DNA from: Candidatus Culexmicrobium cathedralense
GTDB lineage: Archaea; Thermoproteota; Methanomethylicia; Culexarchaeales; Culexmicrobiaceae
Direction: 5' to 3'
NCBI GenBank assembly: GCA_025061115.1
Contig: JANZKC010000003.1
Span: forward strand, 96,001 to 160,000
Length of the DNA: 64,000 nucleotides
This document shows, in pieces, positions 1 through 64,000 of this stretch (position 1 is its first letter; each line of letters starts with the position of its first letter). The position numbers were made by a program, and so were the translations under genes. Below the pieces are notes generated by a model. It was not told where the DNA came from. It searched no databases and worked only from the letters and a program-made list of their open reading frames with translations.

Positions 1-65
1 TTGAGTGCTGTGCTTGTGTAGCAGCTTGCCCGAACAATGCGATTAGGCATAGTAGCTGTGCATAG
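1..65 (+). CDS. 3' end of a 4Fe-4S ferredoxin-domain protein (partial, runs off window start)
   Basis: Frame starting at nt 3 reads ECCACVAACPNNAIRHSSCA*, the tail of a CxxCxxCxxxCP motif; stop TAG at 63-65. Not in the ORF track. Confidence 0.7.
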   Translation, partial: ECCACVAACPNNAIRHSSCA

Positions 66-107
66 TTGTCATGCAGTGCAGGCTTGAAGCGTATCATTAA
101 ACTGAAG

Positions 108-572
108 CTACACGTTGAAGTTGTAATTTTTTCTTGCTATTTCCTCTAGTTTAGCTATTTGTTTTTTCCTAAAGCCAACATATATTCCTCCAAATTTCCC
201 TCCTACCCATGTAACTATTTCCTCATTTTTTGCCAAAACATCTTTTAAGTATGGATGGAGGACTTTAATTGAATACACCACTATATTTTTATCTTCTATT
301 TTCAAGTCAATTCCTTTATTGAGCTGTATTCTGAAGCCATTTTCTATTCCAATAATTTTGAGAAATTTTCCTCTTTTTGGCGGTATTATTTTGTCTAATA
401 TTGTATGTTCAACATCCAAGTGAGTTACTCTTGCTAATGAGTATCCTTTAATGTGAATGTAAACTTCAGCTCCATTTAACTCGATTTTACCATGGTTGGT
501 TAGCAATTGGACTTCTGCTTTTCCGAGTAGTATTTTTCCTTCTGCAGGACCAGTCATCTCGATCTCTTCCAA
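108..572 (-). CDS. hypothetical protein
   Basis: 154-aa ORF with protein-like composition, divergent from ppdK; no family recognised. Confidence 0.6.
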   Translation of the reverse strand: MEEIEMTGPAEGKILLGKAEVQLLTNHGKIELNGAEVYIHIKGYSLARVTHLDVEHTILDKIIPPKRGKFLKIIGIENGFRIQLNKGIDLKIEDKNIVVYSIKVLHPYLKDVLAKNEEIVTWVGGKFGGIYVGFRKKQIAKLEEIARKNYNFNV

Positions 573-666
573 GGTTAAATGTTGCTTTTACTTATATTAA
601 CTTGAATCTATACCAATTTTGACAATAAATTTTTAACTTTACATGTAGCATGTATCACTAGGTTGA

Positions 667-3369
667 TTGAAGGTGGTTGCGGTGCCAGAAGATAGTGTTG
701 AAAGGCAAAGGGTGTATACTTTCAGTGAAGGTGATTTTAAGAACGTTAAGCTACTTGGGGGGAAAGGTGCAGGGCTCTGCTTAATGACTCAACTTGGGCT
801 GCCAGTTCCTCCAGGAATTATCATTACTACTGAAGTATGCAAGGAATATTATTCGGCGGGCCGTAGGCTTCCAGATGGGTTGATGGGTGAAGTTAAGGAG
901 AAGATGAAGTACATCGAAGAAAAGACTGGCAAGAAGTTTGGTGATCCAGAGAATCCACTATTGGTTTCTGTTAGATCTGGAGCTCCTGTTTCAATGCCTG
1001 GAATGATGGATACAGTTCTCAATCTCGGGATCAACGACGTGATTGTAAAGGGACTGGCTAAGCAGCTTGGTGATGAAAGAGCAGCTTATGACGCGTATAG
1101 ACGTTTCCTTCAAATGTTTGGTAAAATCGTTTTGAACATTGACGAGAAACTTTTCGATGAAAAGTTTGAACATGTAAAGCAAAAGTATGGCGCTAAAACT
1201 GATGCTGATTTAACTGTTGATGCTTTGAAGGAAATTGTTGAGGAATTTAAGAAAATAATTAAGGAGAACTATGGAAGGCTAATTGAAGATCCTTGGGAGC
1301 AACTTGAGCTAGCCATTAAAGCAGTATTTGACTCTTGGAATAATCCAAGAGCAGTATTCTATAGAAAAGCGAATAAAATTACACCCGACATTGCTGATGG
1401 AACTGCAGTTAGCATAGTTGCGATGGTTTTTGGTAATGTTGGATTAAACTCAGCTACTGGCGTCATATTTACGAGAAATCCAGCATCTGGAGAAAATGAG
1501 CTTTACGGCGAGTTCCTAGTTATGGCTCAGGGCGAAGATGTGGTAGCAGGCATTAGAACTCCTAGGCCAATTAAGGAGTTAGCTGAATTAAATCCGAATC
1601 TCTACAAGCAGCTATATGATAGTGCTAAACTTCTGGAGAGAATTAAGAAGGAAGTTCAGGACATAGAGTTTACAATTGAGAATGGAAAGCTGTACTTCCT
1701 CCAAACTAGAAACGGCAAAATGACGCCTCTAGCTAGAGTTAAAACTGCTGTGGACATGGTTAAGGAGGGTATTCTGAAGAAGGAGGAAGCGCTATTAAGA
1801 GTTAAGCCAGAACACATTGAACAATTACTCTACCCACAAATCGATCCTAAGGTTAAGGCCGAACCAATAGCTAAGGGACTAGCATCATCTCCAGGTGCAG
1901 TTTCAGGAATAGTCGTCTTCGATGCTGATAAAGCGGTTAAGTGGGCGAATGAAGGAAAGCAAGTAATATTAGTTAGAGAGGAGACTAAACCTGACGACGT
2001 TCATGGAATGTATGCTTCAGTAGGCATTTTAACTAGCAGAGGTGGAATGACAAGCCATGCAGCTGTAGTTGCTAGAGCGATTGGAAAGCCATGTGTAGTA
2101 GGCTGTGAAGCAATAAAAATTGATTATGAAAGTAAAAAATTCACAGTGCCTAAAAATGGCGTAGTTGTAAGTGAGGGTGACTGGATCACCATAGACGGCT
2201 TCACTGGAAACGTCTACGTCGGCAAGATACCTACAATCAAGCCTGAATTGCCAAAAGAATTCCACGAGCTCCTAAGCTGGGCGGATGAGTTTAGAAGATT
2301 AGGCGTTAGAGCAAATGCAGACGTCCCTGAGGATGCGATAACCGCAAGGAAGTTTGGAGCTGAAGGCATTGGACTGCTCCGAACCGAAAGAATGTTCAGA
2401 GCACCAGAAAGGCTCGAAATATTTAGGAAGGTAATATTATCCGAAACAAGCGAGGAAAGGAGAAAACAACTCGAAAAGCTCGTCCCACTACTCAAGAGCG
2501 ACTTCTTGGAAATCTTTGAAGCCATGGAGGGCCTCCCAGTAATTGTAAGATTATTCGACCCGCCATTACACGAATTCCTGCCAAGCGAAGTCGAATTAGT
2601 AACGGAAATTATGGAATTGAAGGCTAAGGGTGAAACCCAGAAATTGGCTGAAAAGGAGCTCCTTCTCAAGCGCGTAAGAGCTCTTAAGGAAGCTAATCCA
2701 ATGATGGGGCATAGAGGAGTCAGAGTCGGCGTAACCTATCCGGAAATTTATGCTGCTCAAGTAAAAGCTATTCTCGAAGCTGCTGCAGAGCTAATTACGA
2801 AAGGAAAGGACATAAAAGTGTCCATAATGGTTCCACAGGTTTGCGATGCAAAAGAGCTAATCTACGTTAAAAAGAATGCCGTAGAACCAGTTGTAAAGGA
2901 GGTTGAAGCAAAATATGGAATCAAAGTGCCATTCAAGTACGGAACAATGATTGAAGTCGTAAGGGCATGCTTAACTGCAGATGAAATAGCAAAGGTTGCT
3001 GAATTCTTCAGCTTCGGAACAAACGACCTAACTCAAGGAACATTTACATTCAGTAGAGATGACGTTGAAGGAAAGTTCATGGCTAGGTACCTTGAACTAG
3101 GAATTCTCAATGAAGATCCATTCAAGACGCTTGATGAGAAAGGTGTTGGAAAGCTGATGAAAATTGCAGTTGAACTAGGTAGAAGCGTAAGAAAAGACAT
3201 TGAAATAGGCATTTGTGGAGAACATGGAGGGGATCCAAAAAGCATTGAATTCTGCCATAAAATTGGATTAGATTACGTAAGCGCTTCACCATATAGAATT
3301 CCAGTAGCAAGACTAGTAGCAGCACAAGCTGCAATAAAGGAAAAGGGCATTGAACTAGCAAAATACTAG
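667..3369 (+). CDS. ppdK: pyruvate, phosphate dikinase
   Basis: LLGGKGA, PLLVSVRSGA, SMPGMMDT, phospho-His motif GGMTSHAAVVAR, FSFGTNDLTQ, GICGEHGGDP. Confidence 0.97.
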   Translation: MKVVAVPEDSVERQRVYTFSEGDFKNVKLLGGKGAGLCLMTQLGLPVPPGIIITTEVCKEYYSAGRRLPDGLMGEVKEKMKYIEEKTGKKFGDPENPLLVSVRSGAPVSMPGMMDTVLNLGINDVIVKGLAKQLGDERAAYDAYRRFLQMFGKIVLNIDEKLFDEKFEHVKQKYGAKTDADLTVDALKEIVEEFKKIIKENYGRLIEDPWEQLELAIKAVFDSWNNPRAVFYRKANKITPDIADGTAVSIVAMVFGNVGLNSATGVIFTRNPASGENELYGEFLVMAQGEDVVAGIRTPRPIKELAELNPNLYKQLYDSAKLLERIKKEVQDIEFTIENGKLYFLQTRNGKMTPLARVKTAVDMVKEGILKKEEALLRVKPEHIEQLLYPQIDPKVKAEPIAKGLASSPGAVSGIVVFDADKAVKWANEGKQVILVREETKPDDVHGMYASVGILTSRGGMTSHAAVVARAIGKPCVVGCEAIKIDYESKKFTVPKNGVVVSEGDWITIDGFTGNVYVGKIPTIKPELPKEFHELLSWADEFRRLGVRANADVPEDAITARKFGAEGIGLLRTERMFRAPERLEIFRKVILSETSEERRKQLEKLVPLLKSDFLEIFEAMEGLPVIVRLFDPPLHEFLPSEVELVTEIMELKAKGETQKLAEKELLLKRVRALKEANPMMGHRGVRVGVTYPEIYAAQVKAILEAAAELITKGKDIKVSIMVPQVCDAKELIYVKKNAVEPVVKEVEAKYGIKVPFKYGTMIEVVRACLTADEIAKVAEFFSFGTNDLTQGTFTFSRDDVEGKFMARYLELGILNEDPFKTLDEKGVGKLMKIAVELGRSVRKDIEIGICGEHGGDPKSIEFCHKIGLDYVSASPYRIPVARLVAAQAAIKEKGIELAKY

Positions 3370-3486
3370 CGTTAATTCTTTTAACTATAATTAATTATTT
3401 TATAACTTAATTTTTATATTTTTACTAATTATGGTATTGGTTATTAAGTTACATTTATAATTGATTCTCGTAATGATGTATGCCTT

Positions 3487-4326
3487 TTATTTTGATTTCA
3501 CTAGAAATTCGCAGTATGGGTCTCCTTTTGCAATACATTTAGATTCAATCACCGAAACTTCGCTCTTGAAAAATTGGCTGAACCAACCAGCAATCATACC
3601 TCTAACTAGATGTGAGCTGGGCTTTTTGGATCTTTTATATAACTCACACTCGAAGCAACCATATATCCTAATTATTGCTTCCCTCCTATCCATGTCAAGC
3701 TTTATTGTTTTCATTATTCCAAAGCCAAGATGTTGAAACAATGCTTCAGACACTTTTACCAACTTTTCAGCGTCCCATCCTACAAGCCTGCGATGTCCCT
3801 TTTGAAACACATTAACGCCAATGTCATGGCCCAAAAGGTATAGGATTGCACTAAAACCAGAGCCTAGCTCCTCCCTAATCCTTTTAGCAAACACTTCATA
3901 TTCGCGTTGTAAAAATATTATTCCGCGTTCCTCACCTATCATTAATGGGAAGAAGTATTGATCATAAACGAAGCCATTAAAAATTGGATTAAGCAATTTG
4001 ACATCCAATACATATGGCATGTTTTTCAACACCATAAGCAAATCTTCAGCTTCAATATCTGAATCAGTTAAATCAACGAAAACCACACCATGGCTTGAGC
4101 CTTCCAAATCATGGGATACGGCATAATGAATAATTGGAATTCCCCTCGAGGCAAAAGCACGTGTTATTTGCTCCAAAACACCCGCTCTATATATTGCGCG
4201 GGGATCAAAAATTATATGAAAGCCAATCACCCGCCTTCCAGCAGCATTCACATATAATTGAAATCTAAATGGAGTGTGTTTATCAATCAACGTGAACCAC
4301 CGTTGAAAGCTATTGAAATCAAACAT
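3487..4326 (-). CDS. ACT-like plus V4R domain protein (small-molecule-binding regulator)
   Basis: ACT-like segment (GVLEQITRAFASRGIPI) and C-terminal V4R signature (CFEC...HLVRGMIAG...ESKCIAKGDPYCEF). Confidence 0.8.
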   Translation of the reverse strand: MFDFNSFQRWFTLIDKHTPFRFQLYVNAAGRRVIGFHIIFDPRAIYRAGVLEQITRAFASRGIPIIHYAVSHDLEGSSHGVVFVDLTDSDIEAEDLLMVLKNMPYVLDVKLLNPIFNGFVYDQYFFPLMIGEERGIIFLQREYEVFAKRIREELGSGFSAILYLLGHDIGVNVFQKGHRRLVGWDAEKLVKVSEALFQHLGFGIMKTIKLDMDRREAIIRIYGCFECELYKRSKKPSSHLVRGMIAGWFSQFFKSEVSVIESKCIAKGDPYCEFLVKSK

Positions 4327-4424
4327 ATTTATGTATTAATTATGACCAAAACATTGATGTTTTACTTCTAATTTTTAATTATTATTAGTAATTATTCTAT
4401 ATTTAATTTTTTAAATTTTACTAA

Positions 4425-4787
4425 TCAATTAATTGTTAATTCTCTAAGTGAAATAAATGAATTTCTATTAATTTTTCTTTTATTTTTAAATTTAACTCCT
4501 TCAAGTTCGAGCAGCTTCCTCTTAAAATCCACTCCTCCTACGGCAGAATATCCTCCAATTTCGCCATTTGACCTTACAACTCTATGACATGGAATTATGG
4601 GTGCTTCATCGTTCATTTTCATAAGCTTTCCTACTAATCTTGGATTAACACCTAAAGCTAGTGCAAGTTCCTTGTAAGATGTAACCTTACCTATTGGAAT
4701 TAAGAGTAGCAGTGCTTTTGCTGCTTCAAGCATATCTATAATGCCTGCCTTCCTCACATTTCCATTTTCATAAACTAGTAGAGGCAC
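4425..4787 (-). CDS. ogt: methylated-DNA-protein-cysteine methyltransferase (MGMT family)
   Basis: IPxGKVTSY..LA HTH and active-site IPCHRVV, KRKLLELEG. Confidence 0.9.
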   Translation of the reverse strand: MPLLVYENGNVRKAGIIDMLEAAKALLLLIPIGKVTSYKELALALGVNPRLVGKLMKMNDEAPIIPCHRVVRSNGEIGGYSAVGGVDFKRKLLELEGVKFKNKRKINRNSFISLRELTIN

Positions 4788-4799
4788 GCAACCACCGTT

Positions 4800-5228
4800 C
4801 TATAAAGTTTGTTTTATAAGTTTCTGAATTTTCGTCAGGTATCTTGCAATTTTCACGCATTTAGGGTTAATTTCAATGTCTTTTCCATTTTCAATTACTA
4901 TGTGCTTCACATTGAGGTTGCCAACTATCCGCTTGACTTCTTCAAGGGCCATGTGAAGTTGAATGCAGTGAGGTGAACCATCAACAGTTAGTACTACGAC
5001 TTCATCCAACTCAACTCTAGCAGCCATTGAAGCGACTTTAAGAGCAACCATGTTCATGTGCTCTTTTTCCATGCAGACAAATAGTGGAACTCTGCCTTCT
5101 GCATACCTTTCAAATATGTCTTTGTGCTCACTTATTACGCATGAGCCACATATCAACAGCTTACGCTTCTCTCTAATCTCCTTTCCAGCAACATTTACGC
5201 TAAGTAGGTCTCGGATCAAATTTACCAC
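4800..5228 (-). CDS. conserved small Cys/His-containing protein, putative Fe-S or metal binding
   Basis: CGSC, C..EH and VDGSPHC motifs; in the same-strand run after carB. Confidence 0.6.
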   Translation of the reverse strand: MVNLIRDLLSVNVAGKEIREKRKLLICGSCVISEHKDIFERYAEGRVPLFVCMEKEHMNMVALKVASMAARVELDEVVVLTVDGSPHCIQLHMALEEVKRIVGNLNVKHIVIENGKDIEINPKCVKIARYLTKIQKLIKQTL

Positions 5229-5248
5229 CCAATAAAATTATCTATATA

Positions 5249-8200
5249 TTAATAAAAGTGCAGTGTCGAATGTAGGAAATTCTTATTTTTAAATGGCAGT
5301 TCAGGGTAAGTTACTTTTTTATGTAGATGTTCACTTAATTCTTCGATACTTATGAATCCTTCAGTGTAAAGCCAATTGTGCGCTTTTGAAAGTTCAAGCA
5401 TTAAATTTTGGTCCAGTACGAGTGGAATGTTCAAATCTGCGGAGAGCCTTCTAATCTTATAGTCTAGTTTTGGTGTGTATCCCGAGCAGGCTACAAGCTT
5501 TATTTTATGTTCCTTTAAGGCTTTGCAGGCTTCATCAGCGTTTAGCTTTTCGAAGTTTCCAATAGCTCCTTTTTCTAGTGTGTAGATTTCTACATTTAAG
5601 TTGGCTAAAAATTCTGCAGCTTTGCTCATTATTGGCTGATGGCGTTTAATGCCGCTGTAAATAAGCACTGTATCTCCAGGATTTATGAGCTTATTGGGCT
5701 GTATTGAAAGCCAGCTTTTAAGTAATGCTTCTTCAAAGCAAAGTCCTTGGCTTGCTGCTTCCCCCGTACTTCTCATTTCGGGTCCAAGGTAAGGATATGC
5801 CTTTTTCATTTGAGCCCATGAAAATTGAGGCGACTTAACTGACCACCCATTTATTGGTGGCTCGTAAAAGTCCGCATTAGAAGGTAGTTTTAACTTGGCT
5901 TCGAGAATTGCTTGAGCGGCCATTTCCATGAGGTTTATTCCTCTAGACTTGCTTGAGAATGGCATTGAACGGCTTGCTCTCAAGTTTAACTCTATAACAT
6001 ATGGCTCTCCATTCTTAACTATGAACTGAATGTTAAATGGTCCTTTAACATTTAATTCTTTAGCTAAAGTAACTGCTATTTCTTTAACTTTTAATGCAGC
6101 AAATGGTTCGAGTTTTCGTGCTGCTGGTGTAACCATTGTTGAATCTCCGCTGTGAACTCCTGCTTCTTCGATATGCTCTAAAAGTACTCCAACAACTTGC
6201 TTTCCATCCGAAACGGCGTCAACTTCAACTTCAAGTGCATTTTCAATGAACTTTGAAACTACTGCTGGATGTTCAATTGAAATTTTGGCGGCATTTCCCA
6301 GGTACTCTATTAGCTCGCTTTCATTATGGGCAATTTTCATGGCTGCGCCGCTGAGGACGTAGCTAGGTCTAACGATTACCGGATATCCCACCTGATCTGC
6401 GAATCTCAGGACTTCCTTTAAGCTTGAAGCGGTGCACCATGGAGGCTGCTTAATACCTAGTTTTTCAAGAAGTTCAGCGAACTTTTCTCTATCTTCAGCT
6501 TTGTCGACGCTTATTCCGGATGTACCGAGTATCGTCACGCGTTTCTCTTCAAGTTTCTTGGCTATGTTATTGGCGATTTGTCCACCAGTGAAGACTACGA
6601 TTCCTAAGGGATTTTCCTTCCAGTAAATGTCCAATATTCGTTCGATGCTTATTTCCTCGAAGTAAAGCTTGTCATTTACATCCCAGTCCGTTGAAACTGT
6701 TTCTGGATTATAGTTAACTACGATTACTTCATATCCCCTCTTCTTGGCGGCCTCAGCAAATTCGACACATGCCCAGTCAAATTCCACTGAAACTCCGATC
6801 CTAAAGGTTCCGGCTCCGAGAACTATTATCTTGGGTTTCTTTGCGGTAAACGATATGTCGTCCTCAACGCCATTGTAGGTGACGTATAGGTAATTTGTTT
6901 TTGCAGGCCACTCAGCAGCCAACGTATCTATCTGCTTGACAACGGGAATAACTCCATGTTTAATGCGCGCTTTTCTTACCGCATCTTCGCTTAATCTTGT
7001 GAGTTTAGCTATTTGAAGGTCGCTGAATCCAAGCCGCTTAGCTTCAGCTATAAGCGTGTAAAGCTTATTCGAATCGCCTCTTCTCGCCGTTTTCCTCAGC
7101 TCTTCGGCTAGCTTAACAACTCTTCTAATAGCATTTAAGTAGTACTTATCTATTCCAGTAATTGCGTAGATTTCATCTACAGTTGCACCTAGCTTGAAAG
7201 CTTTAGCTGCCCTTAAAAACCAATATGGCTTTCTTGACTTTAAATCTTTAAGCACATCATGTAGGGATTCGGGCTCATCATAGTTACGCCCTCCTACGAG
7301 TCCCGGTTCACCGATATCCAGCATTCTAACTGCTTTCTGTAGGGCTTCTTCAAGGCATCTGCCTATTGCCATGACTTCTCCTATGCTTTTCATTTCCGAG
7401 CAGACTGAGCGTTCAATTTTAGCGAACTTGTCGAAGTCCCATCTCGGAACCTTAACTACTACGTAATCTAAGCTAGGTTCAAAACAGGCATGCGTCACTC
7501 CTGTGACTTTATTTAGAAGCTCGTCGAGCGTGTAGCCTAGAGCGAGTTTCGCTGCGATGTATGCTAATGGGTATCCAGTTGCTTTGCTGGCTAATGCGCT
7601 GCTTCTTGACATTCTTGGATTTGTTTCGATAATGAAGAATTCTTCGCCAGCTGGATGTAATGCAAGCTGAACATTGCACTCGCCTATTAGTTCTATCGCT
7701 TCAGCTACTTTAAGTGATGCTTTTCTTAAGAGGTAATATTCTCGATTGGTAATTGTTTGCGAAGGTGCAACAACTACTGAATCTCCCGTGTGAATTCCCA
7801 TAGGATCCACGTTTTCCAGGCAGGCTACAGCAACGCTATTTCCTCGAAAGTCTCTAACAACTTCAAATTCTATCTCCTTCCAGAAGTGAAGGTACTTTTC
7901 AATTAGGACTAAGTTTATCTCGCTATGGGCGAAGGCTCTAGCTAAATCATTTTCTAGCTGTTTTTCTGACCAAGCTATGGTTGAACCTCTTCCACCTAGG
8001 TTAAAGCTAACTCGGACAATGACGGGATAACCAATTTTCTCTGCTGCCTTCAATGCATCTTCAATTTTCTCTGCTGCTTTGCTTGGAGGAATTGGCAGTC
8101 CATGAGATGTCATGGTCTCGCAGAATAATTCCCTGTTTAAAGCTCTTTCAATTCCTTCAATTGGCGTGCCCAAGACCTTGACGCCATACTTTGATAGGAT

Positions 8201-8509
8201 GCCGCGCTTATGCAGCTGCAGTCCAATTGAAAGTGCAGTTTGCCCTCCAAAACCCAATAAAATGCCATCTGGCATTTCCCTCTCAATAACTTTCTCCACG
8301 AATTTCGCTTTAAGTGGAATTAAGTAGACTTTGTCTGCAAGTCTATGGGATGTCTGAATAGTAGCGACATTTGGATTTACGAGTATAGATTCTATTCCCT
8401 CCTCTCTCAGAGCTTTCAGTGCTTGGCTGCCACTATAGTCGAATTCGGCTGCTTCAGCTACTTTTATTGCTCCAGACCCTAAAACCAACACTCTGCTAGG
8501 ATACTCCAT
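5249..8509 (-). CDS. carB: carbamoyl-phosphate synthase large subunit
   Basis: GSGAIKVAEAAEFDYSGSQA, duplicated ATP-grasp halves, NPETVSTD, EAGVHSGDS, C-terminal MGS-like domain. Confidence 0.97.
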   Translation of the reverse strand: MEYPSRVLVLGSGAIKVAEAAEFDYSGSQALKALREEGIESILVNPNVATIQTSHRLADKVYLIPLKAKFVEKVIEREMPDGILLGFGGQTALSIGLQLHKRGILSKYGVKVLGTPIEGIERALNRELFCETMTSHGLPIPPSKAAEKIEDALKAAEKIGYPVIVRVSFNLGGRGSTIAWSEKQLENDLARAFAHSEINLVLIEKYLHFWKEIEFEVVRDFRGNSVAVACLENVDPMGIHTGDSVVVAPSQTITNREYYLLRKASLKVAEAIELIGECNVQLALHPAGEEFFIIETNPRMSRSSALASKATGYPLAYIAAKLALGYTLDELLNKVTGVTHACFEPSLDYVVVKVPRWDFDKFAKIERSVCSEMKSIGEVMAIGRCLEEALQKAVRMLDIGEPGLVGGRNYDEPESLHDVLKDLKSRKPYWFLRAAKAFKLGATVDEIYAITGIDKYYLNAIRRVVKLAEELRKTARRGDSNKLYTLIAEAKRLGFSDLQIAKLTRLSEDAVRKARIKHGVIPVVKQIDTLAAEWPAKTNYLYVTYNGVEDDISFTAKKPKIIVLGAGTFRIGVSVEFDWACVEFAEAAKKRGYEVIVVNYNPETVSTDWDVNDKLYFEEISIERILDIYWKENPLGIVVFTGGQIANNIAKKLEEKRVTILGTSGISVDKAEDREKFAELLEKLGIKQPPWCTASSLKEVLRFADQVGYPVIVRPSYVLSGAAMKIAHNESELIEYLGNAAKISIEHPAVVSKFIENALEVEVDAVSDGKQVVGVLLEHIEEAGVHSGDSTMVTPAARKLEPFAALKVKEIAVTLAKELNVKGPFNIQFIVKNGEPYVIELNLRASRSMPFSSKSRGINLMEMAAQAILEAKLKLPSNADFYEPPINGWSVKSPQFSWAQMKKAYPYLGPEMRSTGEAASQGLCFEEALLKSWLSIQPNKLINPGDTVLIYSGIKRHQPIMSKAAEFLANLNVEIYTLEKGAIGNFEKLNADEACKALKEHKIKLVACSGYTPKLDYKIRRLSADLNIPLVLDQNLMLELSKAHNWLYTEGFISIEELSEHLHKKVTYPELPFKNKNFLHSTLHFY

Positions 8510-9665
8510 ATCTAATCACCAACCTATCGAAAATGTCGAAGATCCACGAGGTATCTGGAGGGCCAGGTGAAGCTTCAGGATGAAATTGAACTGTAAGTAT
8601 CGGCTTGTCCTTATGCTTTAATCCTTCTACGCTTTTATCATCGACATTTATGAACCAAATTTTAAAACATACTTTCTCTGCAGTTTCACCGCTTACTGCA
8701 AAGCCATGATTTTGACTCGTAACGTAGCATCTCCCAGTTTCTAAATTCATGCAGGGCTTGTTGGCCCCTCTATGCCCGTACTTTAACTTGTACACTTCTG
8801 CCTCTTGGGATAAGGCTATTATTTGATGGCCTAAGCATATCCCCATCAGTGGCACCCCATATTCTACGAGTGCTTTGACGGCCTCTATGGTGTCACCTAG
8901 GATTGCTGGGTTTCCAGGACCATTGCTGACCACTACTCCGCATGGCTTCCACGACATGATCTCGTCAACTGAGCAGTTGTATGGAAATCTAACAATTTTA
9001 TAACCTCTCGATAAGAGCTCCCTTAAAATTCCATACTTTACTCCGCAATCGATTATAGCAACGAGCTTTTTACTTTCGCGGTGCGGTTGGTGAACTATGA
9101 TCTTTCGCGGCGAAACTCTTTCAACTAAATTCAAGTTATCGTATCTTGGTGTTTTTGCAAGTATTTCTGAAAGCTCCTCTATGCTGCATTTTTCTTGTTG
9201 TGAAAAGACCTTGAGTACTCCCATCATAACGCCTTTAGTCCTTAGCTTTTTCACGAGGAACCTCGTGTCAACGCAGCTCATTCCAGGAATTCCTTCAGCT
9301 TTAAGCCACTCATGTAAGCTCATGGTTGAAGCCCAGTGGCTTGGATCAGTTTCTTCAGCTACAATTAATCCTTCTACATGTATATTGTCGGACTCGTAGT
9401 GTAATGGTATTCCGCACAACTTTAGCTCTCTGCCCGGCACTCCATAATTTCCGACGAGCGGATAGGTAATGACGAGTATTTGCCCCTCATAAGATGGATC
9501 GGTTAAAGATTCTGGATAGCCAACCATGCTTGTAGTGAAAACGACTTCTCCAACTTTAAGACCAGGAGCTCCAAAACCACAACCTTCAATGAGAGTTCCA
9601 TCCTCCAAGAGAAGAAGCGCATTTAATCCTCGCCTGCATCTGGCTTTAAGCTTGACATGCTGCAA
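8496..9665 (-). CDS. carA: carbamoyl-phosphate synthase small subunit
   Basis: GEVVFTT..GYPESLTDPSY, SNGPGNP, GICLGHQ, QFHPEASPGP; overlaps carB start. Confidence 0.97.
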   Translation of the reverse strand: MQHVKLKARCRRGLNALLLLEDGTLIEGCGFGAPGLKVGEVVFTTSMVGYPESLTDPSYEGQILVITYPLVGNYGVPGRELKLCGIPLHYESDNIHVEGLIVAEETDPSHWASTMSLHEWLKAEGIPGMSCVDTRFLVKKLRTKGVMMGVLKVFSQQEKCSIEELSEILAKTPRYDNLNLVERVSPRKIIVHQPHRESKKLVAIIDCGVKYGILRELLSRGYKIVRFPYNCSVDEIMSWKPCGVVVSNGPGNPAILGDTIEAVKALVEYGVPLMGICLGHQIIALSQEAEVYKLKYGHRGANKPCMNLETGRCYVTSQNHGFAVSGETAEKVCFKIWFINVDDKSVEGLKHKDKPILTVQFHPEASPGPPDTSWIFDIFDRLVIRYGVS

Positions 9666-9724
9666 TCCATAACCTCTCTACACAAAAGTTTGAGGGTGCT
9701 TTTAACCTTAACGTTATTCCAATC

Positions 9725-9830
9725 ACATATGTTTCGAAATATGTTCCATTTAAAACTAACATAACAGATGTTCACCATGAAGTTGCGTGTGAAAATGGCT
9801 TCACAAGCAGATTTGCTTTATTCCAGCAAA
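9725..9830. promoter_or_regulatory. cluster of four inverted repeats in the divergent carA / oxidoreductase intergenic region
   Basis: ACATATGTTTCGAAATATGT (9725-9744, near-palindrome), AACAT-n5-ATGTT (9758-9772), TGTGAA-n6-TTCACA (9788-9805), TTTGCT-n7-AGCAAA (9812-9830). Confidence 0.35.
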
Positions 9831-9887
9831 GCCTTAAGTATTTGCTAGCTCTTAAAGTAAGTATGCCTCGGCGGATGGAGGTCAAAC

Positions 9888-10427
9888 ATGTCAAGGGTGA
9901 GTTCTAAAATTTGGATAATGCGAGACTACCTGAAGTGCAGCGGCTGTAGATTATGTGAAATTGCCTGCTCGCTATTTCATGAAGGTAAAATTTGGCCTGA
10001 AGCCTCAAGAATACGAGTTTTCATGCTGGTTCCAGGCCTAGAATTTCCCCACTTCTGCGCTCAGTGCATCGACTACCCATGTGTCAATGCTTGCCAGGTA
10101 GGTGCTCTCAGCGTCGATGAAGGTACTGGCGCAGTAGTAGTTGACAAGGATAAGTGCACTGCCTGCGGCGCATGCATCGAAGCTTGTCCAGGAAAGATAC
10201 CGCATATTCATCCATCAGAGAAGTATGTTCTCATATGTGATTTATGCGGTGGAGATCCTCAGTGCGTAAAGGTCTGCGAGATGGGCAAGTGGAATGCTCT
10301 TTGGATCGTTCCTAGAAGTAGCGTTGAGAAGCAGTGCAAGCTTTACGCTAGAACTCCAGAGGAAATTACTGAGGATTTGGCAGTTAATGTTTATGGCGAG
10401 TTTGGGAGGGAGATTTGTAGTGAGTAG
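9888..10427 (+). CDS. polyferredoxin (4Fe-4S) small subunit of a tungsten oxidoreductase
   Basis: DmsB/HydN-like Cys pattern CSGCRLCEIAC, CAQC..YPCVNAC, CTACGACIEACP, CDLC.GDPQCVKVC; GGAGG RBS; overlaps the next gene. Confidence 0.9.
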   Translation: MSRVSSKIWIMRDYLKCSGCRLCEIACSLFHEGKIWPEASRIRVFMLVPGLEFPHFCAQCIDYPCVNACQVGALSVDEGTGAVVVDKDKCTACGACIEACPGKIPHIHPSEKYVLICDLCGGDPQCVKVCEMGKWNALWIVPRSSVEKQCKLYARTPEEITEDLAVNVYGEFGREICSE

Positions 10428-12297
10428 GGGTTATGCTGGTAAATTCCTTGAAATAAACTTGAGTCAAGAGAAGATTTCCGAGATAACGTTTGAAGAGGAA
10501 GTTCTCCAACAATATGTTGGTGGAAGGGGCCTTGCAGCTAAAGTTTTATGGGACAGGCTTGGGAGCAGGTGGGATGAAGTAGATCCTCTTAGCCCTGAGA
10601 ATCTGTTGATAATATTTTCAGGGCCGCTAACAGGCTTTTATCCAGGAGGGCGAGTATGCGTTTCAGGTAAGTCTCCGCAAAGCAATGGTATCGTTGGATC
10701 TACGGTGGGCGGGGAATTCGGCATAGAGTTGAAGTGTTCAGGGTATGATGGCATCATTATTAGTGGAGCTGCAAGCAGCCCAGTATACATCTTCATCAAA
10801 GATGATAAGGTTGAAATTAGGGATGCTTCGCATGTTTGGGGGAAGGATGGCAAGCAAACTGTGAAGATTCTAACTCGAGAACTGAGAAGTGAGCTGGAGA
10901 GGAGCTACCCTAGATATGGGAAGTGGAAGGAGCCAGCATTGCTTTACATTGGGCCGGCTGGAGAGAGCAAATGTAGAATAGCTACTGTAATGGCTAAGTG
11001 GACTCACGCGGCAGGGTATGGTGGGTATGGAGCTGTAATGGGCTCAAAGAACTTGAAGGCAATAGCAGTGAAAGGAACTGGTCCTCTTCCGGACGTTTAT
11101 AACCCAATTAAGGTGCACCTATTAATGCATGAAGTTTTCAACGCCTGCATAGCGAGAGATGGAATGAGGCGATGGGGGACTGGAAGTGCAGGCTATTATG
11201 TAGGTTATGCGCTTAGCTCTGAGCCTGTGAGAAATTGGCAGGAAGAATGGCATGATGAGAAAAGCTTCGGCGTTGATAAGTTTGAGCGCAAAGTTTGGGT
11301 TAAGAGGTATTGGGGCGATTATGGCTGTCCAACTACTTGCCTTAAAATAGCTGTCGTAAGATCTGGACCTTTCGCTGGAGCGATAACCGACAATCCAGAT
11401 TATGAATTGCAAGCATATTTAGGAACTAACCTCGGCATCTTCACTCCAGAAGGAAACGTTTATGTTTCATCAATAATAGATGACTTGGGATTATGTGGAA
11501 TAAATGCTGGAAACGTACTTGGATTTGCCGCAGAACTTTATCAGCGTGGAATATTAAGTAAAGAAGATTTAGGTGGAATAGAACTAAAGTGGGGCGATCC
11601 TAAAGCCTTTGCAGAATTAGCAATTAAAATCGCGAAAAGAGAAGGCATTGGAGACGTTTTAGCTGAAGGAACGTACAGAGCTGCCTTAAAGATAAGTGAA
11701 ATGAAAGGAGTAGATGTTATGAAGTACGCAGTCCAAGTAAAGGGAATTGCAGTTGGAGCTCATGGAATTAGAAGTGGATTAGATTATCCAACTCCAATTG
11801 CATATGCCTGCTCAGTTCAGGGTGGAGACCACACGTCGGTTGCTAGATTACCCATTCATTCCCATGGAAGTGAAGTCATAAGATCGCTTCTCGACTCGGC
11901 AGTAATATGCATATTCAACTATTTCGCAGATCCAACTTTATTCTGGAAATTCTTTGAAGCAGTTACTGGATGGAGCCTCACGCCAGAGCGATGGGCTTCA
12001 GAGGATGGATTAAGGATAATACAAATACAGAGGGCAGCTTTACTCCTTGGAGGTCCAGATTTTACATGGAACCCGCAAATTCACGATGATAATCCGCCGA
12101 GGTTCTACGAGCCTTTACCATCAGGGCCCTATAAGGGACAAGCAGCTGATAAGGATGAAGTTGAAAAACTGAAGAAGGAATACTATGAAACTGTTGGCTG
12201 GGATGATAAGGGCATTCCAAAGAGCGACATGCTGAGAAAGCTTGGATTGGAAAGCGTTGATAAAGCACTAGATAAAGTTAGGAGGAAATATGAATGA
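10420..12297 (+). CDS. tungsten-dependent aldehyde:ferredoxin oxidoreductase family protein (WOR), large subunit
   Basis: GYAGKFLEINLS, YVGGRGLA, KSPQSNG, GAVMGSKNLKAI, DDLGL, YYETVGWD. Likely start GTG 10420; the ORF-track start at 10294 lies inside the upstream gene. Confidence 0.93.
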   Translation: MSRGYAGKFLEINLSQEKISEITFEEEVLQQYVGGRGLAAKVLWDRLGSRWDEVDPLSPENLLIIFSGPLTGFYPGGRVCVSGKSPQSNGIVGSTVGGEFGIELKCSGYDGIIISGAASSPVYIFIKDDKVEIRDASHVWGKDGKQTVKILTRELRSELERSYPRYGKWKEPALLYIGPAGESKCRIATVMAKWTHAAGYGGYGAVMGSKNLKAIAVKGTGPLPDVYNPIKVHLLMHEVFNACIARDGMRRWGTGSAGYYVGYALSSEPVRNWQEEWHDEKSFGVDKFERKVWVKRYWGDYGCPTTCLKIAVVRSGPFAGAITDNPDYELQAYLGTNLGIFTPEGNVYVSSIIDDLGLCGINAGNVLGFAAELYQRGILSKEDLGGIELKWGDPKAFAELAIKIAKREGIGDVLAEGTYRAALKISEMKGVDVMKYAVQVKGIAVGAHGIRSGLDYPTPIAYACSVQGGDHTSVARLPIHSHGSEVIRSLLDSAVICIFNYFADPTLFWKFFEAVTGWSLTPERWASEDGLRIIQIQRAALLLGGPDFTWNPQIHDDNPPRFYEPLPSGPYKGQAADKDEVEKLKKEYYETVGWDDKGIPKSDMLRKLGLESVDKALDKVRRKYE

Positions 12298-12812
12298 GCG
12301 CATATGAAACGATTCTCAAAAGAAGAAGCATTAGAGCTTATAGGAAGAGCGAGCTAACTAAAGAGCAACTATTAAAGCTCTTAAATGCTGCGAGAATGGC
12401 TCCAAGTGCAAGAAACTTGCAGCCATGGCACTTCATCGTAGTACTGGATGAAGAATTAAAACGTAAAATGGTTCCAATATGCAGAAATCAAAAATTTGTT
12501 GGAGATGCAGCATGCCTAATAGTAGGTCTCGCAGATGTGGAAGCATCTCCAAAATGGTCGAAAGTAGATGTGACAATAGCCTTAGAGCACATCGTCCTAG
12601 TAGCACAAGAATTAGGACTAGGAACCTGCTGGATAGGGGCATTTGAAGAAAATGAAGTTAAAAAATTGCTGAAGATACCTGACAAATTCAAAATAGTTGC
12701 AATAATTTCAATTGGTTACCCAGCGGAACAACCTCCACAAAAGCCAAGGAAGCCCCTCAAAGAAATATACTCAATTAACTACTATGGAAATCCACATAAA
12801 CCAATTAACTAA
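12294..12812 (+). CDS. nitroreductase family flavoprotein
   Basis: RRSIRAY, APSARNLQPWHF, LGLGTCWIG; ATGA overlap with the WOR gene. Confidence 0.92.
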   Translation: MSAYETILKRRSIRAYRKSELTKEQLLKLLNAARMAPSARNLQPWHFIVVLDEELKRKMVPICRNQKFVGDAACLIVGLADVEASPKWSKVDVTIALEHIVLVAQELGLGTCWIGAFEENEVKKLLKIPDKFKIVAIISIGYPAEQPPQKPRKPLKEIYSINYYGNPHKPIN

Positions 12813-12833
12813 CAATGGGAGCGAGAAAACGCC

Positions 12834-13106
12834 GTGAGCAAATATGAAATTGAAAGAATGGCGAGAGAAGCAGCAGAAAGATATAATAAGTATAGAGCCC
12901 CAGAAGCAATGATCAAATTATTATCAGTTAAAGATAACGCCATTGAAGCATTAATATCGGGATCATTCTGCAGAAGCTGCGGCTTATACGACTGGATTGA
13001 AGATTACAAATACGAGTTAATGGACATGATTGGAACGCAGATTGAAATAGTTTACATAGAACAAGTCAATGAGGAATCATTTAAAGTTAAATTTAAAATA
13101 AAATAA
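12834..13106 (+). CDS. small CxxC protein, NifU/NfuA C-terminal-like
   Basis: IKLLSVKDNAIEALISGSFCRSCG resembles the NifU-C V.L..V....V.V.L.GACxxC pattern. Confidence 0.55.
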   Translation: MSKYEIERMAREAAERYNKYRAPEAMIKLLSVKDNAIEALISGSFCRSCGLYDWIEDYKYELMDMIGTQIEIVYIEQVNEESFKVKFKIK

Positions 13107-13116
13107 TTTTTATTTT

Positions 13117-14484
13117 TTAGATTTTCTTAACTAGCTTGTACCTTTCATATATCATTTCGACTTTATCCTCTTTAATCGTAAATTCAATAGTGTGTCTTCT
13201 CCAGTTGGATATGGTATAGAAGGTGGATTTCTCTTCTTTAACTTCAACTGGAATTAGTGGTATTGTTATTTCAGTAAATTTATCTCTAATCACTGCAATA
13301 AGGAAGTTACCCTTTCTTTTTACATCGATATTCATGGTGCCCTTGTACGTTTCGTACATTCCTTGAAGTTTACTCAGAATTCTATCTTTCTTGATTATTG
13401 GTAGTTCTTCTGGATTAACTCCTAGGAGGTAAGCTATGACGTACATCCCAATATTGGATAATGGATATCCGCTTGAATTAGCTAGAATTGCAACTCCAAT
13501 TTTCTTCTCAGGCACGTATCCCACGTAGGCTGTGTGAACTAGTACTGAGCCTGAGTGATTTATGAGCTTGTAACCGTAGAAGTTTGGTATGATGCCCCAC
13601 CCATAACCGTAGGATTCGCCGCCGAACAATTCGTATGGTAGGCGAATGTGCTCCGTCTCCATAACTTCAAGTAGATCTTTGCTTATGATTCTTTTTCCCT
13701 CGAATTCGCCTCTACCGATGTACATTTTAATGTAGTTTGATAAATCAATTACATTGCTAATAAGGCCTCCATCTGAGGTTATACCATATGGAAATCTGCT
13801 TGGAACGTGTTTTCCATTCTTATCGACGATGTAAGGCGTAGCAAAATCTCCATCAGCTTCAACTTCGACTTTAGAGAAATACGTTCTATTCATTTTCAGG
13901 GGCTTCAAGATTTTCTCCTTAACGTATTCTTCGTATTTAATTCCGCTTACTTTTGAGATTATGTAGCCTAAAAGCACGTAGCCTTCATTGAGGTAAAAGA
14001 ACTTTTCACCCGGCTTGCAATGCACCCACTTATCGGCTTCTTTCATAAAAGTGATAATATCATCTGGCGTTGCAACTGGAAGCCAATGCCCGTCCAAGCC
14101 TAAAACTCCTCTAATGAATGCTTCTGCATAAGCTAGTGCTGGTATGCCTGAAGTGTGAGTTAAAAGATTGTGTATTTTTATTTCTTCGCCAAAAGGCCTA
14201 ATCCTTAAGGGAACGTACTTTTCAATGGAGTCTTCAAGATTAACTTTACCTTCCTCTACGAGTTTCAATATAGCAAGTGCAGTGAATGATTTGGTTACCG
14301 AGCCTATTCCAAATAGAGTTCTTGGAGTTACTGAAACTCCAGAAGATAAATCTTTAAAGCCAAAACCCCTAACATAGGCGAGTTCATCCTCTTTGACAAT
14401 GGCGATGCTAAGCCCAGGAATTCTGGTTTCGCTCATTTTTTCGAGGATAAATTTTTCGCAGATGCTAAAGTTTTCATGCTTCAT
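13117..14484 (-). CDS. serine hydrolase, beta-lactamase family (Pab87/CubicO-like peptidase)
   Basis: SxxK (GSVTKSFT), LLTHTSG, YxN (YLN), HSG triad, C-terminal beta-rich domain as in Pyrococcus Pab87. Confidence 0.88.
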   Translation of the reverse strand: MKHENFSICEKFILEKMSETRIPGLSIAIVKEDELAYVRGFGFKDLSSGVSVTPRTLFGIGSVTKSFTALAILKLVEEGKVNLEDSIEKYVPLRIRPFGEEIKIHNLLTHTSGIPALAYAEAFIRGVLGLDGHWLPVATPDDIITFMKEADKWVHCKPGEKFFYLNEGYVLLGYIISKVSGIKYEEYVKEKILKPLKMNRTYFSKVEVEADGDFATPYIVDKNGKHVPSRFPYGITSDGGLISNVIDLSNYIKMYIGRGEFEGKRIISKDLLEVMETEHIRLPYELFGGESYGYGWGIIPNFYGYKLINHSGSVLVHTAYVGYVPEKKIGVAILANSSGYPLSNIGMYVIAYLLGVNPEELPIIKKDRILSKLQGMYETYKGTMNIDVKRKGNFLIAVIRDKFTEITIPLIPVEVKEEKSTFYTISNWRRHTIEFTIKEDKVEMIYERYKLVKKI

Positions 14485-15143
14485 GATTTCACCAAATATT
14501 ATTTTGAATTATCTTAGTTATATATTAGTGTAGTTCCAAGCTACTTAAGCTAGATTCTTAATATTTTGCTCATTAAATTTAACTCCACTTTAATGCTATT
14601 TCAATGATGATTTAAATAGAATTTATAACACAATAAGAATTAATGGAAGAGAAAATCCTAAGCGACCCAACCTTAAGGCTCCCTTTAGCAGAAACTCAAG
14701 TGAAAGCACTGAAAATCAGTACATCTAAGCAATCAAAACCTCTACGAAGTATACAACACAAAATCATTGGAATTGATTTCAAAATAGAGGTAGAAAAATA
14801 TGTTCCATCAAAAATCAAATGTAATGGGAGACTTTGCCTTGATACACTCAATAGTTAAAATAAGGCAAATAAAAAGCAATATGAGAAAAATACTAATAGA
14901 TCAAAAATACAAAGATACCCGGATTAATGGAAGAACAGTAGCAAATTATAGAAGAATTAACAAGAAGAATTGATTTTTGTAGCAAGAAATTGCATATAAA
15001 CTTACGGCATTTCAGCAATCTCAGCCCTTCAATTTTTCATGATAAATGCAAATTTTGATGGAAGTTTCACATCAGCACTTTGCGATAAAATAGTCAATGC
15101 AAACTTATATCCTTCCCATTAATTTTAAATTAGTGATGGTAAT

Positions 15144-15227
15144 GGGCCGTAGGGCCTGAATCAAAGGACGAGTGCTGAGCTAACTGAACTGTGATGAAGG
15201 GGTTAACAGCTGATGACCCCCGGCCCA
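15144..15227 (+). ncRNA. box C/D guide sRNA with extended GC terminal hairpin
   Basis: C AGGACGA (15165-71), 12-nt guide GTGCTGAGCTAA, D' CTGA (15184-87), C' GTGATGA (15191-97), 12-nt guide AGGGGTTAACAG, D CTGA (15210-13); stem TCA/TGA; outer stem GGGCCG/CGGCCC; TTTTAAAT upstream. Confidence 0.8.
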
Positions 15228-15683
15228 ATTCTATTTGTGTGACTTACCGTATAAATTCTTTACTTCACCGTTTGTGCAAAAATCATGAGGGCTCTGCCAC
15301 TCAATAGTGGCATCAAATTGCTGAAATTTTTGCTCTTAATTGATTTTTGAGCTGATTCGTATTCTAGCGATTATTTAAAGTAGCTGGAAGGATTAGCTCA
15401 AGGTTTGAGGTGTGTAATTAAGAAGAGAATGGTAAATTAACTTGCTAAATACGAAGAATATTATGTTATTTGGAGATGCAGGTTAGTCAATAACTCTACA
15501 TTACTTAAATAGCCATATCTCCTTCATAGTTTGGCATGCTATCAAGTTAAACCTCCCATAATTCACCGTGGGCATTAGTTGAAAAATGAACGAAAAGAAT
15601 ATCTTGAAAAATTACTTAGCATGGGATTACACAGTATTTAAAAATTAAAGGAGATAACTGAATCATAAAAGTTGACAATATAA

Positions 15684-17354
15684 CTACACCCTATACTTGT
15701 AATAGTCATGCTTGTAATTTGTAACGATGTCGACGATTACTGGTCCTTTCGTTAGCAGTGCTTCTTCAATTGTTGATCGGAGGTCCTTCGGGTCTTCAAC
15801 TCTTAACCCTTTTGCTCCAAGTGCTTTTGCGCATTCCGCGAAGTTTATGTGCATTAGATCTACTGCGAAAAATCTGCCTCCATACCTATTTTGCTGGATT
15901 TTCCATAATATCCCATATTTTGAGTCATTCATTATTATAATTGGTAGGTCTAGCTTTTGTTCTACTGCTGTTGCTATTTCACTTAATGTCATGAGCATGC
16001 CTCCATCTCCTGATACTGCTACAACTTGCCTTTCAGGATATGCTTTCTTTGCTGCTATTGCTGCTGGGAGAGCGAATCCCATGCTTCCAAATCGTTCTGA
16101 AATTATGAATGTATTTGGAGAACGAGTTCTAAAGTATGTTTCCATCCAAACGAAGTTGCTTCCAATATCAGCCGTAAATATGGCGTCTTTTTCTGTGACT
16201 TTTTGAAGTAGATCGCATATAATTGCTGGGTGGATGGGCTTGTTTTCCAAATTCTCTTTAATTATTTCATTTAATTCTGCTTCAACCTTTTCCTTTATAC
16301 TTGAAATTCTTTCGGGTAATTTATTCCATGAGCTTTTATATTTGAATTTTATTTTTTCGCCTATTTCCTTGATCGTCTTTCTCAAAGATGGAACGTTGAT
16401 TTCCATGATGTTGTCGGATTTAAATACTCCAACTTGACCATCTTCCTGATAAATGTGTATTATCATTTTATCTTTTGTCTCGGTAAAATCTGGCATTGCT
16501 CTTACTCCTGCTTCTAATCCAAGCGTAAGGATCATATCTGCTTCATTTAATAGCTCTTTAACTAGTGGGTGAGTGGTTCTTCTAAATGCTGAGCTAAAGC
16601 AGTATCCTACATTTAGTGGGTGATTGAATGGTATGGCGCTTCTTCCCCACCTCGAGTTGAATATAGGTGCATTTATGTTTTCAGCTAATTTTGTAGCTTC
16701 AATCCAGCTGAATGTCCTTAAAACTCCCTTACCTACTATGATGACTGGCTTACTTGACGATGCTATTGCTTTAATTATTTCATCGAAATCTACTCTTTCG
16801 TTCTTGTCCTCTGCTATTTTTGCCTCGTCTGCTTTGTAGTTGACTTCAATTTGAAGTATGTCTACTGGTATGGATAAATGAACAGGTCCGCTTCTACCTG
16901 TCGTAGCTATTTTGAATGCTTTGTGTATTGCTTTTGGAATTTCTTCTGGTTTTTCTATTGTTCTGCTCCACTTTGTTATTGGTGCAAATATTTTTTGAAG
17001 GTAATGCCAGTCATCTACTCCATGGAATGGTTGAATTCTATCTTGCGTTGAGCAGTGTCCCGTTATGTGTAGCATTGGTGATGCGGCTGCATATGCTCCT
17101 GCAACTCCAGTTACCGTATTTGTGGCTCCTGGACCTGCTGTAACTAGGCATGTTCCTGGCTTGCCTGTTAGTCTTCCATAAGCATCAGCCATGACAGCCG
17201 CTGCATTTTCATGTTTAACAAGTATATGCTCTATGCTTGAAGTTCTCAGCACATCGTAAATGTCCAGTATATTGTAACCTGGAAGTCCAAATATCAACGT
17301 GACATTATTTTCTTCAAGTGCCTTAACGAGTGCCTCCGCACTTTTCACTAACAA
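15684..17354 (-). CDS. thiamine diphosphate-dependent enzyme (acetolactate synthase large subunit-like)
   Basis: IFGLPG, HENAAAVMADAYGR, GPGATN, GSMGFALPAAIAA, GDGG...ND ThDP motif; no regulatory small subunit adjacent. Confidence 0.88.
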   Translation of the reverse strand: MLVKSAEALVKALEENNVTLIFGLPGYNILDIYDVLRTSSIEHILVKHENAAAVMADAYGRLTGKPGTCLVTAGPGATNTVTGVAGAYAAASPMLHITGHCSTQDRIQPFHGVDDWHYLQKIFAPITKWSRTIEKPEEIPKAIHKAFKIATTGRSGPVHLSIPVDILQIEVNYKADEAKIAEDKNERVDFDEIIKAIASSSKPVIIVGKGVLRTFSWIEATKLAENINAPIFNSRWGRSAIPFNHPLNVGYCFSSAFRRTTHPLVKELLNEADMILTLGLEAGVRAMPDFTETKDKMIIHIYQEDGQVGVFKSDNIMEINVPSLRKTIKEIGEKIKFKYKSSWNKLPERISSIKEKVEAELNEIIKENLENKPIHPAIICDLLQKVTEKDAIFTADIGSNFVWMETYFRTRSPNTFIISERFGSMGFALPAAIAAKKAYPERQVVAVSGDGGMLMTLSEIATAVEQKLDLPIIIMNDSKYGILWKIQQNRYGGRFFAVDLMHINFAECAKALGAKGLRVEDPKDLRSTIEEALLTKGPVIVDIVTNYKHDYYKYRV

Positions 17355-17529
17355 TCACCAATATTAGTATGCTTATTTTATGCTTATAATTTTATTATGA
17401 GCTATAATGTTAGAGCTCATGTGGTGCTTTAAAATTAGGTATCATTATTTAAGCGTAAAATTGATTTACACTTCATTTGCACATTAATTCGAAATGTCTA
17501 TATTTAGATTTTAACAAGATTGGGGAAAA

Positions 17530-17769
17530 GTGATTTGCTTAAGGAGAGTTGTGTCCATATCGCTGCTCACAACTTTTCTAGCTTCAACAATTAGCGGCTT
17601 ACTTATGCTTTTAATTCCAAGGAGAGTTAAAGGAGCATATTTTTTCTTGGATTCTAGGTTTTTTTGGAGTGATTTGAATACATACGCTTCGATTTTTATG
17701 ATAGTCTTAGGAATTATTTGCATATACTTGAATTGGAGAGCTTTACTTAGCTATTTTAAGTTTCGCTAG
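17530..17769 (+). CDS. small two-TM membrane protein (DUF4405-like)
   Basis: Two hydrophobic helices, ISGLL...W..L...ASI......I.LNW pattern. Confidence 0.55.
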   Translation: MICLRRVVSISLLTTFLASTISGLLMLLIPRRVKGAYFFLDSRFFWSDLNTYASIFMIVLGIICIYLNWRALLSYFKFR

Positions 17770-17811
17770 CTATTTCAATTTTAATAATAAACATTAGTTG
17801 AGGTTTTATGA

Positions 17812-18498
17812 GTGGTGGTGATGGATATTAGGTTTAGCTCAGTTATACTAGCTGGCGGAGAATCTAAGAGACTTGGACGATATAAGCCAACTGTTAAGCT
17901 ACTTGATAAACCCCTTTTACTTTACGTCATCGATGCTCTGCTACCTATATCTCGTGAAGTTATTATCGTACTTAAAAATTCGATGCAGAGGGTGTTTCTG
18001 GCCGATTTCATCGAAAAATTAAATTCACCGAAAATAAGGTTCACCTACGATGTAAGTGGTATAAATGGTATTCTGGCTGGAGTTAAAGCTGGGTTGCAGG
18101 CTTCGAAGGAGTCGGCGGTCTTTCTAACTGGCTGTGATTTACCTTTAATGAATTCGAAGGTGGTCGAGTTGATAATGTCTAATCTCATTAAGCTTAATGT
18201 AAATGCAGTGGTTCCCATGTGGAATAATGGGTTTATAGAGCCTTTATATGCTGGGTATATGGTTTCCTCAACTTTAAGGGCGGTTGATGAAGCAATTAAT
18301 TTTGGTGAGAAGTCGTTTAGAGATTTGCTTAAAAGACTTAATGTTAATTATCTTTCCGCTGAGCAACTAGTTGATGTTGCTGGCTGTCAGACTTTCTTAA
18401 ACATTAATTCTCAAGAGGATCTTCATCTTGCTGAAAGGCTTTTGCTAACCTCTTCTTCGATGAGTTGTGACGATGCTGATTACATCTCGATCTCTTAA
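17812..18498 (+). CDS. mobA: molybdenum/tungsten cofactor guanylyltransferase
   Basis: ILAGGESKRLG..K, GILAG, CDLP, EPLYA.Y, FLNINS.EDL. Confidence 0.88.
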   Translation: MVVMDIRFSSVILAGGESKRLGRYKPTVKLLDKPLLLYVIDALLPISREVIIVLKNSMQRVFLADFIEKLNSPKIRFTYDVSGINGILAGVKAGLQASKESAVFLTGCDLPLMNSKVVELIMSNLIKLNVNAVVPMWNNGFIEPLYAGYMVSSTLRAVDEAINFGEKSFRDLLKRLNVNYLSAEQLVDVAGCQTFLNINSQEDLHLAERLLLTSSSMSCDDADYISIS

Positions 18499-19662
18499 AA
18501 TGTAATCTTTTGGAAGTCTAATGCCTGTTTTTGCGTCAATAGCGTATATTACGCCTTTTGCTAATTCGCTGTGAATCTCCCTTGCTAAGTCTAGGACAGT
18601 CGAGTTAGGAGGCATTAAAAATGCATCTGGAAGCACGTTTCCATGCTTATCTGATAGCTTAACTGGGTCTTCAACTGGATATACTACGTTCATTTTTAGG
18701 AGTTTGAAGACAGCAATGTTTAATGCTTGCTGAACGCCTGTCCTAAATATTTTTCCCATAACCCTGTTTTGCACATAATTTAATGCCCACCTTTGCTTTG
18801 GAGTTAAATTAGCATCATTGACAACCCTGAAAACTTCAGTTCCAGGCACGTACTCTATTAGTCCTGATCGCTCTGCTCGCCTTAAGGCTAGCTCAGCCTC
18901 AGCACTGCATGGAACTACCAACGATCTTCCAAATTCTTCGACAAGTTTTTCGTAGTTTTCTTCAGCTGGTCCCAAGTCCATTTTATTTGCCACAATGAGA
19001 GTTGGTTTAGCTCTTATTCTAAGTTCGTAAGCTAATTTTTCATAATCTGCCTCACTCCACCTTTCAATGGGCTTATCCTCAACTTCAGCTGCTGCAAGGG
19101 AATCAATAATGTGCTGCTTTGTTACTTTCATTCCTGAAAGTACCTTGTGAAGTGCATCTACTATGGCATGCCTTCCGCCTTTAATTAATCTTTCAACGCG
19201 ATTTTTATTCATTTTTAATACTCGCTTAAACCATTGGATTAGTTCATACTCTACTTCATAGAAGTCAGCTATGGGATTTCCGAGTCCTGGCTCGCAGATT
19301 TTTCCTTCAGCGTCTATGCTTCCAGACGCATCTACTACATGTAATAATGCATCAGCTTGCATGGCTACACTTAAAAATTGATTGCCTAATCCCCTGCCAA
19401 GGTATGCCCCCTTAATAAGTCCCGGGAGATCTATTAGTTCGATTGGGATGAATCTCCATCCATTGATGCAAGTGGAATTTTTTGGGTTATCTTTAACTTT
19501 GAATTCTCTGCATACGCATAGTGTTTGAACATATGCCAATCCTATGTTTGGCTTCTTAGTTGTAAAAGGATACGTAGATATTTCAGCTTTCAAGAGGGTT
19601 GCTGCATTGAAAAATGTAGTTTTTCCAGTGTTAGTTTTTCCTATCAGTCCAATTCGAATCAA
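18445..19662 (-). CDS. OBG-family NTPase, archaeal YchF/Ygr210 type, with TGS domain
   Basis: G1 GKTNTGKTT, YPFTT, DLPG, GLGNQFL, G4 NKMD, C-terminal TGS (DLAREIHSEL). Confidence 0.9.
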   Translation of the reverse strand: MIRIGLIGKTNTGKTTFFNAATLLKAEISTYPFTTKKPNIGLAYVQTLCVCREFKVKDNPKNSTCINGWRFIPIELIDLPGLIKGAYLGRGLGNQFLSVAMQADALLHVVDASGSIDAEGKICEPGLGNPIADFYEVEYELIQWFKRVLKMNKNRVERLIKGGRHAIVDALHKVLSGMKVTKQHIIDSLAAAEVEDKPIERWSEADYEKLAYELRIRAKPTLIVANKMDLGPAEENYEKLVEEFGRSLVVPCSAEAELALRRAERSGLIEYVPGTEVFRVVNDANLTPKQRWALNYVQNRVMGKIFRTGVQQALNIAVFKLLKMNVVYPVEDPVKLSDKHGNVLPDAFLMPPNSTVLDLAREIHSELAKGVIYAIDAKTGIRLPKDYILRDRDVISIVTTHRRRG

Positions 19663-20017
19663 TTTTTGTCCTCCTAGTAACTCGTATTGCAGTCCGTGTC
19701 ATATTAGGTTCTCGGTAATTAAGCGAGGATAAAGTTGCTTTTATATAAATGTTTTTCTAAGTGAATTAATGTTCATAATAGTTCAGATTTAAGAATTAAT
19801 TTAAGTGTTGTTATTATTTTACTATCATATTAATTACGAATTTTAAAGTTAATAATTTTAAGTTTTTAATAGTGGCTTCATTGCTGCTTATCGCATAATA
19901 GGTAAAGTGCTATTTTCTTAACTTTTCCGCGCGCCTTATCTTGTTTTGACCTGTAGTTAGTTTTGGACGTGAAGCTGCGTTATTTAGGTAAATGGCATTT
20001 GATGGATCTTTAGTAGT

Positions 20018-20659
20018 TCACAATTTATCCGCTATTTTTTCAAGCTCTTTTCTGAGCCTAATGCTCAATTGCGCTTCGGCAACTATTTTTCTTGTATCTT
20101 CTATGAGTCTTCTCATCACGTCTATTTTTGATCTCAGTTCTGGAACTAGCGATCTTGGATATTCTAGTGGTTGTAAAATTTCATGCAGCCTCTCCATTAG
20201 CTCAACCATGCGCTCTGATTCTTCAATATCTTCCGCTTTAAGGAGATCTATCGCTTTTCTTCTTAGCTCTCCTATTAGATCAGCTAGCCCCAATACGTAT
20301 GCTTGTTCCAATACCTTCAATTCACTGTTTAGTGGAATTCTCTTCCTCGTCACTATTTCGTAAAGGCTTTTTGCTTCAACATATTCTTGCATTGCAACAA
20401 TAACGCTTCCGCTTATTAACTCTGGGCGTTCTTTGATGTTTTTCATGATTTGCTTTATCTTTTCGTCTGCCAGTTTTAGCTTAGACTCTGCAATGTTTAG
20501 CGCTCTTCTATGAATTGCAGAAATAGCTTCACCGCACATGCGCACAGCTTCTCTGCATGTTATTTTTAGGCTTTCTTTTAGCTGTAGATTGTCATTAAGA
20601 GTTAAGGCTATTTTGCCAATTTCCTCAGCTACTTCCTCCAAATTAATCAATGAAATCAC
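20018..20659 (-). CDS. translin/TRAX family protein
   Basis: All-helical; QEYVEA and YVLGLADLIGELRR match the TRAX acidic catalytic motifs; LRSKIDV. Confidence 0.88.
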   Translation of the reverse strand: MISLINLEEVAEEIGKIALTLNDNLQLKESLKITCREAVRMCGEAISAIHRRALNIAESKLKLADEKIKQIMKNIKERPELISGSVIVAMQEYVEAKSLYEIVTRKRIPLNSELKVLEQAYVLGLADLIGELRRKAIDLLKAEDIEESERMVELMERLHEILQPLEYPRSLVPELRSKIDVMRRLIEDTRKIVAEAQLSIRLRKELEKIADKL

Positions 20660-20692
20660 CGTAAACTTGAGCTACATCAGCCTATATACAAG

Positions 20693-21214
20693 TTACTCTA
20701 ATCCCATGCTTCTCATTTCTTCTTCCTGCTTCTCCCTTACTACCTCTTCAAATTCGGAAAGTTTTCTCCAATCCATGAATTTAGCCATTGTAGCAAGAAT
20801 CTTAAGCGATTTGGCGCCATCTACTGGAATTTGAAATGTTATTGCTCTATATTTTTCAACGTCGACATCCTCATCTCTAGCTATTTTTAAGTAGAGGTTT
20901 TTGAAGTCGCTTGGAGGCATTAAACTTAAAAGAATGTACTCGACATCGCCTATTGCTTCAGTGAAATCTCTTAATTCAGTTGAAGTTGGGAATATTAGTG
21001 CATTTATGTTTTCCTTAATTTTCCCTTGCTTGAGTCTGATAATTAGTTTTGCCAATGGCGGTTCAACCTCAACTTTTGCAAGTGCTTCAACTGGCTTTTT
21101 AACTCTAAACCTATGGCGTGTAGGCAAAATGATATATGGATGTCCTTCATCTGTTACGCCAAAAATATAAATTGTTCTCATTTTTTCGATTATGCTTCGA
21201 AGATCTTCGTCCAC
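20693..21214 (-). CDS. hypothetical protein
   Basis: 173-aa ORF directly upstream of translin on the same strand; no family recognised. Confidence 0.65.
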   Translation of the reverse strand: MDEDLRSIIEKMRTIYIFGVTDEGHPYIILPTRHRFRVKKPVEALAKVEVEPPLAKLIIRLKQGKIKENINALIFPTSTELRDFTEAIGDVEYILLSLMPPSDFKNLYLKIARDEDVDVEKYRAITFQIPVDGAKSLKILATMAKFMDWRKLSEFEEVVREKQEEEMRSMGLE

Positions 21215-21542
21215 GAAATCACTTCTCCAGTTCTCAATTGTTTAGCCCAAATATATCTTTATTGCATTTTCGCATGCAATTACGATGAGATTTATATCGT
21301 GTACATAATATTTAAAGCTGGAGTCGAATGTGCTTCAACACTAATATGTGACTTATTTTACTCATTGCAATTAATTAACTTTAGAGGAGAAATTTGAAGC
21401 ATTAAGTATTGGTGTTATGGAAATGTTATTCAATTTGATTGGGAATTTTACTAGCGATGTGATTATGTTGGTTTGATTAATTGGAATTATTTTAACTATT
21501 GTTATAATGGCTGAATTGAAATAAAAAGTTAATATATTACGA

Positions 21543-23606
21543 CTACCGCATCAGAAGGGCATATTGAATGAATAATGGAAGTAACGTTATTGAAACTATG
21601 CTGACGAGCTTAATTAATATGTGCAGGCTTGGCCCAGCACTATCCTTTAACGGATCTCCAACCGTATCCCCAATTACTGCTGCTGCATGTTCTGGCGTTC
21701 CCTTACCCCCTAGAAATCCTGACTCTATTAGTTTTTTGGCGTTGTCCCATGCTCCTCCAGCATTGAACATGAATGTTGCTAGAAGTGCTCCTACAATTGA
21801 CGCTGCAACCATGAATGCTGCTAGTATCCATGGCCCGCCAAGGAAACCTACGATTGCTGGAGTTACTAATCCAACCAGTGTTGGCAGAATCATCTTTTCC
21901 AATGCATGCTTTGTGCTTATGTCTACGCATTGCGCGTAGTTAGGCTTCGCTTCGCCTTCAAGAATGCCGGGTATTTCTCTAAATTGCCTCCTAACTTCTT
22001 CAACCATTTCGTGGGCAGCTTTGCTTACAGCTCTGATTATCATGGCTGAGAATATGAATGGAATGGTTGCACCTGTTAGGAAACCTGCGATTGAGAGTGG
22101 GTTTACCACGTTTACTACGATGTCATTAATTGAATTAAGTTCGATGCCAGCATACCTTGCTGCTTCACTTACGTAGGCAAATAGTATTACAACTGTCGTT
22201 AGAATTCCAGCGGCCATAGCGAAGCCCTTCGTTATGGCTTTAGTTATGTTGCCCACGGCGTCGAGCTTGTCCATGGCTTCTTCAACTTCCCTTTCTAAGT
22301 GGGACATTTCGGCTATTCCTGCTGCATTATCTACTATTGGTCCGTAAGTGTCCGATGCCATTATTATTCCTTTCATTTCGGTTAGACCCATGGCTGCTGC
22401 TGCAACTCCAAATATTCCTAATATGTCTCCGCCGAAAATGAGGTATGCAGCTGCTATTGAAAGTGCGACTATTGTCATTGACGGAACTGCGCTTTCAAGA
22501 CCATAAGCCAATCCTATCATGATGTTTACTGCGGGGCTTGATTTGGATGCTAATGCGATGTCTTTTACTGGCTGCCAACTTTCACTAGTATAGTATTGCG
22601 TGACTATAGCTACTACTAGTGCAGTTACCAGTCCAAGCGTTAAGCAGTAGAATAGTCTTATGTCTCTCATGAAGTAAACTGAGACGCAGTAGAATACTAT
22701 TAATGATAGTACGCCTGCAGTTAAGTAGGCAAAGTTTATGCGGTTTATTGGCTTCATCCCGCCCGTAAATCGTATGGCTGCTATACCTGCTATTGTCGCT
22801 AAATTTCCTGTTGACCTTATTAGGAGTGGAAATACAACTGCTTTCCAGCCGTAGACGGGTAGGAATGTCAGTCCTAAAATCATCATGCACACTAGGTTGT
22901 CCGAGCCTGATTCGAATAGATCTGCTCCTCTTCCGGCGCAGTCACCGACGTTATCCCCAACTAAGTCAGCTATGACTGCTGGGTTTCTTGGATCGTCTTC
23001 CGGTATTCCTATTTCAACTTTACCGACAAGATCTGCTCCAACGTCTGCTGCTTTAGTGAATATTCCTCCGCCTACTTGGGCGAAGAGTGCAGTTAAGCTT
23101 GCTCCAAAGCCGAATCCTACTAGTTCGCTTACGACTTCTGGATTGTGGGGGCCGCCTCCGAATATTACGTAAAGCATTGTTACGCCTATTAGGTTTAATG
23201 ACACGATTAATAGGCCAGTTATCCCTCCGCCTCCGAATGCTAAAGTTAAAGCTCTGCGCACTGATGATCTTGCAGCGTTGGTAACTCTGACATTTGTTTT
23301 AACTGCAGCTTTCATTCCTATGTACGTGGCTATCCCTGAGAACAGTGAGCCTAACATGAAGCCGACAGCTATTTCATGTCTCGGCCATAATGCCACTAAT
23401 AGGGTTACTGCTATTGGTACGGAGAAGTATGCTATTGTTTTGAATTCTCGCTTGAGAAAGGCGTTTGCGCCTTCTTCAATATATCCTGCAATTTCTCTCA
23501 TTTTTGGAGTTCCTGTATCTTCTTTTGTAATTGAGTAGTATATTATTGCAACTACTAGCAGTGATAATGCTCCTACACCTAGAGGTATTAGTAGTAGCAC
23601 GTCCAT
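21543..23606 (-). CDS. hppA: membrane-bound ion-translocating pyrophosphatase, K+-independent type
   Basis: [49 protein letters not shown] (Lys at the K+-dependence position), [19 protein letters not shown]. Confidence 0.96.
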
Positions 23607-23747
23607 AATTGTGCCTCCAATCGTCTTTACCCAGATTAAATCAACCTTATGTTATAAGGTTTTAGCTCGATCTAGCGAATTTTAAGGTTATTCCGTTTTG
23701 GTAAGTTTTTTAACATAATTGCATCTGAAGATACTTGGGGATTATAC

Positions 23748-25022
23748 ATGGGCGAAATACCCATTACCTACGCCAAGGACACTGTCGTTAGCTTTAGTGA
23801 GGAGGAGAAGCTGTTCAGAGAGGTTGTGAGAGAATTTTGCCAAAGGTATGTAGCTCCTAAGTGGGTTGAAATCGATGAAAAAGCTAGTAAAGATCCTATG
23901 GATATTCCTATTGACTTAATAAAAAAGATGGGGGAGCAAGGTCTCTTCGCAATTCCCTGCGACCCAAAATATGGCGGTCAAGGTGGAACATATACAATGG
24001 CTGTAATTGCAGTTGAAGAGATAGCATATGCTGATCCATCAGTTGCAATAGCTGTTTATGCTCTTCTAAATAACGGTTGGCCATTTGCCCTTCAACAATT
24101 TGGTAGAGAAGATGTTTGCGAGGAGATAATTCCAGAAGTGGCGAAGGGAAATGCGTTTTTCGGTATAGCAACAACTGAGCCTCAAGGAGGATCTGACATT
24201 GCTGGAATGAAAATGACTGCCGTAAAGAAGAATGGCGTATACGTATTTGATGGTGAAAAAGCATACATAAGTGGTGTTGGAGAAGTTATGAAATTACCTT
24301 GGGGTGGAGGGTGGTTCCTAGTAGCTAGAACCGGAGGACCTGGGCACAGAGGGCTATCGGCCTTCGCATTTATACCTAGAAAGAATGGGAAGGAGAGGCC
24401 TGGCTTTCACCCAACCATATACCCTGACATAGGAAGGCACGGACTTACAACAGGTGGCTTTATATGCGAAAACTTTGAGTTAGAAGAAAAATACCTACTT
24501 GGAGAGGAAAATAGAGGTTTCTATCACGTCATGGAAGGCTTCAATCTAGCTAGAATCGTTGTTGCAGCTGCATGCATAGGAGCAACCCGGTGGCTTCTAG
24601 AGCAAGCTGCCCAGTGGTTTAGGCAAAGAAGGCTTTTTGGAGGTAGATACATATCATCATTTCAGGGCATTAACTTCAAATTTGCCGAGCTCTACGCTCG
24701 TTATGAAGCTGCTAAGTACTTTGTCTACAGAGCTGCGAGGCTTGCTGATAAAATATACGTTGAAAGAGATCCAACTTTAAATCCTAAGGATCTAAACGTG
24801 CCAGTGGCAATGGCAAAAATGTGGGCTCCTGAAACTGCAGTTGATGTTGCTGAAGAAGTTATGAAGTGGCATGGAGCTTTCGCATATACCAAGGAGTGCC
24901 CAGTATATCGTGCTTGGCTTGGACTATTTTCATACGTCATTGGAGCCGAAGGAGCGCAAAACATTATGAGGTACATAATCGCCAGGGACACGATTGGCAG
25001 CGAATACGTTAGGCCATCATGA
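23748..25022 (+). CDS. acyl-CoA dehydrogenase
   Basis: TEPQGGSD, GEKAYIS, GEENRGF, R.LFG..I..FQGI.FK.A, HGAFAY, IGAEGAQNIMR. Confidence 0.92.
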   Translation: MGEIPITYAKDTVVSFSEEEKLFREVVREFCQRYVAPKWVEIDEKASKDPMDIPIDLIKKMGEQGLFAIPCDPKYGGQGGTYTMAVIAVEEIAYADPSVAIAVYALLNNGWPFALQQFGREDVCEEIIPEVAKGNAFFGIATTEPQGGSDIAGMKMTAVKKNGVYVFDGEKAYISGVGEVMKLPWGGGWFLVARTGGPGHRGLSAFAFIPRKNGKERPGFHPTIYPDIGRHGLTTGGFICENFELEEKYLLGEENRGFYHVMEGFNLARIVVAAACIGATRWLLEQAAQWFRQRRLFGGRYISSFQGINFKFAELYARYEAAKYFVYRAARLADKIYVERDPTLNPKDLNVPVAMAKMWAPETAVDVAEEVMKWHGAFAYTKECPVYRAWLGLFSYVIGAEGAQNIMRYIIARDTIGSEYVRPS

Positions 25023-25159
25023 CCTTAAATTTTTATTTTACTGCATTATTTCTTATAAATCTGAACATTCGAATTTCGTAAATTTTTTAAATTCTTGAAG
25101 TATTAGATATTATTCTAAGTGTCGTATAGGAATAAAAGTCTATAAAGGGAGGATTCAAG

Positions 25160-25952
25160 TTGCACGCTGCAGCGATCTTGATTGATGAAATTATAAGGGA
25201 GGGAAGAGGCTCAAGCCTAGTAATACTAATAATGGCGGCAGTATTCTTCTACATTGCATACTACTTGACAAAGATAGGAAGGCCTCCTAGGCTAAGAAGG
25301 TTGGTTGCAATTGTTGCAATAGCTGAAGCTGTTGGAAGAGCTGCCGAGATGGGGAAGCCCGTTCATTACACTCCCGGATACGCTTATGAGAGTATAGCCA
25401 CCCATTAAGGATCGCAAACATTAGCTTCAATAAGCATTTTAGGCTATATTGGCCAGCTTTGCGCTCGATATGATGTGTCAATAATAATTAACAATTCCAC
25501 TGATGGAGGAGACTCTTAGACTAGCTTACTTAAGGGAAGGTAAGCCTGAAAAATTTGACCCTAAGTGCATTAACTATCAGCCGGGGCAATCTCCAATGGT
25601 AACTGCAATTCTAGGGACATTTCAGAGGGAAAGGCCTGCAGCAAACTTCATGATTGGAGGATTGTACTACGAATCGGTGGTTATAGGAGAAGCAGCTAAC
25701 TTCATTGGAGCAATGCAGGTGGGCGGCACTGCAAATACCCACCAAATGCCATTTATCGTTGCGACATGCGACTACGTGCTGCTAGGCGAAGAGCTTTACG
25801 CTGCTGCAGCCTACATATCTAAAGAACCAATACAAATAGCGAGCATTGCAGGAGAAAATTGGATAAAGTTCCTACTTCTAGCCCTAGTTGTCTTGGGAAT
25901 AATCTTGGAGTCAGCAGGATACCCCCTAATAAGCGATTTCCTGAGGTGGTGA
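25160..25952 (+). pseudogene. disrupted DUF6754-type membrane protein (cassette copy 1, gene A)
   Basis: Aligns by eye to 50410-51210. In-frame TAA at 25406-08 where the paralog has Tyr (ATH*GSQT vs DATYGPQT), then a short deletion with frameshift near 25496 (IIINN|PLMEETL vs IVPVRQLSVLPIATEIV). Confidence 0.85.
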
Positions 25953-25956
25953 GATT

Positions 25957-26604
25957 ATGGCAACTGTGTTTAGAAGGGCTGAGATACTAATTTTAATTTC
26001 AGGAATGTTGACGGGATTAATTCTATTCGACTACTTCTTTCCAGTCCCAGGGCTGTCAGATGCAGTTGGCGTAGTCAATACATGGGCGGCGGGAGTATCA
26101 GCATTTGCACTTGCTTTAGGCTTCCTATCTGCAGCGAGAATTCACCTATACTACATTCAAAGGAGAATTCCTGGTAGGTGGCCATTCAGCCTGTGGCTAT
26201 TCATATTGACTGCAGTTCTAACCGTTTCAGGGCTCATTAGCGAAGGATCGCTGCCATATGCTTGGTGCTTTAAATGGGTTTTCACGCCTCTTGGTGCAAC
26301 TCTATACGCCATAACGGGATTCTACATATTCTCAGCAGCTTATAGGGCATTTAGAGCTAGAAGCTTAGAGGCTGGAATTCTATTAGTAGCTGGAATTATA
26401 GTGATGCTCGGCAATACGACTATTGGTGAATTAATTTGGAATCAAATACCAATTATCAACGAGTGGCTTCAATTAACTGGCCAAACTCCTGCAATGAGAG
26501 CTCTTCTATTCACGGCATCACTAGGATTAGTCATCTTCGGATTTAGAGTGCTAATTGGAGCAGAAAGGGGCTATTTAGGCGTATCTGGCGAGGGGGGAAG
26601 CTAG
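25957..26604 (+). CDS. multi-pass membrane protein (cassette copy 1, gene B)
   Basis: About 6 TM; SAAYRAFRAR..EAGILLV.G..VMLGN and G.ERGY shared with 51220-51873. Confidence 0.85.
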   Translation: MATVFRRAEILILISGMLTGLILFDYFFPVPGLSDAVGVVNTWAAGVSAFALALGFLSAARIHLYYIQRRIPGRWPFSLWLFILTAVLTVSGLISEGSLPYAWCFKWVFTPLGATLYAITGFYIFSAAYRAFRARSLEAGILLVAGIIVMLGNTTIGELIWNQIPIINEWLQLTGQTPAMRALLFTASLGLVIFGFRVLIGAERGYLGVSGEGGS

Positions 26605-27474
26605 ATGGCCGAAAAAAGCATTTGGATCAAGCTGGGCGAATTGGATAGAAGAATTCTATACTGGGCTTTAGTAATTGTTCTAGCAGTACTCTTCATTCAT
26701 CCATTGCTTCTGCCAGTTTCAATCTCTGAAACTACCATTTCACTTTACAACTTCATTGAATAATTAGGTCCAGATGACGTTGTAATAATAGGAATTCAAG
26801 CTGGAGTAAGCGCGTGGCCCGAAGTGCTTCCGGGACTAGTAGTAGTTTCAAAACACCTCATTCAAAGGGGTGCCAAGATAATATATTGGGGATTCTCTAT
26901 CGACGTTGACATGACAATGAACGCAATAAAAGCTAGAGTACCGCAACTTAAAGGTCCAAACGAGGCGGCTGGACCTGGGGACTACAAGTATGGTGAAGAC
27001 TGGGTATACTGCGGGCTTCTGCCTCCAGGAGAAGCCACAGTAGCTCAGTTAGCCGACAACATTCATTCCATAATAAAGTATGACAAGTATAGTATACCCG
27101 TTGAGGAATTGCCATTACTACAACGAGTTAAAAGCGCAAAGGATGTTTCATTAGTAATAACCTCAGACACTGGCGATTATGGTGATTATTACATCAGGCA
27201 TTGGAATGCAAGATACAATACTCCAATAGCTGAAGTTGGAATAGCAATGATTTACTCGAGCTACATGACGTACTATCAAACAGGTCAAGTGATAGGCCTG
27301 CTTAAAGGTTGCAGAGGTGGAGCAGAATACGAGAGGCTGACAGGTGCAATAGGAGAGGGAACACGGAGAATGGATGCGCTTAATGCATCTCACTTACTAA
27401 CGATCTTCGCAGTTATAATTGCCAATCTAAGCTATTTCGCTACAAAGAAATCTAGGAGTGGAGGTGGATCGTAA
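26605..27474 (+). pseudogene. membrane-anchored protein with nonsense codon (cassette copy 1, gene C)
   Basis: ATG 26605 follows the gene B stop directly; reads MAEKSIWIKLGELDRRILYW..., in-frame TAA at 26761-63 (FIE*LGPDD vs paralog YIENLPPGS), then continues in frame into ORF 26824-27474. Confidence 0.85.
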
Positions 27475-28116
27475 ATGCCCTACCCAACTGAGCCTTTAGA
27501 ATTACTCGGCGCGTGGACAGGAGCTTTATTGACCGTAATGGTCTACAGCTACGTGCTTTATAGAGAAAATGTAGCTTTCAGATTTGCCGAGCACACGTAC
27601 ATCGCAACTTCATTTGCAGTTGCAATAGTGCAAGCTGTTAGGCTTATCAAGAATAACATAATCATCCCATTAAGCAAAGGTGAAGCAATATACATCGTTC
27701 CAGTAATTTTAGGCTTCATGCTATACACGCTGCCCTTCAGGCGCTACAGGTGGATAAGCCGCTATCTAGCAGCCTTCCTAGTTGGCGTAGGTTTAGGATT
27801 ATCAATAAGAGGAACATTAACTGCGCAAATCGTTATGCAAATTCTTGGCTCAATATCAGCGCCAGGTGCAGGTGCAACACCTCTAGATTGGTTCAACTTC
27901 CTTTGGATAGCTCTAGGCTTCGTACTCATAACCATGTACTTCACCTTCACAGTAGAGCATGCCGGTCTGTACTACTATCCTACGAAGCTTGGGAGATACT
28001 TGCTAATGCTGGGCTTAGGCGTATACTTCGGCAATACAGTTCAATTCAGAATGGCAATGCTATCAGGCAGAATTCAGTACTTACTGCAAGTATTCAAAAT
28101 AATTCCATGGCCGTAA
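27475..28116 (+). CDS. multi-pass membrane protein (cassette copy 1, gene D)
   Basis: About 6 TM; T..VYS...REN..R.AEH and R.....GR.Q.LL shared with 52750-53502. Confidence 0.85.
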   Translation: MPYPTEPLELLGAWTGALLTVMVYSYVLYRENVAFRFAEHTYIATSFAVAIVQAVRLIKNNIIIPLSKGEAIYIVPVILGFMLYTLPFRRYRWISRYLAAFLVGVGLGLSIRGTLTAQIVMQILGSISAPGAGATPLDWFNFLWIALGFVLITMYFTFTVEHAGLYYYPTKLGRYLLMLGLGVYFGNTVQFRMAMLSGRIQYLLQVFKIIPWP

Positions 28117-28290
28117 ACAACCTAAATTTTCTACATCAATTTTTACTTACTAGAAATACTTATAATTTAAAATAAATTCAATTCCATAATTAGTCACTTA
28201 TGTGCATTTAAAAGTAAATTTAAAGTGCTTCTCAGAAAATTTAAATCGCTTAACATTAAATTAGAAGTGTATTACTTGGAGGCTTAAGAT

Positions 28291-28809
28291 TTGGCGGAGG
28301 CAGTTACTGTCCTTACAAAAATTGCTCAGCTAGAATTATTGAGAAGATTACTGAAAGTTCCAGGTGATCAAAATCCCCTCAGTTGCATGCAATGTGGAAA
28401 GTGCACTAGTGGATGCACAATAATGGTTTTACTTGAAAATTATCCTCATAGAGTTGTTGATAGAGTTAGGCTAGGCTTAATTGAAGACTTATTAAAATCA
28501 GATGTAATTTGGGCTTGTACTCAGTGTTTAAAGTGCAAGGAAGCTTGTCCCCAGAAGGTTTCACCAATGGAAGTTTTCCTAGCTCTCAGAAATCTAGCTA
28601 TATCTGGAGGTGCAAGTCTCCCTGAATCCTACATGAAAATGCTGGCGACAGCCATTGAAACAGGTTTCATTCAAGAGCCCCTTGAAGTTGTTGGGAGAGA
28701 TGGAAAATCCTATAAGAGAGAGGACCTAGGCCTCCCACCGATAAGCGGCCCGAAAAAACTGGATGTTTTCCAGTTAACAATTATGAAGGCGTTTGAGAAA
28801 AGTCCATGA
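28291..28809 (+). CDS. hdrC: heterodisulfide reductase subunit C-like
   Basis: CMQCGKCTSGC and IWACTQCLKCKEACP; upstream of hdrB. Confidence 0.87.
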   Translation: MAEAVTVLTKIAQLELLRRLLKVPGDQNPLSCMQCGKCTSGCTIMVLLENYPHRVVDRVRLGLIEDLLKSDVIWACTQCLKCKEACPQKVSPMEVFLALRNLAISGGASLPESYMKMLATAIETGFIQEPLEVVGRDGKSYKREDLGLPPISGPKKLDVFQLTIMKAFEKSP

Positions 28810-28819
28810 GGTGGCGCAT

Positions 28820-29701
28820 GTGAAGTATGTTATCTATCCAGGATGTCTTACATTGACCGAGCAGTACGCTTATGAGCTATCCACTAGAAGAGTTTTTGAA
28901 GCTCTTGGAATAGAGCTACTAACTCCAGAAAACATCTCCTGCTGCGGTGCTCCTCTCAGGAGTGTAAACGCGTATGGCTGGATCTATCTTGCAGCTAGGA
29001 ATATGGCAGTCTTAGAGGATGAGGAAGCTCCAGCCATGATATTGTGCAACTGGTGCCATCTTTCATTTACTCATGCAAGAAAGCTTCTAAGTGAAAAGGA
29101 AGAACTTAGATTGTGGGTTAATGAGTTGTTAAAAGAGGAGGACTTGGAGTATAGGGGTGATTTAGAATTTAAGCATCTCGTAGAAGTGCTTCACGATGAC
29201 ATAGGCATTAAAGTAATTGCTGAATCAGTCAAAGTTAAACTTGAAAGCCTAACTTTATCACCGCATTCAGGTTGTCAATTAATAAGGCCAACTGAATTGG
29301 GGAGGCCCGACAACTCAGTTAATCCAGTAAAGCTATCAAATCTCATAGAAGCACTTGGAGCTAAAGCCGTAAGGCACGTTGGAGAGCTAGAGTGCTGTGG
29401 GTGGGCTATATATAAGACTAGAGTGGATGCTGGACTAACCCTAGCTGGCAATAGAATTAAAGCAGCTTCAGACGCCAAGGTTGATGGAATGATTGTTGTA
29501 TGCCCGCATGGAGCTGAAATGCTTGATGGAATGCAGAGTGAAGCTGGGAAGGCTATTGGATCAAAGTTGGAATTACCAGTACTCTACTACACGCAGTTAT
29601 TGGGATTAGCGCTAGGCATAGAGCCGAAAGAACTTGGATTGCAACTAAATCGATCTCCTGTTGAAAGAATTTTGGAAAGAATATCCATTAACTCTAGTTG
29701 A
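28820..29701 (+). CDS. hdrB: heterodisulfide reductase subunit B-like (CCG domains)
   Basis: YPGC, SCCG, CNWC, HSGC, ECCG, CPHG, LPVLYYTQLLGLALG. Start GTG 28820 after GAGGTG; the ORF track gives 28793. Confidence 0.88.
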   Translation: MKYVIYPGCLTLTEQYAYELSTRRVFEALGIELLTPENISCCGAPLRSVNAYGWIYLAARNMAVLEDEEAPAMILCNWCHLSFTHARKLLSEKEELRLWVNELLKEEDLEYRGDLEFKHLVEVLHDDIGIKVIAESVKVKLESLTLSPHSGCQLIRPTELGRPDNSVNPVKLSNLIEALGAKAVRHVGELECCGWAIYKTRVDAGLTLAGNRIKAASDAKVDGMIVVCPHGAEMLDGMQSEAGKAIGSKLELPVLYYTQLLGLALGIEPKELGLQLNRSPVERILERISINSS

Positions 29702-29752
29702 TTTAACTTATAAGTGATTTACAATTTCTCTTCATAATATTTTGGCTTAGCG

Positions 29753-31015
29753 TCATTTATTCTTAATTGTCGGAACAAGAAGAGCCGCATCATCAATTAT
29801 AAGTATCTTTGCATCCCTTCCTTTCTCCTTCAAGGCTTCGCTCACTGCTTTTTGCAAGTTACTGCATGGCTTAATGAATATTTTTCTTAATAAATCTTGA
29901 TTCATCGATGTGTAAGCCCAGAGTTCAGCCCAAGAAAGTAGATTTGCTAATCTAGCAGCTTTATGATAACCTAAACGGTAATTATCCTTCACTTTCTCAA
30001 AGACTTCCTGAGGCGAATTAGAGCTTGAAAGCAGATCGTAAAAGTTTCTTGGTCCAATACCTTCCCTACACTCTGCAACTAGAATTAATATTCCGCCTTT
30101 CTTGAGAGCCATTTTTGCGTGCTCAACCGCCTTATGCGCTTGATATAAGCTAATGTCGAGTGGAGGTCTAGCAACTGCAATTACTATGTCAGCTTTCTCC
30201 TCTAATTCAATGCAGTGTACTTTAATTGAAGCTTTTACTGACAGCTCAAATGCGTCTTTTACGTGTCCAGAGCATGAGAAGCAAATTCTTCTCTCTGCAT
30301 CTAAAACTGTCATAATAGTGAATATATCGTTGAATCTAGATAACAGCTCTAGAGCATCCATCATATCTTCATGAACTGGATTTCCATCTAAAGATAATAG
30401 TTGAGCTTTCTCATCCAAGGCGTACATGTGATTATGCTCGATTGTCTCATACCCAGCTACGCCGGGGATAAGGAACTTTCTTCCGCCTGTAAACCCTGCA
30501 AAGTAGTGAGGCTCCACAGAACCAGTAACAATTATCCCATCGGATTGCAGAATCAAGTTATTAACGTATACATCGGTGTCGTAGCTTGTGGTTCCAATAA
30601 AAGTTAAATTGCTTTTTTCTCGGCAATTATGAATCTTAATGTGTTTTCTCAAAGAATTATAAAACTCGCCTAAAATATTATTTAGCTCCAGCTCGGTGGG
30701 AGGTCTATGTGCTCCACTTGCAACGAGAATCGTAATTTCTCGGCTTTTCAAGTATGGGTAAATTGACTTTAATATCTTGGCTGTTGGCGTAGGCCTCTCA
30801 TGATCGTTTATAATCATTGTAACTTTCTCCCTTTCCTCAAGAAATGATGACAAATGCTCAAAGTTCACTGGATTTTTAACTGCAGCTTTAAGTAGTTTGC
30901 TTTCACTTTCAACTTTCAAATATTTTGGCTTTAGTAATTCAATCATGTTTTCTCTGGGTATCTCAATGTTTATAGTGGAAGAACTGTAAGGAATTCTAAT
31001 CTTCATTTTAATCAC
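29753..31015 (-). CDS. larA: nickel-pincer-dependent lactate racemase family protein
   Basis: NDHERPTP, ASGAHR, VEPHYFAGFTGGRK, IEHNH, LYQAHKA, AECREGIG. Confidence 0.9.
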   Translation of the reverse strand: MIKMKIRIPYSSSTINIEIPRENMIELLKPKYLKVESESKLLKAAVKNPVNFEHLSSFLEEREKVTMIINDHERPTPTAKILKSIYPYLKSREITILVASGAHRPPTELELNNILGEFYNSLRKHIKIHNCREKSNLTFIGTTSYDTDVYVNNLILQSDGIIVTGSVEPHYFAGFTGGRKFLIPGVAGYETIEHNHMYALDEKAQLLSLDGNPVHEDMMDALELLSRFNDIFTIMTVLDAERRICFSCSGHVKDAFELSVKASIKVHCIELEEKADIVIAVARPPLDISLYQAHKAVEHAKMALKKGGILILVAECREGIGPRNFYDLLSSSNSPQEVFEKVKDNYRLGYHKAARLANLLSWAELWAYTSMNQDLLRKIFIKPCSNLQKAVSEALKEKGRDAKILIIDDAALLVPTIKNK

Positions 31016-31025
31016 TTTTTGTTAA

Positions 31026-33002
31026 TTAATCACTTTTTGTTAATAGTGCTTTAACTGCTGCTACTATGGATTCATCAGAAAATTGTTTTTGCTTGATTGC
31101 TCCGGAGGGGCATGCTGCTGCGCAAACTCCGCATCCTCTACATAATGCAATGTCAAGTTTAGCTACTCCTTCATCAACGTCTATTTCAATAGCTTTGAAG
31201 GGACATGCTGCTGCGCATATTCCGCAACCACTGCACTTTGATTCGTCAATTTCAACCGTAAATGGTTCAATTTCAACTTCGCCTGGAGCTAGTAGAGCTA
31301 TTGCTGCTGCAGCTGCGCCTGCTGCTTGAGCTACGCTATCTGGGATATCCTTTAATCCTTGAGCGCACCCGCAAATGAAAACTCCAGTTACCGCTGTTTC
31401 AACTGGTTTAAGCTTTGGGTGGAGTTCAAGAAGGAAGCCATCTGAACTTCTAGGTAGTTTGAGAAGTGAAATTATTTTTTCAGAATTTGCATTTGGTACT
31501 AATCCGGTTTCTAAAACAACTAGGTCAACTGCGAATCTATATAGCTCATTCGCGTTGATGTCAAAAACGTCAAAAGTTACTTTTCCATTTTCCTCTTTTA
31601 TCTCCATAGGTTTGCCTTTGACTAGGTAGACGTTCTCCATTGACCTAATTCGCCGATAGAATTCTTCAAATCCTTTTCCAGCAGCTCTAATGTCCGTGTA
31701 GAATACGTATACCTTGGAGTTTGGGAGCGATGAAGCTATGTAGTACGCATGCTTCAGTCCAGCCATGCAGCCGACTTTACAGCAATAATTCAAATGTCTT
31801 TCGTCTCTAGAGCCAGCGCAGAGTATTATTGCAACTGACTTTGGAGGTTTTCCTGTTGAAGGGCGTATTATTTTTCCTCTTGTTGGGCCTTCAGCTGATG
31901 AAAGCCTTTCTAACTCCATTCCAGTTATTACGTCTCTAATTTTGCCATAACCATATTCCTCAAGTCGCTTAGGATCGTAGATTTCATATCCAGTTGCAAT
32001 TATTATTGCTCCAACATTCAGCTCAATTATCTCCTCCTCCATTTCATGGTCAATAGCTCCTGCAGGGCAGGCTTTGACACATAGCTGACAGGTTTTCCTA
32101 GTTAGATACAGGCAGTGCTTGGGGTCAATGACATACGTGTTTGGAACCGACTGGGAAAATGGTCTGTATATTGCCTTCCTTGTAGACATGCCGTAATTAA
32201 ACTCGTCTGGAACTTTTACTGGGCATACTTTAGCGCACTCACCGCATCCAATGCACTTATCTTCCTTAACGTATCTAGGCTTTCGTAGGACTTTGACTTT
32301 GAAGTCTCCAGCTCTGCCTTCAACTTCAATTACCTCTGAGTACGTCATTAGCTTTATGTTTGGGTGTCTTGCAACTTCATTCATTAGTGGAGTTAAAATG
32401 CATAAGGAGCAATCTAAAGTTGGAAATGTCTTATCTAATTTAGCCATTTGACCTCCAATTGTGGGCTCCTTCTCCACCAAATAGACTTTAAATCCAGCCT
32501 TTGCAAGGTCGAGGGATGCTCTTATTCCAGCAATTCCTCCGCCAACAACTAGAACTTCTTTTCTAGCAGGTAAGCGCAAGCGCTCTATAGCCTCATAAAA
32601 TGAAACTCTAGCAACTGCTGCTCTAATAAGCTCGATAGCCTTTGCGGTAGCCTCTTCCGGATTATCATAGTGAACCCAAGAACACTGCTCCCTAATATTT
32701 GCGATTTCAAGCAAATATGGATTTAGACCTGCATCTTCAAGTGCATGTCTAAAAGTTTCCTCATGCATTCTCGGAGAGCATGCCGCTACAACGACTCTAT
32801 CGATCATTCCGCTTTTAACATCGTTGATGATTAAGCTTTGACCCGATTTGGAGCACATGAATGGATAATGCCTAACTACATTCACGTTAAGCATTTTCGA
32901 AACTTCGCTTGCTACCTTTTCTACATCTATAACTCCAGCAATATTCTTTCCGCAATGGCAGATATACACGCCTATCTTCAAGCGAGCTCCCTCAGCACTC
33001 AA
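31026..33002 (-). CDS. hdrA: heterodisulfide reductase subunit A
   Basis: GVYICHCG.NI, AACSP..HE, NIREQCSWVH, GGGIAG, LDKTFPTLDCS.CIL, inserted and C-terminal ferredoxin domains, GCAQG.KDIPDSVAQA. Confidence 0.95.
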   Translation of the reverse strand: MSAEGARLKIGVYICHCGKNIAGVIDVEKVASEVSKMLNVNVVRHYPFMCSKSGQSLIINDVKSGMIDRVVVAACSPRMHEETFRHALEDAGLNPYLLEIANIREQCSWVHYDNPEEATAKAIELIRAAVARVSFYEAIERLRLPARKEVLVVGGGIAGIRASLDLAKAGFKVYLVEKEPTIGGQMAKLDKTFPTLDCSLCILTPLMNEVARHPNIKLMTYSEVIEVEGRAGDFKVKVLRKPRYVKEDKCIGCGECAKVCPVKVPDEFNYGMSTRKAIYRPFSQSVPNTYVIDPKHCLYLTRKTCQLCVKACPAGAIDHEMEEEIIELNVGAIIIATGYEIYDPKRLEEYGYGKIRDVITGMELERLSSAEGPTRGKIIRPSTGKPPKSVAIILCAGSRDERHLNYCCKVGCMAGLKHAYYIASSLPNSKVYVFYTDIRAAGKGFEEFYRRIRSMENVYLVKGKPMEIKEENGKVTFDVFDINANELYRFAVDLVVLETGLVPNANSEKIISLLKLPRSSDGFLLELHPKLKPVETAVTGVFICGCAQGLKDIPDSVAQAAGAAAAAIALLAPGEVEIEPFTVEIDESKCSGCGICAAACPFKAIEIDVDEGVAKLDIALCRGCGVCAAACPSGAIKQKQFSDESIVAAVKALLTKSD

Positions 33003-33185
33003 TAAATTTCGTGGATTATCTATTAAGCTCTGCGGTCTTACATAATTCTACAAATTGCATTTTTAATTCTCACTGGTGAGGTTTCTTGGGGATGGCGAGC
33101 AATTTTATATTGAACATGTAAATTTTAAATAAACGTGAAAAGAATATTTAAATGACCTCTGTATAAAGTTTCGATTGGTGATTTC

Positions 33186-34409
33186 ATGGCAGCAGTTAAG
33201 TATGGAAATCTCATAGCCGTGGCAGTGATATCATTAATTGTAGGCGCCGCTATTTCCTACGCTTTAATTCCGCCAAGAATTGTAGAGAAGCCCGTTACTG
33301 TTCCAGTGGAGAGAGGACTTAAGGCTGCTTGGATTTACGTTGGACCAGTTGGTGACTTTGGCTGGACCCATGCACACGATGTTGGTAGGCGCTATGTTGA
33401 AAACAAGTTCAGTTGGCTAAATACGACTAAGATTGAGGAGGTTGAGGCAGGGGAAGTTGAAGCAGTTGTTGAAATGCTCGTGCAGCAAGGTTATAATGTT
33501 ATATTTACAACTAGCTTCGAATTCATGAACCCAACGATAAAGGCTGCTAAAAAGTATCCTGATGTCATATTCTTCCATTGCGCAGGCTGTATGAGGGCGC
33601 CTAACGTTGGAACTTACTTCGCTGAATTTTACCAGTTATACTACCTAAATGGATTGATGGCTGGAGCTCTAACTAAGACAAATAAGGTGGGTTACGTAGC
33701 TGCACACCCAATTCCTGAAGTTATAAGGCACATCAATGCTTTTGCTCTCGGTGTAAAGGAAGTAAATCCGGATGCAAAGGTCCACGTAGTTTGGATAAAT
33801 GCGTGGTATGATCCGCAGTTAGCTAGGGAGGCTGCCGAAGCACTTATAGCCGAAGGGTGTGACGTGCTTGCTTTCACTGAAGATTCTCCGACTGTTGTTG
33901 AGGTTGCTCAAGAACACTACGATTTAGGCGAGCCAGTATACGTGTTCGCCCACTATAGTCCAATGCTATCCTTCGGTAAAGATGTTTGTGTTAGCGGTCA
34001 GCTAGTGCATTGGGAGGTAATATATGAAGACATCATTGCTAAGGTCTATGCTGGAGCATACAACACAACCAACCTTGAAAACGTGGATTACTGGTGGATG
34101 TTAAGGGAAGGCGCAGTTGAACTTGGAGCCGACTTTGGAGTGCCAATAAATCCAAAGTTCATTCCAGTGCTTCAGGAAAAGGTGATTGACCACCCAGAGT
34201 TTGGAGAAATAAGCGTGTATGACCTAGTAATGAAGAGACTTGAACAGATGAGCGAACCTACAGTGATATTCGACCCATTCACCGGCCCAATCTATGATCA
34301 AAATGGAGTTCTACGCATACCTGCAGGACAAAGAGCCAGCCACGATGAACTATGGACGATGAACTGGTTCGTCGACAACGTGGTTGGAACTATTCCATCG
34401 GGAGGCTAA
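33186..34409 (+). CDS. BMP family ABC transporter substrate-binding protein (nucleoside/purine-type)
   Basis: N-terminal TM anchor; YVGPVGDFGWTHAHD.GR, IPEVIRHINAF.LG, WYDP..AREAA. Confidence 0.9.
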   Translation: MAAVKYGNLIAVAVISLIVGAAISYALIPPRIVEKPVTVPVERGLKAAWIYVGPVGDFGWTHAHDVGRRYVENKFSWLNTTKIEEVEAGEVEAVVEMLVQQGYNVIFTTSFEFMNPTIKAAKKYPDVIFFHCAGCMRAPNVGTYFAEFYQLYYLNGLMAGALTKTNKVGYVAAHPIPEVIRHINAFALGVKEVNPDAKVHVVWINAWYDPQLAREAAEALIAEGCDVLAFTEDSPTVVEVAQEHYDLGEPVYVFAHYSPMLSFGKDVCVSGQLVHWEVIYEDIIAKVYAGAYNTTNLENVDYWWMLREGAVELGADFGVPINPKFIPVLQEKVIDHPEFGEISVYDLVMKRLEQMSEPTVIFDPFTGPIYDQNGVLRIPAGQRASHDELWTMNWFVDNVVGTIPSGG

Positions 34410-34443
34410 ACCCTACCCTTATTTTATTTGGGGGATATCCTGC

Positions 34444-35994
34444 TTGAATCTGAATTTAAATCAAATTTCATATTCATCAAATGAAAATACAGAATATGTA
34501 GTTGAAATGAAGGGCATAGTTAAGCGTTTTTTCAATGTAATTGCAAATGATCATATAGATTTCAAACTTAGGCGAGGAGAAATTCACGCGCTTCTAGGTG
34601 AAAATGGAGCTGGAAAAACTACTTTAATGAACATTCTATATGGAATTTATACTCCAGATGAGGGAGAAATCTACGTTAATGGTAGGCTGGTTGAAATTAA
34701 AACTCCGAGAGATGCAATTAAGCTTGGAATTGGAATGGTTCATCAGCACTTCATGCTTGTCGAAACATTAACAGTAGCTGAAAATTTAGCACTTGAACTT
34801 GAAACCAGCTTCCTAAATCCCACTGAGGAAGTTAGGTTGAAAGTGGAGGAGATCATGGAAAAGTATGGGTTAAAGGTGAACTTAGATGCTAAAGTTTGGC
34901 AATTATCCACTGGGGAAAAGCAAAGAATTGAAATTCTAAAAGCAATTTGCAGGGGGGCCAATATACTAATACTCGATGAGCCAACATCAGTTTTAACTCC
35001 TGGGGAAGTGCGAGAGCTATTCAAATTCTTGAAGCGAATGGCTAGTGAAGGAAAGTCAATAATATTTGTAACTCATAAGTTGAAGGAAGTTATGGAAATC
35101 AGCGACCGCGTGACCGTATTGAGGAAAGGCAAAGTTGTAGGGATATTGGATACTTCCAAGACAAACGAATATGAATTAGCTAAATTAATGGTTGGAAGAG
35201 AAGTCATATTTGAGCTTGAAAAGGCACCTTCCAAGCTTTCCGATCCTCAACTTGTAGTTGAGAAGCTAAATGTATTGAATGATAGAGGTCAACTTGCTGT
35301 TAAAGATGTTTCTTTTGAAGTTAGGGGCGGAGAAATTTATGGCATTGCAGGAGTTGCAGGTAATGGCCAAAAAGAGCTTGTTGAGGCCATAACTGGATTA
35401 AGAAGAGTTGTTTCTGGCAAGATCTACATTGGCGGTGTAGATGCAACTAATAGAGGACCTAGCGCCGTCAGAAGAATGGGAGTTGCCTTTATTCCTGAAG
35501 ATAGGAAAATGGGCTTTGTTCCAAGCATGAGCGTAGCTGAGAATTTAGTTTTAAAGCGGTATAGGGAAAGTCCATTTTCTAATCGCTTCTTCCTAAACTA
35601 CGATGCAATTCAGCTTTATGCGAAGAAGCTCATTGAAGAATATAAAATAGACACTCCAAGTGAAAGGTCGCCAGCCAAGCTACTTTCAGGAGGTAATGTT
35701 CAAAGGATGATTTTGGCAAGGGAACTTTCGAATGGAAGTGAAGTTATAATTGCAGTTCACCCGACATATGGCTTGGATGTAGGGTCAACCGAATATGTTA
35801 GACGGCTTTTATTGAAGAGGAGGAGTGAAGGTGCAGCAATTCTTCTAGTCTCCGAAGACTTAGATGAAATTTTAAGTTTAAGTGATAGAATAGCAGTGAT
35901 GTTTGAAGGTAAAATAGTTGGCGAACTTCCTTGCGAGAAAGCTGATATAGAAACTTTGGGGCTAATGATGTCAGGAGCATATGCGAGGCGTTGA
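34444..35994 (+). CDS. ABC transporter ATP-binding protein (tandem NBD, NupA/CUT2-type)
   Basis: GENGAGKT, LSTGEKQR, ILDEPT, LSGGNVQR. Start probably TTG 34444; the ORF-track start overlaps the BMP gene. Confidence 0.92.
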   Translation: MNLNLNQISYSSNENTEYVVEMKGIVKRFFNVIANDHIDFKLRRGEIHALLGENGAGKTTLMNILYGIYTPDEGEIYVNGRLVEIKTPRDAIKLGIGMVHQHFMLVETLTVAENLALELETSFLNPTEEVRLKVEEIMEKYGLKVNLDAKVWQLSTGEKQRIEILKAICRGANILILDEPTSVLTPGEVRELFKFLKRMASEGKSIIFVTHKLKEVMEISDRVTVLRKGKVVGILDTSKTNEYELAKLMVGREVIFELEKAPSKLSDPQLVVEKLNVLNDRGQLAVKDVSFEVRGGEIYGIAGVAGNGQKELVEAITGLRRVVSGKIYIGGVDATNRGPSAVRRMGVAFIPEDRKMGFVPSMSVAENLVLKRYRESPFSNRFFLNYDAIQLYAKKLIEEYKIDTPSERSPAKLLSGGNVQRMILARELSNGSEVIIAVHPTYGLDVGSTEYVRRLLLKRRSEGAAILLVSEDLDEILSLSDRIAVMFEGKIVGELPCEKADIETLGLMMSGAYARR

Positions 35995-37082
35995 AGTTGA
36001 TTGAAATTAAGCTGGAGAAGAGGCCTCTACCTTCAAGGATTGAGGCTTTCACTTACTCGGTAATATCTGTAGTCTTCGCTTTAGCTGTTAGCGGCGCTAT
36101 TTTAAAAGTTTATGGAGTGGATCCTGTAAGTGCATACGGGATTATTGTATTTCACGTATTTGGAAGTCTTCCAGGCATCTCAGAGACCATCGTCAAGTTA
36201 ATTCCATTAACGCTTTGCGGCGTTGGGTTAACGGTTGCTTTTAGAGCTAGATTATGGAATATTGGCGCGGAAGGTCAGCTCCTTTTGGGAGCAATAGCTG
36301 CAACTGGAGTTGCCCTATTTAGCGGAGATTTGCCATCCTACGTGTTAATTCCATTAATGTTTCTTGCAGGATTCTTGGCAGGCGCACTTTGGGGGGCAAT
36401 TCCAGCATTACTGAAAGCTGTTTTAAATGTCAATGAGGTGATTGTCACGACTATGATGAATTATATTGCAATAGAGCTAGTTAGATACTTAATATACGGG
36501 CCTTGGAGGGGGGCAAAGGAGTGGGGTTACCCCATCACTGATGAAATACCAGATGCAGCTAAACTGATTTGCATTCCAGGAACTAGAATTCACATTGCAA
36601 CGCTAGCAATTGCTGTGGCATCAGTCATCCTAATTTACATTTTAATAACAAGGACGACTTTCGGCTTTGAACTTCGAGTTGTAGGTGGAAATCCTGAAGC
36701 TGCTAAATACGCGGGTGTTAGTTATCTTAAGATTGTCCTATTGTCAATGATAATAAGTGGCGGACTTGCTGGTTTGGCTGGGACTGGAGAAATTGCAGGA
36801 ATACACTATAGGTTACGATATCCCGAGAGCATTTCCATGGGTTATGGCTTCACGGCCATAATTGTTGCTTGGCTGGCCAGGCTAAATCCATTGCTGGTTT
36901 TAGTCACTTCTATTTTCTTTGGAGGTCTACTTGTCGGAGGATATGTTATGAAAATAATGCTAGGGCTTCCCGTCGCAATGGTCAATATATTTAATGGTTC
37001 AACGCTTATGTCCCTGCTATTATGCGAGCTTTTGCTACAATATAAGATCAAATTCATAGTGAAGAGGAGGGAGATGCATTGA
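35991..37082 (+). CDS. ABC transporter permease
   Basis: WNIGAEGQ, NEVIVT.MMNYIA, GYGFTAIIVAWLA. Confidence 0.92.
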   Translation: MKLIEIKLEKRPLPSRIEAFTYSVISVVFALAVSGAILKVYGVDPVSAYGIIVFHVFGSLPGISETIVKLIPLTLCGVGLTVAFRARLWNIGAEGQLLLGAIAATGVALFSGDLPSYVLIPLMFLAGFLAGALWGAIPALLKAVLNVNEVIVTTMMNYIAIELVRYLIYGPWRGAKEWGYPITDEIPDAAKLICIPGTRIHIATLAIAVASVILIYILITRTTFGFELRVVGGNPEAAKYAGVSYLKIVLLSMIISGGLAGLAGTGEIAGIHYRLRYPESISMGYGFTAIIVAWLARLNPLLVLVTSIFFGGLLVGGYVMKIMLGLPVAMVNIFNGSTLMSLLLCELLLQYKIKFIVKRREMH

Positions 37083-38011
37083 GCTGGCAGGTTTATCTTG
37101 GAGATCTGCTTTACTCGATGATAAGGGCGGGTACTCCGCTGCTTCTTGGAACTTTGGGTGAGATCTATGCTGAAAGAGCTGGCGTGCTTAATTTGGGAGT
37201 TGAGGGAATGGTCATTGTCGGGGCAGTAACCGGCTATGTCGTAACGCTTTCAACTGGAAATCCATGGCTTGGAGTTCTTGCTGCTGCAATTTCTGGGGGG
37301 GCACTATCTCTGATTCATGCTTTCTTAAGCATAACCTTGAGAGCAAACCAAGTGGTTTCAGGGTTAGCTCTAACCATGCTTGGGCTGGGGTTAAGTTCAA
37401 TTATAGGCAGAATTTTTATCGGAATTCCCCTGCCATCATCTATAACTCCAATCGAGATCCCCATTCTAAGTAAAGTGCCAATTATCGGTCAAGCCCTTTT
37501 CAGTCATGACCCCCTCGTGTACTTCTCAATGCTCTTAGCTCCAATTATGTGGTTCGTATTATATAAGACTAGAATTGGAATAAAAATTAGGGCTGTAGGC
37601 GAAAATCCTGCAGCGGCTGACGCAGCCGGCATAAACGTGTACATGATAAGGTACATCTGCGTTTTCATCGGAGGATTACTTTCAGGACTTGCTGGAGCAT
37701 ATCTCTCTGAATCCTATACGCCAGCTTGGATTGAAAATCTCACAGCTGGAACTGGCTGGATTATTGTTGGCTTAACGATCTTTGCGCTTTGGAACCCAAT
37801 TAGGGCTATGCTTGGCTCATATCTGTTTGGAGGAGTTAGGGTGCTCCAGTTTAGACTTCAACCTCTTGGCATTTCACCTAACCTGCTGGCAATGCTCCCA
37901 TACATTTCCACAATAGTTGTATTACTTATCGGAGTTAAAGAAACTCTTAGGAAGCGAATTGGAGCGCCTTCAGCTTTGGGAGTGCCGTATGTAAGGGAGG
38001 AGCGGGAGTAG
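37079..38011 (+). CDS. ABC transporter permease
   Basis: ERAGVLNLGVEG, ANQVVSG, RAVGENP.AA, P.ALG.PY.RE. Confidence 0.92.
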   Translation: MSWQVYLGDLLYSMIRAGTPLLLGTLGEIYAERAGVLNLGVEGMVIVGAVTGYVVTLSTGNPWLGVLAAAISGGALSLIHAFLSITLRANQVVSGLALTMLGLGLSSIIGRIFIGIPLPSSITPIEIPILSKVPIIGQALFSHDPLVYFSMLLAPIMWFVLYKTRIGIKIRAVGENPAAADAAGINVYMIRYICVFIGGLLSGLAGAYLSESYTPAWIENLTAGTGWIIVGLTIFALWNPIRAMLGSYLFGGVRVLQFRLQPLGISPNLLAMLPYISTIVVLLIGVKETLRKRIGAPSALGVPYVREERE

Positions 38012-38021
38012 TTTAATAATA

Positions 38022-38456
38022 TTAAATGCCGGCAAAAGGTAAGATTGCGCCAAATTGGAAAGCGATGAAATATGCAAATAAGCTTGCCATTAATAAGGCT
38101 GATGCCAAATCGCTTCTTGCAATTCTGTCTCTTAAGAATAAGTAGTAATTAGTGAAAAATTCAACTACAAATGAAGCTGCAATATAGGTTAACGCCACTG
38201 CTATTAAGTAAGCGTAAATTGAAGTCATGTAAATTGGAATTGCAATTTGAGTTAACCATATAGCTTGCATAATTACTATGAAAAGCAAAGTACTTATTAG
38301 ATTTGAGAGTAATGCTTGAATAGTATACTTGATGTTTCTAACCGGTTTTCCAAAAAGCATGAATAGCATTATAATTTTAACAATTGAAGTAATGGCATAT
38401 AGAAATGCGAAGTCCTTAATAATTTCACCTATCAATATGTGGTGGGCTGTTTGCAA
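38022..38456 (-). CDS. hypothetical membrane protein (about 4 TM)
   Basis: Strongly hydrophobic 144-aa ORF. Confidence 0.6.
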   Translation of the reverse strand: MQTAHHILIGEIIKDFAFLYAITSIVKIIMLFMLFGKPVRNIKYTIQALLSNLISTLLFIVIMQAIWLTQIAIPIYMTSIYAYLIAVALTYIAASFVVEFFTNYYLFLRDRIARSDLASALLMASLFAYFIAFQFGAILPFAGI

Positions 38457-38497
38457 AGCTAAATCCCAACATATCTTAAGAAACGGTTCTTATCAAT

Positions 38498-39007
38498 TTA
38501 TTGCTCCTCAAATTTTAATGCTACTTTCAGCGCATTCTCTCTTAAAGCTTTTTCAAACTTGTCAATAACCTTACCAGCTTCGAAATAGTCTTGATAATCA
38601 GATGTTATGTGATATTTTCCATCCAAATTTAATGTAACTAGCATTCCAACCTGCTCTCCTTCATACTTGAATTGGATGTCGAATGAAATGCAAGTTACAA
38701 GCGCATCTAGAGGAGCATAACTACTTAATATTTCAAGTGCTTTCCAAAACCTATCTTCCGTATATTTTTCTCTACAATCCAAGTATATCATGAAGCCCGC
38801 ATAGCCTCCATTTGTGAGTGGATTGGTGAATTCCTCAATTAACTTATCCTCGAATTCACTCACCGCGCAAGACAAGTAGATCATTATCCATTGAAGGTCT
38901 CCCGTTAAGTGAATTGCCTTTGCTATGAGTTCAAAGATATTTTCCACGCGCAATTTTATCCACAAATTAATTGTCATTTTGAGCTTCATTAACCTTCCTA
39001 TCTGCAT
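38498..39007 (-). CDS. hypothetical protein (true start probably a few codons downstream, near 38977-38989)
   Basis: Open frame overlapping the comB stop; no family recognised. Confidence 0.55.
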   Translation of the reverse strand: MQIGRLMKLKMTINLWIKLRVENIFELIAKAIHLTGDLQWIMIYLSCAVSEFEDKLIEEFTNPLTNGGYAGFMIYLDCREKYTEDRFWKALEILSSYAPLDALVTCISFDIQFKYEGEQVGMLVTLNLDGKYHITSDYQDYFEAGKVIDKFEKALRENALKVALKFEEQ

Positions 39008-39710
39008 CTCTTAAGCTTGTAATTCTCAAATTGGAAATAAATCCATTCTCAACCCACACTGGGACAATGTTAATTGTATCTATGTTTCCGCAATAAATTA
39101 CGTCATCTTTATAGCCGATGCTTGACAAGTACCTTCCAGATGGAGTTAGGAGTAGAACTTTCTTAATTAGTGAAGGGTTGGGGGGTTCAGCTAATTCGCC
39201 ATTTAATAGTGCTTGAATTATTTCAGCACAAAGAAGGTCATCAGAGCATGGTGCGCCATACCTTCCAGCGTGAACTATTGATATATCTGTATTCATCTCA
39301 TCTGCCTTTTCATTTGCATATTTTACTAGGCTACTGATGTTTAAGTAGCATCCAAGCATTAAGAGACGAGCTTTTCTTGCAACTTCAATAAGAGGCGCGC
39401 AATTACTGCTAGTGAAAATTACAGTTTTACCCTTTATAACGTTCTTATTATACTCGAGCGGTGAATTGCCAAGTGCAAATCCTTTTATTTTCAATCCCCT
39501 TCTTTCACCAGCTAAAATGCTATTTCCATAGATTTTAGAGAGCCTAAAAGCTTCCTCAACCTCCTTGACGACGATAACCTTTTCAGCTCCATTATTTAAG
39601 GCAGTTGTTATAGTGCTTGAAGCTCTAAGCACGTCAACTGCAATTATTATATCTCCTCTACTAACTGCCTCAATTGCACCATTAATGCCGAAAAGCACGT
39701 TGACCTTCAT
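38967..39710 (-). CDS. comB: 2-phosphosulfolactate phosphatase
   Basis: VDVLRASSTI..AL..GA, LAGER.G.KI.GF.LGNSP.E, TSSN, DD..CA. Confidence 0.88.
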   Translation of the reverse strand: MKVNVLFGINGAIEAVSRGDIIIAVDVLRASSTITTALNNGAEKVIVVKEVEEAFRLSKIYGNSILAGERRGLKIKGFALGNSPLEYNKNVIKGKTVIFTSSNCAPLIEVARKARLLMLGCYLNISSLVKYANEKADEMNTDISIVHAGRYGAPCSDDLLCAEIIQALLNGELAEPPNPSLIKKVLLLTPSGRYLSSIGYKDDVIYCGNIDTINIVPVWVENGFISNLRITSLRDADRKVNEAQNDN

Positions 39711-39782
39711 GTTCTCACAGCCAAACTAATCTTAACATAAATTTATTAAATATTGTAGCCAACGATTAGTGGGTGAAACTGT

Positions 39783-40295
39783 TTGGCCAAAAAATCGACT
39801 TGGCTTGAAAAACTAGAAACAATAATTCCTGGATTTAGCGGTTACAAGAAGAAGGAACTGGCTAGAGAAGACGACAGGCTATTGAGAGATTATGTATGTA
39901 AAGTTCTCAACGACGCTAGAACGAAAATCGAGGAAGCTGCTGCAGCAATTGTTGAGTTAGACTTCAGCTTAGCTAAAAGGCTCAACAACATTGCTTCAAT
40001 TATAAGGTACTCTGCAGATAAAGTCAAATTTGCCGAAGCAGGATATGCTTCGCATTACTACAGGGTTAAAGTTGAGCTTGAAACTCTAGAAAAGATTAAG
40101 GAGGTTGATAACGAACTCATTGGTTCTGCAGAGAAAATTAGGGAGTTAGCCTCAGAAATTGCTAAAATAGCTCCTATCGCTCAAATTCCAAGCGATAAGC
40201 TAACGCGATTAGCTGAAGAGCTGGGCAGGATCGATGATATTTTGAACCGAAGGCTTAATGTACTTAGAGGGTGGAGTAGTGAAAGTGAGAGTTGA
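39783..40295 (+). CDS. conserved alpha-helical hypothetical protein, first gene of the SPFH operon
   Basis: IPGFSGY...E..REDDRLLR motif, heptad-rich helices, GGTGA RBS. Confidence 0.75.
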   Translation: MAKKSTWLEKLETIIPGFSGYKKKELAREDDRLLRDYVCKVLNDARTKIEEAAAAIVELDFSLAKRLNNIASIIRYSADKVKFAEAGYASHYYRVKVELETLEKIKEVDNELIGSAEKIRELASEIAKIAPIAQIPSDKLTRLAEELGRIDDILNRRLNVLRGWSSESES

Positions 40296-40303
40296 GGTGA
40301 AAC

Positions 40304-41326
40304 TTGTTGATAGATATTATTGGAAAAGGAATGGGTAAAATTGCGAGAAAGGTCAGCGGCCTGCAGCCTAAGGTGATTGAGTGGATAAACCCATCTGAAG
40401 ATGAAATTGTTTGGCGCTATCCTGACGAAGTCATTCCTTGGGGAAGTGTTGTAATTGTTAAGGAGTTCGAGTCCGCGATTTTCTATAGGGATGGTAAAGT
40501 TTACGGAGTTTTAGGCGCAGGAAGGCATATACTAGACACTCAAAACGTGCCGTTCTTGAAAGGGCTAGTTGAAGGGCTTTATGGAGAGAGCATATTTAAG
40601 TCGATGATAATATTCGTATCTCTAAGGAGATTTCAGGGCAAATTTGGCGGAAGAACGCAAACTATAGAACTTGCACCGCTCCTATTTCACGGTAGCTTCT
40701 ATTTTAGAGTTGAAGATCCATCAATGTTCGTTAATAAAATAGTAGGTCCTCAAAGCGCCTATACGACTGAAGAGCTGAACAAGTACTTAAGAGGATACTT
40801 TAATGAGAAGGTAATGTCGTACATGAGCAAGTACAGCATTCAAGACGTGTACGTTAAGCAGACTGAAGTAACCGAGAAACTAACGATAATGCTGAGAAAG
40901 GATTTCAAAGAGCTTGGAATAGCTTTGGAGAAAGTCGTATTTGAGGGAATTGACACTGAAGGCGAGTGGCGGGATAGGCTGTTCTGGATAATGAAGGGTG
41001 GAGTTCAAACTGGATACGTGCTTCAAATGGAAACAGCGAAGGAAGTTGCAAAAGAGCTTGGCAAAAGTCCTGGAGCTGCTATTGGAACTGGCATAGTAAT
41101 GATTCCACCATTGCTTCAACCGCCGCCACCAGTCAAACCTCAGCAGCCAGCAGCTACTACTGCAGCCCCGTCATATCAACCCATATGCCCATACTGCGGT
41201 AAACCCGTACCATTTGGAGCAAAGTTTTGTCCACACTGTGGAAAGCAAGTAAAGTGGTGCTCTAAGGGTCATCTAGCATCCTCCGAGGCAAAGTACTGCT
41301 CAATATGCGGTGAACCCATCGCATAA
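40304..41326 (+). CDS. SPFH/band-7 domain protein with Pro-rich linker and C-terminal double zinc ribbon (YdjI-like)
   Basis: IVWRYP...I.WGS.VIV.E.E.A.F.RDGK....GAGRH.L.T.N.P; PPLLQPPPP; CPYCG..KFCPHCG..C..GH..KYCSICG. Confidence 0.88.
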   Translation: MLIDIIGKGMGKIARKVSGLQPKVIEWINPSEDEIVWRYPDEVIPWGSVVIVKEFESAIFYRDGKVYGVLGAGRHILDTQNVPFLKGLVEGLYGESIFKSMIIFVSLRRFQGKFGGRTQTIELAPLLFHGSFYFRVEDPSMFVNKIVGPQSAYTTEELNKYLRGYFNEKVMSYMSKYSIQDVYVKQTEVTEKLTIMLRKDFKELGIALEKVVFEGIDTEGEWRDRLFWIMKGGVQTGYVLQMETAKEVAKELGKSPGAAIGTGIVMIPPLLQPPPPVKPQQPAATTAAPSYQPICPYCGKPVPFGAKFCPHCGKQVKWCSKGHLASSEAKYCSICGEPIA

Positions 41327-41340
41327 GCGCGGGAGCGCTT

Positions 41341-42306
41341 ATGAGCAAAGCAATGCTAGCATATCGATGTGAAAGATGCGGAGCACCACTCGAAGTCACA
41401 CCTGAAACAATAGTGGCTGTATGTGATTATTGCGGACACCCAAACTGGATGAGCGAAGTTAGAGAGGATATTGTTCTAGTTGCCTCCGTAAGTAAGGGCG
41501 TTATAATAAGAGAATTTAGGCGTAGAATTGAGGAGGATTTCGATCTAAGCAGAATTAAGGATAAGATTGGCGTAACTGAGGTAAGCGGAGTTTACGTTCC
41601 ATTCTACTTTGTAACTATTAAGGCTGAAGCAACTTATGAAGGCTACATCAAGAAGATCGAGCGTGTCGGAAGGGGTAAAAAGGCTAGGTGGATTACCAAG
41701 AGGGAAATAGTGAGCGGCACTTTAAGAAGCATTTTAAAATTGCCAGTGCTAGCTAGAAGGAGCGCTGAGGATTTTTCAATAAATGAGCTGGCCGAGCACT
41801 ACAAATATTCAAAGCCAGAATTGATGAAGCTTGAGGACGTGGATTGGGAGAAATTTAGATTGACAGTCTTAAGTGCTGAAATAACTTCTGATGAGGCTGC
41901 TAAAATAGCTAGAGATGAAGCCGGTGATAGAATGAGAGCACGTGCAGAGTCGAAGGTCGACAATTTGACTGAATTCCACTGCACAACAAAGGTTCTTTCA
42001 ATCTCCCCCATAACTCTCCTTCCATACTGGTACTTGGTGTATAGGTTCGGGGGTTCCCATTACAGAGCTGCATATGCAGGGTGGAATTGCCACTTACTTG
42101 CGATTCAAGAGCCGGTTTTAATTTATCATAGAGCGCTCTATTTTGTGGGAGCATTACTGGGATGCGGAATATCTGCTATGGGATTGACATTCGCCGCAAC
42201 TATGAATAATTTAGGATTGTCTATTGGATTGTTAGCTTTAGGCGCAGGAATTAGTTATGCATTTGGAAGAAGAATGGTTTCAGACGTGAGAGTTGAGAAG
42301 GAATGA
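41341..42306 (+). CDS. zinc-ribbon membrane protein (YdjG-like)
   Basis: CERCGAPL...CDYCG at N-terminus, YVPFY, LLPYW, two C-terminal TM helices. Confidence 0.78.
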   Translation: MSKAMLAYRCERCGAPLEVTPETIVAVCDYCGHPNWMSEVREDIVLVASVSKGVIIREFRRRIEEDFDLSRIKDKIGVTEVSGVYVPFYFVTIKAEATYEGYIKKIERVGRGKKARWITKREIVSGTLRSILKLPVLARRSAEDFSINELAEHYKYSKPELMKLEDVDWEKFRLTVLSAEITSDEAAKIARDEAGDRMRARAESKVDNLTEFHCTTKVLSISPITLLPYWYLVYRFGGSHYRAAYAGWNCHLLAIQEPVLIYHRALYFVGALLGCGISAMGLTFAATMNNLGLSIGLLALGAGISYAFGRRMVSDVRVEKE

Positions 42307-42312
42307 TGTGAA

Positions 42313-43266
42313 ATGAAGTGTCCGCATTGCGGAGCTGAATTTGATGTACCAGATGGAGTATCAGCAGCTGTCTGCCCATATTGTGGAACAACGATTAATG
42401 TTGCAACTAGGGAAGTTGAAGTCGAACACTATATTTTCCCAGTAATTTATGATCTAAATAAAGCCTATGGGAAGTTAAAGGCTATCGTTTCAAGGCAATT
42501 CGGCGTCCCCATAGACCTAAGCGATGCTTCCAACCTAATATTTAGGCGGTTGCACTATATCCCACTTTACGTTTACTACGTGGAGGGCAGAGCAATCTGC
42601 AAGGACTCCGAAGTTCTTGAAATTGATTACGTGGCTATTCCAGCATTGAAAATTGCTCCAGTTCCAATACCAGAAAATTATAGATTTCCCGTTAGAGGAA
42701 GACAGTACTTTAAGCCAGCAATACTCGAGATGGGTAAGTACTATACTCCCGCCCTCTCTAAGGATGCCGTAGAAAAATACGCTAAGTCTAAAATTTACTA
42801 TAGGCTTGTTAGCGAAGCGAGGCTTTCGTGCCCGGAGGCTCCAATTAAAATTGATTGTAAGTATGAAGGACTAGTTCACTACCCAATATGGGAACTAGTG
42901 TACTCCTATAAAAATGAGAAGTTTAGGGGGATTGTGGATGCAGTGTGCGGTGAAGTTCTTTTCGCAGAATATCCTATGTCCACTCTTCACAGAACCTACG
43001 CTTTAGCACTTGCAGTGGGAATGGCCATTGGAGGATTAATCGTTGGATTAGGTGTAGGTCTACTGTTCAAATCAACTTTAATTGGTGCATTTGGAGGATT
43101 AATTGCAGGCATTGCAGGCGCATACCCGCCGTTCACCAAATCGGCATTTAAAAAGCAGGAGTATAAGCCTCCATTTTACGGGAAATTAATGAAGGAAGAT
43201 GAGCTCGCTTCACTGCTGAGAAGGGGATTTAAGCTGGTGACATTTCTCCCTAAAATCGAATTGTAG
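42313..43266 (+). CDS. zinc-ribbon membrane protein, paralog of the upstream gene
   Basis: CPHCGA...CPYCG, YIPLY, HYPIW...Y.Y......G.VDA..GEV, two C-terminal TM helices. Confidence 0.78.
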   Translation: MKCPHCGAEFDVPDGVSAAVCPYCGTTINVATREVEVEHYIFPVIYDLNKAYGKLKAIVSRQFGVPIDLSDASNLIFRRLHYIPLYVYYVEGRAICKDSEVLEIDYVAIPALKIAPVPIPENYRFPVRGRQYFKPAILEMGKYYTPALSKDAVEKYAKSKIYYRLVSEARLSCPEAPIKIDCKYEGLVHYPIWELVYSYKNEKFRGIVDAVCGEVLFAEYPMSTLHRTYALALAVGMAIGGLIVGLGVGLLFKSTLIGAFGGLIAGIAGAYPPFTKSAFKKQEYKPPFYGKLMKEDELASLLRRGFKLVTFLPKIEL

Positions 43267-43289
43267 TAAAAAAGGGTAAGTGGTTTAAG

Positions 43290-44255
43290 TTAACTATGGA
43301 ATTTTGCTTGCTCTAGCGCCTCAATCAACTTTGGCAGGACTTCGTATAGATCTCCTACTATGCCATAGTCTGCTGCACTAAATATTGGAGCTTCAGGGTC
43401 CTTGTTTATTGCAACTATAATTTTGGCACCTTGGATTCCCGCCAAGTGCTGTACTGCTCCTGAAACTCCAACTCCAATGTAAAGTTTAGGTTTAACTTTA
43501 TGCCCTGAAAGTCCAACCCAGTCTGGAAGCCACTTTAAATCTGCCGCTATAGGCCTTGAGCAAGATACTTGACCATTCAATAGGCTAGCTAGCTTCTCAA
43601 GCATTTTGAAGTCTTCCTTCGACTTGAAGCCGCGTCCACCAACAACTAACACTTCAGCCTCCTCTAGTGGCACGCCTCTGATTTCCTTCTCCTTAACTTC
43701 AATTACTGAAATTCTTGGCTTTCTAACTTCAATTTCGACTTTAACTAATTCTCCTTCAGACTTTCCTCTTCTAACTGCCTCAAAGACTTTTGGCGGAATA
43801 GTAATTATGGCCGTTTTAGTTTTGATGATTTCTGTTGCAACTGCTCTTGCAGCGTAAACCGGCTTCTTAACCATGAATGCATCTCGGTCTTTATCGTAGG
43901 TTAAATCTGTGCACTCTGTAGCGCATCCAGCTCCAATTTTAGTTGCAACTCTTGCCGCTATTTCACGCCCATTTTTAGTTGAACCTATAATTACTGCTTT
44001 TGGATTAAACTTGTCAATAAGTTTTGCAAGAGCGTCAGCCCAGCTTTCCGGAATTAAGCCTCTTAGGTTTTCGTGCTCAACAACATATACTTTTCCTGCT
44101 CCCCATTCGAAGAGCTCTTCAGCTCCACTTACGTTTTCTCCTAAAACCACTGCTGCGGGCTTGCCATTGATCATTGCAGCTACTTCGCTTACCTTTGAAA
44201 GAAGCTCCTTAGTTACATTAATCTTCTCGGAGAAAGCCCATACTTCAATGCTCAT
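43290..44255 (-). CDS. etfA: electron transfer flavoprotein alpha subunit
   Basis: VVGGRG, CSRP, VGLSG..VKPKLYI.VGVSGAVQH..G, AINKDPEAPIF..ADYGIVGD. Confidence 0.94.
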   Translation of the reverse strand: MSIEVWAFSEKINVTKELLSKVSEVAAMINGKPAAVVLGENVSGAEELFEWGAGKVYVVEHENLRGLIPESWADALAKLIDKFNPKAVIIGSTKNGREIAARVATKIGAGCATECTDLTYDKDRDAFMVKKPVYAARAVATEIIKTKTAIITIPPKVFEAVRRGKSEGELVKVEIEVRKPRISVIEVKEKEIRGVPLEEAEVLVVGGRGFKSKEDFKMLEKLASLLNGQVSCSRPIAADLKWLPDWVGLSGHKVKPKLYIGVGVSGAVQHLAGIQGAKIIVAINKDPEAPIFSAADYGIVGDLYEVLPKLIEALEQAKFHS

Positions 44256-44259
44256 TCTA

Positions 44260-45036
44260 TTAACCTCCTATGACACCCTCCTTTGCAAGTAACTCTAAGA
44301 GTTCTTTAACGGCTTCATCAGCTGGCTTATCCTTAATTATGTGCATTTTACGCTTCATTTCAAGTGCTTGAACATCAATTACTTCAATTCCCGGCTCCTC
44401 AACTTCAATTCCCAATGCTTCTGCATTAAGAGTGTTAATCTGCTTTCTCGCTGCCCTTAGAATAGCCATGAGGGGTGGAAGTCTAGGTACGTTGATTTCC
44501 TTTGTAACTGTTAGTAGCACAGGCATTTCAGCTTCAATGATTTCATATTTATCCTCCAAATCTCTTTCAACAACTACCTTTTTCCCTTCAACTTTAATCG
44601 ACTTTGCATGAGTTATGCATGGGATGTCAAGCAGTTCAGCAGTTCTTGGACCTACTTGTCCTGAATATGTGTCGATTGTTACTTCGCCGCATAGTATGAT
44701 GTCGATTGGACCTATCTTCTTGATTGCTGAAGCTAATGCCTTTGCAGTTACATGGGTGTCGATGTTCCTAAGCTTTTCATCACATATTAGGTATGCTTCG
44801 TCAGCTCCCATGGCCAGTGCTTCTCTAAGCACTTCCTTAGCCTTCTCGGTTCCGACAGTTATTGCTACAATGCTGCCGCCATATTTTTCCTTCAGCCTCA
44901 CAGCTTCTTCAACTGCATTTCTATCAATGTCGCTCATTTTTCTTGGTGCAGCAGCTATTATTGGCTTCTTAGTTGTTTGATCGATTTTCAGTTGACTTAC
45001 ATCTATTGCCTGCTTTATGCACACCGCGATTTTCAT
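44260..45036 (-). CDS. etfB: electron transfer flavoprotein beta subunit
   Basis: MKIAVCIKQ, AVEEAVRLKE, ALAMGAD, D..SGQVGP, INVPRLP; ATG 45036 after GGAGG. Confidence 0.94.
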   Translation of the reverse strand: MKIAVCIKQAIDVSQLKIDQTTKKPIIAAAPRKMSDIDRNAVEEAVRLKEKYGGSIVAITVGTEKAKEVLREALAMGADEAYLICDEKLRNIDTHVTAKALASAIKKIGPIDIILCGEVTIDTYSGQVGPRTAELLDIPCITHAKSIKVEGKKVVVERDLEDKYEIIEAEMPVLLTVTKEINVPRLPPLMAILRAARKQINTLNAEALGIEVEEPGIEVIDVQALEMKRKMHIIKDKPADEAVKELLELLAKEGVIGG

Positions 45037-45151
45037 GCTGCTAACCTCCAAAACCTCATTTGCATGTTGAAATTTAACGTTTAGCATGCTGGAGAAGCTG
45101 ATCCTAAAAACTTTTAATTTTATAATTGGTGAGTTTTAAGCAGCTGGTGAA

Positions 45152-46426
45152 TTGGCCATGGGCAAATCATCTAGAATTCCAGGCTTCTACAAGCTTTCAA
45201 TTGAGGAAAGGCTTAAAATCGTGAAGGAGTTCGCCGACTTAAGCGATGAGGACATTCAAATTTTATCAAAGACTGGCAGCCTCTCAATAGAGCTGGCGGA
45301 CAAAATGATCGAAAACGTCATTGGAACACTTGAGATACCCCTAGGAATTGCAGTTAACTTTCTAATTAACGGTAGAGACTACCTTATCCCAATGGCAATT
45401 GAAGAACCTTCTGTTGTCGCGGCTGCTAGTCACGCCGCTAAGCTTACGAGGGCTGGCGGAGGAATATTTACTAGCAGCACAGGCCCCTTAATGATTGGTC
45501 AAGTACAACTAGTAAATGTAATTTCGCCCACTAAGGCCATGTATCAAATACTGAGCCATAAGGAAGAAATTCTGCGTATCGCTAATGAGCAAGACCCAAT
45601 TTTAGTAAAGCTTGGCGGTGGAGCTAAGGACTTGGAAGTGCGGGCATTAGACTCGCCGCTTGGACCAATGGTTATTACGCACTTAATTGTCGACGTGAAG
45701 GACGCCATGGGCGCAAATGCGGTTAATACTATGGCTGAAGCAGTTGCACCATACATCGAAAAAATAACTGGAGGTAAAGTATACTTGCGAATACTTTCAA
45801 ATCTAGCCGATAAGCGCCTAGTGAGAGCTTATACTCGTGTGCCCAAAGAAGTTATTGGAGAAGATGTTGTAGATGGCATTGTTTATGCCTACGCCTTTGC
45901 TGCAGCCGACCCATATCGAGCTGCTACCCATAATAAAGGAATCATGAATGGAATAATTGCTGTGGCTTTAGCAACTGGAAATGACACTAGAGCTCTTGAA
46001 GCTGGAGCTCATGCTTATGCTGCAAGATCAGGCAAGTACATGCCGCTGTCAGTTTGGGAGAAGGATGAAAACGGCGACCTGATAGGCTGGCTTGAGCTTC
46101 CAATTGCCGTTGGAATTGTTGGAGGAGCAACTAGAAGTAATCCAATTGCGAGAGTTTCGCTCAAAATACTTGGAGTTAAGAGTGGAGTGGAATTAGCTGA
46201 AGTTATGGGTGCAGTGGGCTTAGCTCAAAACTTAGCTGCTCTGCGGGCTTTAGCTGCTGAGGGTATTCAGAAAGGACATATGAAGCTTCACGCTAGAAAT
46301 ATTTCTATTATGGCTGGTGCAGTGGGCGATGAGATTGAGAAGGTTGCAGAAGAAATGGTTCGAATAAGGGTTATTAGAGTTGACAAGGCAAAGGAAATAT
46401 TAATGAAATTGAGGGGGAAGAGCTGA
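45152..46426 (+). CDS. mvaA: class II HMG-CoA reductase
   Basis: MIENVIG, EEPSVVAA, DAMGAN, RILSN, RAATHNKGIMNG, GNDTRA.EAG.H, GIQKGHM.LHA. Confidence 0.93.
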   Translation: MAMGKSSRIPGFYKLSIEERLKIVKEFADLSDEDIQILSKTGSLSIELADKMIENVIGTLEIPLGIAVNFLINGRDYLIPMAIEEPSVVAAASHAAKLTRAGGGIFTSSTGPLMIGQVQLVNVISPTKAMYQILSHKEEILRIANEQDPILVKLGGGAKDLEVRALDSPLGPMVITHLIVDVKDAMGANAVNTMAEAVAPYIEKITGGKVYLRILSNLADKRLVRAYTRVPKEVIGEDVVDGIVYAYAFAAADPYRAATHNKGIMNGIIAVALATGNDTRALEAGAHAYAARSGKYMPLSVWEKDENGDLIGWLELPIAVGIVGGATRSNPIARVSLKILGVKSGVELAEVMGAVGLAQNLAALRALAAEGIQKGHMKLHARNISIMAGAVGDEIEKVAEEMVRIRVIRVDKAKEILMKLRGKS

Positions 46427-46445
46427 ATTCCAAATGACGTTTCCC

Positions 46446-48227
46446 TTATTTAATTAGCTCCCTAATCCACGCATCCAAAATCTTCTCTCCAAACTTTACT
46501 GTAACATGCTTAAACTCTCTTTCGAATTCCTTTGATTTTTCTTCAACCATTTCTTTAAGCTTCACAATTTCCTCCATCTCCTTAAGCAATAGTTTCTGAG
46601 CTTCTTCAACGCTTATCTCCTTGAAATTCACTGTCTTTCCGGGCTTAGTTTGGGCAAGCCTTCCAATATCAACCTGAATTACAGTTGCAATGATCGGGTA
46701 TCCTCCAGTAGTCTGAGCGTCAGCCATTAGCACTATTGGATTTCCATCTGGAGGTACTTGAACTGCTCCAATTGTGGTTCCGCATGAAATTAACCTACCT
46801 TTGCCCTTAACGTGCCTTATCTTAGGACCTGCTAGCCTATACCCCATTCTATCCACGTGAGGTGTAACTTCGAATTCGCTGTTCAGGAAATCCATTATCG
46901 ACTTTCTTGAGAAGCATTGCGTGTGAGGGCCTAAAATGACTCTAACTTCAACTTTGCCAAGATAATTCGCTTTGCTTAGTTGTGCCGGAATTTTTCTTGC
47001 TGGACAGCTATTGACGATTGATTTGAATTTATTCTCTGCTACATGTATTACTGTGCCTCCAGTTATCCTCCTTCCAATGTTAGCTCTTAAGTAATGCGAT
47101 TTACTTCCCAAAACTTTATTCTCCGAAATTCCTCCGGCAATTGCAATATATGCCACTTGACCATCAATGAATCTCTCCACTAAAATTTCACTTCCCTTAC
47201 GCACTGGCACTGCCTGCATTAATGGAATTTTTTCATCGTTAACGGTGACCTGGATTTTTGCTCCAGTAATTGCAATAATTAGATCGTCCATAGCTTTGAA
47301 CGATGCTGTGCTTTGGAAAAGCTCTATGCAAGCTTCATCAACATCATTTCCAACAAGTATATTTGCAATAGCTAAAGCTTTCCTATCAAGAGCTCCTGAA
47401 ACAGGCACTCCATATTTCCTAAATCCTATTCTTCCTAAGTCTTGTATGCTAACTCCTAAGCCTGCCGATATCACTTTAAGTGCCGGCTTTCCTTTAATTG
47501 CCGGTAAAACCTTCTCTTCTTCAACTTTCTCCTTTAACTTCTCATATTCCTCCTCGGTTATTGGCTTGAATTTAACTAGGTCTCCAGCTTTAAGGAGGGT
47601 TGGCGGATCCTTATTTGGGTTGAATAGCTTTAGTGGAGTTCTACCAATTATCCTCCAACCCCCTGGACTTTCAACAGAATATATTCCTGTCTCCTTGCCA
47701 GCTATACCTACAGACCCTGCAGGAACTCTTAGCCTTGGTTTTTCAAGTCTAGGCGCAGCAATAATTTCAGGGACTTCCCCCATGTAAGTGAATCCCGGCG
47801 TGAAGCCAATCATGTAAACTAGGTATGTTTGGCTTGAATGTATCTTGATAACTTCGTCGCAACTTATGCCCGCATACTTTGCTACATATTCAAGGTCTGG
47901 TCCGAACTGCTTTCCATAGACTACGGGAACTTCAATCAGCCTTTTCTCTCCAATCGCCCTTTCAACTCCTTCAACTCGAACTTCCTTTTCAGCTTCTTCT
48001 ACAGCTTTGCATACTTCCTCGAACGAAATGATTGTCGGGTCATAGTGTACAAGCAGTGTTGTATATGCTGGAACTAGCTCCACAATGCCCTTCAATTTCT
48101 TGGCCTCAACTTTTCGCATTAATGCTAAAACATAGTTATTTGCTTCTCTGCTTATTTCTTCAGCAACTTCAACTAAAACTGCAGATTCGCCCATTGGCAT
48201 TAACTTGAACTTCTCATGTATCGGCAA
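46446..48227 (-). CDS. fused PxpB-PxpC (KipI-KipA / urea-carboxylase CT-like) protein
   Basis: N-half VPAYTTL, GPDL..VA, IGFTPGF.Y, PAGSVGIAG..TGIY...SPGGW..IGRT; C-half QDLGR.G....GV..SGALD, DRMGYRL, G.VQVP.DG.PI.L.AD.QTTGGYP. Confidence 0.92.
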   Translation of the reverse strand: MPIHEKFKLMPMGESAVLVEVAEEISREANNYVLALMRKVEAKKLKGIVELVPAYTTLLVHYDPTIISFEEVCKAVEEAEKEVRVEGVERAIGEKRLIEVPVVYGKQFGPDLEYVAKYAGISCDEVIKIHSSQTYLVYMIGFTPGFTYMGEVPEIIAAPRLEKPRLRVPAGSVGIAGKETGIYSVESPGGWRIIGRTPLKLFNPNKDPPTLLKAGDLVKFKPITEEEYEKLKEKVEEEKVLPAIKGKPALKVISAGLGVSIQDLGRIGFRKYGVPVSGALDRKALAIANILVGNDVDEACIELFQSTASFKAMDDLIIAITGAKIQVTVNDEKIPLMQAVPVRKGSEILVERFIDGQVAYIAIAGGISENKVLGSKSHYLRANIGRRITGGTVIHVAENKFKSIVNSCPARKIPAQLSKANYLGKVEVRVILGPHTQCFSRKSIMDFLNSEFEVTPHVDRMGYRLAGPKIRHVKGKGRLISCGTTIGAVQVPPDGNPIVLMADAQTTGGYPIIATVIQVDIGRLAQTKPGKTVNFKEISVEEAQKLLLKEMEEIVKLKEMVEEKSKEFEREFKHVTVKFGEKILDAWIRELIK

Positions 48228-48311
48228 TTTTAAGTCACCCTTTCACATAAACGCTTACAACACAAAAGGGTATTTAAGGCTAGTCTTTAAAAGCGGTCTG
48301 GAGGACGCAAA

Positions 48312-48839
48312 TTGAGTGTGCGCGGTGAGGAGGACAAGTTTAAAACAAAGCTGGCAGCACTACTTGCAGCAGTTAATTTCTGGCTCAAGCATGAAGGCAA
48401 AGTTGAGCCAACTCTAAAGGTCAAAGTTGAAGATGAAGAGTTTTCAGCTACTATAACGCAATTAGGAGAGCGGGAGTTCGAAATTGAAGTTGATAGGGAG
48501 AAGTTTAAAGTCAAGCATACCCCTGATTTGATTGCAATAACTCAAGCAATAGTTCCGAAAGAACGTAAAATTGCATTGCCGAAAGCTGTGAAGCCAAAAT
48601 TAACTCTTGAAGAAGGTGAAGTCCTCGTTAAAGCTCAGACAGCAGGTAAAATAATCGAAATTCTAGTTAAAAGCGGAGATGAAGTTAAAGAAAATTCGCC
48701 ACTAATAATAATAGAAGCCATGAAAATGGAGCTTGAAGTAACTGCGCCTCATCCAGGCAGGGTGCGAAAAATCCTTGTAAAAGTTGGAGATGAAGTTAAG
48801 ATTGGAGATCCCCTCATAATATTGAAGAAATCTAAATAG
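48312..48839 (+). CDS. biotin carboxyl carrier protein
   Basis: EAMKM biotinylation motif in the C-terminal domain; N-terminal LAALLAAV helix and beta-rich segment. Confidence 0.9.
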   Translation: MSVRGEEDKFKTKLAALLAAVNFWLKHEGKVEPTLKVKVEDEEFSATITQLGEREFEIEVDREKFKVKHTPDLIAITQAIVPKERKIALPKAVKPKLTLEEGEVLVKAQTAGKIIEILVKSGDEVKENSPLIIIEAMKMELEVTAPHPGRVRKILVKVGDEVKIGDPLIILKKSK

Positions 48840-48852
48840 CAGGTGACTTACC

Positions 48853-50268
48853 GTGGTTAAAATCACGGACTTAACCTTGAGAGATGCCCACCAATCCCTA
48901 CTTGCAACTAGAATGAAAACTGAAGATATGTTGCCAATTCTGGAAAAAATGGACCAGATAGGATTTTATGCGATGGAAGTTTGGGGTGGAGCAACTTTCG
49001 ATGCTCCATTAAGATACCTACGTGAAGATCCTTGGGAGAGACTAAAGAAAATAAGGAGCATAGTGAAGAAGACCAAGCTTCAAATGCTATTGAGAGGTCA
49101 AAACCTAGTTGGTTATCGCCACTATCCAGATGATGTTTGCATAGCGTTTGTTGAAAAGGCTTACGAGAATGGAATAGACCTCTTTAGAATTTTCGACGCT
49201 TTAAACGACCTAAGAAACCTTGAAGTAACAGTTAAAACTGCAAGAAAAGTTGGAGCTGAAGTTCAAATATGCATGGTTTACACCACAAGTCCAGTGCACA
49301 CTGTGGATTATTACATTGATTTAGCAAGGGAGATAGCCGCCATGGAAGTCGACTCAATAGCCATCAAGGATATGTCAGGCATTTTAGAGCCTTATGTAGC
49401 TTACGAGCTAGTTTCAAGAATCAAACGTGAAGTGAAAATTCCAATAAATATTCACTCTCACACAACTGCTGGATTAGCTCCAATAACACTAATTAAGGCA
49501 GTTGAGGCTGGAGCGGATATAATTGACTGCGTAGTTTCATCAATGTCCATGCACACCTCTCACCCACCCGCAGAAACCATAGCAGTAGCGCTTAGAGGCA
49601 CACCATACGACCCAAAGTTAGACTTAAAATTGTTATTCAAAGTTTCAAGGTACTTCTGGAGGGTACGGCAAAAATATAAGGAATACGACTATGCCCTTAG
49701 AAACCCGCCAGTCGATGTTAGAGTAATTGAGCATCAAATTCCAGGAGGAATGTACAGCAACCTTCTAGCTCAATTGAGACAGCAAGCTGCCGAGGATAAA
49801 TTAGGTGAAGTGCTTGAAGAAATACCTAGAGTTAGAAAAGATTTAGGTTGGCCTCCGCTTGTAACGCCACTATCTCAAATAGTTGGCACGCAGGCGGTTG
49901 TAAACGTACTGATGGGAGATAGGTATAAGCTAATAATCAAAGAGGTGAAGGATTACATTAAAGGATTTTATGGGCGGCCGCCAGCTCCAATTAACCCTAA
50001 CTTAATAAAGAAAGCTTTAGGAGATGAAAAACCAATCAAATGCAGACCTGCAGACTTACTAAAACCAGTACTATCCGAAGTTAAAAGAAAACTGCCAAAA
50101 GACCTCGTACAAAAAGAGAAGGATTACTTGACTTACGCAATATTCCCAGAAGTTGCAATGGACTTCTTCAAGTGGAGAAAGCGATTTCTCGAGAGAAAGA
50201 TTGAAGAGTATGAAGTGATGGTGCCGGGGTCGAAGTTTAAGGTCATAGTGGAGGAAGACATAAAATAA
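48853..50268 (+). CDS. pyruvate/oxaloacetate carboxyltransferase (PycB/OadA/transcarboxylase 5S family) without a biotinyl domain
   Basis: DLTLRDAHQSL.ATR, WGGATFD, QMLLRGQN.VGY, IKDMSG, HSH, HQIPGGM.SN, PPLVTP.SQIVG.QA. Confidence 0.93.
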   Translation: MVKITDLTLRDAHQSLLATRMKTEDMLPILEKMDQIGFYAMEVWGGATFDAPLRYLREDPWERLKKIRSIVKKTKLQMLLRGQNLVGYRHYPDDVCIAFVEKAYENGIDLFRIFDALNDLRNLEVTVKTARKVGAEVQICMVYTTSPVHTVDYYIDLAREIAAMEVDSIAIKDMSGILEPYVAYELVSRIKREVKIPINIHSHTTAGLAPITLIKAVEAGADIIDCVVSSMSMHTSHPPAETIAVALRGTPYDPKLDLKLLFKVSRYFWRVRQKYKEYDYALRNPPVDVRVIEHQIPGGMYSNLLAQLRQQAAEDKLGEVLEEIPRVRKDLGWPPLVTPLSQIVGTQAVVNVLMGDRYKLIIKEVKDYIKGFYGRPPAPINPNLIKKALGDEKPIKCRPADLLKPVLSEVKRKLPKDLVQKEKDYLTYAIFPEVAMDFFKWRKRFLERKIEEYEVMVPGSKFKVIVEEDIK

Positions 50269-50409
50269 GTATTTATTTTTGAAAAATGTAAATAAATATC
50301 TTAAATAATGTCCACATGTGGTGTCAAATCCAATATAAAGTCGCAAGTCTTAAATACCATTCTTTGAATAAGTTTAGTCAAAGAAATCAAATTCTGAGAG
50401 GGAAGATAC

Positions 50410-51210
50410 TTGAACCCCCTAATATTCGAAATTGTAAAGGAAGAAAGGAACGCTCCACTATTAATGCTAATAATAATAATGGGCGCAGCATTTTACTTCA
50501 TTCAAAGAGCTAAAAGAGGAGTAGTTCCAAAGATAAGGCGAGTTCCGGGATTAGATGCCATTGATGAGGCAATTGGAAGAGCAACTGAAATGGGCAGACC
50601 CGTATTCTGCTCCCACGGAATCGCAAACATTTCAGACGCTACATATGGGCCTCAAACCATTGCAGGACTAGGCGTTTTAAGCTACGTAGCGCAAATGTGC
50701 GCAAGATATGGAGCAAGATTAATTGTGCCAGTTAGGCAACTAAGCGTATTGCCAATCGCAACTGAAATTGTTGAAACAGCATATAAGTTGGAGGGCAAGC
50801 CCGAGCAATTTAGAAAAGAAGATATTATGTACCTCTCACCATGGCAGTTCGCCTACTCTCTCGCCTACATGAGCTTGATGGAGCGAGAGAGGGCGGCTGC
50901 AAACATTATGGTCGGCGCTTACTGGGCTGAGTCACTGCAATTAGCGGAAACTGGATATAGGATAGGAGCAATACAAGTTTCAGGTACGGCCAACACCCAC
51001 CAAATACCATTCTTCGTAGTAGCAACCGACTACTGCCTAATAGGTGAAGAAATCTACGCTGCAGGTGCATATCTATCCAAAGATCCACTGCAAATTGCAA
51101 GTATTGTAGCTCAGGACGTTGGAAAATACATTGCGATAATTATCGCACTTATAGGAGCACTACTGACGACAGGAGGAATAGATTGGGTTGTAAAAGCTCT
51201 CCAATCTTAG
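50410..51210 (+). CDS. DUF6754-type membrane-anchored protein (cassette copy 2, gene A)
   Basis: TM, then IRRVPGLDAIDEAIGRATEMGRP, soluble domain, GTANTHQIPFF...DY.LIGEE.YAAGAYLS, TM. Confidence 0.85.
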   Translation: MNPLIFEIVKEERNAPLLMLIIIMGAAFYFIQRAKRGVVPKIRRVPGLDAIDEAIGRATEMGRPVFCSHGIANISDATYGPQTIAGLGVLSYVAQMCARYGARLIVPVRQLSVLPIATEIVETAYKLEGKPEQFRKEDIMYLSPWQFAYSLAYMSLMERERAAANIMVGAYWAESLQLAETGYRIGAIQVSGTANTHQIPFFVVATDYCLIGEEIYAAGAYLSKDPLQIASIVAQDVGKYIAIIIALIGALLTTGGIDWVVKALQS

Positions 51211-51219
51211 GGGTGAGGG

Positions 51220-51873
51220 TTGGTGGCATGGTATAAACGTGTCGAAATCCCCATAATTATAACAGTAATATGCGCACTCCTTCAAATAGTTCCATACTAC
51301 CTAGACGTGCCGCAGTGGGAAGCAGTTGCAGACGACTTCAATGAATGGTCACTCGTAGTATTGACAACAGCTCTCTTCCTAGGAGCTGGCTCACTTTACT
51401 TGCTTCACATTCCAAGAGTTAAAAGACAAAGACCAGGATGGGAGTTCAGCGTAATTCTATTAGTAATAATGACAATATCGATAATCGCCGGACTACCAAT
51501 TCCTCAAATTGGACTTGGTTTATCAAATGATGTATATCAGTTTATCTATAACAACATGACTGTAGCGCTATCTTCAACAATGTATTCAATATTGGCATTC
51601 TTCATAACCTCAGCAGCCTACAGAGCATTCAAAGCTAGAAACATAGATGCAGCAATACTGCTGGTTAGCGGCACCCTAGTAATGCTTGGCAACGCACCAA
51701 TAGGAACAGCTACATGGGCAGGATTTGGCGACATCAAGAATTGGCTATTCGATGTACCGAACTTAGCAACTATGAGAGCAATTAGAATTGGAGCAGCACT
51801 AGGCACACTTGTGCTGGCTGCAAGAACATTCATGGGAGTCGAGAGAGGCTACTTCAGAGGCGGAGGTGAGTAA
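51220..51873 (+). CDS. multi-pass membrane protein (cassette copy 2, gene B)
   Basis: SAAYRAFKAR..DAAILLVSG..VMLGNAP.G, GVERGY. Confidence 0.85.
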   Translation: MVAWYKRVEIPIIITVICALLQIVPYYLDVPQWEAVADDFNEWSLVVLTTALFLGAGSLYLLHIPRVKRQRPGWEFSVILLVIMTISIIAGLPIPQIGLGLSNDVYQFIYNNMTVALSSTMYSILAFFITSAAYRAFKARNIDAAILLVSGTLVMLGNAPIGTATWAGFGDIKNWLFDVPNLATMRAIRIGAALGTLVLAARTFMGVERGYFRGGGE

Positions 51874-51874
51874 A

Positions 51875-52750
51875 ATGGGTGAAAATGAAGTAACTATTTG
51901 GGAAAAACTGGAGAACGTTGATAGGAGAATAATATACTTACTACTGTGGATAGTAGTTCTAGCACCGCTCATAAGCCCACTAAACTTGCCAGTTTCAATA
52001 AGTGAAGAAACAAAGATAGCATATCAATACATCGAAAATCTTCCTCCAGGAAGCGTGGTTGTAGTTTCACTTGACCATAGTTTTGCAGGGATGCCGGAGC
52101 TATATCCACACGACGTCGCGTTTCTACATCACCTATTCTCAAAGCCAGTTAAGATAGTTATAATAGCAATTTGGCAAGAAGGATCATTAGTCGCAGATGT
52201 TGCATTAAAGGAGCTTGCCGGAGGAGAGGACCCAAGAACAGGGATAGAGAAAATCTATGGAAAGAAGTATGGTGAAGACTGGGTATTTCTCGGATGGGTT
52301 CCAGGCGGAGAAACAGGAATGAGAGTTCTCGGACAAGATATGCACACTGCAGTTCCAGCAGACTTCTGGGGTACACCTATAACTGAATTTCCAATGATGG
52401 CTGACATAAAGACAGGCGAGGATGTAGATCTCCTCGTTACCATTGAATCGGGAACTCCAGGTGCTCCAGAGTGGATAAGACAGTGGTGGTCTGTCTATCG
52501 GACTCCAATCATCTGCGCAATAGTTGCCGTAGGTGCACCTGAGCTTGTACCAGCTAGACAAGCCGGGCAGCTAGTTGCATTGTTGCCAGGAGTTAGAGCT
52601 GCTGCCGAATACGAGCAACTTATTAAAAGACCAGGTCTAGGAACATCCCAAGCAGACGCCCTATCAACAAGTCACATACTAGTAATAATTTTCGTAATTA
52701 TAGGCAATATCGGCTACTTCAGCCTTAAAGCTAAAGGGGTGAGAAAGTAA
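51875..52750 (+). CDS. membrane-anchored protein with large soluble domain (cassette copy 2, gene C)
   Basis: ATG 51875 after GGAGGTGA; DRRIIY-TM, YGEDWVFLGWVPGGE, G.RAAAEYE.L, DALSTSH, TM. Confidence 0.85.
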   Translation: MGENEVTIWEKLENVDRRIIYLLLWIVVLAPLISPLNLPVSISEETKIAYQYIENLPPGSVVVVSLDHSFAGMPELYPHDVAFLHHLFSKPVKIVIIAIWQEGSLVADVALKELAGGEDPRTGIEKIYGKKYGEDWVFLGWVPGGETGMRVLGQDMHTAVPADFWGTPITEFPMMADIKTGEDVDLLVTIESGTPGAPEWIRQWWSVYRTPIICAIVAVGAPELVPARQAGQLVALLPGVRAAAEYEQLIKRPGLGTSQADALSTSHILVIIFVIIGNIGYFSLKAKGVRK

Positions 52751-53502
52751 TGGCTGAGCCAATTGAAGTTTTGGGAACGGCGGTTGCAGTACTATTCACT
52801 CTAGCTGTATATAGCTTCACGTACCGAGAAAATCCCTGGTCAAGATTAGCCGAGCATGTATTCGTAGGATCTGCAGTTGGCGTTCAAATAGCTATAGACT
52901 TTGACTGGCTAGTAAATAAAGCATATCCAGAGTGGGTTGGAGACCCGGCGAAAGCACCATTCTTCTGGATTGCCATTCTATTCGGCTTACTATACTACTT
53001 CTACTTCACAAAGAGATACTTCTGGCTATACAGATTCCCATTAGCAGTGTCAGTAGGCACTGGATTGGGCTTAGCAGTTAGCAGAGTAGTTAAAACTGAA
53101 TTCGTCGATCAAATAAGAGCTACTGCAGGCCTAGCATGGTACATGCCTGATGATCCGCTTGGAAGCTTCAACAACTTCCTAGTAGTAATTTCATTAGCAA
53201 CAGTACTAATATACTTCATATACAGCTATGAACTAAAAGGATCTTCAAGATTAGTCTTAACCTATGCTAGATGGATAATGATGGCCGGCTTCGGTGCGGC
53301 ATACGGCTACACCGTAATGACGAGAATGTCACTATTCATCGGCAGATGCCAATTCTTGCTAGGCATTCCTCCAAATCCACCCGAAGCCAAACCACTATTC
53401 GCAGTATTTGCAATAATAATCCTCGCAAGCCTACTAGGATACGATTACTATAAAAAGATGAAAACTACTGCTGAAGCTACAGCTACACCAACATCCTCCT
53501 AA
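52750..53502 (+). CDS. multi-pass membrane protein (cassette copy 2, gene D)
   Basis: TAATG coupling; TLAVYSF.YRENP..RLAEH.FVG, GFGA.YG.TVM.RM.L.IGR.QFLL. Confidence 0.85.
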   Translation: MAEPIEVLGTAVAVLFTLAVYSFTYRENPWSRLAEHVFVGSAVGVQIAIDFDWLVNKAYPEWVGDPAKAPFFWIAILFGLLYYFYFTKRYFWLYRFPLAVSVGTGLGLAVSRVVKTEFVDQIRATAGLAWYMPDDPLGSFNNFLVVISLATVLIYFIYSYELKGSSRLVLTYARWIMMAGFGAAYGYTVMTRMSLFIGRCQFLLGIPPNPPEAKPLFAVFAIIILASLLGYDYYKKMKTTAEATATPTSS

Positions 53503-53563
53503 ATTTCTCCGCGTTTTTTACTTTCATTCTTATCATATCACGATCTACGCTATTTTAAATTGA

Positions 53564-54637
53564 TTAAATTAGGAGTTTCTTCCCCAAAACTCTCTCGATT
53601 GGCTCATACAATTTAGAATCCTTTAATCCAGCTCCCAAAATCAACCTATCCCAATTTACTTTGCAAATTAAAACTCGCCGCCCTTCCCTAACTTCAGACG
53701 AAATAAGCGGATAACCACTTTCAACATCAAATAAATTGATAATATCTGGAAATGTTGCCAATCTTTCACCGTCAACTTCTAGAGTCATATACTCATTAAC
53801 AAACGTAACCTCAAATTTTTTACCCGCAGAATCTTCAACAATAATTGAACCCACATCAAATCCACCAGTTCTCATCAACCTATATTCAACAACCCTTCCT
53901 TCACAAACAATATCGCCATCTAAAACACTTATAGCCGCCTTAACCCTACTAACTCCATCACCAGCAGCAAGCATAGCCTCTCCAACTCTAAAAGCAAATT
54001 CTAAAGCTCCAGGAGCCCCGTTCTCAAGGGCATATTGTGATGTGACGGGATTCCTTGAAACAGCTACAACACCACCAGCCTCTATCGAAATCAACCTAAT
54101 AATTCTGTTAACAGTTTCAAGCTTACCACTAACAATAACCTCCAGAGCATCCCTCCTACTTGAGCCACCTCCAACTGCAGACTGCAACGATATATAATTC
54201 TCTAACCGATGTAAACCCATACAACCCATAAGTCCCGTTGGATGAGCCCTTCCATCACATGGACAATCTAAAACTGGAATACCTAAAATTGCAGCTTGAA
54301 GCCAACCATTCACCGTACTAAAAGCTCCGCATTCACTTGAAATTAAAGCATCAATACTAAGACCAACATTTTGCAGCAGCTCGACAGCTCTCACATGATG
54401 CCAAGGCCTAAATTCACCTTTTGACTGAACCCCAACGGCTGAAACAGTAATAACAATACCTTTAGGATCAGCTTCCTTTGGTTCTAAAATTTCCACAGGA
54501 GCTATTTTAATGGCAAGATTTCCTACTTCAAGGCCAGATGAAATGCTTCCTCCTCCACCTCCACCCAATACTGCTCCACCCAAAACATAAGCCTCAACTT
54601 CCTTCTCACTTGAAACTACACGCATACTATTCACCAC
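53564..54637 (-). CDS. DUF917 family protein
   Basis: GGAVLGGGGGG, SSECG....NGW, D.PCDGRAHPTG.MG, GGFDVG, F.NEY, ATFPD.I. Confidence 0.85.
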   Translation of the reverse strand: MVNSMRVVSSEKEVEAYVLGGAVLGGGGGGSISSGLEVGNLAIKIAPVEILEPKEADPKGIVITVSAVGVQSKGEFRPWHHVRAVELLQNVGLSIDALISSECGAFSTVNGWLQAAILGIPVLDCPCDGRAHPTGLMGCMGLHRLENYISLQSAVGGGSSRRDALEVIVSGKLETVNRIIRLISIEAGGVVAVSRNPVTSQYALENGAPGALEFAFRVGEAMLAAGDGVSRVKAAISVLDGDIVCEGRVVEYRLMRTGGFDVGSIIVEDSAGKKFEVTFVNEYMTLEVDGERLATFPDIINLFDVESGYPLISSEVREGRRVLICKVNWDRLILGAGLKDSKLYEPIERVLGKKLLI

Positions 54638-55841
54638 TACAAGAGTATGTCTGACCGCTCTTAATAATAGTTCCAGGCTGAATTAGCATATGCGCCTTAA
54701 TTCTACTATGATTTCCAATAATAGCTCCAAGCTTTGGAACCAGCTTACCTCTAACCTTAACTGGATGAAGCCTACTAACTTCAACTCCAGATGGCAATAC
54801 ATTTGAGATTGTAACTCCAGGTTCAATCACAGTGCTTCTACCAATTATTGAATCACCAACGAAGCAAAGCCTTCCAATGCTAGTGCGAGGTTGAATTACC
54901 GATCTCGAAACTTCAGCATATGCTCCAATAATACATTCATCCTCAATTGAACTATAATTCCTGATTATTGATCCAGTACCAACATACGCGTTCCTACCGA
55001 TGTAAACTGGACCCTTAATAACTGCGTTGTGGTCAACTTTTACATTATCATCAATTATAACTGGCCCCTCAATAATTGCTCTAGGCGAAATTTGAGCACT
55101 ATTACTGATAATTGTTTTTTTCACACCTTTAAGGAGGTGCTCAGCAGCCGTTATTAAGTCCCAGGGATATCCAACGTCAACCCACCATCCACTCCATAAA
55201 GCCGCAATTATCTTGGAAGTTCTCGAAATTCTATTTAATGCTTCAGTCATGTTCCAAGTTTCCTCTAAAATGCTCATGAAACTTCCAGGTAGAACATATG
55301 CACCAGCAACTGCATATTCAATTTCCTGCTCAACTTTTGGCTTCTCAACTATTGCTTCAACACTATATTCTTCATCTAAAACTGGAACGCCATAGGTGGA
55401 AACTTCTTTCTGCGGTGTAATTAAAATAGCTCCATCTCCACCTCGATCAACATATGCATTCAAAAGGATTTTATATGATTCTTTAGGTGCTATGATGTCT
55501 CCATAAGCAAGCAAAAACACTTCCCCTTCATCAATGAATTTAGCAGCCGACATTATTGCACCTTCAACTTCAGGCTTATCCTGCTTAACTATCCTCAATT
55601 CCATCTTTCCTTCATAGTTGCTTAAACTGCGTCTAAATAGTTCAACATCATTTACGACTATGATGATCTCCTTAATTCCAATACTTGCTATGGCATCCAA
55701 AGCGTAGCTAACAATAGGCTTACCTAAAAGCTTAAGCAGAGTTTTAGGATGCCCCTCCGATAAAGGTCTCATCTCCCTACCTTCACCGCCAGCCAAAACA
55801 ATTGCCTTTAAGGATCTAAATTCATTAATCACCTTCATCAC
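54627..55841 (-). CDS. sugar-phosphate nucleotidyltransferase with left-handed beta-helix (archaeal GlmU-like)
   Basis: LAGGEG..MRPL....PK, YGD, VEKP, W.DVGYPWDL, hexapeptide repeats; adjacent to glmS. Confidence 0.88.
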   Translation of the reverse strand: MMKVINEFRSLKAIVLAGGEGREMRPLSEGHPKTLLKLLGKPIVSYALDAIASIGIKEIIIVVNDVELFRRSLSNYEGKMELRIVKQDKPEVEGAIMSAAKFIDEGEVFLLAYGDIIAPKESYKILLNAYVDRGGDGAILITPQKEVSTYGVPVLDEEYSVEAIVEKPKVEQEIEYAVAGAYVLPGSFMSILEETWNMTEALNRISRTSKIIAALWSGWWVDVGYPWDLITAAEHLLKGVKKTIISNSAQISPRAIIEGPVIIDDNVKVDHNAVIKGPVYIGRNAYVGTGSIIRNYSSIEDECIIGAYAEVSRSVIQPRTSIGRLCFVGDSIIGRSTVIEPGVTISNVLPSGVEVSRLHPVKVRGKLVPKLGAIIGNHSRIKAHMLIQPGTIIKSGQTYSCSGE

Positions 55842-55842
55842 C

Positions 55843-57672
55843 TCACTCCACAGTAACAGTCTTGGCTAAATTACGCGGCTTATCAGGATCATACCCTTTA
55901 GTTACAGCTGCATAATACGCTAATAACTGCATTGGAATCACATATATTACTGGCGCAACTAGTGGGTGTAACCTAGGCATTTCAATAGACTTATCCAATA
56001 ACTTTCCAAACTGCTCCTCACCAATTGGAGTAAGTCCAATTGTAAGTGCCCCTCGAGCCTTCATCTCAGCAATGTTTCCAGCTAGACTTTTCCTATAATT
56101 ATCTAGCAGCACTGAAAAAATGACAGGGAAGTCAGGTTCAACTAAAGCTATTGGTCCATGCTTACTTTCCCCAGCGGGATAGGCTTCCGCATGAATATAT
56201 GCTATTTCTTTTAACTTGAGAGCTCCCTCCATGGATAATGGCACTCCAACTCCTCTACTCAAGTAAAATGCGCTATTAGCACTACTTAATGTTACCCCTA
56301 TCTCCTTGCACTTTGCTTCATGAGCTCTAATGATATAGCTTGCATATCTGGGCGTCTTAGCAATTTCGTCCTCAATCACTTCGACATCAACGTTAATGCG
56401 CTTTGCAGCTTCGCACGCCACTTTTAGCAATGTAATAATTTGGGTTGTGAACGTTTTGGTGGCTGCAACTCCAATTTCAGGTCCAGCTCTAGTATAAATT
56501 GCAATGTCAGATTCTCTTGGAATTGCACTATCAATTACATTTGAAACTGCAATAACCTTCATCCCTGCCTTTTTCATTTTTCTTAATGCAATTAAACTAT
56601 CAATGGTTTCTCCAGACTGGGATATTACTATTCCAACATCATCTTCACTAAAAACATTTTCATACTTCAAGAATTCAGAAGCTATAAATGCGTGCACTGG
56701 AATTCCAGCTATGCGGGTCAAAGCGTAGTCAGCAACTAATCCAGCGTGAAATGATGTTCCACAAGCAGTTATAAAGACTCTTTTAGCTTTAAGTATCAAG
56801 TCAGCTGCTTCAGCAACTTCAGCGGCGCTTAATCCTTGGAGAGTCCTTCTAATAGCAATTGGCTGCTCATGTATCTCCTTCAGCATAAAGTGGGGATAAC
56901 CGCCCTTCATGGCCATTTCAGGAGTCCAGCTAATCACTCGTACTCGAAATCTTACATTTACCTCTCCCTGATTTAAATCCTCCAGGTAAATCTTATTGGG
57001 AGATATGTATCCGAATTCACCATCCCTAACCACAATAACCCTATTAGTAAATTCGAGAAAAGCAGGAATGTCACTGGCCAAAAACTTAGCTTTGCTTCCA
57101 ATTCCAATAACGAGTGGAGAAGTCATCTTAGCGAAGAAAATCCTGTTGGGCTCTACGGCGAATATTGCTGCAAATGCAAATGCTCCCCTTAAAATCCTGA
57201 ATGCTTCTTTGATGGCTTCAATTGGGCTATAACCCCTATGTAAATATTCTTCGAGAATGTGCGGAATAACCTCAGTATCAGTTTCACTTCTAAATGAATG
57301 TCCCCTAGAAATTAAATCCTCCTTCAACTCCAAATAGTTCTGAATAATGCCATTGTGGACAACTGCTATTTCTCCTTTACAGTCGATGTGGGGATGAGCA
57401 TTGTAGTCGCTCGGCTTTCCATGAGTAGCCCACCTAGTATGTCCAATAGCTACATTGCTGTCAGCCGATTCAAAGTCCAATTTACTTGAAACCTCATCAA
57501 GCTTCCCCTTAGCCTTTCTAACCACAATTCTGGAGTTTATAAAGTCGATATATGCAAAGCCAACTGAGTCGTAGCCCCTATATTCAAGTCTTTTTAAGCA
57601 CTTCTCAATAACCTTGCCGATTGGCTCCTTAAAATATGAAGGTAATGCTGAAATTCCTATTATTCCGCACAT
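55843..57672 (-). CDS. glmS: glutamine-fructose-6-phosphate transaminase (isomerizing)
   Basis: MCGIIG, LEYRGYDS, GHTRWATHG, HNGII.NY, SQSGET, EGALKLKE, PRNLAKTVTVE. Confidence 0.97.
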   Translation of the reverse strand: MCGIIGISALPSYFKEPIGKVIEKCLKRLEYRGYDSVGFAYIDFINSRIVVRKAKGKLDEVSSKLDFESADSNVAIGHTRWATHGKPSDYNAHPHIDCKGEIAVVHNGIIQNYLELKEDLISRGHSFRSETDTEVIPHILEEYLHRGYSPIEAIKEAFRILRGAFAFAAIFAVEPNRIFFAKMTSPLVIGIGSKAKFLASDIPAFLEFTNRVIVVRDGEFGYISPNKIYLEDLNQGEVNVRFRVRVISWTPEMAMKGGYPHFMLKEIHEQPIAIRRTLQGLSAAEVAEAADLILKAKRVFITACGTSFHAGLVADYALTRIAGIPVHAFIASEFLKYENVFSEDDVGIVISQSGETIDSLIALRKMKKAGMKVIAVSNVIDSAIPRESDIAIYTRAGPEIGVAATKTFTTQIITLLKVACEAAKRINVDVEVIEDEIAKTPRYASYIIRAHEAKCKEIGVTLSSANSAFYLSRGVGVPLSMEGALKLKEIAYIHAEAYPAGESKHGPIALVEPDFPVIFSVLLDNYRKSLAGNIAEMKARGALTIGLTPIGEEQFGKLLDKSIEMPRLHPLVAPVIYVIPMQLLAYYAAVTKGYDPDKPRNLAKTVTVE

Positions 57673-57747
57673 TCAATTTCCCCAAAATAATTTTATTGCA
57701 TGTTGTTATAAATTTACTGTTTTTAACTCTAAATTAGTTTTTTGTAA

Positions 57748-57809
57748 TTCGCCTCAGCTACCCTGGAATTCTTCACCATTCAGTAGGCATGACTCACATC
57801 ATCGGCAAA
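57748..57809 (-). ncRNA. box C/D guide sRNA
   Basis: Minus strand TTTGCC-G-ATGATGT(C)-GAGTCATGCCTA-CTGA(D')-ATG-GTGAAGA(C')-ATTCCAGGGTAG-CTGA(D)-GGCGAA: two 12-nt guides, terminal stem, canonical K-turn spacing. Confidence 0.85.
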
Positions 57810-57826
57810 TAATCTTCAATTAAAAT

Positions 57827-58495
57827 TTAGAATCCGCCTTTTAAAGTTGAATACCAAGCAAAGAGGCCGGCCGCGGTAACGGGATCAACTACGGGAATTC
57901 CAGTTAATTTGTGAATCTTGCTTGAAATTCCAATTGTTGAAAATCCTGTGCATGCCAATAATATTATGTTGCACTTTTCCCTTTTCAGCTGAATTGCAGC
58001 TTCAAAAATGTACTTCTCGTTTTCTTTTCGCATTAAGTCAAGCGTAGTTTTTACTCCTTGAGGAGAAGCTTCAGCAACTAGGTTATTACCTAGAATTTCC
58101 CTTATCACTCTTGGTGTTTCACCGGTTAACGTTAACACGCCAATTCTATTCGAAATTCCGAGAGCTAAACATGCTGAAGCTGAACCAGCTCCAATTACGG
58201 GAACATGCACAATTTCTCTCAATTCTCGCACGCCTGGATCGGCGGCACAACTAACAATCAATGCATCAACATTCATCCTGATAAGCTCTTTGCCAACTTC
58301 AATTATCTTTGGAATGGCTTTCCTCTCACTTTCATCATCATAAATGCCATATGGCTGATCATCAATACACTTGCTAATAACTCTTAAGCCTGGAAAATGT
58401 TTTTCAATAATTTTACCATGAGCCTCAATTAAATCCCTGTTTTTAAGTGTTATCACCCTAATCAGGCCTATAGTCTTAACCATTAACCACACCAT
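57827..58495 (-). CDS. Asp/Glu/hydantoin racemase family protein
   Basis: Two-Cys motifs SCAADPG and LACTG, VPVIGAG, IPVVDPV. Confidence 0.88.
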   Translation of the reverse strand: MVWLMVKTIGLIRVITLKNRDLIEAHGKIIEKHFPGLRVISKCIDDQPYGIYDDESERKAIPKIIEVGKELIRMNVDALIVSCAADPGVRELREIVHVPVIGAGSASACLALGISNRIGVLTLTGETPRVIREILGNNLVAEASPQGVKTTLDLMRKENEKYIFEAAIQLKREKCNIILLACTGFSTIGISSKIHKLTGIPVVDPVTAAGLFAWYSTLKGGF

Positions 58496-58635
58496 AATTT
58501 ACATTAGTAAGTTAATTTTCTAAATATTTTCTTCATTTTTCAGTGTAGGGTTCCATCAACAATTTAGCTATAAATACTTTCAACTTAAGTTGACCTAATT
58601 ATATTATAATATTGAATAAATATAAAAAGGGAAAT

Positions 58636-60312
58636 TTAAATGGCAAATAACGATATTGCTCTTGACAGTACTTTTTCTCCTCTGTATTCTGGTAGCAATA
58701 TTGGTGATTTTCTTGTTGGCGGTATTTTCGCTTCTTTCAGCATTTCAACGTAGCGGTTAACATGTTTTAGGGATAGCTTGCCTGGCTCGACGTTTTGAAC
58801 GTATTTTGCAGCTGAAATTCCGGCAATTCTACCGAAAACAGTTACTTCTAATAGTGAATTGCCCATTAATCTATTCTTTCCGTGAACTCCTCCGCAGACT
58901 TCGCCTGCTGCGAAGAATCCTAGTATTGGTTCTCCACGTCCATTTAGTACTTGGGCGTTAACGTTTATTTCAACTCCTCCATTCATGTAGTGCAGTGTTG
59001 GGAATACGAGGACTGGTTCTTTGGTTGGGTCAATGCCGAATCTGCTGAACATCCTGTAGATTGCAGCTAGCGATTTCTTTATTGTTCCTTCACCGTGAAT
59101 CATTTCTATCATTGGAGTGTCTAGCCAAACTCCTCTCATTCCTGTTGGAGTTATTACTCCCTTGTTTCTGCCGTAGCATTCTCTAATAATTGCAGCTGCA
59201 ACTACGTCTCTTGGCTCTAGTGGGTAGATGAACTGCTCTCCGTCAGCATTTACTAGCTGAGCACCTAATCCTCTAACTTTTTCTGTTACGAGCAGGCCTA
59301 CTATCTGCTCCGGATAGGCTGCCCCAGTTGGATGATATTGCGTTGCATCAAGATCTCTTAGTCTTGCTCCAACTCTGTAAGCCATTACTACTCCATCCAT
59401 TGTTGCGCCATAGTGGTTGGTTGTTGGGAAGTTTTGAATGTGAAGTCTGCCAAATCCTCCTGTTGTTAGAATGACTGCCTTTCCTCTAGCTATGCGGTAC
59501 TCTTTAGTCTCTAGATTCCATAGAACTGCTCCAGTAACTCTTCCTGTATCTGGCTCGGTTAAAAGTTCAACTGCAGGCGAGAACTCGACGACGCGAATGC
59601 CTCTATTTAAAACTTCATCCATTAGAACTCGCATTATTTCAAGTCCTGTGTAGTCCTTGCATGCATGTAGCCTCTTTCTACATGTTCCTCCACCAGAAAG
59701 CTCTATCATGTTTCCTTCTTCATCCTTGTCGAACATCACTCCAAGATCTTCAAGCCACTTTATTATGAATGGAGCATTTTCAACTAGAGTTTTTACCAGT
59801 TCCGGCTTATTCGCATAGTGTCCTCCACCCATGACATCTATAAAGTGAAGTATTGGACTGTCATTTGGCCTGTCGGCAGCCTGTATTCCTCCTTGAGCCA
59901 TCTTGGTATTTGCATCTCCAAATCTGAGTTTAGTGGCAATTAGAATTCTATCGGCTGGAATTCCACTATTATTTGCCCATAAAGCTGCTGAGGCTCCAGC
60001 TCCTCCTCCACCTATAATTAATATGTCCACATCATAGTCGATTTTACTTAAGTCTATGTTGCTTGGGTCAATTAGTGGATAAGCTTCAATTAGGTCTGCA
60101 ACTTCATGAGGTACAATTAAACCTTTACTTGGACCAATTTTCAGCGGCCTCTTCCCTTCAGGCCTATAATCTGGGTGCCACTCCTTCAAGAGCTTATCCT
60201 TCTCTTCAGGTGATATTCTTGGAAAAGCTTCTTTCAACCTTCTATCTCTAGTCTCTTCAACTTTCTCTATTGACCGTCTCATTTCCTCCGAATATGTACT
60301 TTCGTAAGTCAT
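58636..60312 (-). CDS. fumarate reductase/succinate dehydrogenase-family flavoprotein (soluble, TfrA-like)
   Basis: GGGGAG, NTKMAQGG, QYHPTG, TEKVRG.G, PRDVVA, HYMNGG, GGVHGKNRLMGNSL. Confidence 0.9.
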   Translation of the reverse strand: MTYESTYSEEMRRSIEKVEETRDRRLKEAFPRISPEEKDKLLKEWHPDYRPEGKRPLKIGPSKGLIVPHEVADLIEAYPLIDPSNIDLSKIDYDVDILIIGGGGAGASAALWANNSGIPADRILIATKLRFGDANTKMAQGGIQAADRPNDSPILHFIDVMGGGHYANKPELVKTLVENAPFIIKWLEDLGVMFDKDEEGNMIELSGGGTCRKRLHACKDYTGLEIMRVLMDEVLNRGIRVVEFSPAVELLTEPDTGRVTGAVLWNLETKEYRIARGKAVILTTGGFGRLHIQNFPTTNHYGATMDGVVMAYRVGARLRDLDATQYHPTGAAYPEQIVGLLVTEKVRGLGAQLVNADGEQFIYPLEPRDVVAAAIIRECYGRNKGVITPTGMRGVWLDTPMIEMIHGEGTIKKSLAAIYRMFSRFGIDPTKEPVLVFPTLHYMNGGVEINVNAQVLNGRGEPILGFFAAGEVCGGVHGKNRLMGNSLLEVTVFGRIAGISAAKYVQNVEPGKLSLKHVNRYVEMLKEAKIPPTRKSPILLPEYRGEKVLSRAISLFAI

Positions 60313-60323
60313 ACATTCACCTC

Positions 60324-61016
60324 CTACGTTTCGATCTCCCTCGACTCATAAAGCTTCTTCAACTCCTCAATGCTCATTTTAGTTAGCTTTTCCAGTTCCT
60401 CCTTGTACTTGCCTTGAAGTATTTCATTTATCCTCTCTTCTAAGTGCTTGGCCTTCTTGGATAAGTACTTTCCATAAAGCCTTCTAACTAGCTGGAAAAC
60501 TTGGTAGTGAACTATTTCCGCTGGACATCTAATGCTACATATTCCACAAGCTATGCAGTCGAAGCTTAGTTCAGCTGCTTTAATTAAATTTCCTCTAATT
60601 AGTGATTGAATTGCATCCATAACTTCCAGGTTTTGTGGGCAAGACTTGGTACATGTATTGCAAGCAACGCACCTAGTTATTTCGGGGAATATGGAGAGCA
60701 CGGTTGAAGCAGTTGGCCTCAGCTTTTCAATATCGTATTTTGGCTTTTCAGCTGGAACGAACGGTATCTGAACTAGGTACATTCCCTCTTGAACTGTTGT
60801 TTGGCATGCAAGTCCAGTATATAACTTATAATCATTCCCAATTCTATACACGGTTGCACATGCTCCGCAGAATCCGCCTCTGCATCCGCATCCTCGAATA
60901 AATTTGTAGCCTGCATACTCCATTGCCTTCATTATGGTTAGTCCTTCTGGAACTTCGTACATTTTGCCCATGATGTATATTTTAACCATCTTAATTTTCT
61001 TCTCTTCATTACTCAT
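60324..61016 (-). CDS. 2Fe-2S plus two-4Fe-4S iron-sulfur subunit (SdhB/TfrB N-terminal-like)
   Basis: GCRGGFCGAC...LAC; CVACNTCTKSCP; CIACGICSIRCP. Confidence 0.88.
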   Translation of the reverse strand: MSNEEKKIKMVKIYIMGKMYEVPEGLTIMKAMEYAGYKFIRGCGCRGGFCGACATVYRIGNDYKLYTGLACQTTVQEGMYLVQIPFVPAEKPKYDIEKLRPTASTVLSIFPEITRCVACNTCTKSCPQNLEVMDAIQSLIRGNLIKAAELSFDCIACGICSIRCPAEIVHYQVFQLVRRLYGKYLSKKAKHLEERINEILQGKYKEELEKLTKMSIEELKKLYESREIET

Positions 61017-61867
61017 TTCACATCCTCCCCTAAAAGTGAAGAAATAACCTTTCTAACTTCAGGGTTAAGAACATTTTCAATTCCAAATGCGTAAGCCATT
61101 AATTCAGTAAAGTAGACGACTGGGATGCTTGGTCTCCTACTTGGCAGCGTTAGATTGTACTGGCATAAGGGGCATGTTGTTGCAATTACGTTTGCTCCCC
61201 ACCTGTTTGCTGCTTTTCGAATTTCGAGTGCTCTATCAACTGCTATTTTCTTGTCATAGACTACGTTATATGCGCTGCAGCATTTAATTCTGTGCGGGAA
61301 CTTTATTGCCTCTGCTCCAATGGCCTCTAACAGGTTTTCGAGTGTCGTTGGATTTTCAGGATTATCAATGCCTATTTCTTTTGGCCTAAGCAGTGTACAG
61401 CCATAGAATGGCGCAACTTTAAGTCCATTTAATGGCTTAACTGTAAGCTCCCTTACCTTTTCAAATCCAATAAGATCTCTGACCACTTCAATAAAGTGCA
61501 GCACCTCTATCCCGCACTCATAGTTTTCCTCTTCATCCATAAACTCATTTATAGTCTTAAGCTTTTCACTATCAATTTTAAGTAGCTCATTTACTCGCTT
61601 GAGTACGTTATAGCACATCGAGCATAAAGTGACAAGCCTATTATCATTTAATTTTCTGCCCATTTCTTGAGCTCTAACTAAATCTCTTACAGCTCCAATG
61701 TGGTGAATTACGCTATCAATAGCTAAGTTTAGCACTGCTCCGCAGCAATTCCATCGGTCAAGTTCAATTAGATCTATGCCCATCTTCCTTGCAACTGCAA
61801 GTGCGCTTTCCTCATAATTTAATGCAGTGGTCTTTAGCGTACAGCCTGGAAAGTACATGAGCTTCAC
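61013..61867 (-). CDS. hdrB: heterodisulfide reductase subunit B-like
   Basis: YFPGC, WNCCG, LCSMC, FYGC.LLRP, KCCS, TCPLCQ.NL, PVVYFTEL. Confidence 0.9.
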   Translation of the reverse strand: MKLMYFPGCTLKTTALNYEESALAVARKMGIDLIELDRWNCCGAVLNLAIDSVIHHIGAVRDLVRAQEMGRKLNDNRLVTLCSMCYNVLKRVNELLKIDSEKLKTINEFMDEEENYECGIEVLHFIEVVRDLIGFEKVRELTVKPLNGLKVAPFYGCTLLRPKEIGIDNPENPTTLENLLEAIGAEAIKFPHRIKCCSAYNVVYDKKIAVDRALEIRKAANRWGANVIATTCPLCQYNLTLPSRRPSIPVVYFTELMAYAFGIENVLNPEVRKVISSLLGEDVK

Positions 61868-61871
61868 ACTC

Positions 61872-62249
61872 TCACCCCATAAGCTTTCTCGATGCTGCTA
61901 CAAGTGCAATTTGCGGCATTTCACCGACTTCCGGCACTTTTCTAAGGTTAACCACGTATAATCCCTTCCTCATCTTTATGTTTCTTAGAGCGTTGATCAC
62001 TCTTGCGGTGTCTATTCCTCTGGGGCATCTGACTGTGCAGTTGTAGCATGAAGCGCAGATCCAAAGAGTGTTCGAGTCTAGTACATCCTCCATATTTAGC
62101 TGAATCATTCTAACTACTTGATTTGGCGGCACATCCATGATGCTTACTAGTGGGCAAGTTCCGCTGCAAATTCCACATTGGAAGCATAAATACACGTTTT
62201 CCCCAGTTAATTCGTAAACTTTTTGAGCCAAACCTTTAAACATGCCCAC
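61872..62249 (-). CDS. hdrC: heterodisulfide reductase subunit C-like
   Basis: CFQCGICSGTCP and LWICASCYNCTVRCPRGID. Confidence 0.9.
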   Translation of the reverse strand: MGMFKGLAQKVYELTGENVYLCFQCGICSGTCPLVSIMDVPPNQVVRMIQLNMEDVLDSNTLWICASCYNCTVRCPRGIDTARVINALRNIKMRKGLYVVNLRKVPEVGEMPQIALVAASRKLMG

Positions 62250-62256
62250 ACACCTC

Positions 62257-64000
62257 CTAAATTTTTATTTTTGCTCTTTCCTCTGGCTTTAACGGTCCAA
62301 GTCTTTCAACCATCTTTACTAGGTCATTAAGGTTCTTCGCCAGCCTCTCCGCAGTATCGACTGCAATTGTGTCGAACCTTAGTCTCCTAGCATCGATTCT
62401 GCATCTTCGCAGTTTAGCTCTAGTTTTACGCATCAAGTCATTTATGGCATCTAGAACTTTGGGGTGATAAGGGGAGCCGCCTGGCAGGCAGTCTCCAATG
62501 AAAATTGCGTCTGCGCCGAACTTGAATGCGCTTAAAATTATTTTTGGAGTTAACCTGCTTGAGCTTGGAATTCTTATGATTCTAACTTTATCAGTGTAGT
62601 TTATTCTGCTTGTTCCAGCTAGATCTGCCGCTCTGTAGGTGCATGAATCGTCGAAGAATGCTAGGACTCTTATTTCTCCTTCCTTCTTGCTTGCAAGTAT
62701 GGCCTTTATTTCATCAATAATCTGCTCTTCAGTGTAGTGCTTTAAGTCTATAGCGTTCTTGGGGCAGTATGGTATGCAGCTACCGCACCCACCGCATAGT
62801 GCCTCGTTAATTTTTGCAGTGCTATTCTCAATAGTTATTGCTCCTAGTGGACACTTGTCAATGCACTTTCCACAGCCATCGCAAAGCTCCTCCTTAACAA
62901 AGGCCTTTATTGGTTCAACTATTATTCTTCTTTGGCTGATTAGCCTTAATGCTCTTCCAGCAGCTGCGCTCGCTTGCGCTACGGTGTCGCATATGTCCTT
63001 TGGACCCTGAGCGCAGCCACAAATGAAAATGCCCTCTCTTAGGGTATCTACTGGCCTGTACTTTGGATGAGCTTCAAGGAAGAATCCGCCAGGTCCAGTT
63101 GTTATTTTAAGTATTTTTGCTAGTTCTTCGGTTCCTTTGCTTGGGACTAGTCCAACTGAAAGCACTACAAGATCGAATTCCATTTCAATCATTCTGCCTG
63201 TAAGTGTGTCCTCAGCTCTAACTATCAGATTTTTAGTTATTGGATCCTCAATTATTTCAGCAACTTTACCTCTAATGAACTGAATGCCCATTTCCTGTGC
63301 TCTCATATAATATTCTTCAAATCCCTTTCCAAATGCCCTAATATCAATGTAGAAGATGTACACGTCTCGCGTTATGTCCTGCCTTTTAAGTATCATCGCC
63401 TGCTTGATCGCGTACATACAGCATATTCTCGAGCAGTTTGGTCTTCCAATTGTTTCATCTCTTGATCCTATGCATTGGATGAAAGCTATTCGCTTAGCAA
63501 TTTTTCCGTCTGAAAGTCGGATTACTTTGCCTGCAGTTGGTCCTGTCGGCATGACTAATCTTTCGAGTTGGGGTGCAATGATGACATTAGCGTACTTGCC
63601 ATACCCATATTGCTCAAGCAGAGTTGCGTCAAATGGGTCATAACCTGTAGCCACAATGATCACATCAACAGTTACGTTTATCGTTTTAGGTTTATCTTCG
63701 AAGTTTATTGCATTCTGTGGACATACCTTTTCGCAAAGGCGGCATACACCCTTAGTCAGGTAGAGGCAGTGAGCTTCATCAATTAAGTACTTATATGGCA
63801 CAGCCATTTCATGGGGAACATAAATTGCCTTTCTCATTCTTAAGCCATAGTTGAACTCGTCGGGAACTTTAGTTGGACATTTTTCCGCGCATTTGCCGCA
63901 TGCCACGCACTTGGTCATGTCAACGTATCTTGGCTTAACTTTAATTGTAACTTTAAAGTTTCCAACGTGCCCCTCAACCCTTTCAACTTCACTGTAGGTC
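62257..64000 (-). CDS. hdrA: HdrA with fused C-terminal MvhD/FlpD-like domain (5' partial)
   Basis: Frame stays open to the window end (TYSEVERVEGHVGNFKVTIKVKPRYVDM...); QCIGSRD..CSRICC, GCAQGPKDI; C-terminal AADLAGTSRINY..VRIIR..GADAIF. Confidence 0.93.
   Translation of the reverse strand, partial: TYSEVERVEGHVGNFKVTIKVKPRYVDMTKCVACGKCAEKCPTKVPDEFNYGLRMRKAIYVPHEMAVPYKYLIDEAHCLYLTKGVCRLCEKVCPQNAINFEDKPKTINVTVDVIIVATGYDPFDATLLEQYGYGKYANVIIAPQLERLVMPTGPTAGKVIRLSDGKIAKRIAFIQCIGSRDETIGRPNCSRICCMYAIKQAMILKRQDITRDVYIFYIDIRAFGKGFEEYYMRAQEMGIQFIRGKVAEIIEDPITKNLIVRAEDTLTGRMIEMEFDLVVLSVGLVPSKGTEELAKILKITTGPGGFFLEAHPKYRPVDTLREGIFICGCAQGPKDICDTVAQASAAAGRALRLISQRRIIVEPIKAFVKEELCDGCGKCIDKCPLGAITIENSTAKINEALCGGCGSCIPYCPKNAIDLKHYTEEQIIDEIKAILASKKEGEIRVLAFFDDSCTYRAADLAGTSRINYTDKVRIIRIPSSSRLTPKIILSAFKFGADAIFIGDCLPGGSPYHPKVLDAINDLMRKTRAKLRRCRIDARRLRFDTIAVDTAERLAKNLNDLVKMVERLGPLKPEERAKIKI

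Follow-up and report, generated by a model that had tools for sequence, protein, structure and literature searches.

The window analysed here, a 64,000-nt stretch of a contig from the archaeon Candidatus Culexmicrobium cathedralense, carries four closely packed genes, A, B, C and D, on its forward strand (Table 1). A and B are separated by 9 nt containing a GGGGTGAGGG stretch, B and C by 1 nt, and C overlaps D by 1 nt; given this spacing, we read A-B-C-D as translationally coupled. A longer frame for C, from a TTG at 51809, overlaps B and is unsupported by relatives, so the ATG at 51875 was taken. We call a cassette any run of adjoining homologues of A to D that keeps this sequence on a single strand, an operational definition rather than a curated family, and the window locus falls within it. 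Open reading frames and spacing bear out the four-gene layout described in the initial annotation of this DNA, and the motifs quoted there all recur both in this cassette (copy 2) and in a second one in the window (copy 1).

Table 1. Cassette genes of the window, genes directly upstream of copy 2, and the ATPase operon encoded elsewhere in the genome
Feature	Coordinates	Strand	Description
Biotin carrier protein (BCCP)	48312-48839	+	
OadA/PycB-type carboxyltransferase	48853-50268	+	Ends 141 nt upstream of copy 2
Copy 2, subunit A	50410-51210	+	266 aa, TTG start; PF20539 (DUF6754) E=1.7e-86; AF2 pLDDT 94.5
Copy 2, subunit B	51220-51873	+	217 aa; ~6 TM, N-in/C-in (ORF, hydropathy profile, K+R)
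Copy 2, subunit C	51875-52750	+	291 aa, ATG 51875; AF2 pLDDT 96.2; K+R bias
Copy 2, subunit D	52750-53502	+	250 aa; ~6 TM and an optional seventh, N-out (ORF, profile, K+R)
Copy 1, A pseudogene	25160-25952	+	In-frame TAA 25406-25408; 17-nt deletion (frameshift) ~25490-25491
Copy 1, B	25957-26604	+	215 aa, frame open; 35% identity to copy 2 B, E=1e-33 (tblastn)
Copy 1, C pseudogene	26605-27474	+	In-frame TAA 26761-26763, codon 53
Copy 1, D	27475-28116	+	213 aa, frame open; 30% identity to copy 2 D, E=4e-23 (tblastn)
GlmL-like ATPase	L087 9203-11059 (G000:C1, ~242-245 kb)		618 aa; PF13941 E=2e-120, end to end
Barrel-sandwich partner of ATPase	L087 8028-9197 (G000:C1)		389 aa

Subunit A belongs to the DUF6754 family: it matches PF20539 over model positions 5-255 of 257 with 290 bits, against a gathering cut-off of 27, and a Pfam profile search returned five such matches in the whole genome. 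It consists of an N-out TM helix, a cytoplasmic six-stranded alpha/beta domain (DUF6754) and a C-terminal TM helix, and nine residues are invariant in a 78-sequence alignment (G56, R57, E60, G62, G169, E174, G186, D207 and E214), as is the face formed by EAxGRAxEMGRP. C comprises an N-in TM helix, an extracytoplasmic six-stranded alpha/beta domain and a C-terminal TM helix, with conserved AEYE, D..S..H and GN motifs near or within the last helix. Both AF2 models agree with the TM/soluble/TM layout first proposed for these two proteins, and family hydropathy profiles agree with about six TM helices each for B and D. In B, SAAYRAFRxR is conserved where TM4 ends on the cytoplasmic side (79-sequence alignment); D carries RENxxRxAEH in its first cytoplasmic loop and GRxQF close to its C-end. 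The reported lack of Walker, Fe-S and heme motifs holds: a scan of A-D for Walker A (GxxxxGK[ST]), CxxC, CxxCH and Cx2Cx2C found none, and each protein has only one to three Cys residues, B and D one each.

The distribution of Lys and Arg across each family orients the subunits. In A, K+R sums are 5.9 at the domain flanks versus 1.5 and 1.0 at the termini; in C, they are 2.2 and 3.4 at the short termini versus 2.6 at the domain flanks. This family-wide bias agrees with the proposal that the soluble domain of A is cytoplasmic and that of C lies outside; the CARDB domain inserted into the C domain of relative P0039 is consistent with the latter. B has 11.2 inside versus 3.9 outside, giving an N-in orientation, and D 7.2 versus 4.8, giving N-out. 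The topologies of (A,B) and (C,D) are therefore mirrored, which keeps one part of the pseudo-symmetric, inverted (A+B)/(C+D) arrangement of the initial annotation. Common descent of the two halves is not detectable: hhalign gave a probability of 1.35% for A versus C and 0.6% for B versus D, BLASTP likewise detected no homology between them, and A and C share only the order of their secondary-structure elements. An internal duplication linking A with C and B with D is not supported by profile-profile comparison, which detects no similarity.

A neighbourhood survey found the four genes together and in order at 74/79 genome loci, spread over archaea and numerous bacterial phyla; of the other five, four are cut by contig ends and one lies on a 2.2-kb contig. 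The order is also kept at 62/80 metagenome loci, and cassettes form tandem arrays at 14 of the 79 genome loci. A is the most conserved subunit, with a mean column identity of 42% in the family alignments (B, 39%; C, 37%; D, 34%), and the C family alone comprises 5649 representative clusters. PF20539 covers only A, which it matches over its whole length, and the entry carries no function; sequence searches of Pfam, NCBIfam and PDB returned nothing for B, C and D, in keeping with the description of a self-contained four-subunit membrane module of unassigned function. An atlas search placed D next to 'hypothetical' clusters only. Against PDB folds, the C model drew no match at E<=1e-3, the best against solute-binding proteins reaching E=4.7e-3 and TM 0.17. 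The literature that we searched contained no mention of DUF6754, PF20539 or PF13941.

Several known machines offer partial likenesses. ABC importers with tethered substrate-binding domains also combine an external alpha/beta domain with two polytopic subunits and a cytoplasmic ATPase, but the cassette lacks Walker A and ABC_tran. An ABC transporter was rejected, in line with the initial annotation: neither ABC_tran nor BPD_transp (Pfam) matched at E<=1, and A-D lack GxxxxGK[ST]. Two oppositely oriented six-TM subunits of ~200 aa and a single-pass subunit whose domain lies outside presumably resemble NqrD, NqrE and NqrC. The membrane subunits of Rnf and Nqr contain conserved Cys pairs for an intramembrane Fe-S centre. 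We rejected this candidate too: A-D match none of these families at E<=1 and show no conserved Cys column and no flavin or Fe-S motif.

The genome encodes four cassettes, three intact and one decaying. The latter is copy 1, which the initial annotation had listed as a second instance of the cassette. Order and similarity hold up, with tblastn E-values against copy 2 of 4e-51 for A and 1e-52 for C besides those of B and D in Table 1, a likeness that in these alignments is far above chance; intactness does not, given the two in-frame TAA codons and the 17-nt deletion. A related strain in runs X2 and X4 has C at position 25406; runs X2 and X5 show 17 additional letters after 25491 and A at 26761. 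With the X2 differences put in, the copy 1 A frame is open over 277 aa. An additional G after 27091 (X2 and X4) breaks the C frame of that strain at codon 163. A contig from run X3 equals the window sequence over 25468-25623. Among the cassettes of this genome, A paralogues are 45-48% identical and C paralogues 37-41%. Copy 3 has a creatininase-family gene 56 nt downstream and an M20 gene nearby. The corrected annotation thus comprises three presumably working cassettes, one decaying cassette and, as described below, one ATPase operon that they would share.

Upstream of copy 2 lie genes for a biotin carrier protein and an OadA/PycB-type carboxyltransferase on the same strand, an arrangement reminiscent of the Na+-translocating oxaloacetate decarboxylase (OadA, OadB, OadG), in which copy 2 would supply the membrane partner. 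OAD_beta (PF03977) matched neither A-D nor anything else in the genome, which is 99.99% complete by markers, and the same was true of Biotin_carb_C, Biotin_carb_N and Carboxyl_trans, while control genomes were matched (for OAD_beta, Thermotoga and Bacteroides). The biotin enzyme thus lacks both a carboxylase partner and a known decarboxylase pump in this genome, and Biotin_carb_C was found in 0/5 related genomes. HMG-CoA reductase, PxpBC, BCCP, carboxyltransferase, ABCD and DUF917 form a block whose synteny is limited to two related genomes; it is kept beside an orthologous cassette in G080 and L008, with carboxyltransferases 68-69% and D 47% identical. These features, together with Arg, Glu, His and Asn residues that B, C and D conserve within or beside their membrane helices, speak for an ion-coupled device, be it a secondary transporter or an energy-converting module, which in this archaeal order would replace the OadB-type pump while the GlmL-like protein described below served assembly or regulation. 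We nevertheless hold this explanation to be improbable. The closest Bathyarchaeia orthologues (A 60-64% identical) and 77/79 loci lack the block, and by comparison of these genomes the carboxyltransferase neighbourhood is a lineage-specific synteny of one archaeal order; a Na+-translocating decarboxylase in the strict sense was rejected on this limited linkage and the missing OAD_beta. The 141-nt spacer is AT-rich and has a T-run just past the carboxyltransferase stop, which suggests that the cassette is transcribed separately. The divergent PxpBC-type carboxyltransferase offers the biotin enzyme an alternative partner, as in a transcarboxylase, and A-D display no known Na+ or H+ site. An ion-coupled device would also leave the other cassettes and their strict co-occurrence with an ATPase unexplained.

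Other neighbours in the window are of amidohydrolase or peptidase type (a PxpBC fusion, a DUF917 gene and a hydantoin racemase), and peptidase-type genes occur near cassettes at other loci: M20 five times, and S58, M55 and M81 once each. The 125 same-strand neighbours at other loci fall into 124 distinct Pfam families; cassette neighbours are heterogeneous, the GlmL-like gene and its partner excepted. The suggestion that the neighbours hint at transport of organic acids or amino-acid derivatives is weakened accordingly, the block being confined to two related genomes.

The exception is an operon encoded once in this genome, on a contig other than that of the window and adjoined by none of its cassettes. 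It encodes a GlmL-like ATPase and a barrel-sandwich partner; the neighbours of the ATPase gene are the partner gene and one for a 134-aa membrane protein, not mutase genes. The ATPase keeps invariant DxGSTTTK, DIGGATTD and GSGG, which we take to be the phosphate-1, phosphate-2 and adenosine motifs of the ASKHA (actin/Hsp70-fold) ATPases; its partner has weak matches to the barrel-sandwich domains of NqrA_N and RnfC_N, a further likeness to Nqr/Rnf. PF13941, which the ATPase matches end to end, also covers GlmL/MutL, the accessory protein of B12-dependent glutamate mutase, and the Or-4 relative from ornithine degradation (NF040745 and NF040744). Unlike GlmL, the ATPase is ~150 aa longer and always paired with a barrel-sandwich-hybrid protein. 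We rejected its identity with GlmL, as a bacterial member scores 219.7 bits against NF040745 and 214.8 against NF040744 (equivalog cut-offs, 475 and 600) and mutase neighbours are missing.

In a sample of 201 genomes from the phylum, PF13941 at full length (E<=1e-118) is present in 3/3 genomes with a full-length A and in 0/197 without any A match. Apart from these, the cut-off is reached only by a fragment of 52 positions (26.8 bits), and one genome (G093), whose A match is a fragment at the end of a contig, has no GlmL-like match. The GlmL-like gene lies within 10 kb of the cassette at 32/79 loci and the partner gene at 35/79. Cassettes outnumber ATPases: this genome has four cassettes and one GlmL-like gene, G080 seven A matches and one GlmL-like gene, and G204 nine A matches and two long GlmL-like genes (654 and 610 aa) besides a 469-aa gene and a weaker 577-aa match. 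We infer that many cassettes are served by few ATPases.

Complex prediction for the GlmL-like protein with A residues 33-238 gave a score of 0.62, a model confidence rather than a measurement, whereas the best of three controls reached 0.01. That level is attained by 58/80 solved complexes and 2/110 mismatched pairs, counts that are rough since our own alignments were used. At least 93% of contacts agree between runs, and the partner pLDDT is at least 79. On the A side, 11/22 interface columns are conserved at 90% or more versus 37/184 elsewhere (Fisher p=0.0035), and the interface takes in six of the nine invariant residues; conserved columns are not enriched on the GlmL side (5/27 versus 228/590). 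The EAxGRAxEMGRP face of A is thus predicted to dock on the GlmL-like ATPase, and the predicted interface and strict co-occurrence together supply candidate residues for mutation.

By analogy with the hydantoinase and oxoprolinase relatives of GlmL, ABCD might instead be a membrane anchor on which the GlmL-like protein and its partner carry out an ATP-dependent reaction on a substrate rather than pure transport, such as group translocation or the opening of a lactam or hydantoin ring. PF13941 proteins do have weak Hydantoinase_A matches, enzymes of cyclic amides lie near cassettes of this genome (PxpBC, DUF917/S-Me-THD-like, hydantoin racemase, creatininase), contact between A and the ATPase is predicted, and the A domain is of a nucleotide- or phosphosugar-binding fold type (SIS, USP-like, Rossmann; weak, TM <=0.35 by query). 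The fold matches are non-significant, however, with 0 at E<=1e-3, the cyclic-amide neighbours are not conserved and A-D contain no known catalytic motif. A chemical step seems to us a long shot, and the regulatory context of two relatives suits amino-acid supply better than breakdown.

That context is a T-box leader directly upstream of A, absent from the archaeal window and present in relatives L090 (110.3 bits) and L045 (105.1 bits). In L090 the operon consists of ABCD only and is followed by convergent genes; the L045 cassette is degenerate (A and a D fragment). These were the only carriers among 88 loci scanned and come from two related Bacillota of one lineage (A 82% identical); four other close relatives, L092 to L095 (70-74% identical), had no T-box at gathering score. 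Both leaders share an identical 8-nt specifier bulge, GAAAUACA, while the surrounding stem varies by compensatory substitutions. In T-box leaders, the specifier codon is followed by a purine. With the register taken from the Rfam structure line and this rule, the shared bulge reads as UAC (Tyr) followed by A, which would make tyrosine a testable candidate substrate for one copy. T-box-controlled genes listed in one publication serve tRNA ligation, amino-acid biosynthesis and amino-acid transport, the transporters belonging to seven families, MFS, APC, NSS, DAACS, LIVCS, NhaC and ABC (PMC2494555). B, C and D have no Pfam match to any of the seven.

Induction by uncharged tRNA would be unexpected if the cassette were instead a machine of the envelope or of export, dealing with surface proteins, lipids or polymers rather than nutrients. 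Such a machine could account for the extra N-terminal ~145 aa of bacterial A, which lies outside the DUF6754 domain, for the CARDB repeats of one C relative (P0039), where a CARDB domain is inserted into the alpha/beta domain, and for the TonB-receptor, PorV/PorQ-like and LplA-like genes that follow cassettes at Eisenbacteria-type loci. It fits poorly with hosts that span archaea, monoderm and diderm bacteria and with three to nine diverged cassette copies in genomes of 1.7-2.0 Mb, and we regard it as very unlikely.

We therefore favor, at a probability of roughly 55%, a role in uptake: the cassettes would be exchangeable units that import amino-acid-type substrates and draw on one shared actin-fold ATPase. 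The initial annotation had offered a new transporter or an ion-coupling complex; the former stands as the best reading, and nothing favors ion coupling over it. B (N-in) and D (N-out) would form the membrane path, and the external alpha/beta domain of C, tethered by two helices, would meet the substrate. ATP-driven closure of the ASKHA ATPase, which is predicted to dock on A's cytoplasmic domain, may be relayed through A to B and D. A single ATPase, together with its barrel-sandwich partner, would be shared by every cassette in the cell, as one ECF energizing module serves many S components. ECF transporters are a working analogy only: there too, several diverged membrane units, each specific for its substrate, are scattered through the genome and the energizing module is encoded once, but A-D match neither EcfA, EcfT nor S components and include no ABC ATPase, and the cassette has four subunits and an external domain. 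For the window copy, cyclic amides or other amino-acid derivatives might be faintly suggested as substrates by its neighbours. Against uptake stands that A-D, compared by sequence and by predicted fold, resemble no known transporter.

In its fullest form, which we put somewhat short of even odds, the uptake reading would make the cassettes an undescribed class of primary active importer, with an ASKHA ATPase and barrel-sandwich protein as motor instead of an ABC, P-type or V/F-type one. A single motor would serve three to nine interchangeable units, each with its own substrate, which for the T-box Bacillota copy would be tyrosine or a source of it; beyond this, copy 2 may couple to, or feed, the biotin enzyme. 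We know of no ASKHA ATPase that acts as a transport motor, and this would be the first actin-fold ATPase to drive solute uptake, in a new kind of transporter. A class of transport machine with thousands of family clusters, found in archaea and in six or more phyla of bacteria, would then have been overlooked, and predictions of nutrient use would change for many uncultured anaerobes. In some small genomes the investment is considerable: by simple arithmetic, nine cassettes of ~3 kb in 1.9 Mb amount to ~1.4% of the genome.

The four-gene membrane cassette that the initial annotation placed at 50410-53502 (copy 2) is real, and its coordinates are correct. Genes A to D are tightly packed: A and B lie 9 nt apart, with a purine-rich GGGGTGAGGG 5' of B, B and C are separated by 1 nt, and C and D overlap by 1 nt. 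The A protein matches the Pfam family DUF6754 (PF20539) over its full length (E=1.7e-86), and B, C and D have no match of meaningful score in Pfam or NCBIfam. Profile searches of the four families against PDB sequences reached at best E=0.046, which leaves B to D with no match in any of these three collections, and the ESM Atlas searches with B and D ended in unnamed clusters only. A motif scan found Walker A, CxxC and CxxCH in none of the four copy 2 proteins, as had been noted from the sequence by eye. We propose that the cassette works as an exchangeable unit for the uptake of amino-acid-type substrates and docks, by way of A, on a shared actin-fold ATPase, a reading to which we give a probability of roughly 0.55. 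Solutes would pass through B and D, C would bind the substrate, presumably of amino-acid type, and ATP hydrolysis would be coupled to the uptake unit. New here are a T-box with a putative tyrosine specifier, one cassette seen to decay at strain level, the use of a CARDB insertion to mark topology and a biotin enzyme that lacks its usual partners.

Coordinates of cassette genes, lesions, adjoining biotin-enzyme genes and T-box leaders (window numbering, except where another locus is named)
Feature	Position	Strand	Details
PxpB-PxpC fusion, urea-carboxylase carboxyltransferase type	46446-48227		divergent to BCCP/carboxyltransferase
BCCP (biotin carrier)	48312-48839	same as copy 2	upstream of copy 2
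OadA/PycB-type carboxyltransferase	48853-50268	same as copy 2	upstream of copy 2
Copy 2 subunit A	50410-51210	+	266 aa open frame
Copy 2 subunit B	51220-51873	+	217 aa open frame
Copy 2 subunit C	51875-52750	+	291 aa counted from its ATG
Copy 2 subunit D	52750-53502	+	250 aa open frame
Copy 1 A, in-frame TAA	25406-25408	+	
Copy 1 A, frameshift	~25490	+	
Copy 1 C, in-frame TAA	26761-26763	+	
T-box, Bacillota locus L045	14047-14326	-	105.1 bits (gathering score 93)
T-box, metagenome locus L090	3642-3897		110.3 bits; upstream of ABCD

The cassette recurs both within this genome (1.98 Mb, 25 contigs) and far beyond it. The repeat reported at 25160-28116 (copy 1) has the same gene order (tblastn E=4e-51 to 4e-23), all the motifs quoted in the initial annotation occur in both copies, and two further intact cassettes lie on contig C1. 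A search with one genome per species yielded 377 relatives of A, and the 79 best among their distinct loci were retained. Within this set, the closest relative comes from a Candidatus Methanomethylicia MAG (71% identity), followed by Bathyarchaeia, Bacillota, Eisenbacteria, Zixibacteria, Ignavibacteria and Planctomycetota. The four genes do co-occur elsewhere, a point the initial annotation had singled out for checking: profiles derived from B, C and D of this genome found ABCD in order at 74 of these best 79 loci. Of the remaining five, four are cut by a contig end and one is a 2.2-kb contig. A second sample, from metagenomes, has A-B-C-D order at 62/80 loci. Tandem sets of two or three cassettes occupy 14 of the 79 loci. 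Of 1.84 billion representative clusters, the C profile matches 5649 at E<=1e-3, with 2134 of these at E<=1e-30, and A matches are sparse in the window's own phylum (4/201 sampled genomes).

AlphaFold2 models of A and C, built from 78-sequence alignments with high confidence (pLDDT 94.5 and 96.2, respectively), share a predicted architecture of a transmembrane helix, a six-stranded alpha/beta domain and a second transmembrane helix. Foldseek returned no match at E<=1e-3 to the PDB for either model, the top matches being generic Rossmann-, SIS- or USP-like folds with a query TM-score of at most 0.35. The placement of the A domain inside and the C domain outside, first made from the positive-inside rule, holds across the family when lysine and arginine frequencies are summed over the alignments: these give 5.9 for the domain flanks of A versus 1.5 and 1.0 for its termini, and 2.2 and 3.4 for the short termini of C versus 2.6 for its domain flanks. 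In the same way, B appears N-in (odd loops 11.2, even loops 3.9) and D, less clearly, N-out (7.2 versus 4.8). The halves (A,B) and (C,D) are therefore mirrored in topology. This bears out the inverted halves suggested earlier; common descent of the halves was not detected, since BLASTP found nothing and hhalign gave probabilities of 1.35% for A/C and 0.6% for B/D.

An external C domain would also fit the CARDB domain (29.2 bits, cut-off 22.7) inserted within the soluble domain of one C relative, P0039, where CARDB-type repeats take up about 560 aa. Two others, P0096 and P0075, carry helical inserts in this domain, P0006 has the entire domain duplicated in tandem and P0041 has a C-terminal extension. 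Judging from these sequences, the putative external domain tolerates big insertions. A search for longer homologues, which is weak evidence, found no fused forms of C; inserted and duplicated variants did appear among the representative clusters. An Fn3 domain in long bacterial forms of A was considered and rejected, all five long forms matching DUF6754 alone in Pfam, and three long forms of D had no Pfam match.

Clustering the neighbours of the 79 loci brought out two recurring families. One is a long GlmL/MutL-type protein of the actin/Hsp70-like ASKHA fold (PF13941) that scores far under the GlmL and Or-4 equivalog cut-offs, hereafter the GlmL-like ATPase; the other, its partner, is about 390-450 aa long, with weak barrel-sandwich matches to RnfC_N and NqrA_N. 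Their genes lie within 10 kb of the cassette at 32 and 35 of the 79 loci, respectively, mostly just upstream. (A further cluster of 811-aa neighbours proved to be an antisense shadow ORF over these two genes.) Within the literature collection searched, no paper mentions DUF6754, PF20539, PF13941 or 'GlmL-like'. The window's genome encodes exactly one such pair, on C1 at about 242-245 kb, behind a gene for a 134-aa membrane protein and far from every cassette. Across the 201-genome phylum sample, three genomes have a full-length A, and these alone have full-length PF13941 (E<=1e-118), which occurs in 0/197 genomes without any A match; the remaining genome, whose A match is a fragment at the end of a contig, lacks any GlmL-like match. 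Cassettes outnumber long GlmL-like genes 4:1 in the window's genome, 7:1 in G080 and 9:2 in G204.

A complex prediction pairing the GlmL-like protein with A residues 33-238 scored 0.62, against 0.01 for the best of three controls. As a rough guide, since our own alignments were used, 58 of 80 solved complexes and 2 of 110 mismatched pairs score this high. At least 93% of the contacts are shared between runs, and the pLDDT of the partner chain is at least 79. The predicted interface on A comprises residues 53-63 (EAxGRAxEMGRP), 99-101, 183-188 and 203-209; six of A's nine invariant residues fall within it, and it shows enrichment in conserved columns (11/22 versus 37/184, p=0.0035). The ATPase side is not so enriched (5/27 versus 228/590) and includes the invariant GGxDGG loop at 167-172. 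A is the best conserved of the four subunits, as would be expected if one ATPase serves all cassettes, because every paralogue must then fit it. The barrel-sandwich partner was also considered as a lipoyl or biotinyl carrier with a swinging-arm cofactor, which we reject because its hairpin has no conserved lysine across 39 sequences.

The substrate class is suggested by regulation in relatives. An Rfam scan for riboswitches at 88 cassette loci detected T-boxes upstream of the cassette in one Bacillota lineage only, represented by L045 and L090, the latter found by a metagenome search with the L045 A protein (82% identical). The L045 T-box ends 94 nt 5' of an A gene and heads a degenerate cassette (A plus a D fragment) that adjoins an intact one. 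The L090 operon (3998-6828) holds intact A, B, C and D only and is followed by convergent genes. Stem I of the two leaders shows paired changes, and an 8-nt 3' bulge, GAAAUACA, is common to both. The base after a T-box specifier codon is a purine. From this rule and the Rfam structure line, we read the L045/L090 specifier as UAC (tyrosine). The predicted fold energy of stem I is no better than that of shuffles (z=-0.6), and the element rests on its Infernal score. Genes under T-box control are described as serving tRNA ligation, amino-acid biosynthesis and amino-acid transport, and transporters of seven families have had substrates assigned from the specifier (Wels et al., 2008, PMC2494555). 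Four membrane proteins encoded in one operon and induced by uncharged tRNA-Tyr would most simply form an importer that supplies tyrosine. At the Rfam gathering score, relatives 70-74% identical have no T-box, and there is none in the window's archaeon.

The remaining riboswitches were judged unrelated: an FMN element at L048 lies 6.5 kb downstream, and a TPP element at L060 heads thiXYZ-like ABC genes 4 kb upstream (5761-8774), with a 1.1-kb gap before A. A ThiD/ThiN-like gene (L007, 6411-7754) stands tail to tail with copy 4, one of the intact C1 cassettes, and one same-strand neighbour at another locus is a Phos_pyr_kin protein. Such thiamine-type genes beside cassettes probably reflect coincidence rather than a thiamine-precursor link.

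Gene neighbourhoods had been taken to hint at transport of organic acids or amino-acid derivatives. Downstream of copy 2 are genes for DUF917, a sugar-nucleotide transferase, GlmS and a hydantoin-type racemase. In G080 and L008, the orthologous cassette lies in a syntenic block that likewise extends from HMG-CoA reductase to DUF917; the nearest Bathyarchaeia loci lack this synteny. No enzyme neighbour is conserved at other loci, where 125 same-strand neighbours fall into 124 families with a loose theme of peptidases and amidohydrolases; a creatininase-family gene lies 56 nt 3' of copy 3, on C1. The hint survives as a weak pointer to amino-acid derivatives, because these neighbours are so heterogeneous and the synteny is confined to G080 and L008. 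Farther along the window, 58636-61016 (-) encodes an FAD_binding_2 flavoprotein and a 2Fe-2S/4Fe-4S protein. At Eisenbacteria-type loci (L055, L056, L061, L069, L073, L082 and L083), tandem cassettes are followed by a recurrent set of genes for an LplA-like lipoate-protein ligase, a TonB-dependent receptor and PorV/PorQ-like and PorZ-like proteins, often with GcvP genes upstream.

None of the usual partners of the biotin enzyme beside copy 2 is present, as the genome has no biotin carboxylase, 12S carboxyltransferase or OadB: a search of all of it gave no match to Biotin_carb_N, Biotin_carb_C, Carboxyl_trans or OAD_beta. The 46446-50268 cluster may encode a carboxylase-independent transcarboxylase or a decarboxylase with another membrane partner. 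This lack of partners keeps alive a minor alternative to an uptake unit served by the ATPase, namely a lineage-specific coupling of the biotin enzyme to the copy 2 cassette. PxpA (LamB_YcsF, E=1.5e-104), directly followed by a biotin/lipoate protein ligase domain gene, is encoded on C1 at 232490-233645, about 9 kb from the GlmL-like operon and on another contig than the PxpBC fusion, which sits beside BCCP.

In copy 1, the B and D frames are open and A and C are interrupted. We aligned contigs of four other public runs (X2-X5) to 25100-28200. A related strain is clearest in X2, where one contig spans the region with 36 substitutions and 18 gap letters. Position 25406 is C in X2 and X4 (CAA instead of TAA), position 26761 is A in X2 and X5 (AAA instead of TAA), and X2 and X5 have 17 additional letters behind 25491, corresponding to a 17-nt deletion in the window strain. 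X2 and X4 also carry an additional G behind 27091. With the X2 differences applied to the window, A becomes a single 277-aa open frame and C breaks at codon 163. The deletion is not one sample's assembly slip, since an X3 contig is identical to the window over 25468-25623; both TAA stops are supported by the window's own assembly alone, the X3 contig covering neither. Two co-existing strains thus bear different inactivating lesions in one cassette, two stops and a deletion in one and an extra G in C in the other, and copy 1 is a pseudogene in the making. Inter-strain substitutions number 3 synonymous and 5 non-synonymous in B, and 2 and 2 in D. An alternative genetic code, considered because the three internal stops of copy 1 are all TAA, was rejected: TAA ends the copy 2 genes B and CT, a frameshift co-occurs, and related strains have sense codons. 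Copy 1 is adjoined by a 687-aa polytopic protein (21543-23606, -) that, from a GDNVGD-type motif seen by eye, looks like a membrane pyrophosphatase, and on its other side (28291-29701) by an acyl-CoA dehydrogenase-like gene and two HdrC/HdrB-like genes, as labelled in the initial annotation and read from their sequences.
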